A DNA stretch of 64,000 nt from Mobula hypostoma (lineage: Eukaryota): positions 8,866,001 to 8,930,000 of the forward strand of contig NC_086108.1 of the NCBI RefSeq assembly GCF_963921235.1, in the 5' to 3' direction. The translations under genes were made by a program, and so were the position numbers. Positions 1 through 64,000 of the stretch are shown here, one piece after another. Within the stretch, counting starts at the first letter, position 1; the number at the start of each line of letters is the position of its first letter. Under the pieces are notes generated by a model that did no database searches, had not been told where the DNA came from, and saw only the letters and a list, made by a program, of their open reading frames with translations.

Positions 1-729
1 TACTGTCACTTCCAGTATTCTGCTCACATTATTTATAGTTTTACATAAATCTTTTTATATAAGTAGTTATATAGTTTTACAAGATACAGGAGCAGAATTA
101 GGCCATCTGGCCTATCGAGGCTGTTCTGCCGTTTCATCATGACTGATCCATTTTCCCTCCCAGACACAATCTCCTGCCTTCTCCCTGTATCCCTTCGTGC
201 CCTGACTAATCAAGAATATACAAACCTCTGTCTTAAATATACCCAAAAACCTGGCCTCACCAGTACCTTATACAGCCTCAGCATTACATTCTAATCCTCT
301 TGAAATTAATGTATTTGTTTTCCTCACCACCGACTCACCCTGCAAATTAACCTTCAGAGAATCCTGCATGAGGATTTCAAAGTGCCTTTGCACCTCAGAT
401 TTTTTAATTTTCTCTCCATTTAGAAAATTGTATATGCTTTTATTTCTTCTACCAAAGTACAGGACCATACACTTCTCGACTCTGTATTGCATCTGCCACT
501 TCTTTGCCCATTCTCCTAATCTATCTGTCCTTCTGTAGACTCTTTGCTTCCTCAACACTACATGACCCTCCATCCATCTTCATATTGTCTGCAAACTTGG
601 CCACAAAATCCTATTGTATTTCTTCATTTTCCTGTAAAGGCTTGCAAGAAATTGTTTTTCAAGGCAGTATATGGTAACATATATGTACTTTGATAACAAA
701 TTTACTTTCAACTTTGAGTAAGTTCCATG

Positions 730-1925
730 ATAGAAACATAGAAACACAGAAAATAGGCACAGGAGTAGGCCATTCAGCCCTTCGAGCCTGTACCGCCATT
801 TATTATGATCATGGCTGATCATCCAACTCAGAACCCTGCACCAGCCTTCCCTCCATACCCCCTGATCCCCGTAGCCACAAGGGCCATATCTAACTCCCTC
901 TTAAATATAGCCAATGAACTGGCCTCAACCGTTTCCTGTGGCAGAGAATTCCACAGATTCACCACTCTCTGTGTGAAGAAGTTTTTCCTAATCTCAGTCC
1001 TAAAAGGCTTCCCCTCTATCCTCAAACTGTGACCCCTTGTTCTGGACTTCCCCAACATCGGGAACAATCTTCCTGCATCTAGCCTGTCCAATCCCTTTAG
1101 GATTTTATACATTTCAATCAGATCCCCCCTCAATCTTCTAAATTCCAACGAGTACAAGCCCAGTTCATCCAGTCTTTCTTCATATGAAAGTCCTGCCATC
1201 CCAGGAATCAATCTGGTGAACCTTCTTTGTACTCCCTCTATGGCAAGGATGTCTTTCCTCAGATTAGGGGACCAAAACTGCACACAATACTCCAGGTGTG
1301 GTCTCACCAAGGCCTTGTACAACTGCAGTAGTACCTCCCTGCTCCTGTACTCGAATCCTCTCGCTATAAATGCCAGCATACCATTCGCCTTTTTCACCGC
1401 CTGCTGTACCTGCATGCCCACTTTCAATGACTGGTGTATAATGACACCCAGGTCTCGTTGCACCTCCCCTTTTCCTAATCGGCCACCATTCAAATAATAA
1501 TCTGTTTTCCTGTTTTTGCCACCAAAGTGGATAACCTCACATTTATCCACATTAAATTGCATCTGCCATGAATTTGCCCACTCACCCAACCTATCCAAGT
1601 CACCCTGCATCCTCTTAGCATCCTCCTCACAGCTAACACTGCCGCCCAGCTTCGTGTCATCCACAAACTTGGAGATGCTGCATTTAATTCCCTCATCTAA
1701 GTCATTAATATATATTGTAAACAACTGGGGTCCCAGCACTGAGCCTTGCAGTACCCCACTAGTCACCGCCTGCCATTCTGAAAAGGTCCCGTTTATTCCC
1801 ACTCTTTGCTTCCTGTCTGCCAACCAATTCTCTATCCACATCAATACCTTACCCCCAATACCGTGTGCTTTAAGTTTGCACACTGATCTCCTGTGTGGGA
1901 CCTTGTCAAAAGTCTTTTGGAATTC
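730..1925 (-). mobile_element. CR1-type LINE, 5'-truncated, young (RT C-terminal ORF 828-1883)
   Basis: [36 protein letters not shown]; 3' (TTCTATGT)n-type tail. Confidence 0.92.
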
Positions 1926-2109
1926 CAGACCAGAGTTTAGGACTCAAGCTGCTGAAGGCGTAGTGGAGTGGGGGTTTATAATTAAATTCTGCGCTGATTA
2001 TGAGACTTGAACTTAAGAGCTGATATCACAAAGAGTCATTGGGCGAGGGATGACAGAGAAAGGGTGGGATAAGACCATGAAAGTATTAGTAAACAAGTAC
2101 AAGAATTTT

Positions 2110-2670
2110 AAGCAACACACACAAAATGCTGGAGGAGCTCAGCAAGTCAGGCAGCATCTATGGAGGGGAATAAATTGAAAACGTTTTGAGCCAAGGCCCT
2201 TCATCACAACTGGGAAGGAAGGAGGCAGAAACCAGGCTAAAGTGCAAGGGAGTGGGAGTACAAACTGGCAGATAATGGAGTGCAGGGAGGATGAAGTGAG
2301 AAGCTGGGGGTGGGGAGATAGGTGGTAGAGGTCAAAGGCTGAAGAAGAAATATAAAAGAGGACAGTGGGCCATTAAGGGAAGGAGGAAGAGCACCAGAGG
2401 GAGGTGATAGGCAGATGAGATGAGGTGAGGGCACCTAGAATGGAAAAAAAAGAGTAGAGCAAAAAATTATGAGAAGTTGAAGAAATTAATGTCTGTGCCA
2501 TCAGGTTCAAGGCTACCAAGACAGAACATGAGGTGTTGCTCCTCCAACCTGAGTGTGGTCTCATTGTGTCAGTACAGAAGCATAGACAGACATGTTGGAA
2601 TGTGAATGGAAGGTCGATTTGAAATGGTTGGCCAATGGGAGATCCTGCCTTTTGTGGCAGGACAGAGTGA
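2110..2670 (-). mobile_element. Decayed Penelope-like 3' fragment
   Basis: Degenerate GIY-YIG tail plus terminal repeat with a decayed hammerhead core near 2180-2210. Confidence 0.7.
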
Positions 2671-4093
2671 AGGCTTACATTAAAGATACAAGGGTTTCAG
2701 GAAGGCGTAAGAGGACCGAAAGTGAGCAGTGTTACAATGAGCTGAGAATTTAGCCTTGGTGGGATTGCTGATATGGGACTCAAAGCTCATCCTAGAACCA
2801 AATAGGGGGTTGTCCGCCCAGGTGCGATGTCAAACCAAAGACCTCAACCCCCAGACAATTCTCCCCAGCATCCTGGAGGCCAGATTCCTCCTCGGAGTTC
2901 TCTGCTCATTAGCACAGTGCTGGTTCCGGGAAGCTGCAGGGTCGCCTTGCCTGTCACTATGTTTCCTCTATCACAAACCTTCTTAAGTACTTCGCTGGCT
3001 GTAAAGAATGAAAAAGTAATCCACAAGTCTTAGGTGTCGTCATCGTTCTGTGCCATGCCCTACAACATAGGTGATCGTGGTTTATCCATACAATTGTTCT
3101 TGACAACTTTTTCTACAGAAGCGGTTTGCCATTGCTGCCTTCTGGGCAGTATCTTTACAAGATGGGTGACCCCAGCCATTATCAATACTCTTCAGATATT
3201 GTCTACCTGGCATCATATAACCAGGACGTGATATGCACTATCTGCTCATACGACCATCCACCATCTGCTCCCATGGCCTCGCCGTACACTGATTTTTTTT
3301 GGGGGGGGAGGGAGAGAAGAGGCTAAGTAGGTGCTACACCTTGCTCAACGGTGACCTAGAGGCTATCGGAGGATAGAAGCACCTTACACCTCCTTTGGTA
3401 GAGACGCATCTCTACTCCGCTGCCCCAAGGTAGGCGAACAGCAGAACTGTCTGTTGGGAAGCAGCAGTTGGCTTGTGTCCTCAGGGGGTTGAGGGAGATG
3501 GAAACTAGACAGGACCTTATTACCAGCTGTGCAGGAGATGGGGAGGCAAGGACACCCTGCCAATGGATGAACACCCACAAGTAAATGGCCTGGCTTGAAG
3601 CCCGAAGGTCGATCTGAAGTCGCCAAGGCTGATGGCTGGAGCCTGAGCCTGCAAACGCCTGCGGATCCACTAGTCTGCTGGGGGATGGGGTGAGGGTCTG
3701 TGTGTGTGCATGGGTGGGAGAGAGGGAGGAATGGGGATTATTCTGCAGTCGCTTGGTATATTTGATTTGTTGTGTTCTGCATTGCTCCGTCAATATTGTG
3801 GGTGCTTTGTGCTGGCACCAGAATGTGTTCTGTGCTGCGCCCCGCATTCCCCTGGCCACCCTTGGGGTGTTGGTTGTTAATGCAAATGACACATTCAACT
3901 GATAAGTAAATCTGTATCTGAATCTAATTGGTCTTTGCCCGAACTCTCGCGTGTTCAAACTGCAAGGATATCAGAGAGGGAGAAGTGTCAGTGAAAGGCT
4001 GAACGAAGGGTCTCGGCCTGAAACGTCGACTGCACCTCTTCCTACAGATGCTGCCTGGCCTGCTGCTTCACCAGCAACTTTGATGTGTGTTGC

Positions 4094-4603
4094 CAGAGCA
4101 GACCTGGTCTGGTTTGCAAACTCCACACTGGAGAACCGATTCATTGGTCTGGTTTGCAAACTCCACACTGGAGAACCGATTCATTAGGGTTCAGGGCTTC
4201 CAGAGCAGACCTGGTCAGGTTTGCAAACTCCACACTGGAGAACCGATTCATTGGTCTGGTTTGCAAGCTCCACACTGGAGAACTGATTCATTGGTCTGGT
4301 TTGCAAACTACACACTGGAGAACCGATTCACTGGGGTTCAGGGCTTCCAGAGCAGCCTGGTCTGGTTTGCAAACTCCGCACTGGAGAACCGATTCATTGG
4401 TCTGGTTTGCAAACTCCGCACTGGAGAACCGATTCATTAGGGTTCAGGGCTTCCAGAGCAGACCTGGTCTGGTTTGCAAACTCCGCACTGGAGAACCGAT
4501 TCATTGGTCTGGTTTGCAAACTCCACACTGGAGAACCGATTCATTAGGGTTCAGGGCTTCCAGAGCAGACCTGGTCTGGTTTGCAAACTCCGCACTGGAG
4601 AAC
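4094..4603. repeat. Compound minisatellite of 40-bp and 67-bp units
   Basis: Core TGGTCTGGTTTGCAAACTCCACACTGGAGAACCGATTCAT, with an optional 27-bp TAGGGTTCAGGGCTTCCAGAGCAGACC insert. Confidence 0.93.
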
Positions 4604-4719
4604 TCCCATCCAGGAGGGTCCAGCTTATACTCTCTATCAGCAACACGACACTGAACCAAATAATGGTGCAGCAAAAACAGCCAGCCATCAAAATGTGGTT
4701 CATAATAAGTCTCTGACAT

Positions 4720-4725
4720 TTTATT
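4720..4725 (-). terminator. Polyadenylation signal AATAAA of NOP53
   Basis: tttatt on the plus strand about 70 nt after the stop codon; GT-rich sequence further downstream. Confidence 0.75.
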
Positions 4726-4793
4726 TGGCAGCCAATAAAAATGAAAATTACTATCAACTCCAGCCACAGGATTCTCTTCTCCACCTCCAGCGG

Positions 4794-4800
4794 TTACAAT
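4794..4800 (-). CDS. NOP53: NOP53 exon 13 coding part (completes Thr, then Leu, TAA)
   Basis: ttttttaatttttcag|A TTG TAA completes AC|A; followed by a short UTR with AATAAA. Confidence 0.85.
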
Positions 4801-5142
4801 CTGAAAAATTAAAAAAATTAAAACATTATCATAAAGGTGAAGCACAGAAATCATCCTAGTAATCATTAAACAACACACACAAAATACTGGAGTAACTAAG
4901 GAGGGAGGGAGGGGAGCGGGGGGGCGCGAGGAGGCGGGAGAGGGGAGTATGAGGGTGAGAGGGTAGCACAGGGGGGGCGGGGGGGGGGAGCTGTGAACGT
5001 AGAAGCCACAGGGATTTACTGTGTAGAGAAAGACTGCCATTTCCAGGCTGATTGTAAAATGATCCTAACATGTTGCAGATGTCCATCCACCACAAGGGAA
5101 TGGATTTGGCTTGCCATGCTGATCCAAAGGTATTAAACAAGT

Positions 5143-5224
5143 GGGGGGGGACAGAGAGAGAGAGGGGGAGAGGGAGGGAGAGGGGGAGGGGGGAGAGAGA
5201 GAGAGAGACAGAGAGACAGAGAGG

Positions 5225-5257
<33 letters not shown>
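5143..5257. repeat. (GA)n/(GACA)n microsatellite
   Basis: Read directly. Confidence 0.85.
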
Positions 5258-7039
5258 TCACGCAAAAGCAGCCCCAGGCAGTTGGGCAGAAACTAGAGGC
5301 CAGACTTTCAGAGCTCAGGTTTTAAAGAATCAACTCCAAATCTCAGCTCAACAATTGGGCAAGTGGCATGTTTTCTTTTATAGATTACCTTACATGGATA
5401 TTGTGTTCCTTGCAAATTTATGGAGAAGTCAAATGCTGTACAAGAAGCCTGAGGGGCCTGGGTAGGGTGGACTTGGAGAGACCGTCTCCTCCTGCTACCT
5501 AGCACTGGGATCTGTGTTTGAAAATAAAGGGCTTATTTAACATAGATCAGTGCAGGCCCTTCTGCCCATGATGTTGCAGCCACCTTTGAACCCACTCTAA
5601 GATCAATATGACCTTTCGCTCCCACACAGCCCTCCATTTTTCTGTCAGAAATGTCCCTAATATATCTGCCTCTACCCCCTCCCTGGTAGCACATTCCTCA
5701 CACCCACCACCCTGTGTAAAAATATTACCTCTGACGTTCCCCCCTATACTATCCTCCAATCAGCTTAAAATTAAGCCCTCTAGTATTAGCCATCTAGTAT
5801 TTTTCCCTGGGAAAAAGTCTCAATCTATGCCTCTTATCATCTTGTACACCTCTTTCAAGTCACCTCTCATCCTCCTTCGCTCCAGAGAGAAAAGCCCTAG
5901 CTCACTCAACCTATCCTCATAAGGCACGCTCTGTAATCCAGGCAGCATCCTGGTCATTGTAAATTGTCCTGTGATTGGGTTAGGTTTAAATGGGTTTGTC
6001 AGAGGTTGCTGGAGCAGCATGGCCTGAAATAAATAAATCTCCTCTGCACCGTCTCTGAAGTTTCCACATCCTTCCTATAATGAGGCAACCAGAACCGAAC
6101 ACAATATTCGAAGTGTGGTCCAACCAGTTTTACAGAGCTACAATATTACCTTACAGCCTTTGAACTCAATCCCCCAATTAATGAAGGCCAACTAATTAAA
6201 AGAGATTTCCTCTCTCGGGGGGGGGGGGGCTTTGCAATTCTTCCTCAAAGGGTACTGGAAGCAGTTGAATATTTTAAAAGGAAAGCCCTTCCACTCATCT
6301 AGTCTGTGCCGAACTGTTTAAGCTGCCTACTCCCACTGACCTGCATCGGGACCATCGCTCCCCTTGCCATCCATGCACCTATCCAAACTTTGTTTGAACA
6401 TTGAAATTGAGCTTGCTTGCAGCACTTGTGCACAGAAAACAGGAGCCAGTGGAACTCTTTGTAAGTTCCTTCAAGGTGTGAAATGGATGGGGGTGGGGGG
6501 TGGGGCTGTGGGAAGGTTTGGGAAGACCAGTAGAGTTGTGCTGTGTAGTTTCTTTCCGTGCCTTGTGGTGCATCAGGCAGCAACCTTGCTGTTTCCTAAG
6601 CATTTGTGTCGAATTGCTAGCTTGATGCTCAACACAGCACGGATGGAAAGCATGCAAGGAACTGACCGGACTCCAACCCAGGACCACTCGCCTCGAAGTC
6701 CAGTGCGGATACCATCGACCTGCTAAAAAGTTGTAGTCAAGGGGGTGGCTGGGGGCAGCAATTGCAGTGTGTAAGCAGAACAGAGAACTGCTGTGTGGGC
6801 ACACCACTTGTATGGGAGACGTGCACGTTACTGGGCTGCAATCAATGGTACTTTGACACCGGGACCACTAGACTCAAAAAGACAGTTACCTCCCTCATGC
6901 CATCAGACTGATCAACACCCCCACCCACTAACCGCACCACCACTACATCCACATCAACAAGTGTCACTTTACGTCCGTACACTCGGTCTACGTATACGTT
7001 GTTGTTCCTCTCTGCGCCTCGCGGCACATCCGGCTGCTA

Positions 7040-7200
7040 CCTTGCCGTTTACTTAGCATTTGTCTGTTTTAAGAGGCTGAGTTGCTAGCTCGATGCTCAA
7101 CACAGCACAGACGGAAAGCGCACAAGGAGCCAGCCGGATTCGAACACAGGACCAGGCGCCTCCACGTCCAGTGTGAATGTCACTGCACCACCGGCTGGCT
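7040..7200 (-). mobile_element. Second tRNA-derived SINE family (related copy ~6570-6725)
   Basis: B-box GTTCGAATCC on the minus strand near 7136-7145; two similar copies 470 bp apart. Confidence 0.6.
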
Positions 7201-7344
7201 AAGTCTACATATACAGTACACATTAAGTTTTATAGGATTGCTGTTATAATTATGTTTGTGTTTTCCTGTGTTTTTTTTTAATGTTTATTGTTTCTTTTGT
7301 GTTGCCTTGGATCCACAATAACAATCACGTTGTTCTCTTTGACA

Positions 7345-7475
7345 CGTCATATCATCATATGCTGTGTCATATGATACCATCATTATATGTTGTGTTATGA
7401 CATCATTATGTGCTGTGTCATATGACATCATCATCATGTGCTGTGTCATGACATCATCATGTGCTGTGTCATATG
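7345..7475. repeat. Short ~25-bp tandem repeat
   Basis: CATCAT.ATGTGCTGTGTCATATGA repeated about 5 times. Confidence 0.75.
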
Positions 7476-8771
7476 AGGGCAATCGTGGTCTTTCCATGAC
7501 CTTGATTGTTTTTGGCAAATTTTTCTACCAAAGTGGTTTGCCATTGCCTTCTTCTGGGCAGTGTCTTTACAAGTCAGGTGACCCCAGCCATTATCAATAC
7601 TCTTCAGAGATTGTCTGCCTGGCGTCAGTGGTCACGTAACCAGGACTTGTGATCTGCACCAGCTGCTCCCGTGGCTTCACGTGACCTTGATCTTGGCGGG
7701 GGGGGGGACAGCACTATGCAGGTGCTACACCTTGCTCAAGGGAGACCTGCAGGCTGGCAGAGGGAAGAAGCACCTTACATCTCCTCTGATAGACACATCT
7801 CCACCCCACTACCATTTACACTTCTGTATTGAAAAATGACAAGAAACAATCTTGAATTCCAAATCACTTCAACTGCAGTCTGTCTCAGAAACATCACATC
7901 ACATCATCTCTCCCTGACATCCCACCATCATTCTTCAAAAAAACATATTTTTGAACTAGCCTCAATAATTGGCCAAACTACACTCTCTTGGATGAGGAAC
8001 TACCAAGTGCTCATTCTGAAAAAAAAAGGATGGCTGCAGGTTTTTATAGATCCAGGGGACTTCTCCCAGTTCGTCTGCGAGACAGCTTATTCTTCTTTTC
8101 TCACGACTCTCTTTTCAAGACAGCTGGGGTCCTGTCGGAGCCCATGATTTACAGCTGTACTACGGTTCTCCACAAGTGGTGGGTTTCCACACCAGCCGTG
8201 CAGCTTGGTGTTTTGATACCCGCAGGTGCAGCCTGTAAAACGTGTGCCTTTGGGGTGCTGCCCCGTAGATGACCAGTTCCTTGCTGATGTCGCTGACTGA
8301 AGACTAAAGCATCAAGACAGCAGGCGGTGCGCACTGCTGTCAGAAGGAGGACCCTCTACTCGAGTGATCCTCTCTCTCTCTCGCTCTCTTTTTGATGGTG
8401 AGTGAGATCCTGTCGGTCCTCAAGTTGGGGTGTGGGAGGGACCTCCAGAAGCAATATGAAAGATTGCAACATCAGAACAGAGAACTGCTGGTCTCACTCC
8501 CTCGCTAGTGGGTGAAAACCTATCCGACATACAGTCAAGGTGTTCTGGGGGAGGTATTGTTGATGGTGCAAGTGGGGGGAGGGTCCATAATTTTGCTGCT
8601 GCTCATGTGTGGTGGGGGAGGTTGTGGGGGCTCTGACGTTTCTATCGTTCATTCTTTGGAGCTCTTTGTTTCATGGGTGTCTGTGAAGAGTAAGAATTTT
8701 AGGTTGTATACTGTATACATTCTCTGATATCAAACTGAACCATTTGAGCTGTGGACAGACTGGACACTTAC

Positions 8772-8828
8772 GTAACTTCTCGGAACGCCCGCTTCTCAAC
8801 ATATTTTAGCTTGTACTTCCTCTTGAAC
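8772..8828 (-). CDS. NOP53: NOP53 exon 12 (FKRKYKLKYVEKRAFREVT)
   Basis: ccttag acceptor, AC|GTAAGT donor, 57 nt; conserved basic C-terminus. Confidence 0.96.
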
Positions 8829-9096
8829 CTAAGGAAGAAAAATAACAAACAGGTAAACAAAAAAACAGGTACAGATCAAACCCCTCTCAGGTGGATATAA
8901 AATATCCCAGTGTGGAATGAGCACCCTCTTCACCCATGACTGTGTCTGCCCCTGCCTACACCACCAACTCAATCATCAATCACGGCAAAGATTCGATTAA
9001 TTACAAATAATTGCAAAACAGCAGAGAGGAGGTACAGAAACTGTTGTACTGGTGCAATAACCATAACTTTTCACTCAACATATTAACATTTTGTTG

Positions 9097-9315
9097 GGCA
9101 TCACAGTAGCGTAGTGGTTAGCACAGCACTTTACAGTACAGGTGCTCCAGTTCCAATCACAAGTACCTTCTCCCTGTTACCACTTGGGTTTCCTCCACAG
9201 TCCAAAAACGTACCAGTTAGTAGGTTAACCGGTCATTGTAAATTAGGCTAGGGTTAAATCAGGTATTGCTGGGCAGTGCAGTTCAAAGGGCTGGAAGTAT
9301 CTCAATAAGTAAAAA
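9097..9315 (+). mobile_element. tRNA-derived SINE (further copies at ~16960-17210, 42600-42870, 36185-36330)
   Basis: A-box-like GTAGCGTAGTGGTTAG head; body GGTTAA..GGTCATTGTAAATTGTCC recurs in the window. Confidence 0.7.
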
Positions 9316-10068
9316 ATAATAAGCCAAAGAATCGATTTCAGGAAACCAAGATGGTATGAACAAGCTCCACTGCTCATAAACAGCGAAGCAGTGGGAAGTT
9401 CTTGGGAGTGAACACGCCCTCTTGGACCACCAAAACTTCCTCGATCTTAGGGAGGCTCAGCAGCACCTATACTATTTTACGAGTTTATAATCTGCCCCAA
9501 AAGCTGATGGCGAATACGTAACTGTAAGCATACTGACCTACTGCATGACATTATGGTACATTGCTGCAACAAGATCGATCAGAAAGCACTTCAGCGGGTG
9601 ATCAGGACACCAGAGAACATCACTGGGTTTCAACTACCAGATATGGAAACCATTTAGGTGAATTGGTCACTGTAAGTTGTCCTGCGATTAGACCAGCATT
9701 AAGTACGTGGGTGGCTGGGCGGGTGCAGCTTGCTGAGCCAGAAGGGCCTCTTCCCTATGTATCTCCAAATAAATATTAATTTATTTCAGAGACGTTTGGA
9801 TAGGTATATGGATGGGGGTGGGTTTGGAGGGATAGTCTCCAGGTGTAGTTGATGGACTAGTCGGTTTGGAATAGGTCAGAGGGCCTGTTTCTGTGCTCAG
9901 TACTCTGACTCTGAATCAGCGTTGGGATAGCTGGAGGGGAGGGACTGGCATGATTCTGCCTCCAACTCCACCATACCCGACTCAGCTATAAAAACCTTGT
10001 TAGAGGGCAAGCTGCTGCCGTGTGTAACTGCATATTCACAGAAATCCACACCGTTCACATCCACTTAC

Positions 10069-10145
10069 TTCGCTCTCAGTCTGGGTTCAATCAGATTCCT
10101 CTTCTGCAAGCTCTTAAAGCGGTCGCCAAGGATGCTTCCCTCTGG
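10069..10145 (-). CDS. NOP53: NOP53 exon 11 (PEGSILGDRFKSLQKRNLIEPRLRAK)
   Basis: aacag acceptor, AA|GTAAGT donor, 77 nt; conserved DRFKS.Q.RN.IEPR motif. Confidence 0.96.
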
Positions 10146-10654
10146 CTGTTGGAAACAAAATTCATGTTACAGATTAAAGATTCAGTCACTGCTTCCCTTC
10201 AGTGTAGACACAACATAGGCATGTAGAGAAATTTAAAATCCTGATGAAGGGTCTAGCCCAAAGTGCCATCCGGTTATTCCTCTCCATAAATGCTGCCTGA
10301 CCTGCGGAGTTCTTCCAGCATTTTGTGTGTGTTGCTCTGCATTTCCAGCATCTGCAGAATCTCTTGTCTTCATCAATTTTCAACACCATTAAAATTCAAA
10401 GTTTAAAGTATAATTTATTATCAAAGTACATGCATTTCATCATATACAGCCCTGATTAATAGCTTTACACAAAGGACTTGAACACATCATCACCCACTTC
10501 CCCCTGGTACCCCCACCCCCTGTGCAGGGAGGAGAGACAAGAATGGAAAGGGGAAGTTATCCAGTGGGACAGAAACGCTGAGGAGGCAGGTAAGTGGGTG
10601 GGGGGCAATAGAAGGTAAAAGGAGAGAAGCTACAGCTTGTAAGATTAATGCAGG

Positions 10655-10865
10655 AACAGAGGGAGAGAGCTAGGGGTGGAAGGGAAGTGGGGAAAGAGGG
10701 GGAAGGGGAGGGAAGGAAAGGGTGAAGGGGGAGTGAAGGTGGGGGGGAGTGAAGGGGGAGTGGGGGAGGAAAGGGAGGGAGAGGAGGAAAGGGAGGGTGA
10801 GGAGGAAAGGGAGGGTGAGGAGGAAAGGGAGAGTGAGGGGGAGGGAAGGTGGGGGGGGAAGGAGA
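10655..10865. repeat. Polypurine G-rich low-complexity tract with 18-bp repeats
   Basis: GGAGGAAAGGGAGGGTGA repeats; almost no pyrimidines on the plus strand. Confidence 0.8.
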
Positions 10866-11005
10866 TGTGTTGGTAGGTGGAACAGAGAGCAGGACATGAA
10901 GGGAATACACATTGAAAAGGAGGAAATAGCACAGGAAGGGGATAGGTGTGACAAGCCCATAACACAAGCTCTAAATCTTGTTCTGAACAATGCTGTAATA
11001 CTAAC

Positions 11006-11072
11006 CTTTAAAGCCCGGAGTGAACCAACAAGCTCATCACTGAGTTTCACTTCAAGGTCAGGGTCCTCATAT
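11006..11072 (-). CDS. NOP53: NOP53 exon 10 (YEDPDLEVKLSDELVGSLRALK)
   Basis: ttccag acceptor, AAG|GTTAGT donor, 67 nt, phase-consistent. Confidence 0.94.
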
Positions 11073-12391
11073 CTGGAAGGAAAGCAAGTACACTCAGTAA
11101 GCTAAATACTGTAATTAGAGTCTAGGGCAGGGTCCATGACATAGAAAGGTTGGGAACCCCTGCTACAGAGGTACAGACAGGGCAAATACAAGCAGGATTT
11201 TTTCCTCTGAGTTTCAGTGAGACTAGAATGAGAAGTCATAGGCTAAGGGTGAAAGGTGAAATGCTTAAGGGAACATGAACTTCTTCCCTCAGAGGGTGGT
11301 GAGAGTGTGGAACGAGCTGCTAGTGGAAGTTGTGGATACGGGTTCAATTGCAACATTTAAGAGAAGTTTGGACAGGAGGAGGGGTAGAAGTAGATAGAAT
11401 AATAGTTCAGCATGGACTAGATGGGCTGAAGGGCCTGTGACTGTGTTGTAGTGCTAGATGCTAAAAACCAGAATTTAAAAAAATACAAGATCCTAATCCA
11501 ATTAGTAGATCCCACACGGATAGCACCGACAGAATGGTCAGAATCAGAATAAGGTTTAGTATCACTGGCATATGTCATGAAATTTGTTGTTTTGTGGCAG
11601 CGGTACAATGCAGTACACAATATTAAAAATGTAAATTACACAAAGAAATATATACAAATTATATTAGTAATGCAAAAAGAAAGCAAAAAAAGTGAGTGAG
11701 TGTACGAGTTCACTGTCTAGTCAGAAAATGAATGGTGCAGGGAAAGAATGTTCCTCAGGCTCCTGTACCTCCTCCGTGAGGTAACGATGAGAAGAGGGCA
11801 TGTCCCGGGTCATTAATGAAGAAGGCTACTTTGTTGTGGCATTGCCTTTTGAAGATGCTGAGAGGTCAATACTCCCTTAAAACACCTGGTTTAATATTCC
11901 TTCATGTATTCCACCGCAGAACTACCTCCGTAGCCAGTGGTCTCTCCCCCTTGCAGGAAAGCAGTATCCATCATCAGGGACCTCCACCACCCAGGACGTG
12001 CTCCCTTCTCACTGTGCCACCAGGAAGAAGGTACAGGAGCTTCAGGAGTCACACCACCAGGTTCAGGAACAGTTATTACCCCACAATCATCAGGCTCCTG
12101 AACCACAGGGAATAACTTAACTCAACTTCATTTAACCCATCACTGAAATGTTCCCACAACCAATGGATATTTCATCTCATATTTATTGCAGTGCCTCAAG
12201 AAGGCGGCGTCCATCATTAAGGACCCCCATACCCCAGGACATGTCCTCGTTTCATTGCTACCATCAGGGAGGAGGTACAGAAGTGTGAAGACGCACACTC
12301 AATGATTCAGGAACAGCTTCTTCCCCGCTGTCATCAGATTTCTGAATGGACATAGAACCCTTGAACACTACCTCACTGCATTTTTAATTAC

Positions 12392-12434
<43 letters not shown>

Positions 12435-13256
12435 AACCTACTGTAATTCATGTTTTGTTTCTCTATTATTAAACACTGCATTGTACTCCTGACCTAAAGG
12501 TAACAAATTTTACAATATAGGCCCGTGATATTTAGCCTAATTCTGATTGTTCTTTTTGTACTTGCAGTTTTTTGTCCTCTGCATTCTGGTCCAATGCCCT
12601 CATTGGGTAGTCTCTCATTATATGTAGTTACTATTCCATGGATTTGCTGAGTATGCCTACAGGAAAATGAATCTCGGGGTGGTATGTGGTGCCATTATTG
12701 TATGTACTCTGATAATAAATTTTCTTTACTGAACAGCAGTGATGCCATTTTACACTGCAGTTTATGACCTCCCAGGCACTGAGAAGTGAGCTCGGTCTCA
12801 AAGCTCTCTCACTTCCTCTGAACATGTGCTACTCGCTTCATCAAAAGGGATTAGTTCCGATTATTGTCTTGACAAGCATTTCCCACATTAGTTGCCAGGA
12901 ACCTTGTTTGTTCATTCTCAGCGTGTAAGCTGTTTAGTCAGTTTCCAGTCTCCAGCTCGTGACAAGACTGCACACAGCAGTAGAACAGAGAACGCGGAAC
13001 AGTACACAGCACAGGAAGAGGCTCTTCAGCCCACAATGCTGTGTCTAACCAAATAGTGAACAAGTGGCCAATCTCTTCTGCCTACTCAATGTCCATATCA
13101 CTCCAATGTTCCTCACATCCATGTGCCTATCTAAAAGTCTCTTAAAATTTTCTAACATATCTGCCTTTACCACTACTTCAGGTAACACATTCCAGACTCT
13201 CTGTGTAACAAACTTGCCCCATAGCTCCTTTGAAATTACGCTCTCTCACCTTAAAC

Positions 13257-13336
13257 CGAGGCGTCCCAATCCGAGGTCCACAGACCCCTTGGTTAAAGGT
13301 AAGGTTCCACGGTACAAAAAAGGTTGGGAACGCCTA
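13257..13336. mobile_element. 80-bp hAT/Charlie-like MITE inside a CR1 fragment
   Basis: Imperfect TIRs; 8-bp TSD CCTTAAAC at 13249-13256 and 13337-13344. Confidence 0.7.
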
Positions 13337-14353
13337 CCTTAAACCTCTGGTATTTAGACATTTCAACCCTTGGAAACAGATACTCCCTGTCTACTCTATC
13401 TATGCCCCTCATAATCTTATAAACCTCTTATCAGTTCTCTCCTCAGACTCCGTGACTCCAGAGAAAACCACCCAATTTTATCCAGCCTCTTGTGATAACA
13501 CAAGCCCTCGAATCCAGGCAGCACCCTGGTAAACCTCTTCTGTCCCCTCTCCAAAGCCTCAACGTCCTTCCTACAGTGGGGAGACCAGAACATATAAAGG
13601 GGCAACTAGTATAATGGGGTAGAGGCTCCACCCCTCCCTCAGCACATAACGATGACAAATTGGAATACCACCTTGGAAATCACTCACTACAATTTTCATA
13701 CAGCTACCAAAAATGAAGTAAAGTTTTACATTCAGTTTTCCCCTCCTCAGATACGATATGGTAACAAGCTGTGTAGAGACCATTATCTCCCTGGATTGTG
13801 GGGCTTCCCTCCCAGTGAGACACATCCTTGACCGTCCTAGGAAGGAGTCTCTGAGATCTTGTTTACTTAGAACATGGACTAGAACAGCACAGGAACAGGC
13901 CATTTGCCCCAGTGTTGTGCAAAACCAGCTAAAAAGCAAATCAAACACCCAGACACTATTCCCTCCTACCTACACAATGTCCATATCTCGCTAAAGCCTC
14001 AGCATGCTTCCTATAGTGGGGCGACACAGACTCTAACCCTAACACAGAAACCAACTTACACCTGGAGAGACATGCATATAGAGGGACAAACTATAAGCAG
14101 TTAAGAAAATTACTATTGAATGGGTGTCTTAGTCAGGGTTACATTAATGGTTACTACTTATCGTTGGATCCAAAGAAAATAATAGTATTTTTTAAAAATA
14201 TTGTTTAATGATTTAGAAATAGAGCACTGTAACATGCCCCTCTGGCCCAACAAGCCCAAGCCACTTAATTACACCCATGTAACCATTAACCTACCAACCG
14301 GTACGTTTGGAATGTGGGAGAAAACTGGAGTACACACAGGAAACCCACACAGT

Positions 14354-14810
14354 TGTTGGGGTGTATTCTGGAGACATGGAATATAGCAAATTTGATTTCA
14401 ACAGCAACCAGTCTGCAGATTGAATTTAAAATGCTGCCCAGAACAATGATGTTCCTGGAGCTGCAGACTGCGGTTGATTGCAAACCAGGAAACACCCCAT
14501 TGACCTGAGATGTCTGCATATGCATGAATGCAGCTTAGATACAGCAGTGATCTACATTCATTTTGGGTGTCCGGAGTGTTGATGTGAAGATCTAAGTGTT
14601 TAAAAACTGTATGTAATTCAAAGGAAGCATTGTAGATACATTGTCCTGCTGTTACCTTTTATCTTTAACATATAAAAATGTCATGTAATATTGGGTTAGG
14701 AAGCCTCTATCCAAGAGAATCTCCAATATGATGCCCGCTTCTTGTGCTGAATAAAGACTTCTATATTCACCAGCTTTAGTGTCTCTCCGGTGACTTCATT
14801 CACAGCCACA
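14354..14810 (+). mobile_element. Probable solo LTR inserted in a tRNA-SINE
   Basis: TG...CA ends, AATAAA near 14750; splits a SINE whose halves lie at ~14230-14353 and ~14815-14910; no clear TSD. Confidence 0.4.
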
Positions 14811-15194
14811 ATAGAGGTCACAGGGAGAACTTACGAACTCCTTGCAGACAGCGGCAGGTATTGAATCCGGGTCACTGGCGTTATAAAGCATTACGCTAAC
14901 CACTATGCTTTCAACAATGACCATAACGCATCAAGTGACCTATCAATCAGCAAAATCACAGAGCACTGAGTGTGTTCAAAGCCGAGAGGGGTGGATATTT
15001 GGTCACGAAGGATTTGTAACCGGGGGAGCAGACTCAAGGGGCTTTTCGTGTTAGGTTAAATATTTTCAAAGTAAAAGAATTGAGACTGACCAGCGGGGTC
15101 ATCCTGAGCACTGGGGGACAGACTCCGCCCAGCACTCCAACGATCATACTCCTAGCAGACAGACCATACACAGAGGAAATGCCAGAATGCTTAC

Positions 15195-15370
15195 TTCAAC
15201 CGGCCCAGTCTTCGGGGCTTGCTGGCTTCCGCCCTCCGTTTCTCCGCACGCCCGGCTTTCCTCTTTGCCAGCTCAACCTCCAGCTGCCTCACCTCGCCCT
15301 TGATGGAGCGGAGGCGGAAGAGCTGCTGCTGCCTCTCCTGTGCCTGCTTCAGCTGCTTCAGCTTCTGGTC
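15195..15370 (-). CDS. NOP53: NOP53 exon 9 (DQKLKQLKQAQERQQQLFRLRSIK...KPRRLGRLK)
   Basis: ttttcag acceptor, AA|GTAAGC donor, 176 nt; LFRLR.IK and KPRRLGRLK motifs. Confidence 0.95.
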
Positions 15371-16372
15371 CTGAAAAGAACAAGGAGAGTACACGGAGCT
15401 GCAGTCAAACTGGTTGAGCAGGGGCATGGCATTCCCAAGTTAAGTTTGAAAGTCATGATCTTTCAGCAAGAATAACCTCTCTGTTCTCCCATCTCAGGGA
15501 GAGTGATCTCCTCGCAACATTATGAGCAGTTTCTGGGCCCCATATTTAAGAAAGGATGTTCTGGCATTGGAGAGGGCCCGGAGGAGGTTCGAGAGAATGA
15601 TTCCGGGAATGACAGAGTTAACGTACAAGGAGCTCTGGGCCTGTACTCATTGGGGTGGGAGGGGGAGATCTCATTGGAATCTATCAAATATTGGAAGGCC
15701 TAGATAGAGAGGCTCCTTCCTATAGTGGGGGAGTCAAGGTCAAAATACAAAGACATCCCTTTAGTAGAGATGAACAGGAATTTCTTTAGCCAGGGGGTGG
15801 TGAATCTGTGGAATTCATTGCCAAAGACAGCTATGGAGGCAAAGTCATTGGATATATTTAAAGCAGAGGCTGGCAGGTTCTTGATTAGTCAGGGTGCCAA
15901 GGGTTACAGAGAGAAAGCGGACAATGGGTTTGAGAGGGGTAATACATGATGGAATGGCGGAACAGACTCAGTGGGCCAAATTGTGTAAATTTGTACCCAC
16001 GTCTTAGGTCTTCTAGCACATTGGTAACAGAAGATGTAACTTGCAAGCAAAAGTCACTGAATTGTCACACCACTACATGAAGGAGGAAGGTGGAGAGGGC
16101 AGGGAAACAGTTGGTGTGAGAGTCCAACCCAAGCCGCACTCAGAGTTCAGAATGATTCTATCTGAATGCCAGCAAGGACAATGACCTAGGAAATCACACT
16201 TACAGCTTTAAAACAGTGTCACACCTTCTGTAAAACCCAAACAGACCACTGGTTGGGTTATAACGTCCACCCGTGTGCAAAAACTTCCAGTTGTCTTCCA
16301 CACAACGCAGTTGCTGGAAATCGCGTGAAGGCATATGAGCTGCTGCAGCTCTGAATGAGATAGTATTATTTG

Positions 16373-16500
16373 CACTGCCCTCAGTTCCCAGGCCGCCCAC
16401 TTGGCAAAGCCCAGGAATCCCTGTGCTGTCCTCACATTCCCAGACGGCACAGCCGCAGGAATTCTTTGTGCGCAAGGATGTCTCTCATCATCAGGCAGTG
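16373..16500 (-). ncRNA. SNORD23: Box C/D snoRNA with U6 antisense element, probable SNORD23 orthologue
   Basis: Minus strand: CACTGCC stem, box C ATGATGA (16491-16485), CATCCTTGCGCA (complement of U6 nt ~64-75), box D CTGA (16384-16381), closing GGCAGTG. Intronic and sense to NOP53, the known host of human SNORD23. Confidence 0.85.
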
Positions 16501-17631
16501 AAATAATTCCAGTTTTCTGTCAAGAGTTTAAACACAAAGCTCTATATCAGGGGCTCCCAAACTTTTTCCAGTTTTATTTTATTGTTCAATATAACTATAT
16601 TCTACTGTATTCAGATCCTGAAGCCTAGGAAGGTATCCTGAAGCCTAGGAAGGAATTATGTTTTGGAAATGTGTTGCAGGAACAGCCAGAGGGAGGTGAA
16701 TCTGTGGAATCTGTCACCACAGGTGGCCATGGAGGTCAGGTCATTGGGTATACTTAAGGCAGAGGTTGATAGTTTCTTGGTAAGTTAGAGTGTCAAAGGT
16801 TATAGGGTGAAGGCCAAAGAATGGGGTTAAGAGGAGGGAGAGAGGGAGAGAAAGAGCGAGAAAGAAAAAGGAGACAGAGATAGAGAGAAATAAAATGAAA
16901 TAAAAATAAATACAAAGATATACAATTGATTAATTGATTAAGATAGAGTATGGAATAGGCCCTTCCAGCCCTGCCATCCAGCATTTCTCCAGTTTAATCC
17001 TAGCCGAACCACAGGACAATTTACAATGACCAATTAACCTACCAACCGGAATGCCTTTGGACTGTGGAGGAAACTGGCACTCCCGGAGGAAACCTACGCA
17101 TCCACAGAGCAAACATACAGACTCCTTACAGACAGCAGCAGGAACTGAGCCCGAGCTGCCTGTACTATAAAAGTGTTGCTCTAACCACCATGCTATCATG
17201 CCGCTGCGGTGGAATGACGATTCGAGAGACTGAATAGTCTACCTCTTCTCCTCCTAGGGCTTATGGTCTTATGGAAACATGGCAGATAACAGACAGACAG
17301 TAATGCGATGACGGCCTGTTATAGTGATACTGGGTTAAGTAGAACAGTACAACATAGGAACAAGCCTTTCGGTCTACGATGACTGGGACTAATCATGATT
17401 TCAAATTAAACTAATACCTTTTGCCTTCACATGATCCATATCTCTCCCATTCCTTGCATATTCCATTTATCCATCTAACAGCCTCTTGAACACCACAATC
17501 GTATCCGCTTTCACCACTACCCAGTGGCAGCTTGTTCCATTCACCCATCACTCTGCAAAAAAAAAACTGCCCTACACACCACTTTTAAACTACCCCCCTC
17601 TCAGCCCAATACTCCATTAAGGCTTTACTCA

Positions 17632-20600
17632 ATTCAGGAACTGACTCTGTGACTGTGACCTACAACCATCGTCACTCCCCCCAGCACTGAACTGACTCTG
17701 TGACTGTGACCTACAACCATCGTCACTCCCCCCAGCACTGAACTGACTCTGTGACTAACCTACAGCTATCGTCACTCCCTCAACACTGAATTGTCTGTGA
17801 CTGTGACCTACAGCCATCGTCACTCGCTCAGCACTGAACTGACTCACAGCTGTGACCTGCGGCCACCGTCACTCCTCAGCACTGAACTGACTCACAGCTG
17901 TGACCTGCGGCCACCGTCACTCCTCAGCACTGAACTGACTCACAGCTGTGACCTGCGGCCACCGTCACTCCTCAGCGCTGAACTGACTCACAGCTATGAC
18001 CTGCGGCCACCGTCACTCCTCAGCACTGAACTGACTCACAGCTGTGACCTGCGGCCACCGTCACTCCTCAGCACTGAACTGACTCACAGCTGTAACCTGC
18101 GGCCACCGTCACTCCTCAGCACTGAACTGACTCACAGCTGTGACCTGCGGCCACCGTCACTCCTCAGCACTGAACTGACTCACAGCTGTGACCTGCGGCC
18201 ACCGTCACTCCTCAGCACTGAACTGCCTCACAGCTGTGACCTGCGGCCACCGTCACTCCTCAGCACTGAACTGACTCACAACAGCTGTGACCTGCGGCCA
18301 TCGTCACTTGTCTCAGTGCTGAACTGAGTCACAGCTGTGACCTGCGGCCATCGTCACTCCTCAGCACTGAACTGACTCACAGCTATGACCTGCGGCCACA
18401 GCTGACCTGCGGCCACCGTCACTTGTCTCAGCACTGAACTGACTCACAGCTGTGACCTGCGGCCACCGTCACTCCTCAGCACTGAACTGACTCACAGCTG
18501 TGACCTGCGGCCACCGTCACTCCTCAGCACTGAACTGACTCACAGCTATGACCTGCGGCCACCGTCACTTGTCTCAGCACTGAACTGACTCACAGCTGTG
18601 ACCTGCGGCCACCGTCACTCCTCAGCACTGAACTGACTCACAGCTGTGACCTGCGGCCACCGTCACTCCTCAGCACTGAACTGACTCATAGCTGTGACCT
18701 GCGGCCACCGTCACTCCTCAGCACTGAACTGACTCATAGCTGTGACCTGCGGCCACCGTCACTCCTCAGCACTGAACTGACTCACAGCTGTGACCTGCGG
18801 CCACCATCACTCCTTAGCACTGAACTGACTCACAGCTGTAACCTGCGGCCACCGTCACTCCTCAGCACTGAACTGACTCACAGCTGTGACCTGCGGCCAC
18901 CATCACTCCTTAGCACTGAACTGACTCACAGCTGTAACCTGCGGCCACCGTCACTCCTCAGCACTGAACTGACTCACAGCTGTGACCTGCGGCCATCGTC
19001 ACTTGTCTCAGTGCTGAACTGAGTCACAGCTGTGACCTGCGGCCACCGTCACTCCTCAGCACTGAACTGACTCACAGCTGTGACCTGCGGCCATCGTCAC
19101 TCCTCAGCACTGAACTGACTCACAGCTGTGACCGGCGGCCACCGTCACTCCTCAGCACTGAACTGACTCACAGCTGTGACCTGCGGCCACCGTCACTCCT
19201 CAGCACTGAACTGACTCACAGCTGTGACCTGCGGCCACCGTCACTCCTCAGCACTGAACTGACTCACAGCTGTGACCTGCGGCCACCGTCACTCCTCAGC
19301 ACTGAACTGACTCACAGCTATGACCTGCGGCCACCGTCACTTGTCTCAGCACTGAACTGACTCACAGCTGTGACCTGCGGCCACCGTCACTCCTCAGCAC
19401 TGAACTGACTCACAGCTGTGACCTGCGGCCACCGTCACTCCTCAGCACTGAACTGACTCATAGCTGTGACCTGCGGCCACCGTCACTCCTCAGCACTGAA
19501 CTGACTCATAGCTGTGACCTGCGGCCACCGTCACTCCTCAGCACTGAACTGACTCACAGCTGTGACCTGCGGCCACCATCACTCCTTAGCACTGAACTGA
19601 CTCACAGCTGTAACCTGCGGCCACCGTCACTCCTCAGCACTGAACTGACTCACAGCTGTGACCTGCGGCCACCGTCACTCCTCAGCACTGAACTGACTCA
19701 CAGCTGTGACCTGCGGCCATCGTCACTTGTCTCAGTGCTGAACTGAGTCACAGCTGTGACCTGCGGCCACCGTCACTCCTCAGCACTGAACTGACTCACA
19801 GCTGTGACCTGCGGCCACCGTCACTCCTCAGCACTGAACTGACTCACAGCTGTGACCTGCGGCCACCGTCACTCCTCAGCACTGAACTGACTCACAGCTG
19901 TGACCTGCGGCCACCGTCACTCCTCAGCACTGAACTGACTCACAGCTGTGACCTGCGGCCACCGTCACTCCTCAGCACTGAACTGACTCACAGCTGTGAC
20001 CTGCGGCCACCGTCACTCCTCAGCACTGAACTGACTCACAGCTGTGACCTGCGGCCACCGTCACTCCTCAGCACTGAACTGACTCACAGCTGTGACCTGC
20101 GGCCACCGTCACTCCTCAGCACTGAACTGACTCACAGCTGTGACCTGCGGCCACCGTCACTCCTCAGCACTGAACTGACTCACAGCTGTGACCTGCGGCC
20201 ACCGTCACTCCTCAGCACTGAACTGACTCACAGCTGTGACCTGCGGCCACCGTCACTCCTCAGCACTGAACTGACTCACAGCTGTGACCTGCGGCCACCG
20301 TCACTCCTCAGCACTGAACTGACTCACAGCTGTGACCTGCGGCCACCGTCACTCCTCAGCACTGAACTGACTCACAGCTGTGACCTGCGGCCACCGTCAC
20401 TCCTCAGCACTGAACTGACTCACAGCTGTGACCTGCGGCCACCGTCACTCCTCAGCACTGAACTGACTCACAGCTGTGACCTGCGGCCACCGTCACTCCT
20501 CAGCACTGAACTGACTCACAGCTGTGACCTGCGGCCACCGTCACTCCTCAGCACTGAACTGCCTCACAGCTGTGACCTGCGGCTCAGCACTGAACTGCCT

Positions 20601-23600
20601 CACAGCTGTGACCTGCGGCCACCGTCACTTGTCTCAGCGCTGAACTGACTCACAGCTGTAACCTGCGGCCATCGTCACTTGTCTCAGCACTGAACTGACT
20701 CACAGCTATGACCTGCGGCCATCGTCCTCCTCAGCACTGAACTGACTCACAGCTGTGACCTGCGGCCACCGTCACTCCTCAGCACTGAACTGACTCACAG
20801 CTGTGACCTGCGGCCACCGTCACTCCTCAGCACTGAACTGACTCACAGCTGTGACCTGCGGCCACCGTCACTCCTCAGCACTGAACTGACTCACAGCTGT
20901 GACCTGCGGCCACCGTCACTCCTCAGCACTGAACTGACTCACAGCTGTGACCTGCGGCCACCGTCACTCCTCAGCACTGAACTGACTCACAGCTGTGACC
21001 TGCGGCCACCGTCACTCCTCAGCACTGAACTGACTCACAGCTGTGACCTGCGGCCACCGTCACTCCTCAGCACTGAACTGACTCACAGCTGTGACCTGCG
21101 GCCACCGTCACTCCTCAGCACTGAACTGACTCACAGCTGTGACCTGCGGCCACCGTCACTCCTCAGCACTGAACTGACTCACAGCTGTGACCTGCGGCCA
21201 CCGTCACTCCTCAGCACTGAACTGACTCACAGCTGTGACCTGCGGCCACCGTCACTCCTCAGCACTGAACTGACTCACAGCTGTGACCTGCGGCCACCGT
21301 CACTCCTCAGCACTGAACTGACTCACAGCTGTGACCTGCGGCCACCGTCACTCCTCAGCACTGAACTGACTCACAGCTGTGACCTGCGGCCACCGTCACT
21401 CCTCAGCGCTGAACTGACTCACAGCTGTGACCTGCGGCCACCGTCACTCCTCAGCACTGAACTGCCTCACAGCTGTGACCTGCGGCCATCGTCACTCCTC
21501 AGCACTGAACTGACTCACAGCTGTGACCTGCGGCCACCGTCACTCCTCAGCACTGAACTGACTCACAGCTGTGACCTGCGGCCACCGTCACTCCTCAGCA
21601 CTGAACTGACTCACAGCTGTGACCTGCGGCCACCGTCACTTGTCTCAGCGCTGAACTGACTCACAGCTGTGACCTGCGGCCACCGTCACTCCTCAGCACT
21701 GAACTGACTCACAGCTGTGACCTGCGGCCACCGTCACTCCTCAGCACTGAACTGACTCACAGCTGTGACCTGCGGCCACCGTCACTCCTCAGCACTGAAC
21801 TGACTCACAGCTGTGACCTGCGGCCACCGTCACTCCTCAGCACTGAACTGACTCACAGCTGTGACCTGCGGCCACCGTCACTTGTCTCAGCACTGAACTG
21901 ACTCACAGCTGTGACCTGCGGCCACCGTCACTCCTCAGCACTGAACTGACTCACAGCTGTGACCTGCGGCCACCGTCACTCCTCAGCACTGAACTGACTC
22001 ACAGCTGTGACCTGCGGCCACCGTCACTCCTCAGCACTGAACTGACTCACAGCTGTGACCTGCGGCCATCGTCACTTGTCTCAGCGCTGAACTGACTCAC
22101 AGCTGTGACCTGCGGCCATCGTCACTTGTCTCAGCGCTGAACTGACTCACAGCTGTGACCTGCGGCCATCGTCACTTGTCTCAGCACTGAACTGACTCAC
22201 AGCTGTGACCTGCGGCCACCGTCACTGTCCTCAGCACTGAACTGACTCACAGCTGTGACCTGCGGCCATCGTCACGCTCCTCAGCACTGAACTGACTCAC
22301 AGCTGTGACCTGCGGCCACCGTCACTCCTCAGCACTGAACTGACTCACAGCTGTGACCTGCGGCCACCGTCACTCCTCAGCACTGAACTGACTCACAGCT
22401 GTGACCTGCGGCCACCGTCACTCCTCAGCACTGAACTGACTCACAGCTGTGACCTGCGGCCACCGTCACTCCTCAGCACTGAACTGACTCACAACAGCTG
22501 TGACCTGCGGCCATCGTCACTTGTCTCAGTGCTGAACTGACTCACAGCTGTGACCTGCGGCCATCGTCACTCCTCAGCACTGAACTGACTCACAGCTGTG
22601 ACCTGCGGCCACCGTCACTCCTCAGCACTGAACTGACTCACAGCTGTGACCTGCGGCCATCGTCACTTGTCTCAGTGCTGAACTGAGTCACAGCTGTGAC
22701 CTGCGGCCACCGTCACTCCTCAGCACTGAACTGACTCACAGCTGTAACCTGCGGCCACCGTCACTCCTCAGCACTGAACTGACTCACAGCTGTGACCTGC
22801 GGCCACCGTCACTCCTCAGCACTGAACTGACTCACAGCTGTGACCTGCGGCCACCGTCACTCCTCAGCACTGAACTGACTCACAGCTGTGACCTGCGGCC
22901 ACCGTCACTCCTCAGCACTGAACTGACTCACAGCTATGACCTGCGGCCACCGTCGCTCCTCAGCACTGAACTGACTCACAGCTGTAACCTGCGGCCACCG
23001 TCACTCCTCAGCACTGAACTGACTCACAGCTGTGACCTGCGGCCACCGTCACTCCTCAGCACTGAACTGACTCACAGCTGTAACCTGCGGCCACCGTCAC
23101 TCCTCAGCACTGAACTGACTCACAGCTGTGACCTGCGGCCACCGTCACTCCTCAGCACTGAACTGACTCACAGCTGTGACCTGCGGCCACCGTCACTCCT
23201 CAGCACTGAACTGACTCACAGCTGTGACCTGCGGCCACCGTCACTCCTCAGCACTGAACTGACTCACAGCTGTGACCTGCGGCCACCGTCACTCCTCAGC
23301 ACTGAACTGACTCACAGCTGTGACCTGCGGCCACCGTCACTTGTCTCAGCGCTGAACTGACTCACAGCTGTGACCTGCGGCCACCGTCACTCCTCAGCAC
23401 TGAACTGACTCACAGCTGTAACCTGCGGCCACCGTCACTTGTCTCAGCGCTGAACTGACTCACAGCTGTGACCTGCGGCCACCGTCACTCCTCAGCACTG
23501 AACTGACTCACAGCTGTGACCTGCGGCCATCGTCACTCCTCAGCACTGAACTGACTCACAGCTGTGACCTGCGGCCATCGTCACTTGTCTCAGCACTGAA

Positions 23601-24342
23601 CTGACTCACAGCTGTGACCTGCGGCCATCGTCACTTGTCTCAGCGCTGAACTGACTCACAGCTGTGACCTGCGGCCATCGTCACTTGTCTCAGCACTGAA
23701 CTGACTCACAGCTGTGACCTGCGGCCACCGTCACTCCTCAGCGCTGAACTGACTCACAGCTGTGACCTGCGGCCATCGTCACTTGTCTCAGCGCTGAACT
23801 GACTCACAGCTGTGACCTGCGGCCATCGTCACTTGTCTCAGCGCTGAACTGACTCACAGCTGTAACCTGCGGCCACCGTCACTCCTCAGCACTGAACTGA
23901 CTCACAGCTGTGACCTGCGGCCATCGTCACTCCTCAGCACTGAACTGACTCACAGCTGTGACCTGCGGCCATCGTCACTTGTCTCAGCGCTGAACTGACT
24001 CACAGCTATGACCTGCGGCCATCGTCGCTCCTCAGCACTGAACTGACTCACAGCTGTGACCTGCGGCCACCGTCACTCCTCAGCACTGAACTGACTCACA
24101 GCTATGACCTGCGGCCATCGTCGCTCCTCAGCACTGAACTGACTCACAGCTGTGACCTGCGGCCACCGTCACTCCTCAGCACTGAACTGACTCACAGCTG
24201 TGACCTGCGGCCACCGTCACTCCTCAGCACTGAACTGACTCACAGCTATGACCTGCGGCCATCGTCGCTCCTCAGCACTGAACTGACTCACAGCTGTGAC
24301 CTGCGGCCACCGTCACTTGTCTCAGTGCTGAACTGACTCAGT
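17632..24342. repeat. Tandem array of a 48-bp unit CAGCACTGAACTGACTCACAGCTGTGACCTGCGGCCACCGTCACTCCT (~135 copies) in intron 8
   Basis: Period read directly; 49-bp TTGTCTCAG variants; diverged shorter units at 17632-17820. Confidence 0.97.
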
Positions 24343-27252
24343 GGCTCTGGACCCATGTTCTGGGACTCTGGGTTTCATGTTCTATGTTACTTGTTTACTT
24401 TTTTATTTGCACAATTTGTTTTTTTTCCTGCTAATTGGTCATTATTACATGTTTCACTTGGAGAACTACAAGCAGTTTTGAGAATGAGGGTGTGGGAACT
24501 CACTCAATGTTGAAAGGCCTTGATAGAGTGGATGTGGAGAGGATGTGGGCGGGGGGGGGGGCCGGGGGTCTGAGACCAGAGAACACAGCCTCACAATAGA
24601 GGGACTTCCATTTTGTACAGCAATGAGGAGGAATTTCTATAGACAGATAGTGGTGAATCTGTGGAATTCATCGCCACAGGCAGCTGTTGAGGCTGTCACT
24701 GGGTGTATTTAAGGCAGAGGTTGATAGATTCTTGGTTGGTCAGGGCATGAAGGGATACGGGGAGAAGGCAGGAGATTGGGGTTGAGAGGGAAATGGATCA
24801 GCCGTGATGAAAATGGCAGAGCAGACTTGATGGGCTAAATAGCCTAATTCTGTTCCTGTACCTTATGGTATTTATTGTGTGGGGGTTTTGTTAAATGGAT
24901 TCTATTGTGTTTCTTTGTTTTGTGGTTGCCTGCAAGGAGACAAATCTCAAGGATTTATACGGTATACATACTTAGATAATAAATGTAATTTTAGCCTGAT
25001 ATTGCAGGAGCATTATCTCTCTCTCTCCCTCATGAGAGAGAGTCTGTCTGTGTTGGATTGGACAGTAGTTTTTTATGGAATCTAGATCATGGTCCCTTTG
25101 GGAGCTTTGCTATTGCTTGTATGGTGGGTGGTGGGGGTTTGAAGCTTTCTCTGAAGCAAGTTGGTGATTGGGAGGGGGAGGTGGCTTCGGGGTTCTAACA
25201 TTTTCTGTCATTCATTCTTTGTATTTTTCTGTTTCATGGATGTCTGTGAAAACTAAGAATTTCAGGTTGTATACTGTACATTCTCTGATATTAAATTGAA
25301 TCTTGAATGCACTTTAAAGCTATGTCTACATACATTCAACATATCTTCCACAGATTTAAAATTCTCGCTGTCTGCCCTCTCTGTGGCTTTCATAATTCTG
25401 CAAACTTCCCCTCAATTATTGTAGTAACGTACTAGCCCAGGGAGCTACACAAGTGGCAACAGTCCTATCAGTTTTAAGAAATTTGAAAGACTATGAATGC
25501 AAGAATGAAAAGGTATCGAACAGCTTATTCTTGTAGATACAATTTATCTCAATTTTTTAAAAACCTGTTAGTTCTCCCCTCAGCCTGCAACACTCCAGAG
25601 AAAAGAAAACAATCTTAGCTTGCCGAACCTCTCCTTATAGCTATTACCCTCCAATCCAGGCAGAAGTCCGGAGAACCTCTTCTGTACCCTCTCCAAGTCA
25701 CACCCTTCCTATAATGGGCTGGGCAGAATAGCACACAACAAAAGAGCACTCTAACCACACCTGCAACATGACTTCCTGACTCTTGTATTCTGTGCTTCTA
25801 GCATGGGCTAGTGATGATGCTTAGCACTCGATAAGATTCAAAACTCTCCTCCTCTCCAAAATAACACTAGCAAATTTTGGTTTAACATCTACTGAATGAT
25901 TAGATAGGACCTAGGTGTAACATCTCATCCAGCATTCTTCGTTATCACTGGAAAGTCAGTCTGAATTTTGCTTTTATGGAGTTCAAAGTGAATTTATTAT
26001 CAAAGTACATATATGTCACCATGTACAATCCTGAAATTCATTTTCTTGCAGGCATATTCAATAATTCCAAAGTAAAATAGTAACCATAATAAAATCAGTG
26101 AAAGATTGTACCCACTTGGGCATTCAACCAGATTGCAAAAGATTGCACAAATTGTGCAAATACAAAAATAAAGAAATAATAATAAATAAATAAGCAATAA
26201 ATATCAAGAACATGAGATGATGGAGCTTAGGAAGATGATGGCACCTAATGGCGACTCCTTTGGTTACATCTTCGGAAACAGCTCTATTTCTATCTTTGAT
26301 ATCTCTCTTTTTTTCCTTTCAAGGTTCTTTTGAAGACATGACCTGGAGTTACACGCTGACTTCAGTTCTTTGTGGAAATGGGACCTGCTCTTGGGGCCTC
26401 ATGACCAGCCGCTTTTTGATATGCCAAGCACGAGGCCTGGAAGTCTAGCGTGCCTCCAGGGTGCCAGATTTTCGTGGCTCTGGAGGCAGGTGGATTCAGG
26501 GCCGGTGCCGCCACCTGATGTGTCGTGGCAGTACACGGAAGATCAAAAGCAACAAGGAGTCTCCTGGCTGTGTGCCCAGAGACCCGTGTTCTTTGGGCAC
26601 AGAGCTCAGAAAAAGTGATGCAAACACCATAAATCAGTGAGGTGTCTCCCCTCTCGCTGTGAAACGAGGACAACTCTTTTTTCCTTATTAGGGAGAGAGA
26701 GCCTGTAATATGTCGAATTACCAGGTGAATCAGTAGTCTTTGGGGTATTGTAAGTCTGTGCCTTTACTGATGCTTTGTTGCGCATGAGTGCTCGGTGTTT
26801 TTGCTGGTGGGTGGGGGGGGTCTTTGCTTTGCTGCATGGGGGGGGAGCTTTGGGGTTCTAACCGTTAACTATCATTCATTCTTCAGACACTCCTTTGTTT
26901 TTGCGGATGTTTGCGAAGAAAAAGAATTTCAGGATGTATATTGTATACATTTTTGTGACAATAGATGTACCTGTTGAAACCTATTGAAGAGACCTTGCAA
27001 GGGAGTCCATAGGTTGTGGGAACATTTCAATGATGGGCATGTAAAGTTATCTCCTTTGGTTCAAGAGCCTGCTGGTAATAACTGTTCCTGAACCTAGTGG
27101 CAAGGTTCTGAGGCGGCTGTACCTTCTCCTGGATGGCAGCAGCGAGAAGAGAGCATGACCTGGGTGATGGATACTGCTTTCCTACGATGCATCATGTAGA
27201 TGTGCTCAATGGAGATGAGGGCTCTATTGAGGAGAAAGTATTTTACACCAAC

Positions 27253-27432
27253 CTGTATTTTGAGTTGCTTTTCCTTTTTCCGATCTCTTTCAGTTTTCTT
27301 CTCAGAAGAGGCAGCATTCCACACGTGCCCGTCTCCCGTTTCCGTGTGGTCACCGGCCGGCACAGTGCCCTCGTGTTCCTCGCCTTCGGAATCTTCTAAC
27401 AGACCCTGGCACAGTTCCTCAAGGACAGTTTC
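27253..27432 (-). CDS. NOP53: NOP53 exon 8 (ETVLEELCQGLLEDSEGEE...EKKTERDRKKEKQLKIQ)
   Basis: ctgcag acceptor, CAG|GTTGGT donor, 180 nt; ELC.GLLE and EKKTE motifs. Confidence 0.93.
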
Positions 27433-28409
27433 CTGCAGACACATTGGGCCAATTCTAGTTAGGACTAGTACAGATTCCTACAGTAGTTCTGAGCCAGGAG
27501 CCAGGACCCAGAGCAGATTACATTTCGCCGTATGCTTTGACATTTCGATGTAGACACAACAGATAAAGCTAATCCTTTTGGTGAATTAGGTGGGAAATAT
27601 AGATCCATCTGCACCTGGCAGAGCAAACCTGTGAAACTTAATCTCTCAGAGGGTAGACAAGGAAAGGGCCAAACAGAATAAAAACAACAATCACTGGAGG
27701 CTGGAGGCCTGACGTCTGAATGTCTGATAGTCCGGGGGTGTGGAGGCCCAGATCCCTGCCTATCAACTCCCCCTGGTGCCCTTCCTCCTTCCCTTTCTCC
27801 CACGGTTCACCCTCCACTCATTAGATTCTTTCCTCTCCAGCCCTTTACCTTTCCACACACTCAGGACGCTGAGTCAAGTTTTCCCTCATGTTCCCCTTAA
27901 ACTTTCAAACTTTCACCCTTAACCATGAACTATAGTTGTAGTCCCACCCAACCTCAGTGGAAAAAACGTGCTTGCATTTACCCTAACTAAACTCCTCATA
28001 GTTTTGTATACCCTATCAAATCTCCCCTCAATCTTCTACATTCCAAAGAATAAAGTCCTAACCTATTCAACCTTTTCTTATAACTGGAGGACACATCAGG
28101 CCCTCCAGTCCTGGCAACATCCTTGTAAATTTTCTCTGCACTCTTTCAATCTTATTTACATCTTTACTGTAAGTTGGTGACCAAAACTGCATGCAATACT
28201 CCAAATTAGGCCTCACCAACATCTTATACAATTTCACCATAACATAACAAGCACTTCAAAGGAATCAGAAAGTATAAAAATATATTTTTTTAAAAGTGCT
28301 TCAAATGATCACTTGTTACCCCCAGCACATCCTTAAGTGGTATTGGCTGTTAACATTTCACCGTATGTTTTAATGTACATGTGGTTAATAAATCTGAAAC
28401 CACTCTCAC

Positions 28410-28514
28410 CTTTGTTGCAAGTTCAGTTGAAGATGGTAAAGATAACTGACGATCAATTTTCTCCTCAGCTCTCAGTTTCTTAACTTCCACTTCATGAGCA
28501 GTGAGGAGCAGAGC
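28410..28514 (-). CDS. NOP53: NOP53 exon 7 (ALLLTAHEVEVKKLRAEEKIDRQLSLPSSTELATK)
   Basis: cccacag acceptor, AAG|GTGAGA donor, 105 nt; AHEVE and RQL.LP motifs. Confidence 0.94.
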
Positions 28515-28654
28515 CTGTGGGAACAAGAGGTCTTTTAGAACAGAATTAAACTGCAACAAAAATGCTATTAAGTAAATGTACTGTCCAACACTGAACTCTG
28601 TGTATTACTTATGCACAGAGCAAGAAAAACAACAGAGTAGTCCAAGTAAACATA

Positions 28655-29070
28655 TTCTGTCTGGGTAGCCTCCAACCTGATGGCATGAATGTCGATTTCT
28701 CCTTCTGGTAAAAACAAATTACCCCTCTCCCCTCTTCTATTCCCCTCTTCTCACCTTCCTATATCCTTCTCCTGGTGCCCTTCCTCCTTCCCTTTCTCCT
28801 ATGGTCCACTCTCCTCTTTGTTCTTCTCCAGCCCTTGATCCTTCCCTCCCACCTGGCTTCTCCTATCACCATCCAGCTAACCTCCTTCCCTTCCCCCCAC
28901 CATCTTATTCTGGCATCTTCCCCCTTCCTTTCCAGTCCTGAAGAAGGGTCTCAGCCCATAACATTGACTGTTTATATGTTTCCATTGATGCTGCCTGACC
29001 TGCTGAGGTCCTCCAGCATTTTGTGCGTGTTGCTTTGGATTTCCAGCATTGGAAGAATTTCTGCTGTTTA
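28655..29070 (+). mobile_element. Penelope-like 3' fragment
   Basis: CTGGGTAGCCTCCAACCTGATGGCATGAA (GSLQPDGM) followed by a pyrimidine-rich UTR and a degenerate terminal repeat. Confidence 0.75.
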
Positions 29071-29329
29071 TAATTAAACTTTTTTTTTGCTCTCTTTTTG
29101 CATTACTTATTTAATCAAACTTTTCAAATAAATATATTTCTGATTGTAATTTATTATTTGTTATTACACTCAGACTGCACTTAACGCTGAGGATACAATG
29201 CTTGGACGTGGAGCAGTGTGTAAATCAGACTTATGCAGGGTCATTATGACATTACGTAAATGGATATGTGGTCTATAAAAAAAATCAAACCCAAGTATAT
29301 GACATATTATTTTATGTACACAGATACAG

Positions 29330-29895
29330 TAGACACTTCACCTACGAGTCTGTTGGTGTCATTTACTGTATCTGGTGCTCCTGGTGTGGCCTCCTGTATA
29401 CTGGTGAGACCCGAAATAGAGTGGGAGACCACTTCACCGAGCAGCTGTGCTCCGTCCGCCAGGAAAAGCGGGATCTCCCAGTGGCCAACCATTTGAATTT
29501 CGCTTCCCATTCCAACATGTCAATCCACGGCCCCCTCTACTGTCGCGATGAGGCCACACTCAGGTTGGAGAAGCAACACTTTATATTCCGCCTGGGCAGT
29601 CTCTAACCTGACGGCATGAACATCGATTTCTCGGACTTCCGGTAATGCCCCCACCTCTCCTTCCCCATTTCCCATCCCCTTTTCCCTCTCTCGCCTATCT
29701 CCCTGCTTGCCCATCACCCCCCTCTGGTGCTCCTCCCTCTTTCCTTTCTTCTATGGCCTTCTGTCCTCTCCTATTAGATTCCCCCATCTCCAGCCCTGTA
29801 CCAATCAGCTTCCCAACCCTTCACCCCTCGCCTGGTTTCAACCATCACCTTCTGTTTCTCCCTCTCCTCCCCCTACCTTCTAACTCACTCATCTT
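29330..29895 (+). mobile_element. Penelope-like GIY-YIG fragment
   Basis: ORF 29268-29606 contains VIYCIWCSWCGLLYTGETR...RLEKQHFIFRLGSL. Confidence 0.8.
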
Positions 29896-30787
29896 TTTGG
29901 TCCGGTGCAGGTCGATGGGAGAAGGCAGTTTAAATGGTTTGGCACAGACTAGATGAGCCAAAGATTCTGTAACCATGCTGTACTTTTCCATGACTCTTAT
30001 GTACTTTGATTAAAAAGCCTTGACCATTCAAGTAAATGAGAGGGCAACATTATAAAGGTCTCTAAAATTCTGTAAGGACTAGATAAGGTGGATGCTAACT
30101 GTCTTTTCCCAAGAGTGGAAGAGACCAAAGCTAGGGGTGGCATAGGTTTAGGGTGAAAGGGGTAAGATTTAAAAGGAAACTGAGGGGCAAATCTTTCCGT
30201 GCAGAAACTGAAGAGTGCATGGAACATGCTGCCAGAGGAAGTGGTTGAGGCAGGTACAATGGTATCATCTAATTAGCATGCTGGGTTGGAAGGTTAATTG
30301 GTCATATGGGCACAATTTGGCAGCATGGTCTCGCTGGGTTGGTAGGGCATTACCACGCTCTATCTGCAAAATAAATAAATAATACCATAAAATAAAGGCC
30401 CTTCAGTCTATCTAGCCCATGCCTACCCATTTAAACTGCCTACTTCCATCAATCCACATCAGGACCATAGATCTCCATATCTCTATTTATGCACCTTACA
30501 AACTTCACTTAAACATTGAAATCAAGCTCACATGCACCACTTGTACTGGCAGCTCGTTCCACACTCTCACCGCCCTCTGAGTGAAGAAATCTCTCCTCAT
30601 GTTCCCCTTAAACTTTTCCCTTTCACCCTTAACCTATGACCCCTGGTTGTAGTCCCACCTAACCTCAGTGAAATCAGCCTGCTTACATTTACCCTATCTA
30701 TACCCCTCATAATTTTGTACATCTCTATTAAATATCCCCTCAATCTTCTACATTCCAAGGAATAAAGCCCGAACCTATTCAATAATT

Positions 30788-31470
30788 AAGGATAGGAGAA
30801 GATGGCAGCGTGACGCAGCTCGCAGTGGCCACTCTGGTGGTGATGTCTGTTATTTGTCAAGTAGGGTGCCGTGCACAATCCTGATTTGATGGAGACCGAC
30901 GTGAAAGCACGGAGGAACATCTGGTGAAACTTCTGAAATGCCTGCTTCGCTGCTGCTACTACTGTGTGGTCCAGAATCTCCAGAGGGGAAGGCCCCGAGT
31001 CCTCGGCTTCGCTTGCTGCTCCACAGCTGGGGCGGGGTCGAAGCGCTGGGCAGGAGATGGTGCTCAGTGCTCGGTGTCGAAGGGCTGGTTGGAGGCTCAA
31101 AGTTTTCGGACGGACTCAAGAGTCTGCTGCGGTCGGGTGCTTCTAATGGTGCTGCATCGGCAAGTTTGCGGTGCTTGGAGGTTCATGGCAGGGAGAGTTT
31201 CTCCCTTCTACCGTCTGCGTGAGATGATGAGGTTATCGGGACTTTGAGACTTTTTTTTACCGTGCCCATGGTCTGCTCTTTATCAAATTATGGTATTGCT
31301 TTGCACTGTTGTAACTATATGTTATAATTATGTGGTTTTGTCGGTTTTAGTCTTGGTTTGTCCTGTGTTTTCTTGTGATATCATTCCGGAGGAACACTGT
31401 ATCATTTTTAAATGCATGCATTTCTAAATGACAATAAATGAGGACTAAGTGTCCTCATAATCTAAATCTA
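30788..31470 (+). mobile_element. ~680-bp non-coding interspersed element (related copy ~46030-46660)
   Basis: Shared blocks such as CTGATTTGATGGAGA..GACGTGAAAGCAC and a 3' AATGACAATAAA.GAGGACT...(AATCT)n end; both copies interrupt CR1 fragments. Confidence 0.7.
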
Positions 31471-32021
31471 AAATCTTTCCTTATAACTCAGGTCCTCCAA
31501 TCCCAGCAACATCCCTGTAAATTTTCTCTGTACTCTTTCAATCTTGTTTATATCTTTCCTGTAGTTAAGTGACCAAAACTGCACACAACACTCCAAATTA
31601 GGCCTCACCATTGTCTTCTACAACTTTAACATAACATCCCATCTCCAGTACTCAATACTTTGATTTATGAAGGTCAATGTGGCAAAAGCTTTCTTTACAA
31701 CCCTACCCGTGTCGCAACATTCAACAAATTATGGACCTGTATCCCCAGATCCCTTTTGTTCGACCACACTCCTCAATGCTCTACTGTTCACTGTGTAAAA
31801 CCTACCCTGGTTGGCATACCAAAGTGCAAAACCTCACACTTGTCTGTATTAAATTCCATCTGCCTTTCCTCAGCCCATTTTTCCAGCTGATGCAGATCCC
31901 TCTCCAAGCCATGATAGCCTCTGCCCGTGTGCAGGAATATTTTTTCCAGGCAACAGACATAGTCTTCCATGTCACTGTAAGCTGTGTTGCCAGGACACAA
32001 CACAGCCTTTCATCAGCATAC

Positions 32022-32117
32022 CTGATGAGCTTCAAATGTTGGGTTGTACGAACCGCCTGGGGCAATCACTTCTATCGCAGACACTTGCGAGGGTCTCTGG
32101 TTCAGTTTCTCTGGGCG
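32022..32117 (-). CDS. NOP53: NOP53 exon 6 (RPEKLNQRPSQVSAIEVIAPGGSYNPTFEAHQ)
   Basis: Strong polypyrimidine acceptor, CAG|GTATGC donor, 96 nt; conserved G.SYNP.FE.HQ motif. Confidence 0.95.
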
Positions 32118-32299
32118 CTGTGTAAGAGAAAGAACAAAAATTAAAGGAGTTTGTATCCTGTGATGCAACAAAAAAATCATATTTATTCATATCCAGACTG
32201 AAAACATTTCAAGATATGAAAAAAACACTCTTTGCTCACTGCAGAAGAAAGAACTGTGACTAGATTATTGTCCTACCTCATTCAGTGTAAAAGACAGTG

Positions 32300-33830
32300 T
32301 ATAAAAGCAAGGATATAATGTTGAGGCTTTATAAAGCACTGGCGGGGCCTCACTTGAGAGTATTGTGAGCAGTTTTGTACCCCTTATCTAAGAAAGGATG
32401 TGCTGACATTGGAGAGATACAAAGTAAATGGCAGGATACTTGGTAGTGTGGAGGAGCAGAGGGATCTGGGGGTACATGTCCATAGATCCCTGAAAGTTGC
32501 CTCACAGGTGGATGGGGTAGTTAAGAAAGCTTATGGGGTGTTAGCTTTCATAAGTCGAGGGATAGAGTTTAAGAGTGGCGATGTAATGAAACTCTATAGA
32601 AAGGATGTGGAAGCATTGGAAAGGGTACAGAGGAGATTTACCAGGATGCTGCCTGGTTTAGAGAGTATGGATTATGATCAGAGATTAAGGGAGCTAGGGC
32701 TTTACTCTTTGGAGAGAAGGAGGATGAGAGGAGACATGATAGAGGTGTACAAGATAATAAGAGAATAGATAGAGTGGATAGCCAGCGCCTCTTCCCCAGG
32801 GCACCACTGCTTAAGGTAAGGGGTGGAAAGTTCAAGGGGGATATTAGAGAAAGGTTTTTTACTCAGAGAGTGGTTGGTGCGTGGAATGCACTGCCTGAGT
32901 CAGTGGTGGAGGCAGATACACTCGTGAAGTTTGAGAGACTACCAGACAGGTATATGGAGGAATTTAAGGTGGGGGGTTATATGGGAGGCAGGGTTTGAGG
33001 GTCGGCACAACTCTGTGGGCTGAGGGGCCTGTAATGTGCTGTACTATTCTATGTTCTACATTCTATGATTCAGAGGAGGTTCACAAGAATGATTACAGGA
33101 ATGAAAGGGTTATCATATGAGGAGCGATTGACGTCTCCTGTACGTACTTGAATTTCCTAAGGAAAAAAGGCTGAGTTCACTCAACCTATTCTCATAAGGC
33201 ATGCTCCCCAATCGAGGGGAGCTCCTCTGCACCCTGTCTATGGTTTCCACATCCTTCCTGTGGTGAGGTGACCAGAACTGAGCACAGTACTCCAAGTGGG
33301 GTCTGACCAGCGTCCTATATAGCTGCAACATTACCTCTCAGCTCTTAAACTCAGTCCCACGATTGCTGAAGGCCAATACACCATATGCTTTCTTAACCAC
33401 AGAGTGAACCTGCACAGCAGCTTCCAGTGTCCGATGGACTCGGACCCCAAGATCTATGAGATAATGTTGCAGCTCTATAAAACCCTGGTTAGACCACACT
33501 TGGAATATGGTGTTCAGTTCTGGTTGCCTTATTATAGCAAGGATGTAGCAGTTTTAGAGAGCGTGTAGAGAAGATGTACCACAATGTTGCTTGGATTAGA
33601 GAGCCCGTCTTATGAGGATAGGCTGAGCAAGCTGGGACTTTTCTCTTTGGAGCGAGAAGATGAGGGATGACTCGATAGAGGTATAGAAGAGGCACAGATT
33701 GAATGGAGAGCCAGGGACTTACCTTCCCCCAGGATGGAATTGGCTAACGGCAGGGAGCATAATTTAAAGGTGATTGGAGGAAAGTATGGGGGTAGGGAAT
33801 GTCAGGGTTAAGTTTTTTTGCCCAGAGCGG
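32300..33830. mobile_element. Cluster of nested or fragmented CR1-type LINE 3' pieces
   Basis: Several ORF fragments with RPHLEYC..FWSP, ERVQRRFTRMLPG and FFTQRVV on both strands. Confidence 0.8.
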
Positions 33831-34682
33831 TGGGTGAGCGATAGGATAATGGAGGCCTACAGAGGAGGGAAGGGTTAGATTGACCTTCTGTCTGAGGCCT
33901 CCAATGGTCAGAGTTGACCCAGCTACCTAGATATGCAAGCCTGGGCAGTACGATATGGACAGCAAGCTGTTGCCCATGAAGCAAGCTCCCCCTCTCCACA
34001 CACCTGATGAGCCCGAAGGCACAGCAGAAACTAATTTAGTTTGGTACCAACAGCATCACAGGAGCTGCCAGTCAGCATTAAACTCAATGTAGAACTGCCT
34101 TACGAGACGCCAGCTCCAGAATTTTTCCTTCGAAGCTTACTCCCAAAGCCTTCCCCATGAGTGGGTATAGCCGCAGGGTTTGAAGGTTTGAGATCAGAGT
34201 TTTCCTTCTCCAAGATGAGCTGCTAACCATGGCTGATGAGCCCCATCTGCCCAAAGCAACTGGTTTTAAGGTGCCAGTAACCTGCCTTTGCCCCTTCTCC
34301 TGTCAGTAGAAACAGTTCCATCGGGCTTAGTAGCTCAGCCACACATGAAGGCCAGGAGCTAGAGTTTGTTGTTATAGCCGGGGGTGGTAATGGGACAAGC
34401 TCCCACTACCTATTAAGTGCTCCCAATGGCATGCACTAGATTGACCTTGGGGTAAGTTAATATCAGCACAATATCATGAGCCAAAGGACCTGTACAGTGT
34501 CGCAATATTCTTTCTACAATTGATGAAAAATGGAGGGTTATGTAGAACAGTGGTCCCCAACCACCGGGCCGTAAAGCATGTGCTACCAGGCCACAAGGAA
34601 ATGATATGATTTGGCGATATGAAACGACACGAGTCAGCTGCACCTTTCCTCATTCCCTGTCATGCACTGTTTGACTTGAACA

Positions 34683-35145
34683 TAGGGTTGCCAACTGTCC
34701 CATATTTCCCCCGCTAAGGTACAGCGTTCCTATGAAACCGTTCATAAGCCGAAATGGCGTAAAGCGAAGAAGCAATTACCATTAATTTATATGGGAAAAA
34801 TCTTTGAGCGTTCCCAGACCCAAAAAATAACCTACCAAATCATACCAAATAACACATAAAACCTAAGATAACACTAACATATAGTAAAAGCAGGAATGAT
34901 ATGATAAATACACAGCCTATATAAAGTAGAAATAATGTATGTACAGTGTAGTTTCACTTAACAGAATCGGGAAGATTAAGCCAAAACCGATTTGTAGAAA
35001 AAAAATCGGCACGTCACGCGTGCACACACAGGTGCCCATGCAAGGCTTCATGGTCATGGAAGTCTTTCACAGAGTAAACACAAGTGTCCCATATTTGACT
35101 GCTACTTTTGTCCCTTATTTGGGAGCGAGAAAGTTGGCAACCCTA
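34683..35145. mobile_element. Non-autonomous hAT-family DNA transposon (Blackjack-like TIRs)
   Basis: TIRs TAGGGTTGCCAACT / AGTTGGCAACCCTA; 8-bp TSD CTTGAACA at 34675-34682 and 35146-35153. Confidence 0.88.
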
Positions 35146-35453
35146 CTTGAACACCCCCTCCCCAGTCCGCAAGAATATTGTCAATATTAAACTGATCCAT
35201 GGTCCCTGATGTAGAAGAGAAGGGTTGAAAGGTCAGCACAAATCATGAGCTGAAGGGCCTATATGATGCTGTAAAGTTCCATGTTCTAATCCTGCCGACT
35301 GCACTGGAGGCAGGAAATAGATTGGAAGGATAGGACCTCCAACTGAATGACTGACTTGCTCTTTACAGAGTGACAGAGGCAGCAGGTGCTCCTGTCACTA
35401 CGGTAGAAACTTGGTCCATTAAAACAGCTTTCGTAACTCTTTCACACACTTGC

Positions 35454-35524
35454 CTTTTGCCTTTTCCGCTTGGTCTGTTCCAGGAACCATTCCTCCTTGC
35501 CTTCAAGCTCTTTGTCAAGGGGAC
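35454..35524 (-). CDS. NOP53: NOP53 exon 5 (SPLDKELEGKEEWFLEQTKRKRQK), GC donor
   Basis: ttttgag acceptor; PLD and FLEQTK motifs; the AAG|GCAAGT donor (71 nt) gives the phase 0 that exon 6 needs, while the nearby GT does not. Confidence 0.88.
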
Positions 35525-36746
35525 CTCAAAAGACACAAGTAAACACAGCTGAGTGAAGCTACTTGCAATGATATAAAAAATACACAAAAAAATCAGCCAT
35601 AAGGAAAAACAGTAAATGCTGGGAAAAAGACCATAAGACATAGGAGCAGAATTAGGCCATCAAGCCCGCTCCGCCATTCTATCATGGCTGATTTATTATC
35701 CCTCTCAAGCCCATTTTCCTGCCTTCTCTCCTTAACCTTTGGCACTCCTACTAATCAAGAACCTATCAACCTCTGCTTTAAATATACCCAATGAACTGGC
35801 CTCCACTACCATTTGTGGCAATGAATTCCACAGACGCAGCACCATCTTTGTTCTAACTGAATGCCCCTCCAGTCTGAGGCCATGCTCTCTGGTCCTACAC
35901 TCCCCTACTATAGGAAACATCCTCACCGCATCCACTCTACCATGGCCTTTCAATATTCGATAGGTTTCAATGAGATGCCCTCCACCCCTCAACCGGAGAT
36001 GTCTACAAAGCACTGGCCCGGTCTGTAAACTGCCGTGAGATGTTCTCATTGCGTCAGCCAAACACAAGACAATGTGGGTTATGTTAACCTGCCTAGATCA
36101 AGCCAGGCAACACCAAGTTATTATGACTGAGATCAAGGAAGCTTCCAAACCAGGTGGATTCTGATACTTAGCACAAACTTTGGAGAGCGCGGTAGCATAA
36201 TGGTATTTCAGTGCCAGTTTCAATTCCACTGACTGTAAGGCATTTGTACCCCTTGAGAGTGTGGGTTTCCTCCCGCATTCCAGCTCACTGGGTTGGGGAA
36301 GGCCTGTTACAGTACTGTATCTCGAAGTCCTACCCTATGTCCCCGTCACTGAGAGGTGGAAATGGGTACGGCCGGCTTACAGGGCTCTGGTGAAGCCATA
36401 CAGGCCAATCCCCTTACTATCTCTTATTCTCTTACTATCTCTTCTCTCAGTTAGCTCTGACGAAGGGTCCCAGCCCGAAACGTCGACTATACCTCTTCCT
36501 ATAGATGCTGCCTGGTCTGCTGCGTTCACCAGCATTTTTTGAATATCAGATAAGTGCCTGTTTCCTAGTTCCAAGCTGCATTTTAAATTTAATCTGCAAT
36601 CCATATTCAGATCTGCAGGTCGGTTGCTAAAGTTAATGTTCGCTACATACAGTATCTACCAAAATACACCCTACAGATCAAACCTTGCAAGGTGCATGTA
36701 GCAGACAATGAACACGCTCACACAAAATTGTGAAACTCTCTCTTAC

Positions 36747-36934
36747 TTGTGTTTGACCAAAGGTCATAGAAGCCTCGAGTGGGGTCATTGTTGGCGCTGG
36801 GCTTTGCTATCACTGCAGGCTTCTTCAGCCTGGCGAACAGCAGCCGTTCTTTCCGACGGACAATCCCAAAACGCTTCTCCTGGTCCGCTTTCTTCCTCAG
36901 CTTCCGACTGTTGGGAATCTGATGCGCTAAAATA
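36747..36934 (-). CDS. NOP53: NOP53 exon 4 (ILAHQIPNSRKLRKK...RGFYDLWSNT)
   Basis: caccag acceptor, A|GTAAG donor, 188 nt; LAHQ.PN and FYDLW motifs. Confidence 0.94.
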
Positions 36935-37089
36935 CTGGTGAGGATAGGATATACAAAAAAATTACACCTCTCTTGAAAAAGGAATGTTAGGCTGAAGATT
37001 ACAATAAAACATTTGATAAAATAAATGCAACATACATCAAAGTTGCTGGTGAACGCAGCAGGCCAAGCAGCAACTATAGGAAGAGGCGC

Positions 37090-37125
37090 AGTCGACGTTT
37101 CAGGCCGAGACCCTTCGTCAGGACT
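37090..37125 (-). ncRNA. Minimal type I hammerhead ribozyme motif (left arm, sense to NOP53 pre-mRNA)
   Basis: Exact reverse complement of 40309-40344. Confidence 0.8.
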
Positions 37126-40100
37126 AACTGAAGGAAGAGTGAGTAAGGGATTTGAAAGCTGGAGGGGGAGGGGGAGATGCAAAATGATAGGAGAAGACAG
37201 GAGGGGGAGGGATAGAGCCGAGAGCTGGACAGGTGATAGGCAAAAGGGGATACGAGAGGATCATGGGACAGGAGGTCTGGGAAGAAAGACAAGGGGGGGG
37301 GTGACCCAGAGGATGGGCAAGAGGTATATTCAGAGGGACAGAGGGAGAAAAAGGAGAGTGAGAGAAAGAATGTGTGCATAAAAATGAGTAACAGATGGGG
37401 TACGAGGGGGAGGTGGAGCTTTAGCGGAAGTTAGAGAAGTCGATGTTCATGCCATCAGGTTGGAGGCTACCCAGACGGAATATAAGGTGTTGTTCCTCTA
37501 ACCTGAGTGTAGCTTCATCTTTACAGTAGAGGAGGCCGTGGATAGACATGTCAGAATGGGAATGGGATGTGGAATTAAAATGTGTGACCACTGGGAGATC
37601 CTGCTTTCTCTGGCGGACAGAGCGTAGATGTTCAGCAAAGCGGTCTCCCAGTCTGCGTCGGGTCTCACCAATATATAAAAGGCCACATCGGGAGCACCGG
37701 ACGCAGTATATCACCCCAGTCGACTCACAGGTGAAGTGATGCCTCACCTGGAAGGACTGTTTGGGGCCCTGAATGGTGGTAAGGGAGGAAGTGTAAGAGC
37801 AGGTGTAGCACTTGTTCCGCTTACACGGATAAGTGCCAGGAGGGAGATCAGTGGGGAGGGATGGGGGGGACGAATGGACAAGGGAGTTGTGTAGGGAGCG
37901 ATCCCTGCGGAATGCAGAGAGAGGGGGGGAGGGAAAGATGTGCTTAGTGGTGGGATCCCGTTGGAGGTGGCGGAAGTTACGGAGAATAATATGTTGGACC
38001 CGGAGGCTGGTGGGGTGGTAGGTGAGGACCAGGGGAACCCTATTCCTAGTGGGGTGGTGGGAGGATGGAGTGAGAGCAGATATACGTGAAATGGGGGAGA
38101 TGCGTTTAAGAGCAGAGTTGATAGTGGAGGAAGGGAAGCCCCTTTCTTTAAAAAATGAAGACATCTCCCTCGTCCTAGAATGAAAAGCCTCATCCTGACA
38201 GCAGATGCGGCGGAGACGGAGGAATTGCGAGAAGGGGATGGCGTTTTTGCAAGAGACAGGGTGAGAAGAGGAATAGTCCAGATAGCTGTGAGAGTCAGTA
38301 GGCTTATAGTAGACATCAGTGGATAAGTTGTCTCCAGAGACAGAGACAGAAAGATCTAGAAAGGGGAGGGAGGCGTCGGAAATTACCAGGTAAACTTGAG
38401 GGCAGGGTGAAATTTGGAGGCAAAGTTAATAAAGTCAACGAGTTCTGCATGCTTGCAGGAAGCAGCGCCAATGCAGTCGTCGATGTAGCGAAGGAAAAGT
38501 GGGGGACAGATACCAGAATAGGCACGGAACATAGATTGTTCCACAAACCCAACAAAAAGGCAGGCATAGCTAGGACCCATACGGGTGCCCATAGCTACAC
38601 CTTTAGTTTGGAGGAAATGGGAGGAGCAAAAGGAGAAATTAAGAGTAAGGACTAATTCCACTAGACGGAGCAGAGTGGTGGTAGAGGGGAACAAAGCTTT
38701 CTCAAAGTTCTACGCTTCTTTTTGGATTCCAGACCTAATCAGTTCCCCTCTACCACCACTCTGCTCCGTCTAGCGGAATTAGTCCTTACTCTTAATAATT
38801 TCTCCTTTTGCTCCTCCCATTTCCTCCAAACTAAAGGTGTAGCTATGGGCACCCGTATGGGTCCTAGCTATGCCTGCCTTTTTGTTGGGTTTGTGGAACA
38901 ATCTATGTTCCGTGCCTATTCTGGTATCTGTCCCCCACTTTTCCTTCGCTACATCGACGACTGCATTGGCGCTGCTTCCTGCAAGCATGCAGAACTCGTT
39001 GACTTTATTAACTTTGCCTCCAAATTTCACCCTGCCCTCAAGTTTACCTGGTAATTTCCGACGCCTCCCTCCCCTTTCTAGATCTTTCTGTCTCTGTCTC
39101 TGGAGACAGCTTATCCACTGATGTCTACTATAAGCCTACTGACTCTCACAGCTATCTGGACTATTCCTCTTCTCACCCTGTCTCTTGCAAAAACGCCATC
39201 CCCTTCTCGCAATTCCTCCGTCTCCGCCGCATCTGCTGTCAGGATGAGGCTTTTCATTCTAGGACGAGGGAGATGTCTTCATTTTTTAAAGAAAGGGGCT
39301 TCCCTTCCTCCACTATCAACTCTGCTCTTAAACGCATCTCCCCCATTTCACGTATATCTGCTCTCACTCCATCCTCCCACCACCCCACTAGGAATAGGGT
39401 TCCCCTGGTCCTCACCTACCACCCCACCAGCCTCCGGGTCCAACATATTATTCTCCGTAACTTCCGCCACCTCCAACGGGATCCCACCACTAAGCACATC
39501 TTTCCCTCCCCCCTCTCTGCATTCCGCAGGGATCGCTCCCTACACAACTCCCTTGTCCATTCGTCCCCCCCATCCCTCCCCACTGATCTCCCTCCTGGCA
39601 CTTATCCGTGTAAGCGGAACAAGTGCTACACATGCCCTTACACTTCCTCTCTCACCACCATTCAGGGCCCCAAACAGTCCTTCCAGGTGAGGCATCACTT
39701 CACCTGTGAGTCGACTGGGGTGATATACTGCGTCCGGTGCTCCCGATGTGGCCTTTTATATATTGGTGAGACCCGACGCAGACTGGGAGACCGCTTTGCT
39801 GAACATCTACGCTCTGTCCGCCAGAGAAAGCAGGATCTCCCAGTGGCCACACATTTTAATTCCACATCCCATTCCCATTCTGATATGTCTATCCACGGCC
39901 TCCTCTACTGTAAAGATGAAGCCACACTCAGGTTGGAGGAACAACACCTTATATTCCGTCTGGGTAGCCTCCAACCTGATGGCATGAACATCGACTTCTC
40001 TAACTTCCGCTAAGGCCCCACCTCCCCCTCGTACCCCATCTGTTACTCATTTTTATGCACACATTCTTTCTCTCACTCTCCTTTTTCTCCCTCTGTCCCT

Positions 40101-40308
40101 CTGAATATACCTCTTGCCCATCCTCTGGGTCACCCCCCCCCTTGTCTTTCTTCCCAGACCTCCTGTCCCATGATCCTCTCGTATCCCCTTTTACCTATCA
40201 CCTGTCCAGCTCTCGGCTCTATCCCTCCCCCTCCTGTCTTCTCCTATCATTTTGCATCTCCCCCTCCCCCTCCAGCTTTCAAATCCCTTACTCACTCTTC
40301 CTTCAGTT

Positions 40309-40344
40309 AGTCCTGACGAAGGGTCTCGGCCTGAAACGTCGACT
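40309..40344 (+). ncRNA. Minimal type I hammerhead ribozyme motif in the Penelope-like terminal repeat
   Basis: AGTC-CTGACGA-AGGGTCTCGGCCT-GAAA-CG-TC|GACT: stem I AGTC/GACT, complete core, short stem II, palindromic minimal stem III. Confidence 0.8.
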
Positions 40345-43047
40345 GCGCCTCTTCCTATAGATGCTGCTTGGCCTGCTGCGTTCACCAGCAACTTTGATGT
40401 ATGTTGCTTGAATTTCCAGCATCTGCAGAATTCCTGTTGTTTGTGATAAAATAAATACTCAGTTTTAAACAGAATAAAGCAGGAGAGAAGATAATTCCAG
40501 CCCCTAACTTGGGAACAAATTAGCGAAGGACTGGACCTGCGCACAAAAGCGCCAAAACTCTGATAATTCTACACCTCAACAAATATTGTACATTCTTATA
40601 AAAGCACAGTGGAGAGAATTACTTTGCATCACATCTCAGGCAAGCTGCTTATTCTACTTATACCTGGCGAAGTGCTTAGAGAAGAATCAGGTTTACTGTC
40701 CCTGACATGCTGTGTGTAGTGAAATTAGTTGTTTTGCAGCAGCAGTACATAACTGTAAATTAGTTTAAGTATACGTATATATAAACATACACACATACAT
40801 TTATACATGAACACACACATATATTTCAAAATTTAAATAAGTAGTGCAAAAAAAGAAAAAAACAGTAGTGAGGTAGTGTTCATGGGTTCAATGTCCATTC
40901 AGAAATCTGATGGCGGAGGGGAAGAAGCTGTTCCTGAATCATTGAGTGTGTGTCTTCAGGCTTCTGTACCTCCTCCCTGATGGTAGCAATGAGAAGAGGG
41001 CATGTCCAGGGTGATGGGGGTCTGAATGATGGACACCTATTTCAGGCATCACCTCTTGAAGGTGACCTTGATGGCGACTAGTGCCCACGATGGAGCTGGC
41101 TGAGTTTACAACGCTATACAGCTTTTTCTGATCCTGTGCATTGGAGCCTCCATACCAAGTAGTGAAAGCCAAAGTGATTAGCTGACTCAAGTATTTTATT
41201 ATTTCTATATATCATCAGGTTTCAAGATATAATCACCATTACAGGAATATAACCCATGCATATCAATAGTTAACAGCAATAAGATCTTCAGGGGTTATAC
41301 TTTGTCGAGCCTGTGCTGATCAATATTGTACCCCTGCTTAATAACACCACCACCAATCCTAAACCCAGTGTTCCTCAGCTACAGAATACTCGATCAAATG
41401 TCCACAGACGTACCGTGGAGAGCATTCGAACTGGTTGCATCACCGTCAGGTACACAGGGGGTTGATGCACAGGATCGGAAAAAGCTGCAGAAAGTTGTAA
41501 ACTCAGCCAGCTCCATCATGGGAACTAGCCCATCCAGCATCGACATCTTCAAAAGGCGATGCCGCAAAAAGGTGGCGTCCATCATTAAGGACTCCAATCA
41601 CACAGAACATGCCCTCTTCCCATTGCTACCATCAGGGAGGGGTCACAGGAGCGTGAAGACACACATTCAACATTTTAGGAAGAGTTTTCTCCCCTCTGCC
41701 ATCAGATTTCTGAATGGACAGTGAACCCATAAACATTATCTGTTTTTTGCACTTTTTTAAATATACTTCTTATTGCATCCGATAATCCGATAATTTTTAA
41801 ATTATGTATTGCTGCTGCAAAAACAACATAGTACATTCCAGTTATATTAAACTTGATTCTGATGTATTAAGGAAACTGAAACATAAAGAAAAAATATGGG
41901 AACTGGGGGCTGTGGAGAAGAGACTGGATGAGATTCAAGATTGTTTCCTTACTGAATGGTGAAGCAGGTTCAATAGGACAAATGGCCTTCTTACAGCAGT
42001 GACAGATCTGCCCCCTCTAGTGATGTACACCAGGGCTTCACAGGAATAGGCAGTCTCACCCACAACCATCTCATTGTCATACAGGGAGATCCTTATCCAC
42101 TAGAACTGTAACTCACTGTTACAGAATGAAGGCAGTGTACCCCTAGTGTTCTACACAAGCCTGCAGCCACTGGGAAACTGGGAGCAAAACTTAGGTTGGA
42201 GGCCATGCCTCATATTTCATCTGGGTATCCTCTAACTTGAACATTCATTCCTCTAACATCTGGTAATTTCTCTCCCTACACTCCCCTACCCTCTTCTCTT
42301 CTCCTCTGCTGCCCATCACCTCCCTCTGGTCCCCCTCCTCCTTCCCTTTCTCCCATGATCCACTCTCCTTTCCTATCAGATTTCTTCTTCTTCAGGCCTT
42401 TACCTCTTCCACCTATCACTTCCCAGCTTCTTACTTAATCCCCCTCCCCACCCACCCACCTTCCCCCTCACCTGCTCTCACCTATCTGCTGCCATCTTGT
42501 ACTCCTCTCCCTCTCCCCGCCTTCTGCCCCCTTCCTTTCCAGTCCTAATGAAGGGTTTCAGCCCAAAATGTTGACGTTTGTTTGTGTTATTGATTTGTTT
42601 GTTTATTGAGCTACAGCGCAGAATCAGCCATTCAAGACGCACTGCCCAGCAATCCCTCCACTTAATCCCAGCCTTATTATGGGACAATTTACAATGACCA
42701 ATCAACCTACCAACCCATACGTCTTTGGACTGTGGGAAGAAACCAGAGCACCTGGAGGAAACCCACACGGTCACGGGAAGAACATACAAACTTCTTACAA
42801 GAGTGGAGGGAGTTGAACCTGGGTCGCCTGTACTGCTAAAGCGTTGTGCTAAACACAGCCGCATCATTCCTCTCCACAGACGCTACCTGACCTGCTGAGA
42901 TCCCCAGCATTTTCTGCATTTCCAGCATCTGCAGAATTTCTTGTGTCTAGAATGCCTCATGACTCTGCATGGATTTTTTCTGTTTCACTTCCACAGTAGA
43001 GAACCGCGTTTGTGGAATTTGAATAGCGGAACGTGTCAGAAACTCAC

Positions 43048-43132
43048 TCTTTCGGAGGTGCTACTTTGGAGTCTGATTGTAGAACGAGGTCAACCCACAG
43101 GGGTTTCAGTTTTCCTTTATTGTGAATGAGAT
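43048..43132 (-). CDS. NOP53: NOP53 exon 3 (DLIHNKGKLKPLWVDLVLQSDSKVAPPKD)
   Basis: T-rich acceptor ending taatag, GA|GTGAGT donor, 85 nt; KPL.VDL.L...SKV..PKD motif. Confidence 0.92.
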
Positions 43133-43620
43133 CTATTAAACAAAAATAAAGCATTATTGACCATGCATAAAGTTTTTAAAAAATCCTTCCCCCTCTTCCT
43201 TTCCAGTCCCAATGAAGAATCTTGGCCCAAAATATCAACTGTTTATTCCCCTCCACAGATGCTGCCTGATCTGCAGAGTTCCTACAGCACTTTGTGTGTG
43301 TTGCCCTAGATTTCCAGCATCTGCAGAATCTCTTGTATTTATCATGTGCCTATCTCCAGTCTCGTGTCTGGCTCCCTTCCCTTCTCCTTCTGTCCATCAC
43401 TTCCCTCTAGTTCCCCTCCTCGTTCCCTTTCTCCCATGGTGAACTCTCCTATCAGATTCATTCTTCAGCCCTTTACCTCTTCCATCCATCACCTCTCAGC
43501 TTCTTACTTCACCACCTTCCTGCTCACCTGCCTTCACCCATCACCTGCTGGCTTGTACTCCTTCCCTTCTTCTTATTCTGACATTTTCCCCCTTCCTTTC
43601 CAGTCCTGATGAAGAGTCTT

Positions 43621-44565
43621 ATCATCTCCAAGTTTGCGGATGACACAAAGCTGGGTGGCAGTGTTAGCAGTGAGGAGGATGCTAAGAGGATGCAGGGTGA
43701 CTTGGATAGGTTGGGTGAGTGGGCAAACTCATGGCAGATGCAATTTAATGTGGATAAATGTGAAGTTATCCACTTTGGTGGCAAAAATAGGAAAACAGAT
43801 TATTATCTGAATGGTGGCCGATTAGGAAAAGGGGAGGTGCAACGAGACCTGGGTGTCATTATACACCAGTCATTGAAAGTGGGCATGCAGGTACAGCAGG
43901 CGGTGAAAAAGGCGAACGGTATGCTGGCATTTATAGCGAGAGGATTCGAGTACAGGAGCAGGGAGGTACTACTGCAGTTGTACAAGGCCTTGGTGAGACC
44001 ACACCTGGAGTATTGTGTGCAGTTTTGGTCCCCTAATCTGAGGAAAGACATCTTTGCCATAGAGGGAGTACAAAGAAGGTTCACCAGATTGATTCCTGGG
44101 ATGGCAGGTCTTTCATATGAAGAAAGACTGGATGAACTGGGCTTGTACTCGTTGGAATTTAGAAGATTGAGGGGGGATCTGATTGAAACGTATAAGATCC
44201 TAAAGGGATTGGACAGGCTAGATGCGGGAAGATTGTTCCCGATGTTGGGGAGGTCTAGAACGAGGGGTCACAGTTTGAGGATAGAGGGGAAGCCTTTTAG
44301 GACCGAGGTTAGGAAAAACTTCTTCACACAGAGAGTGGTGAATCTGTGGAATTCTCTGCCACAGCAAACTGTTGAGGCCAGTTCATTAGCTATGTTTAAA
44401 AGGAAGTTAGATATGGCCCTTGTGGCTACAGGGGTCAGGGGGTATGGAGGGAAGGCTGGGTTCTGAGTTGGATGATCAGCCATGATCATAATAAATGGCG
44501 GTGCAGGCTCGAAGGGCCGAATGGCCTACTCCTGCACCTATTTTCTATGTTTCTATGTTTCTATG
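43621..44565 (+). mobile_element. CR1-type LINE, 5'-truncated, same young family as 730-1925
   Basis: KFADDTKLGG...RPHLEYCVQFWSP ORF nearly identical to 828-1883; (TTCTATGT)3 tail; sits inside a Penelope-like terminal repeat. Confidence 0.92.
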
Positions 44566-47221
44566 TTTATTCTCCTCCACAGACGCTGCCTGACCTGCTG
44601 AGTTCCTCCAGGATTTTGTGTGTTATCCCCGACCTCCAGCACCCGCAGAATCACGTTTATATAAAAAAAACTTGCCAAAAGTATCAACCCAGTTTCCCCA
44701 AGAGTCAACCTAATTCCTCTCTTAAACCTGGATTTTTTCTCTCCCATACATGTTTCCTTTGAGGGAGCAAAGCCAGGATTTAATGACCCACCACCATCAG
44801 ACATAGGAGAAATAGGCCCTTTCGGCCTATCGTTGCCTTGGTGGTGTCCTTCAGTGGCTTCATGCACATCAGCGCTTCATTGGGCCACGAGTTTAGAATC
44901 CGGGGCGGAGGGAGGCAAGCCTTTTGGGGTCTGAAGCCATGTTCTCTGCAAGTCCATAGCTCTCTGAAAGAGGCAACTGCTTTGGGTGGCACCCAGTCTT
45001 TATCCTTTATGAGTCAGGGCAGTGAATATAGAAGTTGGGAAGTCAAGTTTCAGCTGTACGAAACTTTGACACTAACTGGCTGCATCACTGTCTGGTATAG
45101 GGTGGGGCTACTGCATAGGATTGAAGCTGCAGGAAGTTCTAAACTCAAAGTCAGCTCCATCGTGGACACTAGCCTCTGTAGTATCCAGGGCATCTTCAAG
45201 AAGCGATGCCTCTAAAAGGTGGCATTTATCATCAAGGACTCCATCACCCAGGATATGCCCTCTTCTCATTGCTACCATCAGGAAGGAAGTACAGAAGCGT
45301 GAATGCACACACTCAATGATGCAGGAACAGCTTCTGCCATCCAATTTCTGAATGGACACTGAACCCATGAACATTACCTCACTACTTCTTTGCACTACTA
45401 ACTCAATTTAAATATTGGGGGCTTTGGAGAGGGTATAGGAAAGGTTCACCAGGATGCTGCCTGGATTAGAGTACTCGCTACAGGGAGAGATTGGACAAGT
45501 TTGGATTGTCCGCTCTGAAGCAATGTAGCTGAGGGACAACATGATAGGTTAGATAGCCAGACTTTTTCCAAAGCCAAAAATGGCTAATATGTTAATTCAT
45601 TATGTACCATGTCATATGACTTGGGCGATCGTGGTCTCTCCAAGACCATGATTGTTCTGGGCAAATTTTTCTTCTGGGCAGTGTCTTTACAAGAGGGGTG
45701 ACCCCAGCCATTATCAATACTCTTCAAAGATTGTCTGCCTGGTGTCAGTGGTCACATAACCAGAACTTGTGATCTGCACCGGCTGCTCATATGGCCATCC
45801 ACTACCTGCTCCCATGGCTTTACATGACTGTGATTGGGGGGGGGAGGGGGGGAGGAGAGGGGGCTAAGCAGGTGCTACACCTTGCTCAAGGGTGACTTGC
45901 AGGTCAGCGGAGGGAAGGAGCGCCTTACACCTCCTTTGGTAGAGGTGTATCTCCACCATGTATTTCTAATACACGTATGTAAGTCAGTCAGTAAGTAAGT
46001 AAGTAAATATATAAATAAAGGCATAATTTAGGCAGAAGGCAGGAGAGAAAGCAGCGCGCTGAGCGTGTGCAGCTCTCCGGTGAAAAATGATATCGTATCC
46101 GTTAAATAGGGGCCGTGGACAATTCTGATTTGATGGAGAATGGACGTGAAAGCACAGAGGAACATCTGGAGAAATTTCTGAAACGCCCGTTCGCTGCTGT
46201 CGTTACTGTGTGGTCGTGAATCTTTCGGAGGGTAGGCCTCAAAATCCCCGGCCTTGCCTGCTTTTGGCGACTGAGAAGAAGGTTGAATCGTTCGGACAGA
46301 GATGGCGCTCAGTACTCGGTGTCGGAGAGCTGATCAAAGCTCGAAGTTTTCGGATGACTCAGAGTCGGATTGTGGTCGGCATGGCAGGGAGAGCTTTTCT
46401 TCCTTCTCCCGTCTGCGTGAGATGTGGAACATTTGAGAGACTTTGAACTTTACTGTGCTGATGGACTGTTCTTCATCAAGTTATGGTATTGTTACACTGT
46501 TCGTAACGATATGTTATAATTATGTGGTTTTGTCAGTTTTTTCAGTCTTGGTCTGTCCTGTGTTTTGTGATATCACACCGGAGGAAATAATGTATCATTT
46601 CTTAATGCATACATTACTAAATGACAATAAAAGAGGACTGCGTGTCTTTATAATCATAATTTTAAGGTGATTGGAGGAAAGTATAAGAAGGATGTCAGAG
46701 AGTGGTAAAGCCTGCCAGAGGTGGTGATGGAGGTAGATACATTAGGGGCACTTAAGATCTGCCAAGCAGAGGAAAGGAGCACCTTATACCTCCTTTGGTA
46801 GACACACATCTTCACCCCATCACCCATGTAGCTCTCAAAAATAGAATAAATTCAGAAACACAAGAGATTCTGCAGATGCTGGAAATCCAGAGCAATACAC
46901 ACAAAATGCTGGAGGAACTCAGCAGGACAGGCAGCATCAATGGGAAAAAGTCAACATTTCAGGCAGAGACCCTTCATCAGGACTGGAAAGAGAGAAGGAG
47001 AGGTCAGACTAAGAAGGTGGGGGGAGGGGAGGAAGAAGTACAAAATGGTAGGTGATAGGTCAAACCGGGAGAGGGTGGAAAGGGTGACGTAAAGAGCTGG
47101 GAAGCTGATTGGCAAAAGGGACAAAGAGACGGAGAAGGATAAATTCAGTATTGGCTTCAGGCAGTGAAGATTCAGCCTGATGTGCAGGGCATTTCTCTGT
47201 CTGACAGAAGACATTTCTCAC

Positions 47222-47286
47222 CTTTCTTTTCATTTCCTGTGTCAACGAAGTACAGGCTGTCATCTGTCTTTTCAGACACAAGACCT
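47222..47286 (-). CDS. NOP53: NOP53 exon 2 (GLVSEKTDDSLYFVDTGNEKK), carrying the MTR4 arch-interacting motif (LYFVD)
   Basis: tttccag acceptor, AAG|GTGAGA donor, 65 nt, phase fits exons 1 and 3; similar to human GLLSEAPNEKLFFVDTG as recalled. Confidence 0.93.
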
Positions 47287-47459
47287 CTGGAAATAAGCAG
47301 AGTTCACTCCATTAGACAATCCAAAACCAGAGTACAAGAAAGCTATTTCATACACTGCAACACAAAGACTGAACAGTAAGTTACACACCTATGTCATTAT
47401 TTACAATTTGTTGAGGGCTGCAATCACCACTAAAGGCTTCACAATGGGTCTTGCAGTTC

Positions 47460-50050
47460 AAAGTTCTAAGTAAAATTTACTATCAGAGTACATACATGTC
47501 CCCAGATGCTTTTTTTGCAAGCATACTTAGCAAATCTATAGAACAGTAAATGTAAACTGGATCAAGGGAAAACAATGTGTTCAAATACAGATATACATAA
47601 ATAGCAATAAATAACGAGCAGGAAACAACAGGATACAGATTCCTTAAAGTGAGACTATTGGTTGTGGGAACACCAGAAATAGAATGAGTGTAGTTATAAC
47701 CTTTTGTTCAAGAGTCTGATGGTTGAGGGGTAGTAACTGTAACTGAACCTGGTGATGCAAGTCCCGAGGCACTTGTACACTTTACCTGATGGCAGCAGTG
47801 AGAAGAGAGGTGAGGACCTTTGATGATGGGTGCTGCTTTTTTACAGCAACATTTCATGTAGGTGTGCTCAATGGTTCAGTGGGATTTACCTGTGATATAC
47901 CGGCCAAATCCACTCAAAGGTATTGGTGTTCCCATAACAGGCCATGGTGCAGTCAGTCAGCACACTTCCCACGATACACCTACAGGAAATTGCCAGCATT
48001 TCTGATGACATGCTGAATCTCCACAGATTCCTGAGTAGAGGCACTACTGTGCTTTCTTCGCAATTGTATTTATATGACGGGTCCAGGACAGGTCTTCTGA
48101 GATAGTGACACCCAGAAGTTCAAAGTTACTGATCCGCTCCACTTCTGATCTTCTGATGATTACTGGTTCATGGACTTCTGATTTCCCTCTCCTGAGGTTT
48201 ACAATCAGTTCCTTGGTCTTAATGACATTGAGTGAGAGGTTGTTGTTATTACACCACTCAGCAAGATTTCAATCTCCCTCCTGTATGCTGATTCATCACC
48301 ACCTTTGATACAGCCCACAACGGTGGTGTCATCAGCAAACTAGTATATGGTGTTGGAGCTGTACTTAGCCACACAGTCATAGGTGTAAAGCGAGTAGAGC
48401 AGAGGGCTAAGTACACATCCCTGTGGTGCACTGTGCTGATGGAGATTGTGGAGATGTTTTTGCCAATCAGAACTGACTGGGGTATTGAGACCCCGGTCTA
48501 GTTAACTGATTAGTTTTGAGGGGACGATGATATTAAATGCTGAGCTACAGTCAATAAACAGCTTCACTTCCACATCTGGACATCTTTGCTGTCCAGATGT
48601 TCCAGGGTTGTGTGAAGAGTCAACAAAATAGCATCTGCTGTAGACCTGTCGCTTCAGTAGGCAAATTGAAACCGATCCAAGCTGCCACTCAGACAGGAGC
48701 TGATATGCTTCAACACCAGCCATTAAAACACTTCATCACAGGACGGTAGTCTTTGAGACAGGTTACCATGCTCTTCTTGGGCACCAGTATAATTGAAGCC
48801 TGCTTGAAGCAGGTGGATACAACACACTGCTGGAGCCAGAGGTTGAAGATATCTGTGAAAACACCAGCCAGCTGGTCGGCACAGGTCTTCAGTACTCGGC
48901 TAGGGACTCCATCCAGATCAGATTCTTTCCTTGGATTCGCTCTCTTGAAGGCAGCCTGCACGTCATCTTCAGATACTGAGACCAAAGGATCATCAGGAGA
49001 CGTAAGGATACGTGATAATTCCTCACTATTCCAGGGGTCAAAGTGAGTATAGAAGGCATTGAGCTCATCTGGCAGTAAAGCTCTGCTGTCCCCTATGTTG
49101 CAAGAGATTTAACTTTGTAGGAGGTTATGGCATTCAAACCCTGCCACAGGCTGTCCTCATCGACTCCAGTAGGTCTGGAATCTCTACCTCACTTGTGAGA
49201 TGGCTTTCCAGAGATCATACCTGCACCTCATTCCTGATCTCCAGACTTGAATGCCTCTGATCTGGCTCTCAGCAAATTCCAGATTTCAATGTTCAACCAG
49301 CACTTTTGATTGGGGTAAACCCTGAACGATTTTGTGGGGACACACTTATCCACAGCTGTTTTAATAAAGTCTGTTATTTGTAATTGTTGTAGTCATTCAG
49401 GTCCTCAGATGAGTTCTTGAACTCAGCCTAGCCCACTGACTGAAGGCAATCCTGTAATCGTTCCTCTGCCTTCCACAACCACCTCTTAGTTGTCTTGATC
49501 TCTGGAACCTTGCTCTTTAGGCTGTCTGAATGCCAGCGGTAGGAGTACAGCCAAATGATCTGACTTGCCAAAATGCGGTCTCGGGAAGGAATCACAGGCA
49601 TTCCTTATTACAGTGCAGCGAAGAGTTGGGACCTCTGGTGCAACAGGTTACGTGCTGGTGATAATTGGGCAGGGTTTTCTTCAAACAGGTCTGGTTTGAA
49701 GTCACTGACTATAATTTGAGCAACACACACAAAAAATGCTGGTGAACACAGCAGGCCAGGCTGCATCTATAGGAAGAGGTACAGTCGACGTTTCGGGCCG
49801 AGACTCTTCGTCCTGACAAAGCGCCTCGGCCCGAAACGTCGACTGTACCTCTTCCTATAGATGCTGCCTGGCCTGCTGTGCTCACCAGCATTTTTTGTGT
49901 GTGTTGCTTGAATTTCCAGCATCTGCAGATTTCCTTATGTTTGCAACTATAATTTGACGTGCTGGGATGGACTGTTTCTTGCCAGCAGGCAACATTCTGC
50001 AGTTTCGCGAATGCTTGCTTATAATTAGCCACTGGTGGTATGTACATTAA
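47460..50050 (-). mobile_element. Rex1/Babar-like non-LTR retrotransposon, degenerate, interrupted by the 49720-49945 insertion
   Basis: VLKTCADQLAGVFTDIFN, LFIDCSSAFNIIVP fragments; many stops. Confidence 0.75.
49720..49945. mobile_element. Miniature inverted pair of Penelope-like terminal repeats
   Basis: Inverted arms ~49720-49803 and ~49825-49907 plus a ~38-nt tail; TSD ACTATAATTTGA at 49708-49719 and 49946-49957. Confidence 0.85.
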
Positions 50051-53000
50051 AACTCCAATACAATGACAGAAATTACACGTGCATACGTATGTAGAGGGAG
50101 AGTTCGTACCTGGCTAGGACCATCACAGGTGGATGCTTGAGTTAAACCTGTCTCAATCAATACTACACCTTCTGAAGAAATGATATAACATTAGCAGTCA
50201 GATGCAAGTAGTTAGGAAGGCAAGAGGCATGTTTCTCTTTAGTACAAGAGGGTTGGAGTTTAGAAACAGATTTTGTTACAATTGAGCTCTCAATCTGTCT
50301 AAGTCCTTCTGGAGCCTCTCTACTTAAAACTACCTGCCCCTCCTCATGTCTTCATATTGTCTGCAAACTTTGTAACAAAGCCATCAATTCCGTCATCCAA
50401 ATTACTGGAATATAACACAAAAAGCACCAGTCCGAAGACTCCTGAGGAACACCACTAGTCACTGGCAGCCAAACCGAAATGGCTCCCCTTACTCCCACCC
50501 TTTGGCCCTCACCAATCAGCCACTGTTTAATCCATCCATCCCTGTAATAATAAGCCAAGGGCTTATTAAGCAACCTAGAGTGTGGCACCTTATCAAAGGC
50601 CTTCTGAAAATCCAAGTACACAACATCTTTTTCTATCATTTGGGTTGCTTTTCCAGCTCGAGTTTCACTTAAGGAAACCAATTCTCCTTTGTCGACCCTG
50701 CTTATTACTTCTTCCAAGAATACCAACAGATTTGTCAGGCAAGTTTTCCTTAAGGAAACAATGCTGACCTTAGAAAAACAGAGGGCTATGGGTAACCCTA
50801 GGTAATTTCTGAGGTAAGGACTTGTTTGGCACAGCTTTGTGGGCCAAAGGGCCTGTACTGTGCTGTAGGTTTTCTAAGTTTCTATGATCTCTCTCTGTCT
50901 CTCCCCCTCTCACTCGCTGTCCAAGGGAAGTGCTGGAGTCTTGTGTCTTGAACAAGGTTTAATTGACATGGTTTGTGGATCGGACTCTGTAGTTTACGGT
51001 TTGATGTGTTTCTGGTTGCCCCTTCTTTGTTGCTATTTTGTGCTTTTGATGGGGGCAGACAGGCTCCGCAGCCTGCAGTCAACAAACAGCACAGCATTAA
51101 GATTCAACTGAACATTCCTGAACTGTCTGACCTTATATGTTCTGTGTTTTTCACCAGTCCAGTTTTTTTTTGTTTGTGCAATTTGTTCTTTTTTTTGCAT
51201 GTTAGGGGTTTGATTTTTTAAAAATAAGTTCCATGGTTTTCTTTGTTTCATGGCAGTCTGTGGGAGAGGCGAATCTCAGGGTTGTAAATTGCATGGACGT
51301 TGATAATAAATATATTTTGAATCTCTGTGACCCACTAACATAAAGAAGAAGATACAAGTGCATCAGTACTAGTACCGCCAGACTGGGAAACAGCTTCTAC
51401 CCCCAGGCTGTGAGACTAACGAATACCCTGCCATCACTGAGGTCTCATCTCTTGAGACAGCAAGTTGCTTACTGTTTCCCTGTGCTGCGCACCACATACA
51501 TTTTGAATTATATTTGTTAAATTATTTGTGGTAATGTATTGTTTTATGTGCTGTGTGTGATGCATGTTCCGTAGATGCATTGTGGTCCGGAGGAACATCG
51601 TTTTGTTTGGATGTACAGGTGTGTATGGGGTGTCCAAGGAGGGGAAGCACTTCTGGTGAAGGGGCTCGTCCTGTCCATTCTGGGGCAGCTCACTCACTTT
51701 TGGTCTCTACTGGACACTCAGCTCTCACCTGTGGCTCCAAGTAGCTGTCTGCATGTGACAGAGGCCACACCCTGGTACACCACTTTGACAGTGGGCTAAA
51801 CCAGGTGAGGGTGACTGGCGGGCCGGCCTCATACCCCCAGTGAGATAGAAAGGTGAATGTCTCAGCTCCAGCGGAGATCTACAGTGAGATCCAAGGGTGA
51901 CCTGCAGGCTTGAGCAGGGAAGGAGCAGCTTACACCTCTGGTAGAGATGTCTCTCCACCCCATCACATATTACCAGCAGTACGTTAACCACATTGAACCG
52001 CAAGAGACCTCCACTCAATCCCATACCTATGTGGTACACTGACAAATCTATTCAAGTCCAGAATCATGTTACACAGTAATGCGCTAGCATCTGGCACCCC
52101 AGTGTTACACAGTGACAAACTGCTGGAGGAACCTGGCAAGTCAGACATCAGAAGACATTGGAGCAGAATTAGGCCATTCAGCCCATTGAGTCTGCTTCAC
52201 CATTCCATCATGGCTGATTCATTATCCTTCTCAACCCCATTCCTCTGCTTTCTCCTCACAACTTTGACACCCCAGCTAGTCAAGAACCTATCATCCCTCA
52301 CTTTAAATATACCCCTCCACAGCTGTCTGTGGCAATGAATTCCAACACATTCACCACCCTCTGGCTAAAGAAATTCCTCCTCATCTATGTTCCAAATTGA
52401 CACATTTTGAGGCTATGCATTCTTGGTAGGACCCTTTATCAGGACTTGGCCCAAAATGTCAACTGTTTCTTCCCCTCCTTAGAAGCTGCCTGACCTGCTG
52501 AGATCTTCCAGTATGGTGTGTGTGTTCCTCTGGGTTTCCAGCCCTGATTCAGAGTTTCAACCTGAGACGTCAACATGATGAAATGGGTGAACAGACTCAA
52601 TGGGCCAAAATGGCCTAATTCTGCACCTATACCTCATGGTCAATTCCTCAAATTCAAGTTTATTGTCATGCAACTGTGCACATGTATACCACCAGATGAA
52701 ACAATGTTCCTCCTAACCAAGGTGCACAACGTGGTACATAATTCACACACAACTCAAAGAAAAATTACCACAAACAAATCAACAAATAGTAAGGAGTATT
52801 AAAGCAACAAGTTAAAACATAAACAGCATAATGTTACCGGTGCTTCATATGCGATGAGTCCTGGGTGGTGGCAGGGAATTCAGTAGTCTCAAAGCCTGGA
52901 GGAAGAAGCTGTTTCTCATACTAACCATCCTTGCCCTACAGTACCTCCTGCCTGATGGTAAGGAGTCAAAGAGATTGTGGGACAGATGGGAGGCTTCTCA

Positions 53001-53074
53001 GACAATGCTTCTCCTCCCTGAGTTCCTCCAGCAGATTCTTTGCCGTTCCAGATTCCAGTACCTACTCTGAGACT

Positions 53075-54655
53075 CCGAGGAAAGCCACCGCTACAACCTG
53101 CAACCTGCTCATCGCTGAGGCTGAGGTACACATATGTTTCCAATAGATGTACCTTACGTACCTATGTACCTTCCAGTCGCAAGGCTGTGTGACTGGACAG
53201 CATCCCAGGGAGAGTACTCAGGATGTGCGTGGCACAACTGGCAGGTGTGCTTACAGACATTTTTAATCTCTCCCCCTCCCAGTGTAGAGTGCCCTCCTGC
53301 TTCAAATTATCCACCATTGTCCCTGTACCAAAAATGACCAACATGTCTGAACGACCGGCATCCTGTCACACTCACCTCAATAATAAGTAAATGCTTTGAG
53401 AGGCTGATCAAGGATTACATCTGCAGCTTGCTGCCACCCAGACTGGACCCAATACAATTCGCCTATCGTCACAAATGATTGACAAATGACGCAATAGCCA
53501 TTGCTCTACATACCGTCCTTACAAATCAGGGGAAGAAGGATGCTCATGTGAGAATGCTGTTCTTGGACTACAGTTCAGCATTCAACACCATAATTCCATT
53601 CAGGCTTGACAAGAAGCTCAGAGACCTCGGCCTTCACCCTGCCTTGTGCAGCTGGATCCTGGACTTCCTGTCAGATCGCCAGCAGGTGAAAGTGGGCTTC
53701 CTCACCTCCAGCCCTCTGACTCTCAACACAGGAGCCCCTCAGGGCTGTGTACTAAGTCCCCTCCTTTACTCCCTGCTTACCCATGACTGTGTTGCCACAC
53801 AGAGCTCCGATCTGCTAATTAAATTTGCTGATGACACTACATTGATTGGTCTAATCTCAAACAATAACAAGGTGGCCTACAGGGAAGAAGTCATCTCTCT
53901 GACCAGTGGTGTCAAGAAAACAACCACTCCCTCAATGTCGCAAAAACAAAGGAGCTAGTTGTGGATTACAGGAGGAATGGAGACGGGCTAACCCCTGTTG
54001 ACATCAATAGATCTGGGGTTGAGAGGGTGAATAGCTTTAAGTTCCTCGGCATCCATGTCACTTCACGTGGTCTGTACACACCAGCTGTGTGGTGAAAAAG
54101 GCACAACAGCGCCTCTTTCACCTCAGACAGTTGAGGAAGTTTGGTATGGCCCCCAAATCCTAAGAACTTTCTACAGGGGCGCAATTGAGAGCATCCTGAC
54201 TGGCTGCATCACTGCCTGGTGTGGGAACTGTACCCTCCTTAATCGCAAGATTCTGCAGAGAGTGGTGCGGACAGCCCTGCGCATCTGTAATTATGAACTT
54301 CCCATGATTCAGGACGTTTACAAAGACAGCTATGGAAAAAAGGGCCCGAAGGATTATTAGGGACCCGAGTCAGCCCAATCACAGTCTATTCCAGCTGCTA
54401 CCATCTGGGAAACGGTACTGCAGCATAAAAGCCAGGACCAACAGGCTCCAGGACAGCTTCTTCCACCAGGCTATCAGACTGATGCTGATTTGAGTCACGC
54501 TGATTTGAGTGTATTTCCATGTTACATTAACTGTTCTATTTATCATAAATTAGTATAAATTACTATGGTTGCACATTGTACATTTAGACAGAGATGTAAT
54601 GTAAAGATTTTTACTCCTCATGTATGTGAAGGGTGTAAAAAATAAAGTCAATTTA
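53075..54655 (+). mobile_element. Rex1/Babar-like non-LTR retrotransposon, degenerate RT and 3' end
   Basis: [51 protein letters not shown]; frameshifted. Confidence 0.8.
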
Positions 54656-55396
54656 ATTATTCTTGTAAGTGTGGAGTTGAGGCAGAGGCAAAGAGGAATT
54701 GAGAAATACAGGTGAGGGAAAGGGGAAAGTAGGAGATATGGAGGGTAGACAGGGTAGCTGGGAGTGTAGATGCTGGAAAAGGAGGACAGAATATGGTGGT
54801 TAAGCTAGTCAAGAGGGAGGAAGAGGATGGATAACGGGGGACTAGAGAGGGTGAAGAGGAGGACAAGGATTGGTGAGGACCGGGAATGGTAGGGTGAAGG
54901 GAGGTCAGGGGCTAACATAGGACAAAAGGCCACTAATTGGGGGAAAGACTAAGCTCTGACCCCTGACCACTGGTCACCAACTTCCAGGCAGAATATTCTC
55001 CATCTACAATCTCTGCCTCCTATTATTTATATTTGCATATACACAGTTTGTTGTCTTCTGCACTCTGGTTAATATTTCATTGATCCTGCTATAGTTACTA
55101 TTATACAGATTTGCTGAGTATGCCCGCAGGAAGATGAATGCCAGGGTTGTATGTGGTGACATACATGTAGTTTGATAATAAAATTTACTTTTGACTCTGG
55201 GCAGATTCAATGGGGACATTTAATAAACTCTTAATATAGGCACATGAATGAAAGAAGAAATGGTGGGTTATGTAGGAGGGATGGATTAGAATGCAGCTAA
55301 AGTACGTTAAAGGATCAACACAACAATGTGGGCCGAAGAGCCTGCACTGTTCACGCTCCCATCATTACCTTCGCCACCCCCTCCCCGTGCACTCAC

Positions 55397-55590
55397 CCCA
55401 CCGTCCTCTCCTGGAGCCGCACGTCCTCCAAGAACTCCTCCACTTCCTTCACATCGCTGTGCTTGGTCCAGTTCTTCTTCTTGTTCTTGTTGAGGCGCCG
55501 GCGACGGTGGGGCGGAACGGCAGGACCGAGAGATCCGGACTCGGAACGGAGTGAGACGAAGCCAGGCGGCTGCTGGCTGATGGCCGCCAT
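55397..55590 (-). CDS. NOP53: NOP53 ribosome biogenesis factor, coding exon 1 (MAAISQQPPGFVSLR...EVEEFLEDVRLQERTVG)
   Basis: ATG at 55590-55588 in a CpG-rich region; the FLEDVRLQERT motif matches the vertebrate NOP53 N-terminus; donor GG|GTGAGT; 194 nt, ends phase 2. Confidence 0.95.
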
Positions 55591-56030
55591 GTCCGAGAGA
55601 GAAAAAGAAAGGGAGAACGGCGTCAGCACATTCGACACGTTCTTCCTCAGCATAGCCAATCCACGCCAGCCTCCAATAAATATTAAATATATATTTTTAT
55701 CATCAGAATATCATTTTTAATTTATATTTAGGCTTAAGTCTTGAGTTTTATATTTACAGTCCGCACTTTCGCTTGGAGGACCCGAGACGCCGTCAAACCT
55801 CCCAAACTTCCGCCCCCTGCTGTCTGGGAGTGAGAACGACGTCAGCGCAGCCTCTCCACGGTAGCAAACTTAGCTATATGTTCTTTTCTCATCAGGCTCT
55901 CACTTTTATATTTTACATTTAGATTTAAGCTTTTGAATTTTAGAGTTTGACCCGCACTTTCGCGTGGAGGATCCGGTTCGCCGCAAATCTCCCAAATGTC
56001 CGCCCGCTCCGTCGACAACATTCAAGAAAA
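55591..56030 (-). promoter_or_regulatory. NOP53 promoter/5'UTR: CpG-rich, pyrimidine tract just before the ATG, CRE-like and GC-box motifs
   Basis: 23-nt pyrimidine run (55595-55617, minus strand); ACATGGCGGCC (YY1-like) at the start codon; TGACGTC near 55840; CCGCCC near 55810 and 56000. Confidence 0.6.
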
Positions 56031-56595
56031 ACGCCAACCCATTTGAATTGGCTCCTTATAACTTCTGTTAACAAAGGACATAGAACTGTACAGGCCTTTC
56101 GGCCCACGATTATGTGCTATCTTTTAACATACTCCGATATCAATTTAACCCTTTCCTCCACACTATCTTCCGCCTGCCTGGCTAAGAATTTCACAAATGT
56201 CACCGATGTATCTGCTTCTACCGCCATTCCCAGCAGTTCCAGGCACTCGCCACTCTTTGTGTAAAATACTTACCTCTAATAGCCCCCCATACTATTCTCC
56301 AATCGCCCTAACATTAAACCCCCTCGTATTAGCCATTTCCACCCCGGAAAAAGTCTCTATTACTGACCTATAGGTCTTATCATCTCGTACACCACTACAA
56401 AGTCACCTCTCATCCTCCTTTGCTCCAAAGGGAAAAGCCCAAGCTCACTCAACCTATCCTCAGAAAGCAAACTCTCCAGACCACAACAAAAAGAACTTCA
56501 GTTGCTGCAATGTAAGACAGGTCGGGTGGTAAGAGGCATCAAGTGGGCCGCCAGCATCTTCCTATGGCAGCAATTGCTAATGTCAGAAGACGTCT

Positions 56596-56715
56596 TCTTC
56601 TTCTTCTTTTTTGTTTTACGGCGGTTGGCAACCAGTTTTCAGTGCATTACCGCCTTCTGCTAGACTCCTTGTGTTCCGACCAAATATGTCCTGGAGTTCT
56701 CGACTTTAGACAATC
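56596..56715 (-). mobile_element. Short 3' end of a non-LTR retroelement with an (AAG)n tail
   Basis: 12-bp direct repeat CAGAAGACGTCT at 56584-56595 and 56716-56727; GGCGGT/ACCGCC stem before the tail. Confidence 0.55.
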
Positions 56716-57614
56716 CAGAAGACGTCTCTTATGGTGTCTTTGGGAAAGTTTTCGGAAGATGTCAGGGGTCAGTTTTTTTTTAACACGGGAATGGTGGATG
56801 CCTGGAATACACAGCCTAGGAGATACATTAGGGGCTTAGTTAGGCACGTGGGTGAAAGAAAAATAATAAGACCCTAAGATATAGGAGCAGAATTAGGCCA
56901 TTTGCTCCACCATTTCATCATGGCTGATCTATTTTCCCTGTCAGCTCCAATCTTCTGCCTTCTGCCTGTATCCCTTCATGCCCTGACCAGTCAAGAATCT
57001 ATCAACTTCTGCCAATGACTTGGCCTCCACAACCACCTGTGGCAATAAATTCCACAGATTCACCACTCTCTGATTAAACAAATTCCTCCTCATCTCCACT
57101 CTAAAAGGAGGCCCCTCTATTCTGAGGCTGTGTCCTCTGGCCTCAGACTCTACACCATTGAAGACACCCTCTCCACTTCCACTCTGTTGAGGCCATTCAA
57201 CATTCGATAGGTTTCAATGAGATCCCCTCCTCATTCCTCTGAATTCCAGTGAGTACGGCCCAGAGCCATCCAACATATGATGAGCCTTTCAGATCCAGAA
57301 TCATTTTCATGAACCTCCTTTGAACGTTTGCCAATGTCAGCACACCTACTCCCTTAGATACGGAGCCCAAAACTGCTCACAGTACTCCCTGTGAGGCCCC
57401 ACCAGAGCTTTATAAAGGCTCAAAATTACATCCTGGCGTTTATATTCTAGTCCTCTCAAAATACTAACATTGCATTTGCCTTCCTCTCTAAAGACTCAAC
57501 CTGCAAATTAACCTTTTGGGTTAATTTCCAACTGCAAGATTAACCTTAAAATATTTCTCTTCATCCAAGCTTTGATCCATCTACATAACATGTCCTTATG
57601 GGCTTGTCAATATT

Positions 57615-57945
57615 GGGTGGCAGGGTGGAGATACGTCTCCACCACAGGAGGTGTAGGGCGCTCCTTTCCTCCGCTAGCATGCAGATCACCCTTGGGCAAG
57701 GTGTAGCACCTGCTTAGACCCCCTCACCCCTCCCACTCCCCGATCAGGGTCACATGAAGCCCTGGGACCAGGTGGTGGTTGGTCATATGAGCAGCTGGTG
57801 CACATCACAAGTCCTGGTCACCTGGTTGTGTGACCAACAGACTGACACCAAGCAGACAATCTCTGAAGGGTATTGATAATGCTGGGGTCACCTGCCTTCT
57901 GAAGTCACTGCCCAGAAGAAGGCAATGGCCAAGAACAATCATTAG
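57615..57945 (+). mobile_element. SINE-like family (reverse-orientation copies at ~3050-3425, 7470-7810, 45605-45958)
   Basis: Recurrent ~330-bp block GGTGGAGATACGTCTC...GAAGAAGGCAATGGC; tail resembles RTE-type 3' ends (inference). Confidence 0.7.
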
Positions 57946-59059
57946 ACCATATACACAAGGAAGTCTGCAGATGCTGGAAATCCAGAGCAACACACACAAA
58001 ATGCTGGAGGAACTCAGCAGGTCAGACGGTATGTTTCTCCCATGGCCCACTCTCAGATTCCTTCCTCTCCTGTCCTTCATCTTCCCACCCACCTATCACC
58101 TTTCAGCTATCCTCCTTCCCCTCCCCACAACTTTTTATTCTGGCAACTACCCCCTTCCTGGCCAGTCCTGATGAAGGGCCTCGGCCAGAAACATCGACTG
58201 TCCATTCCAATGCAGGCTGCCTGACCTGCAGAGATTTGTGACAGCCACGAAACAAAAAAAACCATGGAACCCATTCAAAGAAAAACATCAAACCCCCCCA
58301 ACGTGCAAAAAAAATATAAGCAAAAAACACAGCATATAAAAAAATTGTCAACCGTTTTGGACCCCATATCTCAGAAAGGATGTGTTGGCATTGAAGAAAG
58401 TCCAGAGGAGGTTCACAAGGATGATTCCAGGAATGAAGGGGTTAATATATGAGAAGCGTTTGGGAGCTTTAGGCCTGTACTCACTAGAATTTGGAAGAAT
58501 GTGGGGGGATCTCATTCAAACATATCGAATGTTGAAAGGACAGGATAGGGTGGATGTGGAGAGTTTCCTATGGTGCGGATATCCAGCCTCAAAGTCGAGG
58601 GGCAATCCTTTAGCATGGAGGTAAGGAGTAGTGAATCTGTGGAATTCTCTGCCACAGACTGTGGTGGAGGCTAGGTCCGTGGTTACAGTTAAGGTGGAAG
58701 TTGATCGTTTCTTGATTTGTCAGGGCAAGAAGGCAAGGCTATGGGGTTGAGTGGGATATGGGATCAGTCATGATGGAATGGCAGAGCAGACTGAATGGGC
58801 TGAATGGCCTAATTCTGCTCCTATATGTTATGGTCTTATGGTCTAAAACACCAAACCACAAAGTCATCGAAAGAGTCCAGGCATATTCAGTTCAGCTCAA
58901 TGTTTGTTTTCAGCGGGCGCCTCGATTGAAATCACCTAAAATAGCAATAGAGAAAGGAACAACCAGAAATCAGAAAAACATCGTAACACGAACTACAGAG
59001 TCCAACTTACAAACTCCATTGATTAAACCTTGCACAAGGCCCAGGACTGCCCCAGCATC

Positions 59060-59275
59060 CAGTGAGAATGAGAGAGAGAGACCGTTCGTACGCAGACACC
59101 TTCCTCTAGCAGGTTGGAGTGAGAATGAGAGATCGTTCATACACAGACGCTGTCCTCTGGCGGGTTCGAGTGAGAATGAGAGAGAGACCGTTCGTATGCA
59201 GACACCTTCCTCCAGCAGGTTCGAGTGAGAATGAAAGACAGAGATCGTTCGTACGCAGACACTGTCCTCTGGCAG
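59060..59275. repeat. ~52-55-bp tandem repeat (4 copies)
   Basis: GAGTGAGAATGAGAGA..GA.CGTTCGTACGCAGACAC repeated. Confidence 0.8.
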
Positions 59276-59619
59276 CAGCCGAGCGAGAGGCTGGTAGATG
59301 TATTTTACCAAAAGAGCTCTTATCTCTTATTTCTCAGTAGCTGGCTGGCCCTCTGCAGATGGACATCGGAATAATTAACCTAAAGGTCTTCCCAGCAGGA
59401 TATCACTGAGTGGAAACATTGGTCACGGAAAGACCATGATCACCCATGTCATCTGACGTGACACATAACAAATAAACTGTACTGCTGCCACAAAACAACA
59501 AATCTCATGACATACAGTACGTCTGATAATAAACCCTATTCTAATTCTGATTCTCTCTGGTGTTACACTGAAGAATGTGGAGTATAACATGGAGCCACAG
59601 TGAGAGAGGTTTTTTATGG

Positions 59620-60130
59620 TTGTTATAGCTGGGAGTGGTAACAGGGATAACCTCCCACTACCTATTAAATGCTCCCAATGATGTACACCTCAAGTAGCCT
59701 CTGACAATCAGGTCCAGCTCCTGGCCTCCTCATATGGCCTAACTACTAAGCCCAATGGAACCAATTCTACTGACAGGAGAAGGGGCAAAGGTGGGTTATT
59801 GGCACCTTAAAACCAGTCACTTTCGGCAGACAAGGCTCATCAGCCGTGGTTGGCAGCTCATCTAGGAGAAGGAAAACTCTGATCTCAAACTTCTGCTACA
59901 TCCACTCATGGAGAAGGCTTCGGGAGAAAACCCTAAGGGAAAATCCTTAAGGCAGTCCTACGTTGAGTTCAACACCGACCGGCAACTCCTGTGACGCTGC
60001 TGGTACCAAACCGTATTGGTCTCTGCCGTTCCTTTGGGTTCATCAGATGCGTGGGGAGGGGGAGCCTGCTACATGCTCTCTATATCGTACTGCCCAGGCC
60101 TGTCTATCGAGACAGATAGGCCTCAGAACC
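59620..60130 (+). mobile_element. RTE-like 5'UTR-derived element (second, partly inverted copy at ~33890-34440)
   Basis: Both copies share GCAGCTCATCT.GGAGAAGGAAAACTCTGATCTCAAAC; family call is by recollection. Confidence 0.55.
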
Positions 60131-62544
60131 TGACAGCGAAAGAGCATAAAAGTCGTACTGTGGAGAGCATTCTAACTGGCTGCATCAATGTCTTGTCGGC
60201 GGGGGTGGGGGGGGGTGATACTGCACAGGATCAAAATAAGCTGCAGACAGTCGTGAACTCAATCAGCTCCATCATGGGCATGAGCCTCCGTTGTATCCAG
60301 GGAAACTTCAAGGAGCGATGCCTCATTAAGCCGGCACCCACCATTAATGACCCCCATCACCCAGGGCATGCCCTTTTCTCACTGTTACCATCAGGGAGGA
60401 GGTACAGAAGCCCGAAGACACACACTCAGCGATTCAGGAACAAATTCTTCCCCTCTGCCATCCGAGTTCTGAATGGACTTTGAACCCATGAACAATACTT
60501 CAATATAGTTTTATTTCTATTTTTGCATTACTTATTTAATTTAACTACTTCATATATGTATATATTCATATTTTTCTATTATCATGTATTGCAATGTACT
60601 GCTGATGCCAAGTTAACAAATTTCACGACGTATGCCAGTGATATTAAACCTGATTCTGATTTCATGTCATATAAGTAGAGGATTATAAACCTAACAGAGG
60701 GATGCCCTCTCTTGGGCTAGGCCAAACTGGATGCAATATTCATGATTCCTGACGAAGGGTCTCAGCCCGAAACGTCGTCTGTTTATTCTTCTCCATCGAT
60801 GCTGCCGACCAGCTGAGTTCCTGGATTTCCAAAATCTGCAGATCTCGTGTGTCAGTGGTATTTATTCCCATGTTCAGCAGAGGGCAGCACGAGCCTCAGT
60901 TTCCTTTCCAAGGGGACTGTGTCTCTCCGTTTGCAACGTGTACAGTAACTGCCTGGTGGTTATTCAACCCTGGAAGGTTTCAAGTGTGGATGGATTCACC
61001 CCATAACGTCACAGCCGAAGCTAACAGACGTTGGCAAGGAGCAACTGGACCTCCTCGTGGTTGGCTGTTCTGAGTCAGTGCGTGACTCAGTTCGCCCACC
61101 AGAACTTTCCAAATTCCTGTCACTTCAAGACCAGCAACGTTATTAGGAAAATGTGTGCAATGACTGGGAGTGCAGAAAGCTGTTCTTTATCTCTTTGTCT
61201 TTCAGCTGCAACTATGGCAGCTTAACAAAAATATTTATAGGAAAGACTTCACCCTGCAGAATTCCCAGCTGCAGCCAGTCATCATCTCATCCTTAAACCC
61301 TTTCCTCACTCCCTGGATTTTTAGAACATAGAACATAGAACGTGACAGCACAGTACGGGCCCTTCAGCACACAATGTTGTGCTAGCATTTTAACCTCCTC
61401 TAAGATCAATCTTACCTTTCCCTTACACATAGTTCTCTACCATCCATGTGTCTATCTAAGGGTTTCTTAAATGTCCCTAATGTATCTGCCTCTACCACCT
61501 CCCCTGGCAGAATATTCCACTCAAGCACCAGAGCTCAGGTTCCCCTTAAATATTTCACCTTTCACCCATGACCTCTCCCAACCTCAGTGGAAAAAGTCTG
61601 CTTGCATTTACACTGTCCATACTACTCATGGGAGATCATGTACAGCAATGAACAACACTGTGATTTTCGTTCACCCAGGAGAGCTAGGAGAATGAAACTC
61701 CTTGCCTGAGGGAAGACCGTGGACGGAGGCTCTCACTGCAGTGTGACATAATCCTCTGAATAGGGAGTACTCCTCATTCCCGTGTACGCTGATGGTACGA
61801 AACTTAGTTGGTTTAGTAAATCTTCCGGTTTAAGATGGCGCTGGTGAAACACAGCGACGGCTTATTGGCAGCAAACACAACTACTAACTACTCTATTAAT
61901 TTCACGTTTTCTGGAAAACAAACACTGCAGTCAAGCGCCTGTAACTCCCCTTTCAGAGGTGTGCTTTCGAACTACCTGTAGGACTTGGCGTTTTTGTGGT
62001 GTGAAATTAAGTCTCGAAGGTGCAGGATGGTTGTGGCATGGTGTGTACAGGTTGAATAGAGGCAGCAAGGTTACTATGCTATTATGGATTTATTAAGTAT
62101 GCCTACAAGAAATGAATCGCAGGGTTGTATTTGGTGTCTTCGAGCTTTATCACATGCACATAACCATGCAATGAAATGTACTGTTTGCACTAACAGCTAG
62201 CACAGCCTACCATGTGCTGGGGGCAGCCTGCAAGTGTCGCCACACATTCCAGCACCAACATGGCATACCCACGACGTTTGGTAGAACAACACAAGCAGCC
62301 ACAGTTCTTGCCTCCCATCCATGCACACTTACAGTCCTCCAATCCCCAGGGCAGTCTGTCTCCAGGCTCCAGCCTCCAGCAGACTTGGACTTGCAGACAT
62401 TAGCCCTTCAACATCTGCCTGCAGTGGACTCGGAGATACCAGACTCTTGTCATTAGGCCTTGACTTCTAGACTGCCGATTGACCTCTGAGCTTTGATCTT
62501 TAGAATTGACCTTGAACTCACCAATGTCGACAAATGACAGCCTT

Positions 62545-63015
62545 GGACGAGGATGCCAGCACTAGATCTCAAACTCTGGACTCATCGATGATAGGACCCC
62601 AAACACTAGGCCTCAAACTCCAGACTCGCCAATGAGGGAATCCTGAACACTAGTCCTCGAACTCTGGACTCGTCGATGATAGGACCCCAAGCACTAGGCC
62701 TCAAACTCCAGGCTCACCGTTGATGGGACCTCAAACATTGGGCCTCTAATTCCAGAATCACTGATGATGGGACCCCAAACACTATACCTCAAAATCCAGA
62801 CTTGCCAATGATGAGACCCCGAACACTAGGCCTCACACTCTGGACTCGCGGAAGATGGGACCCTGAAAACTAGGCCTCACACTCTGGACTCGCGGAAGAT
62901 GGGACCCTGAAAACTAGGCCTCAAAATCCAGATTTGCCGATGATGAGACCCTGAACACTAGGCCTCAAAATATGGACTTGCTGATGATGGGACTCCAAAC
63001 ACTAGGCTTCGAACT
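62545..63015. repeat. Diverged ~43-bp minisatellite
   Basis: Repeats of AACACTAGGCCTCAAACTC..GACTCG..GATGATGGGACCC. Confidence 0.85.
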
Positions 63016-64000
63016 TCAATCACATCGACTTGCATGGCAAGGGGGTCACCGGCCCTCATGCCTCCTGCCCAGAACACTGACGAGGACTCCCTAACCTAGG
63101 TTGGTGTTGGGGGTCCAGCCCTTGGCAGATGGCAGGATTTATCAACGTGAAACAGTATCAGAGAACCTTCAACGGTTTGGTTGAACAGTTGAAATCCCAG
63201 AGCAAAAAGCAGACCAAATATAGTGACAATGCCCTTTTAAATCTGGAATCTTTATCCCCGGAAATGTTGTGACTGGAAAGGAATGCAAGGCACAATAGCA
63301 GGAAATAGGACTGAGGGTTTAACCAGGGTGATATAATCTGTGTACGGCGTTAATCATTTGTACAGACCTCGGCAGAGGTTCAAAAGACAGACCTGCGTTT
63401 CTCCGGCACTTTTCCTCATCTCTGGAAGACACAGAATTCCCCACAGTTTGTGAAATGCAAATGAAGTCACTACCTCAAAGCTGCAGTGAGCCAAGGTCAT
63501 GGGATATGAAACAGGAAAGCCCAGGAAAAGGCCCTTCAGCCCATCACCTCTGTGCTGTACGTGATGCCTAATTAAACATCCCTTCTGCCTGCTCATAATT
63601 TGCATCATTCCGATCCCTGTCTATCTAACAGCCTCTTGAACACCTCTGATAATTCCATCTCCACCATCAGCCCAGCACATTCCATGTACCCAACGTTCTC
63701 AGAGCAACAAAACACGGGTCACTTTTAACCTTCCTCCCACTCACCTTGAAGCTGCGCTCTCTAATATTTGACACTTCTACTCAGGGACAGCATGGTGGCG
63801 GGGTGGAGAAGCAAATCATAAACATGGTTCTCCCTACGGCCAAGCGTTTCCATATCTCCAGGAACGGCCTGGAAGACAAGCTCCTTTGGGGAGCATCCCT
63901 GTAGATGACCCGGTTCCTCGCTGACTTCACCTACTGATGCGTCGTGGGAGACCGAAACATCGGGACAGCAGGCGGCGTGTGTTGCTATCGGGAGAAGGCC

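What the first reader, a model, noticed from the sequence alone, without database searches (positions are those of the whole stretch)
37014..40456. 3.4-kb palindromic Penelope-like insertion with a single TSD, ~90 nt from NOP53 exon 4
Seen: two ~1.65-kb near-identical inverted arms joined at their truncated 5' ends by a ~49-nt unpaired stretch (38693-38741) that is mostly extra right-arm sequence. One 13-bp TSD encloses the pair. The arms differ at scattered sites (TLNF vs TLNNF, PSPPL vs PSPL, CSY vs CPY, VVT vs VAT), which argues against a read fold-back artefact. Known: Penelope-like elements can leave inverted 5'-truncated copies. Inference: one integration event primed reverse transcription from both target strands. 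The NOP53 pre-mRNA would then fold a ~1.65-kb dsRNA hairpin just upstream of the exon 4 branch-point region, a potential ADAR or Dicer substrate and splicing modifier.
Basis: partly seen in the sequence, partly recalled or inferred. Interest (0 to 1): 0.8.

Follow-up and report, generated by a model that had tools for sequence, protein, structure and literature searches.

The report
Inverted Penelope-like retroelement pair in intron
Two near-identical copies of a Penelope-like jumping gene lie head to head inside one target-site duplication in a NOP53 intron, which is the usual way this class of element inserts, so the structure is real but ordinary.

Summary
Arms 37027-38692 and 38700-40443 are inverted and 1649/1669 identical. 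They are joined by a 7-nt filler and enclosed by one 13-bp duplication, TGATAAAATAAAT.

The arms encode the reverse-transcriptase C-terminus and a GIY-YIG endonuclease of a Penelope-like element (PLE) with a Neptune/Nematis-type linker motif. Contigs of two related organisms join 37013 directly to 40444, so they carry an empty site with one copy of the 13-mer. Both arms share five variants absent from 30 other copies. One arm ends at the family's tail-less 3' terminus and the other carries the 36-nt "tail".

Of 29 other sampled copies in this genome, 9 are the same kind of pair. Each has one 11-17-bp duplication and one tail. A mini pair lies at 49708-49957 in the same window.

This is the published hallmark of endonuclease-bearing PLEs. 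The "both strands primed" mechanism matches published in vitro data.

NOP53 runs on the minus strand, and the element lies 92 nt upstream of an exon (36745-36934) that is spliced into an abundant RNA contig. The inner 941 nt fold into a long hairpin, but no effect on editing, small RNAs or splicing could be tested.

Verdict: the structure is already known and of low interest.

The parts
37014..37026 (.). Left copy of the 13-bp target-site duplication TGATAAAATAAAT
   Evidence: D5. A contig of X1 spans 36584-37048 with 0 differences.
37027..38692 (-). Left arm: a 5'-truncated PLE copy whose sense strand is the minus strand (positions 2285-3949 of the copy used as ruler). Its outer end is the tail-less 3' terminus.
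   Evidence: The ORF 37421-38425(-) carries GIY-YIG.
38693..38699 (.). 7-nt filler AAAGCTT at the head-to-head junction. With the next T it forms the 8-nt palindrome AAAGCTTT.
   Evidence: Other copies align only from 38700 onward. The string is not found in the ruler copy.
38700..40443 (+). Right arm: a 5'-truncated PLE copy, sense on the plus strand (ruler positions 2243-3985), including the tail
   Evidence: The ORF 39012-40013(+) carries GIY-YIG.
40408..40443 (+). 36-nt 'tail' extension, present on the right arm only
   Evidence: Other copies end either before or after this stretch.
40444..40456 (.). Right copy of the 13-bp target-site duplication
   Evidence: D5. A contig of X1 spans 40425-40748 with 0 differences. 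Contigs of X5 and X14 join 37013 to 40444.
40306..40345 (+). Hammerhead-like core (helix I, CUGACGA, a 4-bp helix II, GAAA, palindromic ACGU, C17). Its mirror copy lies at about 37089-37128 (-).
   Evidence: Manual parse against the features quoted. Rfam reports no hammerhead.
36745..36934 (-). Context: a neighbouring exon of the minus-strand host gene (NOP53 by its flanking Pfam hits). Its acceptor lies 92 nt from the element.
   Evidence: X10 record 10 (depth 4441) and the joint 35522->36745 with CT..AC ends.

Best explanation
This is a single retrotransposition event of an endonuclease-bearing Penelope-like element (RT plus C-terminal GIY-YIG, with a Neptune/Nematis-type linker).

Proposed mechanism:
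1. The element's endonuclease cut both strands of an AT-rich target 13 bp apart.
2. Each exposed 3' end primed reverse transcription of element RNA. One started at the upstream start site (tail-less end, left arm) and one at the downstream start site (tail-bearing end, right arm).
3. The two cDNAs stopped at reference positions 2285 and 2243.
4. They were joined head to head with 7 filler nucleotides.
5. Repair then duplicated the 13-mer.

Shown: the anatomy, the empty site, the canonical termini, the common origin of the arms, and the frequency of the same architecture in the family.
Inferred: the order of nicks, the two separate priming events, and how the cDNAs were joined.

The insertion is specific to the lineage of the assembled organism. 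It lies in a NOP53 intron, where the pre-mRNA can fold into a hairpin of about 1.66 kb. No consequence of that hairpin has been shown.
For: Anatomy.

PLE identity:
- GIY-YIG on both arms, E 2e-4.
- A longer copy's 744-aa ORF has RVT_1 (E 1.7e-5) followed by GIY-YIG (E 0.002).
- 'VIYCVRCSRCGLLYIGET' and 'CKRNKCYTC' are read and compared with the motif definitions.
- 479-nt pseudo-LTRs flank a 3507-nt unit at one locus.

Empty site: X5 record 27 and X14 record 19 run from 37013 straight into 40444. Their flanks differ by about 3.8% and 3.3% from the window, against 0.84% between the arms.

Filled junctions: X1 contigs cover 36584-37048 and 40425-40748.

Common origin of the arms: at all 20 differing columns one arm carries the state of nearly all of the 22-36 other copies. 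Five states shared by both arms occur in 0 of 30 other copies. A 121-nt probe over these states is 100% identical only in the two arms, among 40 scored candidates.

Family norm: 9 of 29 other loci are head-to-head pairs. All 10 pairs, counting the window, have one duplication of 11-17 bp and exactly one tail. A mini pair in the window shows the same pattern.

Literature (passages read):
- An inverted 5'-truncated copy and a one-sided 30-40-bp tail are typical of PLEs (PMC8557442).
- Inverted pLTR units sit inside 8-10-bp duplications, with an empty-site proof (PMC3846280).
- A PLE protein cleaves and extends both strands, and the tail is the stretch between two RT start sites (PMC11167929).
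Against: - No listed contig or read bridges the central junction or the whole 3.4 kb. All runs were short-read contigs, and X1 may be the sample the assembly came from.
- The Pfam hits for RVT_1 and GIY-YIG lie just under the curated cut-offs.
- No source copy with the five shared variants was found. These variants are clustered within 80 nt, which could instead reflect gene conversion between the arms after insertion.
- Two priming events are inferred from the end positions. They were not observed.
- In vitro, no strand difference in start site was seen, yet every pair here uses one of each.
Confidence: 0.9

Rival explanations
1. A single ordinary insertion of one arm was later copied in inverted orientation at the DNA level. 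The copying could have happened by fold-back replication or template switching during repair, or the single cDNA could have snapped back and copied itself.
For: The five shared private variants lie within 80 nt and no source copy carries them, which would fit one arm being copied from the other. There is an 8-nt palindrome AAAGCTTT at the junction. Arkhipova et al. 2013 discuss self-priming at palindromic junctions.
Against: The left arm ends exactly at the tail-less terminus used by 11 of 17 solo copies, and it abuts the duplication directly. A DNA-level copy of the right arm would carry the tail or flank sequence. All 10 large pairs and the mini pair show the same one-tail pattern. The inner ends are offset by 42 nt.
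Confidence: 0.05
2. Two independent insertions of the same family hit the same site in opposite orientations.
For: The family is abundant, with 3249 first-look candidates, and it prefers AT-rich targets.
Against: A second insertion would carry its own duplication, but the centre holds only AAAGCTT and no copy of the 13-mer. Both arms share five variants seen in 0 of 30 other copies. Both arms are absent together in organisms B and D.
Confidence: 0.03
3. The palindrome is an assembly artefact, such as a chimeric fold-back read.
For: No listed contig bridges the centre. The literature notes that PLE structures cause assembly problems.
Against: Independent contigs of X1 cover both outer junctions, and each shows an outward-facing element 3' end. 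This already requires an internal inversion. The arms differ at 14 substitutions and 2 indels. The same architecture recurs at 9 other loci and once more in the window.
Confidence: 0.02

Closest known systems
Canonical complex insertions of endonuclease-bearing Penelope-like elements, for example Pen2a_Av of Adineta vaga and the scheme in Craig et al. 2021 Fig. 2 (passages read)
   Same: An inverted 5'-truncated copy lies head to head with a direct copy. The whole unit sits inside one short target-site duplication. A 30-40-bp tail is present at one end only. A hammerhead-like motif lies in the terminal repeat region. The ORF is RT followed by GIY-YIG.
   Different: Here both copies are 5'-truncated to nearly the same point (1.67 and 1.74 kb), so the unit is an almost symmetric palindrome without a full ORF or a direct pLTR. 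The duplication is 13 bp, against 8-10 bp in the rotifer cases. The host is a cartilaginous fish, judging by the nearest named proteins.
In vitro insertion reaction of PAc (Poseidon of Anolis carolinensis), Frangieh et al. 2024 (abstract and passages)
   Same: Both target strands are cleaved and extended. There are two adjacent internal RT start sites, and the interval between them equals the genomic tail. The target is AT-rich.
   Different: PAc belongs to the Penelope/Poseidon clade, which lacks the CX2-5CxxC linker motif, while this element has that motif. In vitro, no strand difference in start site was seen. Here every pair (10 of 10 large pairs, plus one mini pair) has one end of each kind.
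L1 'twin priming' 5' inversions
   Same: A second 3' end at the staggered break primes reverse transcription, which yields an inverted segment inside one duplication.
   Different: In twin priming the second primer anneals internally on the RNA, so only one arm carries the element's 3' end. Here both arms carry the 3' terminus, so this is not that structure.
Intronic inverted repeat pairs, for example inverted Alu pairs, as dsRNA, ADAR substrates and splicing modifiers (recalled general knowledge)
   Same: A long, near-perfect inverted repeat lies inside the intron of an expressed gene, close to an exon. A hairpin is predicted.
   Different: No editing, small-RNA or splicing effect was tested or shown here. 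The arms are about 5 times longer than an Alu.

Membership tests
Penelope-like elements with C-terminal endonuclease (EN+ PLE) | A single ORF with a reverse transcriptase followed by a C-terminal GIY-YIG endonuclease | tested here: met
   the 744-aa ORF of a longer copy has RVT_1 at residues 243-397 (E 1.7e-5, 25.1 bits, cut-off 29.6) and GIY-YIG at 647-720 (E 0.002). GIY-YIG on both arms (22.1 bits, cut-off 22.6). Both hits lie just under the curated cut-offs. Homologues carry precomputed PF00078 and PF01541.
Penelope-like elements with C-terminal endonuclease (EN+ PLE) | [quoted passage not shown] | tested here: met
   The translation of both arms reads VIY-CVRCSRC-GLL-YIGET, followed by ...AEHLRS.... 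This is read directly from the sequence.
Penelope-like elements with C-terminal endonuclease (EN+ PLE) | An inverted 5'-truncated copy head to head with another copy, the whole flanked by one target-site duplication | tested here: met
   The empty site in two organisms is shown.
Penelope-like elements with C-terminal endonuclease (EN+ PLE) | [quoted passage not shown] | tested here: met
   A 36-nt tail at 40408-40443 is absent from the left arm. The same holds in 9 of 9 other pairs.
Penelope-like elements with C-terminal endonuclease (EN+ PLE) | Pseudo-LTRs formed by partial tandem copies | tested here: met
   This is met for the family, not for this insertion. At the L006/L032 locus, 479-nt direct repeats (99.6%) lie 3507 nt apart, and L009 is a partial tandem.
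Penelope-like elements with C-terminal endonuclease (EN+ PLE) | A hammerhead ribozyme motif in the terminal repeat | tested here: inconclusive
   Rfam gives no hammerhead hit at the gathering threshold or at E<=10. A manual parse finds CUGACGA, an extra A, a 4-bp helix II (G-C closing pair in the older fragment, G-U in the arms), GAAA and a palindromic ACGU, in line with the min-HHR traits quoted. However, helix II is shorter than the 7-8 bp reported there.
Penelope-like elements with C-terminal endonuclease (EN+ PLE) | The RT groups with PLE and telomerase RTs in a phylogeny | not tested
Neptune / Nematis clades of EN+ PLEs | [quoted passage not shown] | tested here: met
   CKRNKCYTC (CX4CxxC) lies 32 residues before the VIY of GIY-YIG in both arms. 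Clade placement by phylogeny was not tested.
L1-type twin-priming inversion | Only one arm carries the element's 3' end, and the inverted arm comes from an internal priming site | tested here: not met
   Both arms reach the family's 3' termini, at reference positions 3949 and 3985.

The most novel reading that the evidence does not exclude
In vivo, the two reverse-transcription start sites of this PLE may not be free alternatives. They may be split between the two target strands of one event. Every pair examined (10 of 10 large pairs, plus one mini pair) has exactly one tail-bearing and one tail-less end, whereas solo copies are mixed (6 with a tail, 11 without).

If each end chose its start site independently at the solo frequencies, 10 of 10 mixed pairs would be expected about 4 times in 10,000 (my arithmetic from the counts). 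This would point to an asymmetric two-subunit complex, or to one RNA copied twice from adjacent sites. In vitro work saw no strand difference.
Probability: 0.25. Interest if true: 0.4.

Novelty: already known. Interest (0 to 1): 0.18.

Why it matters
As a structure it adds one dated, cleanly documented example of a known architecture, with an empty site in two related organisms, a single duplication and canonical termini. It has modest value in three ways:
- It shows a young, abundant Neptune/Nematis-type PLE family in a cartilaginous-fish genome.
- It gives a small data set (11 pairs) showing that paired ends always differ in tail status.
- It places a 1.66-kb perfect-hairpin-forming insert 92 nt upstream of an exon of a highly expressed housekeeping gene. 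This could serve as a natural test of how long intronic dsRNA is tolerated.

None of this changes what is known about the class.

Tried and rejected
- Rfam search for hammerhead models over the window, the 4.3-kb region and the 231-nt terminal region found none. The miRNA-family hits at 38635-38798 are artefacts of the central hairpin. The UnaL2 hit (E 2.2) is at chance level.
- NCBIfam gave no hits.
- Pfam on the exon ORF 36718-36936(-) gave no Nop53 hit on its own. The gene assignment rests on the flanking exons.
- An interim reading that the family has a fixed 5' end 32 nt upstream of the right arm was wrong. It was the truncation point of the copy used as probe.
- A-to-I editing and expression over the arms could not be read. 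Contigs from thousands of copies pile up on the arms (depth table), and all runs were contigs, not reads.
- No RNA holder is listed on record. X10 is labelled RNA only as a guess, although its GT-AG joint and its depth of 4441, against 12-15 in the DNA run, fit RNA.
- No contig bridging the central junction was among the listed pieces.
- A search for a source copy carrying the five shared variants found none among 40 scored of 431 candidates.
- A test of whether the tail-less arm is always the longer one gave no rule: the tail-bearing arm is longer in 6 pairs and the tail-less arm in 4.
- The search of earlier findings returned nothing for this genome.
Full report
**Observation**

The window holds two inverted arms, 37027-38692 and 38700-40443.
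- The repeat finder reports three collinear inverted blocks of 911, 718 and 55 nt at 98-100%.
- A BLASTN of one half against the reverse complement of the other gives 1649/1669 identities, that is 14 substitutions and two 3-nt indels.
- The 13-mer TGATAAAATAAAT stands directly outside both arms, at 37014-37026 and 40444-40456.
- Of the 49 unpaired central bases, 42 continue the right arm, because other copies of the family align from 38700 onward. The remaining 7 (AAAGCTT) match the family nowhere.
- The right arm carries 36 extra bases at its outer end (40408-40443) that the left arm lacks.

**What the arms are**

- Each arm encodes a 333-334-aa frame with a GIY-YIG domain (Pfam E 2e-4, 22.1 bits against a cut-off of 22.6). 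Upstream of it, in another frame, lies the end of a reverse transcriptase containing YIDD.
- The genome (3.48 Gb, 200 contigs) holds the family in very many copies: 3249 first-look candidates, 40 scored.
- At one locus, 479-nt direct repeats (99.6%) flank a 3507-nt unit, which is a pseudo-LTR arrangement. That copy has two overlapping ORFs of 452 and 744 aa in different frames.
- The 744-aa ORF shows RVT_1 (E 1.7e-5) followed by GIY-YIG (E 0.002).
- It has 2906 relatives at E<=1e-10 among 7995 scored candidates. The nearest ones with source names are from cartilaginous fishes.
- The peptide VIY-CVRCSRC-GLL-YIGET has the cysteines between GIY and YIG that distinguish PLE endonucleases. [quoted passage not shown]
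- Rfam finds no hammerhead. By eye, the terminal region holds a hammerhead-like core. An older, 86%-identical fragment at 36428-36534 keeps the core and has a G-C closing pair in helix II where the arms have G-U. I leave this feature as inconclusive.

**One event**

Four lines of evidence point to a single integration.

1. Empty site. A contig of run X5 (organism B) aligns to 36587-37013 and continues without a break at 40444-40746. A contig of X14 (organism D) does the same (table 8). Their flanks differ from the window by 28/730 (3.8%) and 25/747 (3.3%), whereas the arms differ from each other by 0.84%. The insertion is therefore younger than these splits.

2. Filled junctions. Contigs of X1 (organism A, possibly the assembly's own sample, so not independent) cover 36584-37048 and 40425-40748 with no difference. 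Their depths are 11.7 and 13.7, similar to neighbouring single-copy contigs at 12.4-15.1. Each junction shows an outward-facing element 3' end, which by itself requires an inversion inside.

3. Relationship between the arms. At all 20 columns where the arms differ, one arm has the state of nearly all of the 22-36 other copies and the other arm has a private or near-private state. The left arm has 10 substitutions and 2 indels of this kind, the right arm 4 substitutions. Both arms share five states seen in 0 of 30 other copies, among them the 1-nt deletion that splits the RT and EN frames. A 121-nt probe over these sites is 100% identical only in the two arms, and the next best of 40 scored candidates is 97%.

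4. No second duplication. A second, independent insertion would have left its own duplication at the centre, and there is none.

**The family norm**

I mapped 29 other loci, with flanks extended where needed.
- 9 are head-to-head pairs (L005, L012, L014, L016, L018, L019, L021, L023, L025).
- 17 are solo 5'-truncated copies.
- 2 are tandem or pseudo-LTR forms.
- 1 is rearranged.

All 10 pairs, counting the window, have one exact duplication around the pair, of 13, 14, 13, 13, 14, 13, 17, 11, 16 and 15 bp. In 90 mismatched flank combinations, the longest exact repeat was 4-10 nt.

In all 10 pairs, one arm ends at the tail-less terminus (reference position about 3947-3959) and the other carries the tail (about 3984-3994). 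Among the solos, 6 carry the tail and 11 do not.

Inner junctions show 1-6 nt of overlap in 6 of the 9 other pairs, and 3, 7 or 24 filler bases in the remaining 3. The window's 7-nt filler is within that range.

The window itself contains a second, older mini pair at 49720-49945, with a 12-bp duplication at 49708-49719 and 49946-49957 and the tail on one side only.

**Mechanism and literature**

- Craig et al. 2021 (passages) state that PLE insertions often carry an inverted 5'-truncated copy adjacent at the 5' end, and a 30-40-bp tail at one end only.
- Arkhipova et al. 2013 (passages) describe such units inside 8-10-bp duplications with an allelic empty site. They also discuss self-priming at palindromic junctions.
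- Frangieh et al. 2024 (abstract and passages) show that a purified PLE protein cleaves and extends both target strands. Reverse transcription starts at two adjacent internal RNA sites, and the interval between them is the genomic tail.

The geometry follows from the structure: the top strand was nicked at the right edge of the 13-mer and the bottom strand at its left edge, giving two 3' overhangs that each primed a cDNA. The two priming events, and the joining by template switch or end joining, are inferred.

**Host gene**

Pfam Nop53 matches lie on the minus strand at 55390-55491 (profile positions 1-34), 32001-32123 (164-207; E 6.7e-8 on the ORF), 15194-15370 and 10970-11074. So the insertion lies in an intron of a minus-strand NOP53 gene.

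A contig of X10 (labelled RNA by guess; depth 4441) covers 36745-36934 on the minus strand and joins 36745 to 35522 across a stretch with CT..AC ends, which is GT-AG on the minus strand. The acceptor is at 36934/36935 and the element edge is at 37027, 92 nt upstream in the sense of the gene. The exon number was not checked.

The inner 941 nt of the pair fold as RNA into one long hairpin of -922 kcal/mol, against -284 +/- 7 for 20 shuffles.

Whether this hairpin forms in vivo, is edited or diced, or alters splicing could not be tested. All runs were contigs, and thousands of family copies pile up on the arms. The exon is present in an abundant spliced contig, but the genotype of that sample is unknown.

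**Open points**

- The five shared private variants sit within 80 nt, and no source copy carries them. The source may be missing or unscored, or gene conversion between the arms may have spread a local cluster.
- The left arm has three times as many private changes as the right.
- The strict one-tail-per-pair pattern contrasts with the in vitro report of no strand difference in start site. It is the only aspect here that might add to what is known.

**Verdict**

This is a real, young, lineage-specific insertion with the textbook architecture of endonuclease-bearing Penelope-like elements. It is already known as a kind and of low interest. The functional speculation about NOP53 remains untested.

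Noticed in passing
window 49708-49957: A second, older mini head-to-head pair of PLE 3' ends lies in another intron of the same gene. The arms are 49720-49812 (-) and 49807-49945 (+), 86-87% identical to the reference copy. It has one 12-bp duplication, ACTATAATTTGA, and the tail on the right arm only. The junction falls inside the hammerhead-like motif.
   Followed up: partly
window 38984-39063 (mirror positions in the left arm): Five variants shared by both arms and absent from 30 other copies are clustered within 80 nt. They include the 1-nt deletion that breaks the reading frame. No other copy among 40 scored carries them.
   Followed up: partly
window 36428-36534: A solo 107-nt 3'-terminal PLE fragment, 86% identical to the arms, in direct orientation with the right arm. 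It is an older, separate insertion about 490 nt from the pair, and it keeps the hammerhead-like core.
   Followed up: partly
window 2473-2667, 3999-4093, 10279-10367, 28980-29069, 29334-29657, 43257-43336, 46856-46984, 57958-58021, 60747-60781: Many short 3'-terminal fragments (35-330 nt, 78-94% identity) of this or related PLE families are scattered through the gene region.
   Followed up: no
loci L002, L004, L015, L016, L028 (G000): The 5' ends of copies cluster at reference position 2200-2211 in 5 of 29 loci. L028 carries nine tandem copies (44-nt period) of the first 33 nt at that end.
   Followed up: no
locus L016/L034 (G000:C5): The inverted partner arm of this pair has an internal gap in its match to the reference copy, between positions 2554 and 3017.
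   Followed up: no
window 35627-35750 and 40748-41031: Contig depth is very high in all four runs and there are many loose ends. These are other high-copy repeats, shared by organisms A, B and D.
   Followed up: no
window 37027-38692 versus 38700-40443: The left arm carries 12 private changes (10 substitutions, 2 indels) and the right arm 4. The asymmetry is not significant and is unexplained.
   Followed up: no

Follow-up and report, generated by a model that had tools for sequence, protein, structure and literature searches.

The 226-bp insertion at positions 49720-49945 of the window (the whole stretch of DNA that was analysed, 64,000 nucleotides of Mobula hypostoma contig NC_086108.1) was found to consist of two head-to-head copies of the 3' end of a Penelope-like element, one with a short tail and one without. 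A single insertion event probably produced it (probability about 0.68): reverse transcription would have been primed from each of the two cut target strands, with a separate start site of an endonuclease-bearing element for each; the assignment of one start site to each arm is what we infer. The insertion is dead and heavily 5'-truncated. Tail, inverted pair and double start sites have all been published before, and the insertion is an ordinary, tidy example of a known pattern.

Structure of the insertion and its parent family

The anatomy of the insertion was observed directly. The insert lies flush between two identical 12-bp copies of the target-site duplication ACTATAATTTGA (49708-49719 and 49946-49957, plus strand), a 12-mer with two occurrences in the whole window, both bordering the insert, and with A or T at 10 of 12 bases (83%). 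When 35-nt segments spaced 226 nt apart were drawn at random, 108 of the 20,000 pairs had some 12-mer in common, with draws landing in the 17-24 kb satellite skipped yet counted in the denominator of 20,000. The left arm (49720-49812, minus strand) is a tail-less element 3' end, a piece of the pLTR, and ends with GTTGC at +67 from the predicted hammerhead cut. The right arm extends on the plus strand from 49813 as far as the GTTGC point at 49907 and is followed by a 38-nt tail (49908-49945, plus strand), which is confined to this arm. Aligned about a 2-nt centre, 49720-49812 and 49815-49907 are identical at 88 of 93 positions, three of the five differences lying within 10 bases of the palindrome tip (P about 0.01, post hoc). 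DNA folding of the palindrome gave z = -27, and none of 200 shuffles was equally good.

The same plan is found in a 3,417-bp palindrome at 37027-40443, which lies between copies of a 13-bp target duplication with 92% AT (37014-37026 and 40444-40456, plus strand). Its tail-less left arm (37027-38692, minus strand; 1,666 bp) and its right arm (38693-40407, plus strand), whose 5' end is 49 nt longer, are identical at 1649 of 1663 positions, and a 36-nt tail follows at 40408-40443 (plus strand). This large copy has a 49-nt unpaired centre, which begins at the junction with a perfect 8-bp palindrome (38693-38700). The left arm of the small insertion opens with GCAAC at 49720, equivalent to element base 37027 of the large copy, and the two tails are identical at 33 of 36 positions. 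The preliminary description, which had proposed an independent insertion with its own 12-bp duplication, a left-arm start in common with the large palindrome and a right-arm tail of about 38 nt as against 36 nt, was thus correct in these points, the exact duplication abutting both insert ends. The difference in tail length is probably one of bookkeeping. Past TGTTTG, the large copy has the base pair TG where the small one has CA, which fits decay of one CG; the TGA that follows the tail in the large copy is assigned to its target duplication, and the majority of loose contig ends at 49943 start with TGA among the loose ends listed.

The small insertion is devoid of coding sequence, and its tie to the family is the identity of its arms with the large copy (81/93 and 79/93). 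As this identity is only 79-81 of 93, the small palindrome is a separate insertion, from another subfamily. The right arm of the large copy holds a 5'-truncated, frameshifted RT-linker-GIY-YIG frame (stop at 40013), a pyrimidine-rich UTR and an intact hammerhead (40307-40346) that passes the descriptor for minimal type I hammerheads. The frame contains the RT motifs GVAMG and RYIDDC, a GIY-YIG motif and, 36 residues before the latter, the linker CKRNKCYTC (CX4CxxC). A CX2-5CxxC linker marks the Neptune and Nematis clades, and Penelope/Poseidon are without it (PMC8557442); the linker is present in the large copy, where Penelope/Poseidon membership would entail its absence. Because RT motifs, CX4CxxC linker and GIY-YIG nuclease occur together, the parent family, judged from its sequence, is an EN+ Penelope-like element of Neptune/Nematis type. 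The features expected of EN+ Penelope-like elements were found: RT followed by a C-terminal GIY-YIG domain, a pLTR hammerhead, a one-sided tail and an AT-rich duplicated target. Pfam scores of the large copy lie below the cut-offs (GIY-YIG: 22.1 bits, E 2e-4, cut-off 22.6; RVT_1: 14.3 bits, cut-off 29.6), and the RT of the family is represented in the window only in 5'-truncated form; a full-length unit (partial-tandem pLTR-ORF-pLTR) is absent from the window. The top atlas match (0.97) is a cluster with HTH_animal (90%) and GIY-YIG (64%); comparison with solved structures gave no match.

The centre of the small palindrome reads GTC|CT|GAC (49810-49817) and coincides with the 5' edge of the hammerhead; the arms have GTC in common at the join, or five of six bases if the upstream bases of the element are counted. 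Matches to the minimal type I descriptor were obtained at 40313 (plus strand), 37121 (minus strand) and 46980 (minus strand), that is, in both arms of the large copy and in one other copy, and in none of 20 shuffles; searching the window with Rfam at the gathering score gave no hits. Both hammerhead copies of the small insertion fail the descriptor. It had been proposed that the inversion broke both cores. This holds for the left core, which reads AGGACGA on its own strand where CUGACGA is expected and is missing its first two bases. It does not hold for the right arm, which retains three stem I bases and the whole core span; its decayed minimal type I hammerhead (49810-49843, plus strand; predicted cut after 49840) fails by point changes, namely CUGACAA (G8 to A) and a stem II mismatch.

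Starts near this edge were also seen in other copies: the hammerhead core is reached by 13 window copies, and five of these have their start between -3 and +2 of the first core base. Among the listed loose ends of the public contigs described below, the majority sequence before 49825 becomes, in three runs, AT-rich just 5' of AGTC; ahead of 49813, a stretch of 1,052 letters is unmatched in one of the contigs listed. In longer copies the hammerhead edge is immediately preceded by a pyrimidine tract and AG, resembling a splice acceptor, and the end of the intron of D. virilis Penelope is placed in helix I (PMC4209133). The 5' starts at the hammerhead edge may reflect such an acceptor, an idea only. 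Inspection by eye of 52425-52590 suggests that the first 18 hammerhead bases, counted from the stem I edge, stand in inverted form immediately ahead of the remaining copy, and a second decayed hammerhead-like stretch was seen there after a partial tail.

End positions in the window and in public contigs

Seventeen family pieces were found in the window with the small insertion as query; all were aligned, and their ends were assigned by eye. Ten of the 17 run into the final portion of the tail, where their 3' ends lie some +91 to +105 from the predicted cut and are followed by unrelated flanks. Another four end no more than 2 nt from GTTGC (+67), namely the left arms of both palindromes and the copies ending at 4093 and about 2110, and the remaining three end elsewhere (about +36, +55-57 and +80). 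If ends were uniform, four of the seven non-tailed ones would coincide to within 3 nt with P about 0.007. Placed against the predicted hammerhead cut, as had been suggested earlier, 14 of the 17 window copies fall at two favoured 3' end points some 36-38 nt from each other; this clustering was observed directly.

The preliminary description had also cited a fragment ending at GTTGC. This solitary piece (3999-4093, plus strand), which extends from the hammerhead core to GTTGC, was recovered in the alignment; it is weak evidence, with no target duplication and another repeat adjoining it. At 13 other stretches in the window no target duplications of at least 8 nt were found. Since only the two palindromes have a target duplication, the end at 4093 may not be the original insertion end. 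Both window insertions with a target duplication (2/2) carry the tail on one side only.

Two further arrangements were noted. A probable older head-to-head pair, the third in the window, lies at 57953-58229, with a tailed minus-strand arm (57953-58025) beside a longer plus-strand arm (about 58038-58229); the plus-strand arm has its 3' end at about +36, the tailed arm is the shorter one, and no target duplication was found at this pair. At 28652-29663, three plus-strand family pieces stand out of unit order (ORF end, tailed pLTR, endonuclease region), possibly a broken partial tandem. Elsewhere the window contains a long tandem array of a 48-bp unit (17680-about 24000; more than 100 copies) and a repeat of roughly 950 bp in two copies of opposite orientation, 95-97% identical and 42 kb apart (730-1677 and 43623-44564).

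Contigs from four public runs of four organisms were aligned to 49810-50229 at 85% likeness (17,732 to 45,946 contigs aligned per run), and loose ends were taken from the 24 of 903 rows listed. Long loose ends pile up at 49942-44 in all four runs (at least 788, 837, 215 and 721 contigs, among the rows listed). The letters past 49943 are AT-rich and agree at about 0.4, which indicates many different flanks. The tail end is a sharp, family-wide boundary in the four public runs; the drop in depth after 49949 is partly built in, as the reference departs from the family there. A further pile at 49929-32, again among the rows listed, falls where a tail variant interrupts the alignment. In the 24 of 903 rows listed, no loose-end peak falls on 49907, the tail-less point; the reference arm is atypical at 49878-49893, where the small insertion differs from most family members, so that such junctions would be under-represented. 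Ten of the 32 listed pieces have at least 60 unmatched letters on the 3' side of the element, eight of them carrying tail sequence and two stopping at 49902 and 49914 (tail-less in appearance). Opposite-strand contig joints (49825/49893 and 49909/49942) are ambiguous in orientation and were excluded from use.

Three contigs bear on the site itself. In the X5 contig, which has 4 other letters and 2 gaps, the entire tail is continuous with duplication and flank, so that at least the tailed end is shared with that organism; the junction of tail and flank common to a related organism is thus observed directly. The X1 contig is identical to 49917-50229 and includes 29 tail bases (bridging limit 31). 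The X10 contig agrees with the flank from position 49961, apart from 20 other letters, and beyond the match has 67 letters incompatible with the tail, which suggests an empty site in that organism. Other X10 contigs join the tail region at 49931-36 back to 49854-60 and suggest head-to-tail units of about 80 nt there. The right flank (49960-50047) is itself a low-copy repeat, with depth raised in all four runs.

Proposed mechanism and rival explanations

In the proposed event, the GIY-YIG nuclease would make two nicks in an AT-rich site, one per strand with a stagger of 12 nt, and so provide two 3'-OH ends. The bottom-strand 3' end would prime at the outer site, the end of the tail, and priming by the top-strand 3' end would take place 38 nt deeper in the element, at the inner site (GTTGC). 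The two cDNAs would halt at the hammerhead 5' edge, where other copies also start, and anneal by three shared bases (GTC/GAC) of a small natural quasi-palindrome; gap filling would then give a head-to-head palindrome flanked by the 12-bp duplication. As both arms copy the same 93 nt, such a route would call for strand displacement or for two templates, either separate RNAs or the pair of pLTRs in a single tandem RNA. In LINE-1 twin priming, too, cDNA synthesis is primed from both 3' ends of the target, and microhomology joins the cDNAs, which yields an inversion within a target duplication; the second start is variable there, and the two parts hardly overlap. Here, unlike in LINE-1, both starts would be fixed and close to the 3' end, and the arms are therefore duplicates.

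That the two end points are reverse-transcription start sites is likely, given the genomic end pattern and by analogy with the PAc protein of the Anolis carolinensis Poseidon element. PAc cuts and extends both target strands in vitro, favouring AT-rich DNA, and reverse transcription initiates at two sites, the tail being the sequence between them (PMC11167929). Two fixed priming points had been put forward as a mechanistic signature of the present family, with a likeness to the short Penelope 3' tail. The likeness stands, as the tail of anole Poseidon is bounded by two RT starts in the same account (PMC11167929), and so do two preferred ends (14 of the 17 window copies); the signature is that of the known Penelope-like tail and is not the family's own. 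In the main text of the PAc study (Poseidon clade), no difference in start site between strands is reported, and inverted insertions are not discussed (PMC11167929). An explicit rule of one start per strand was not found in the open-access texts searched.

Two candidate determinants of the inner start were rejected. A conserved RNA stem-loop was not supported, with sense-strand z of -0.9 to -1.3 in four copies taken as single sequences, and none of eight consensus pairs showed a compensatory change (nine of the 17 copies aligned). At the tail-less end of the small insertion the target could pair with seven tail bases (two wobbles), a value equalled by 34 of 5,846 AT-rich 12-mers; primer-template pairing as a rule was discarded, with seven pairs in the small insertion but none in the large copy.

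The sequence alone fits double priming as well as another route, in which a single cDNA primed at the tail end runs to the hammerhead edge, folds back on GTC-CT-GAC and copies itself, the nuclease cutting at the fixed GTTGC before the product is joined to the other flank. Read through the centre, the minus strand looks exactly like such a fold-back with a 2-nt loop. A stem of 3 bp with a 2-nt loop is a poor primer, which counts against this route, and the large copy has a 49-nt unpaired centre, albeit with the 8-bp palindrome at its junction in favour of folding. The arms resemble each other (88/93) more than the large copy (81/93 and 79/93), that is, they have private variants in common, which fold-back copying explains equally well. 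Solitary copies also end tail-less (4093 and about 2110), although without duplications, and this speaks against the route. Self-priming has been proposed before from junction palindromes, and nuclease resolution as the origin of the tail (PMC3846280 and PMC8557442, respectively); in subsequent in vitro mapping, each boundary of the tail was linked to an RT start (PMC11167929). We consider the fold-back of a single cDNA unlikely, though a serious competitor. Counting tailed and tail-less ends and source templates in inverted pairs could separate double priming from fold-back.

Two other accounts are far less probable. The insertion resembles a small element with long terminal inverted repeats, and non-autonomous pLTR derivatives are described in a preprint (bioRxiv 10.64898/2026.07.22.740005), so that a self-contained 226-bp mini-element, MITE-like or retrozyme-like and mobile as a unit, was considered. 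The arrangement is single-copy within the 64-kb window, however, its ends are also the ends of single-armed copies and of the 3.4-kb copy, its arms are plain pLTR sequence, and no joint linking the 5' ends of the two arms was found among the 15 of 25 joints listed (contigs represent palindromes poorly); a mini-element is accordingly very improbable. It is more improbable still that the palindrome arose in assembly, as an artefact, or that an ordinary tailed copy was duplicated in inverted orientation at a later time. Although none of the contigs listed spans the whole palindrome, the arms differ at 5 of 93 sites, the exact 12-bp duplication encloses both of them, the large copy shows the same asymmetry, and the contig of a second organism joins tail, duplication and flank.

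Priming by both target strands, one at each start, is therefore preferred here. A stricter version, in which all four ends are fixed in the family (two RT starts and a stop at the hammerhead edge) and inverted insertions obligatorily use one start per strand, is doubtful and is offered tentatively. If it were true, one start per strand would be as expected of an asymmetric PLE dimer, and the 226-bp palindrome would be the minimal reaction product and a ready-made readout in the Neptune/Nematis group, which lies outside that in vitro study (PMC11167929).

Relation to known elements

The closest comparison is with the rotifer elements Pen2/Pen2a of Adineta vaga, in which the tail is optional on one of the inverted pLTRs and the duplication is 8-10 bp (PMC3846280). 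Shared with these are the head-to-head 5'-truncated copy, a 30-40-nt tail at one end, a duplication of similar size, a small palindrome or overlap at the inverted junction and the pLTR hammerhead (PMC3846280). Unlike them, the small insertion comprises two pLTR ends only (226 bp, no ORF), and its duplication is 12 bp as against 8-10 bp. That the Penelope-like tail is often at one end only is given as a general scheme in a figure legend (Fig. 2) of PMC8557442, a repeat of 34-37 bp is recorded for D. virilis (PMC2377424) and a curation guide depicts inverted pLTRs with short extensions (PMC8969392).

With PAc (PMC11167929) the family shares two end points one tail-length apart, 3' of the hammerhead, and an AT-rich target; both target strands would be extended here as well. 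It differs from PAc in having the CX2-5CxxC linker that is missing from Penelope/Poseidon. At the inner end, the sense RNA is rich in U and G here, with no supported stem-loop, whereas PAc starts in an AC-rich stem-loop; PAc moreover starts without homology, whereas seven tail bases could pair with the target in the small insertion and none in the large copy (PMC11167929). As a compact natural record, the insertion shows that the end geometry of the Poseidon element studied in vitro recurs in a family of Neptune/Nematis type.

Minimal type I hammerheads of metazoan PLEs are described in PMC4209133, including pairs that lie 100-700 bp from each other on opposite strands. The short stem I, the extra base before stem II and the palindromic helix III are found here as in those hammerheads, whereas both copies in the small insertion are defective (PMC4209133).
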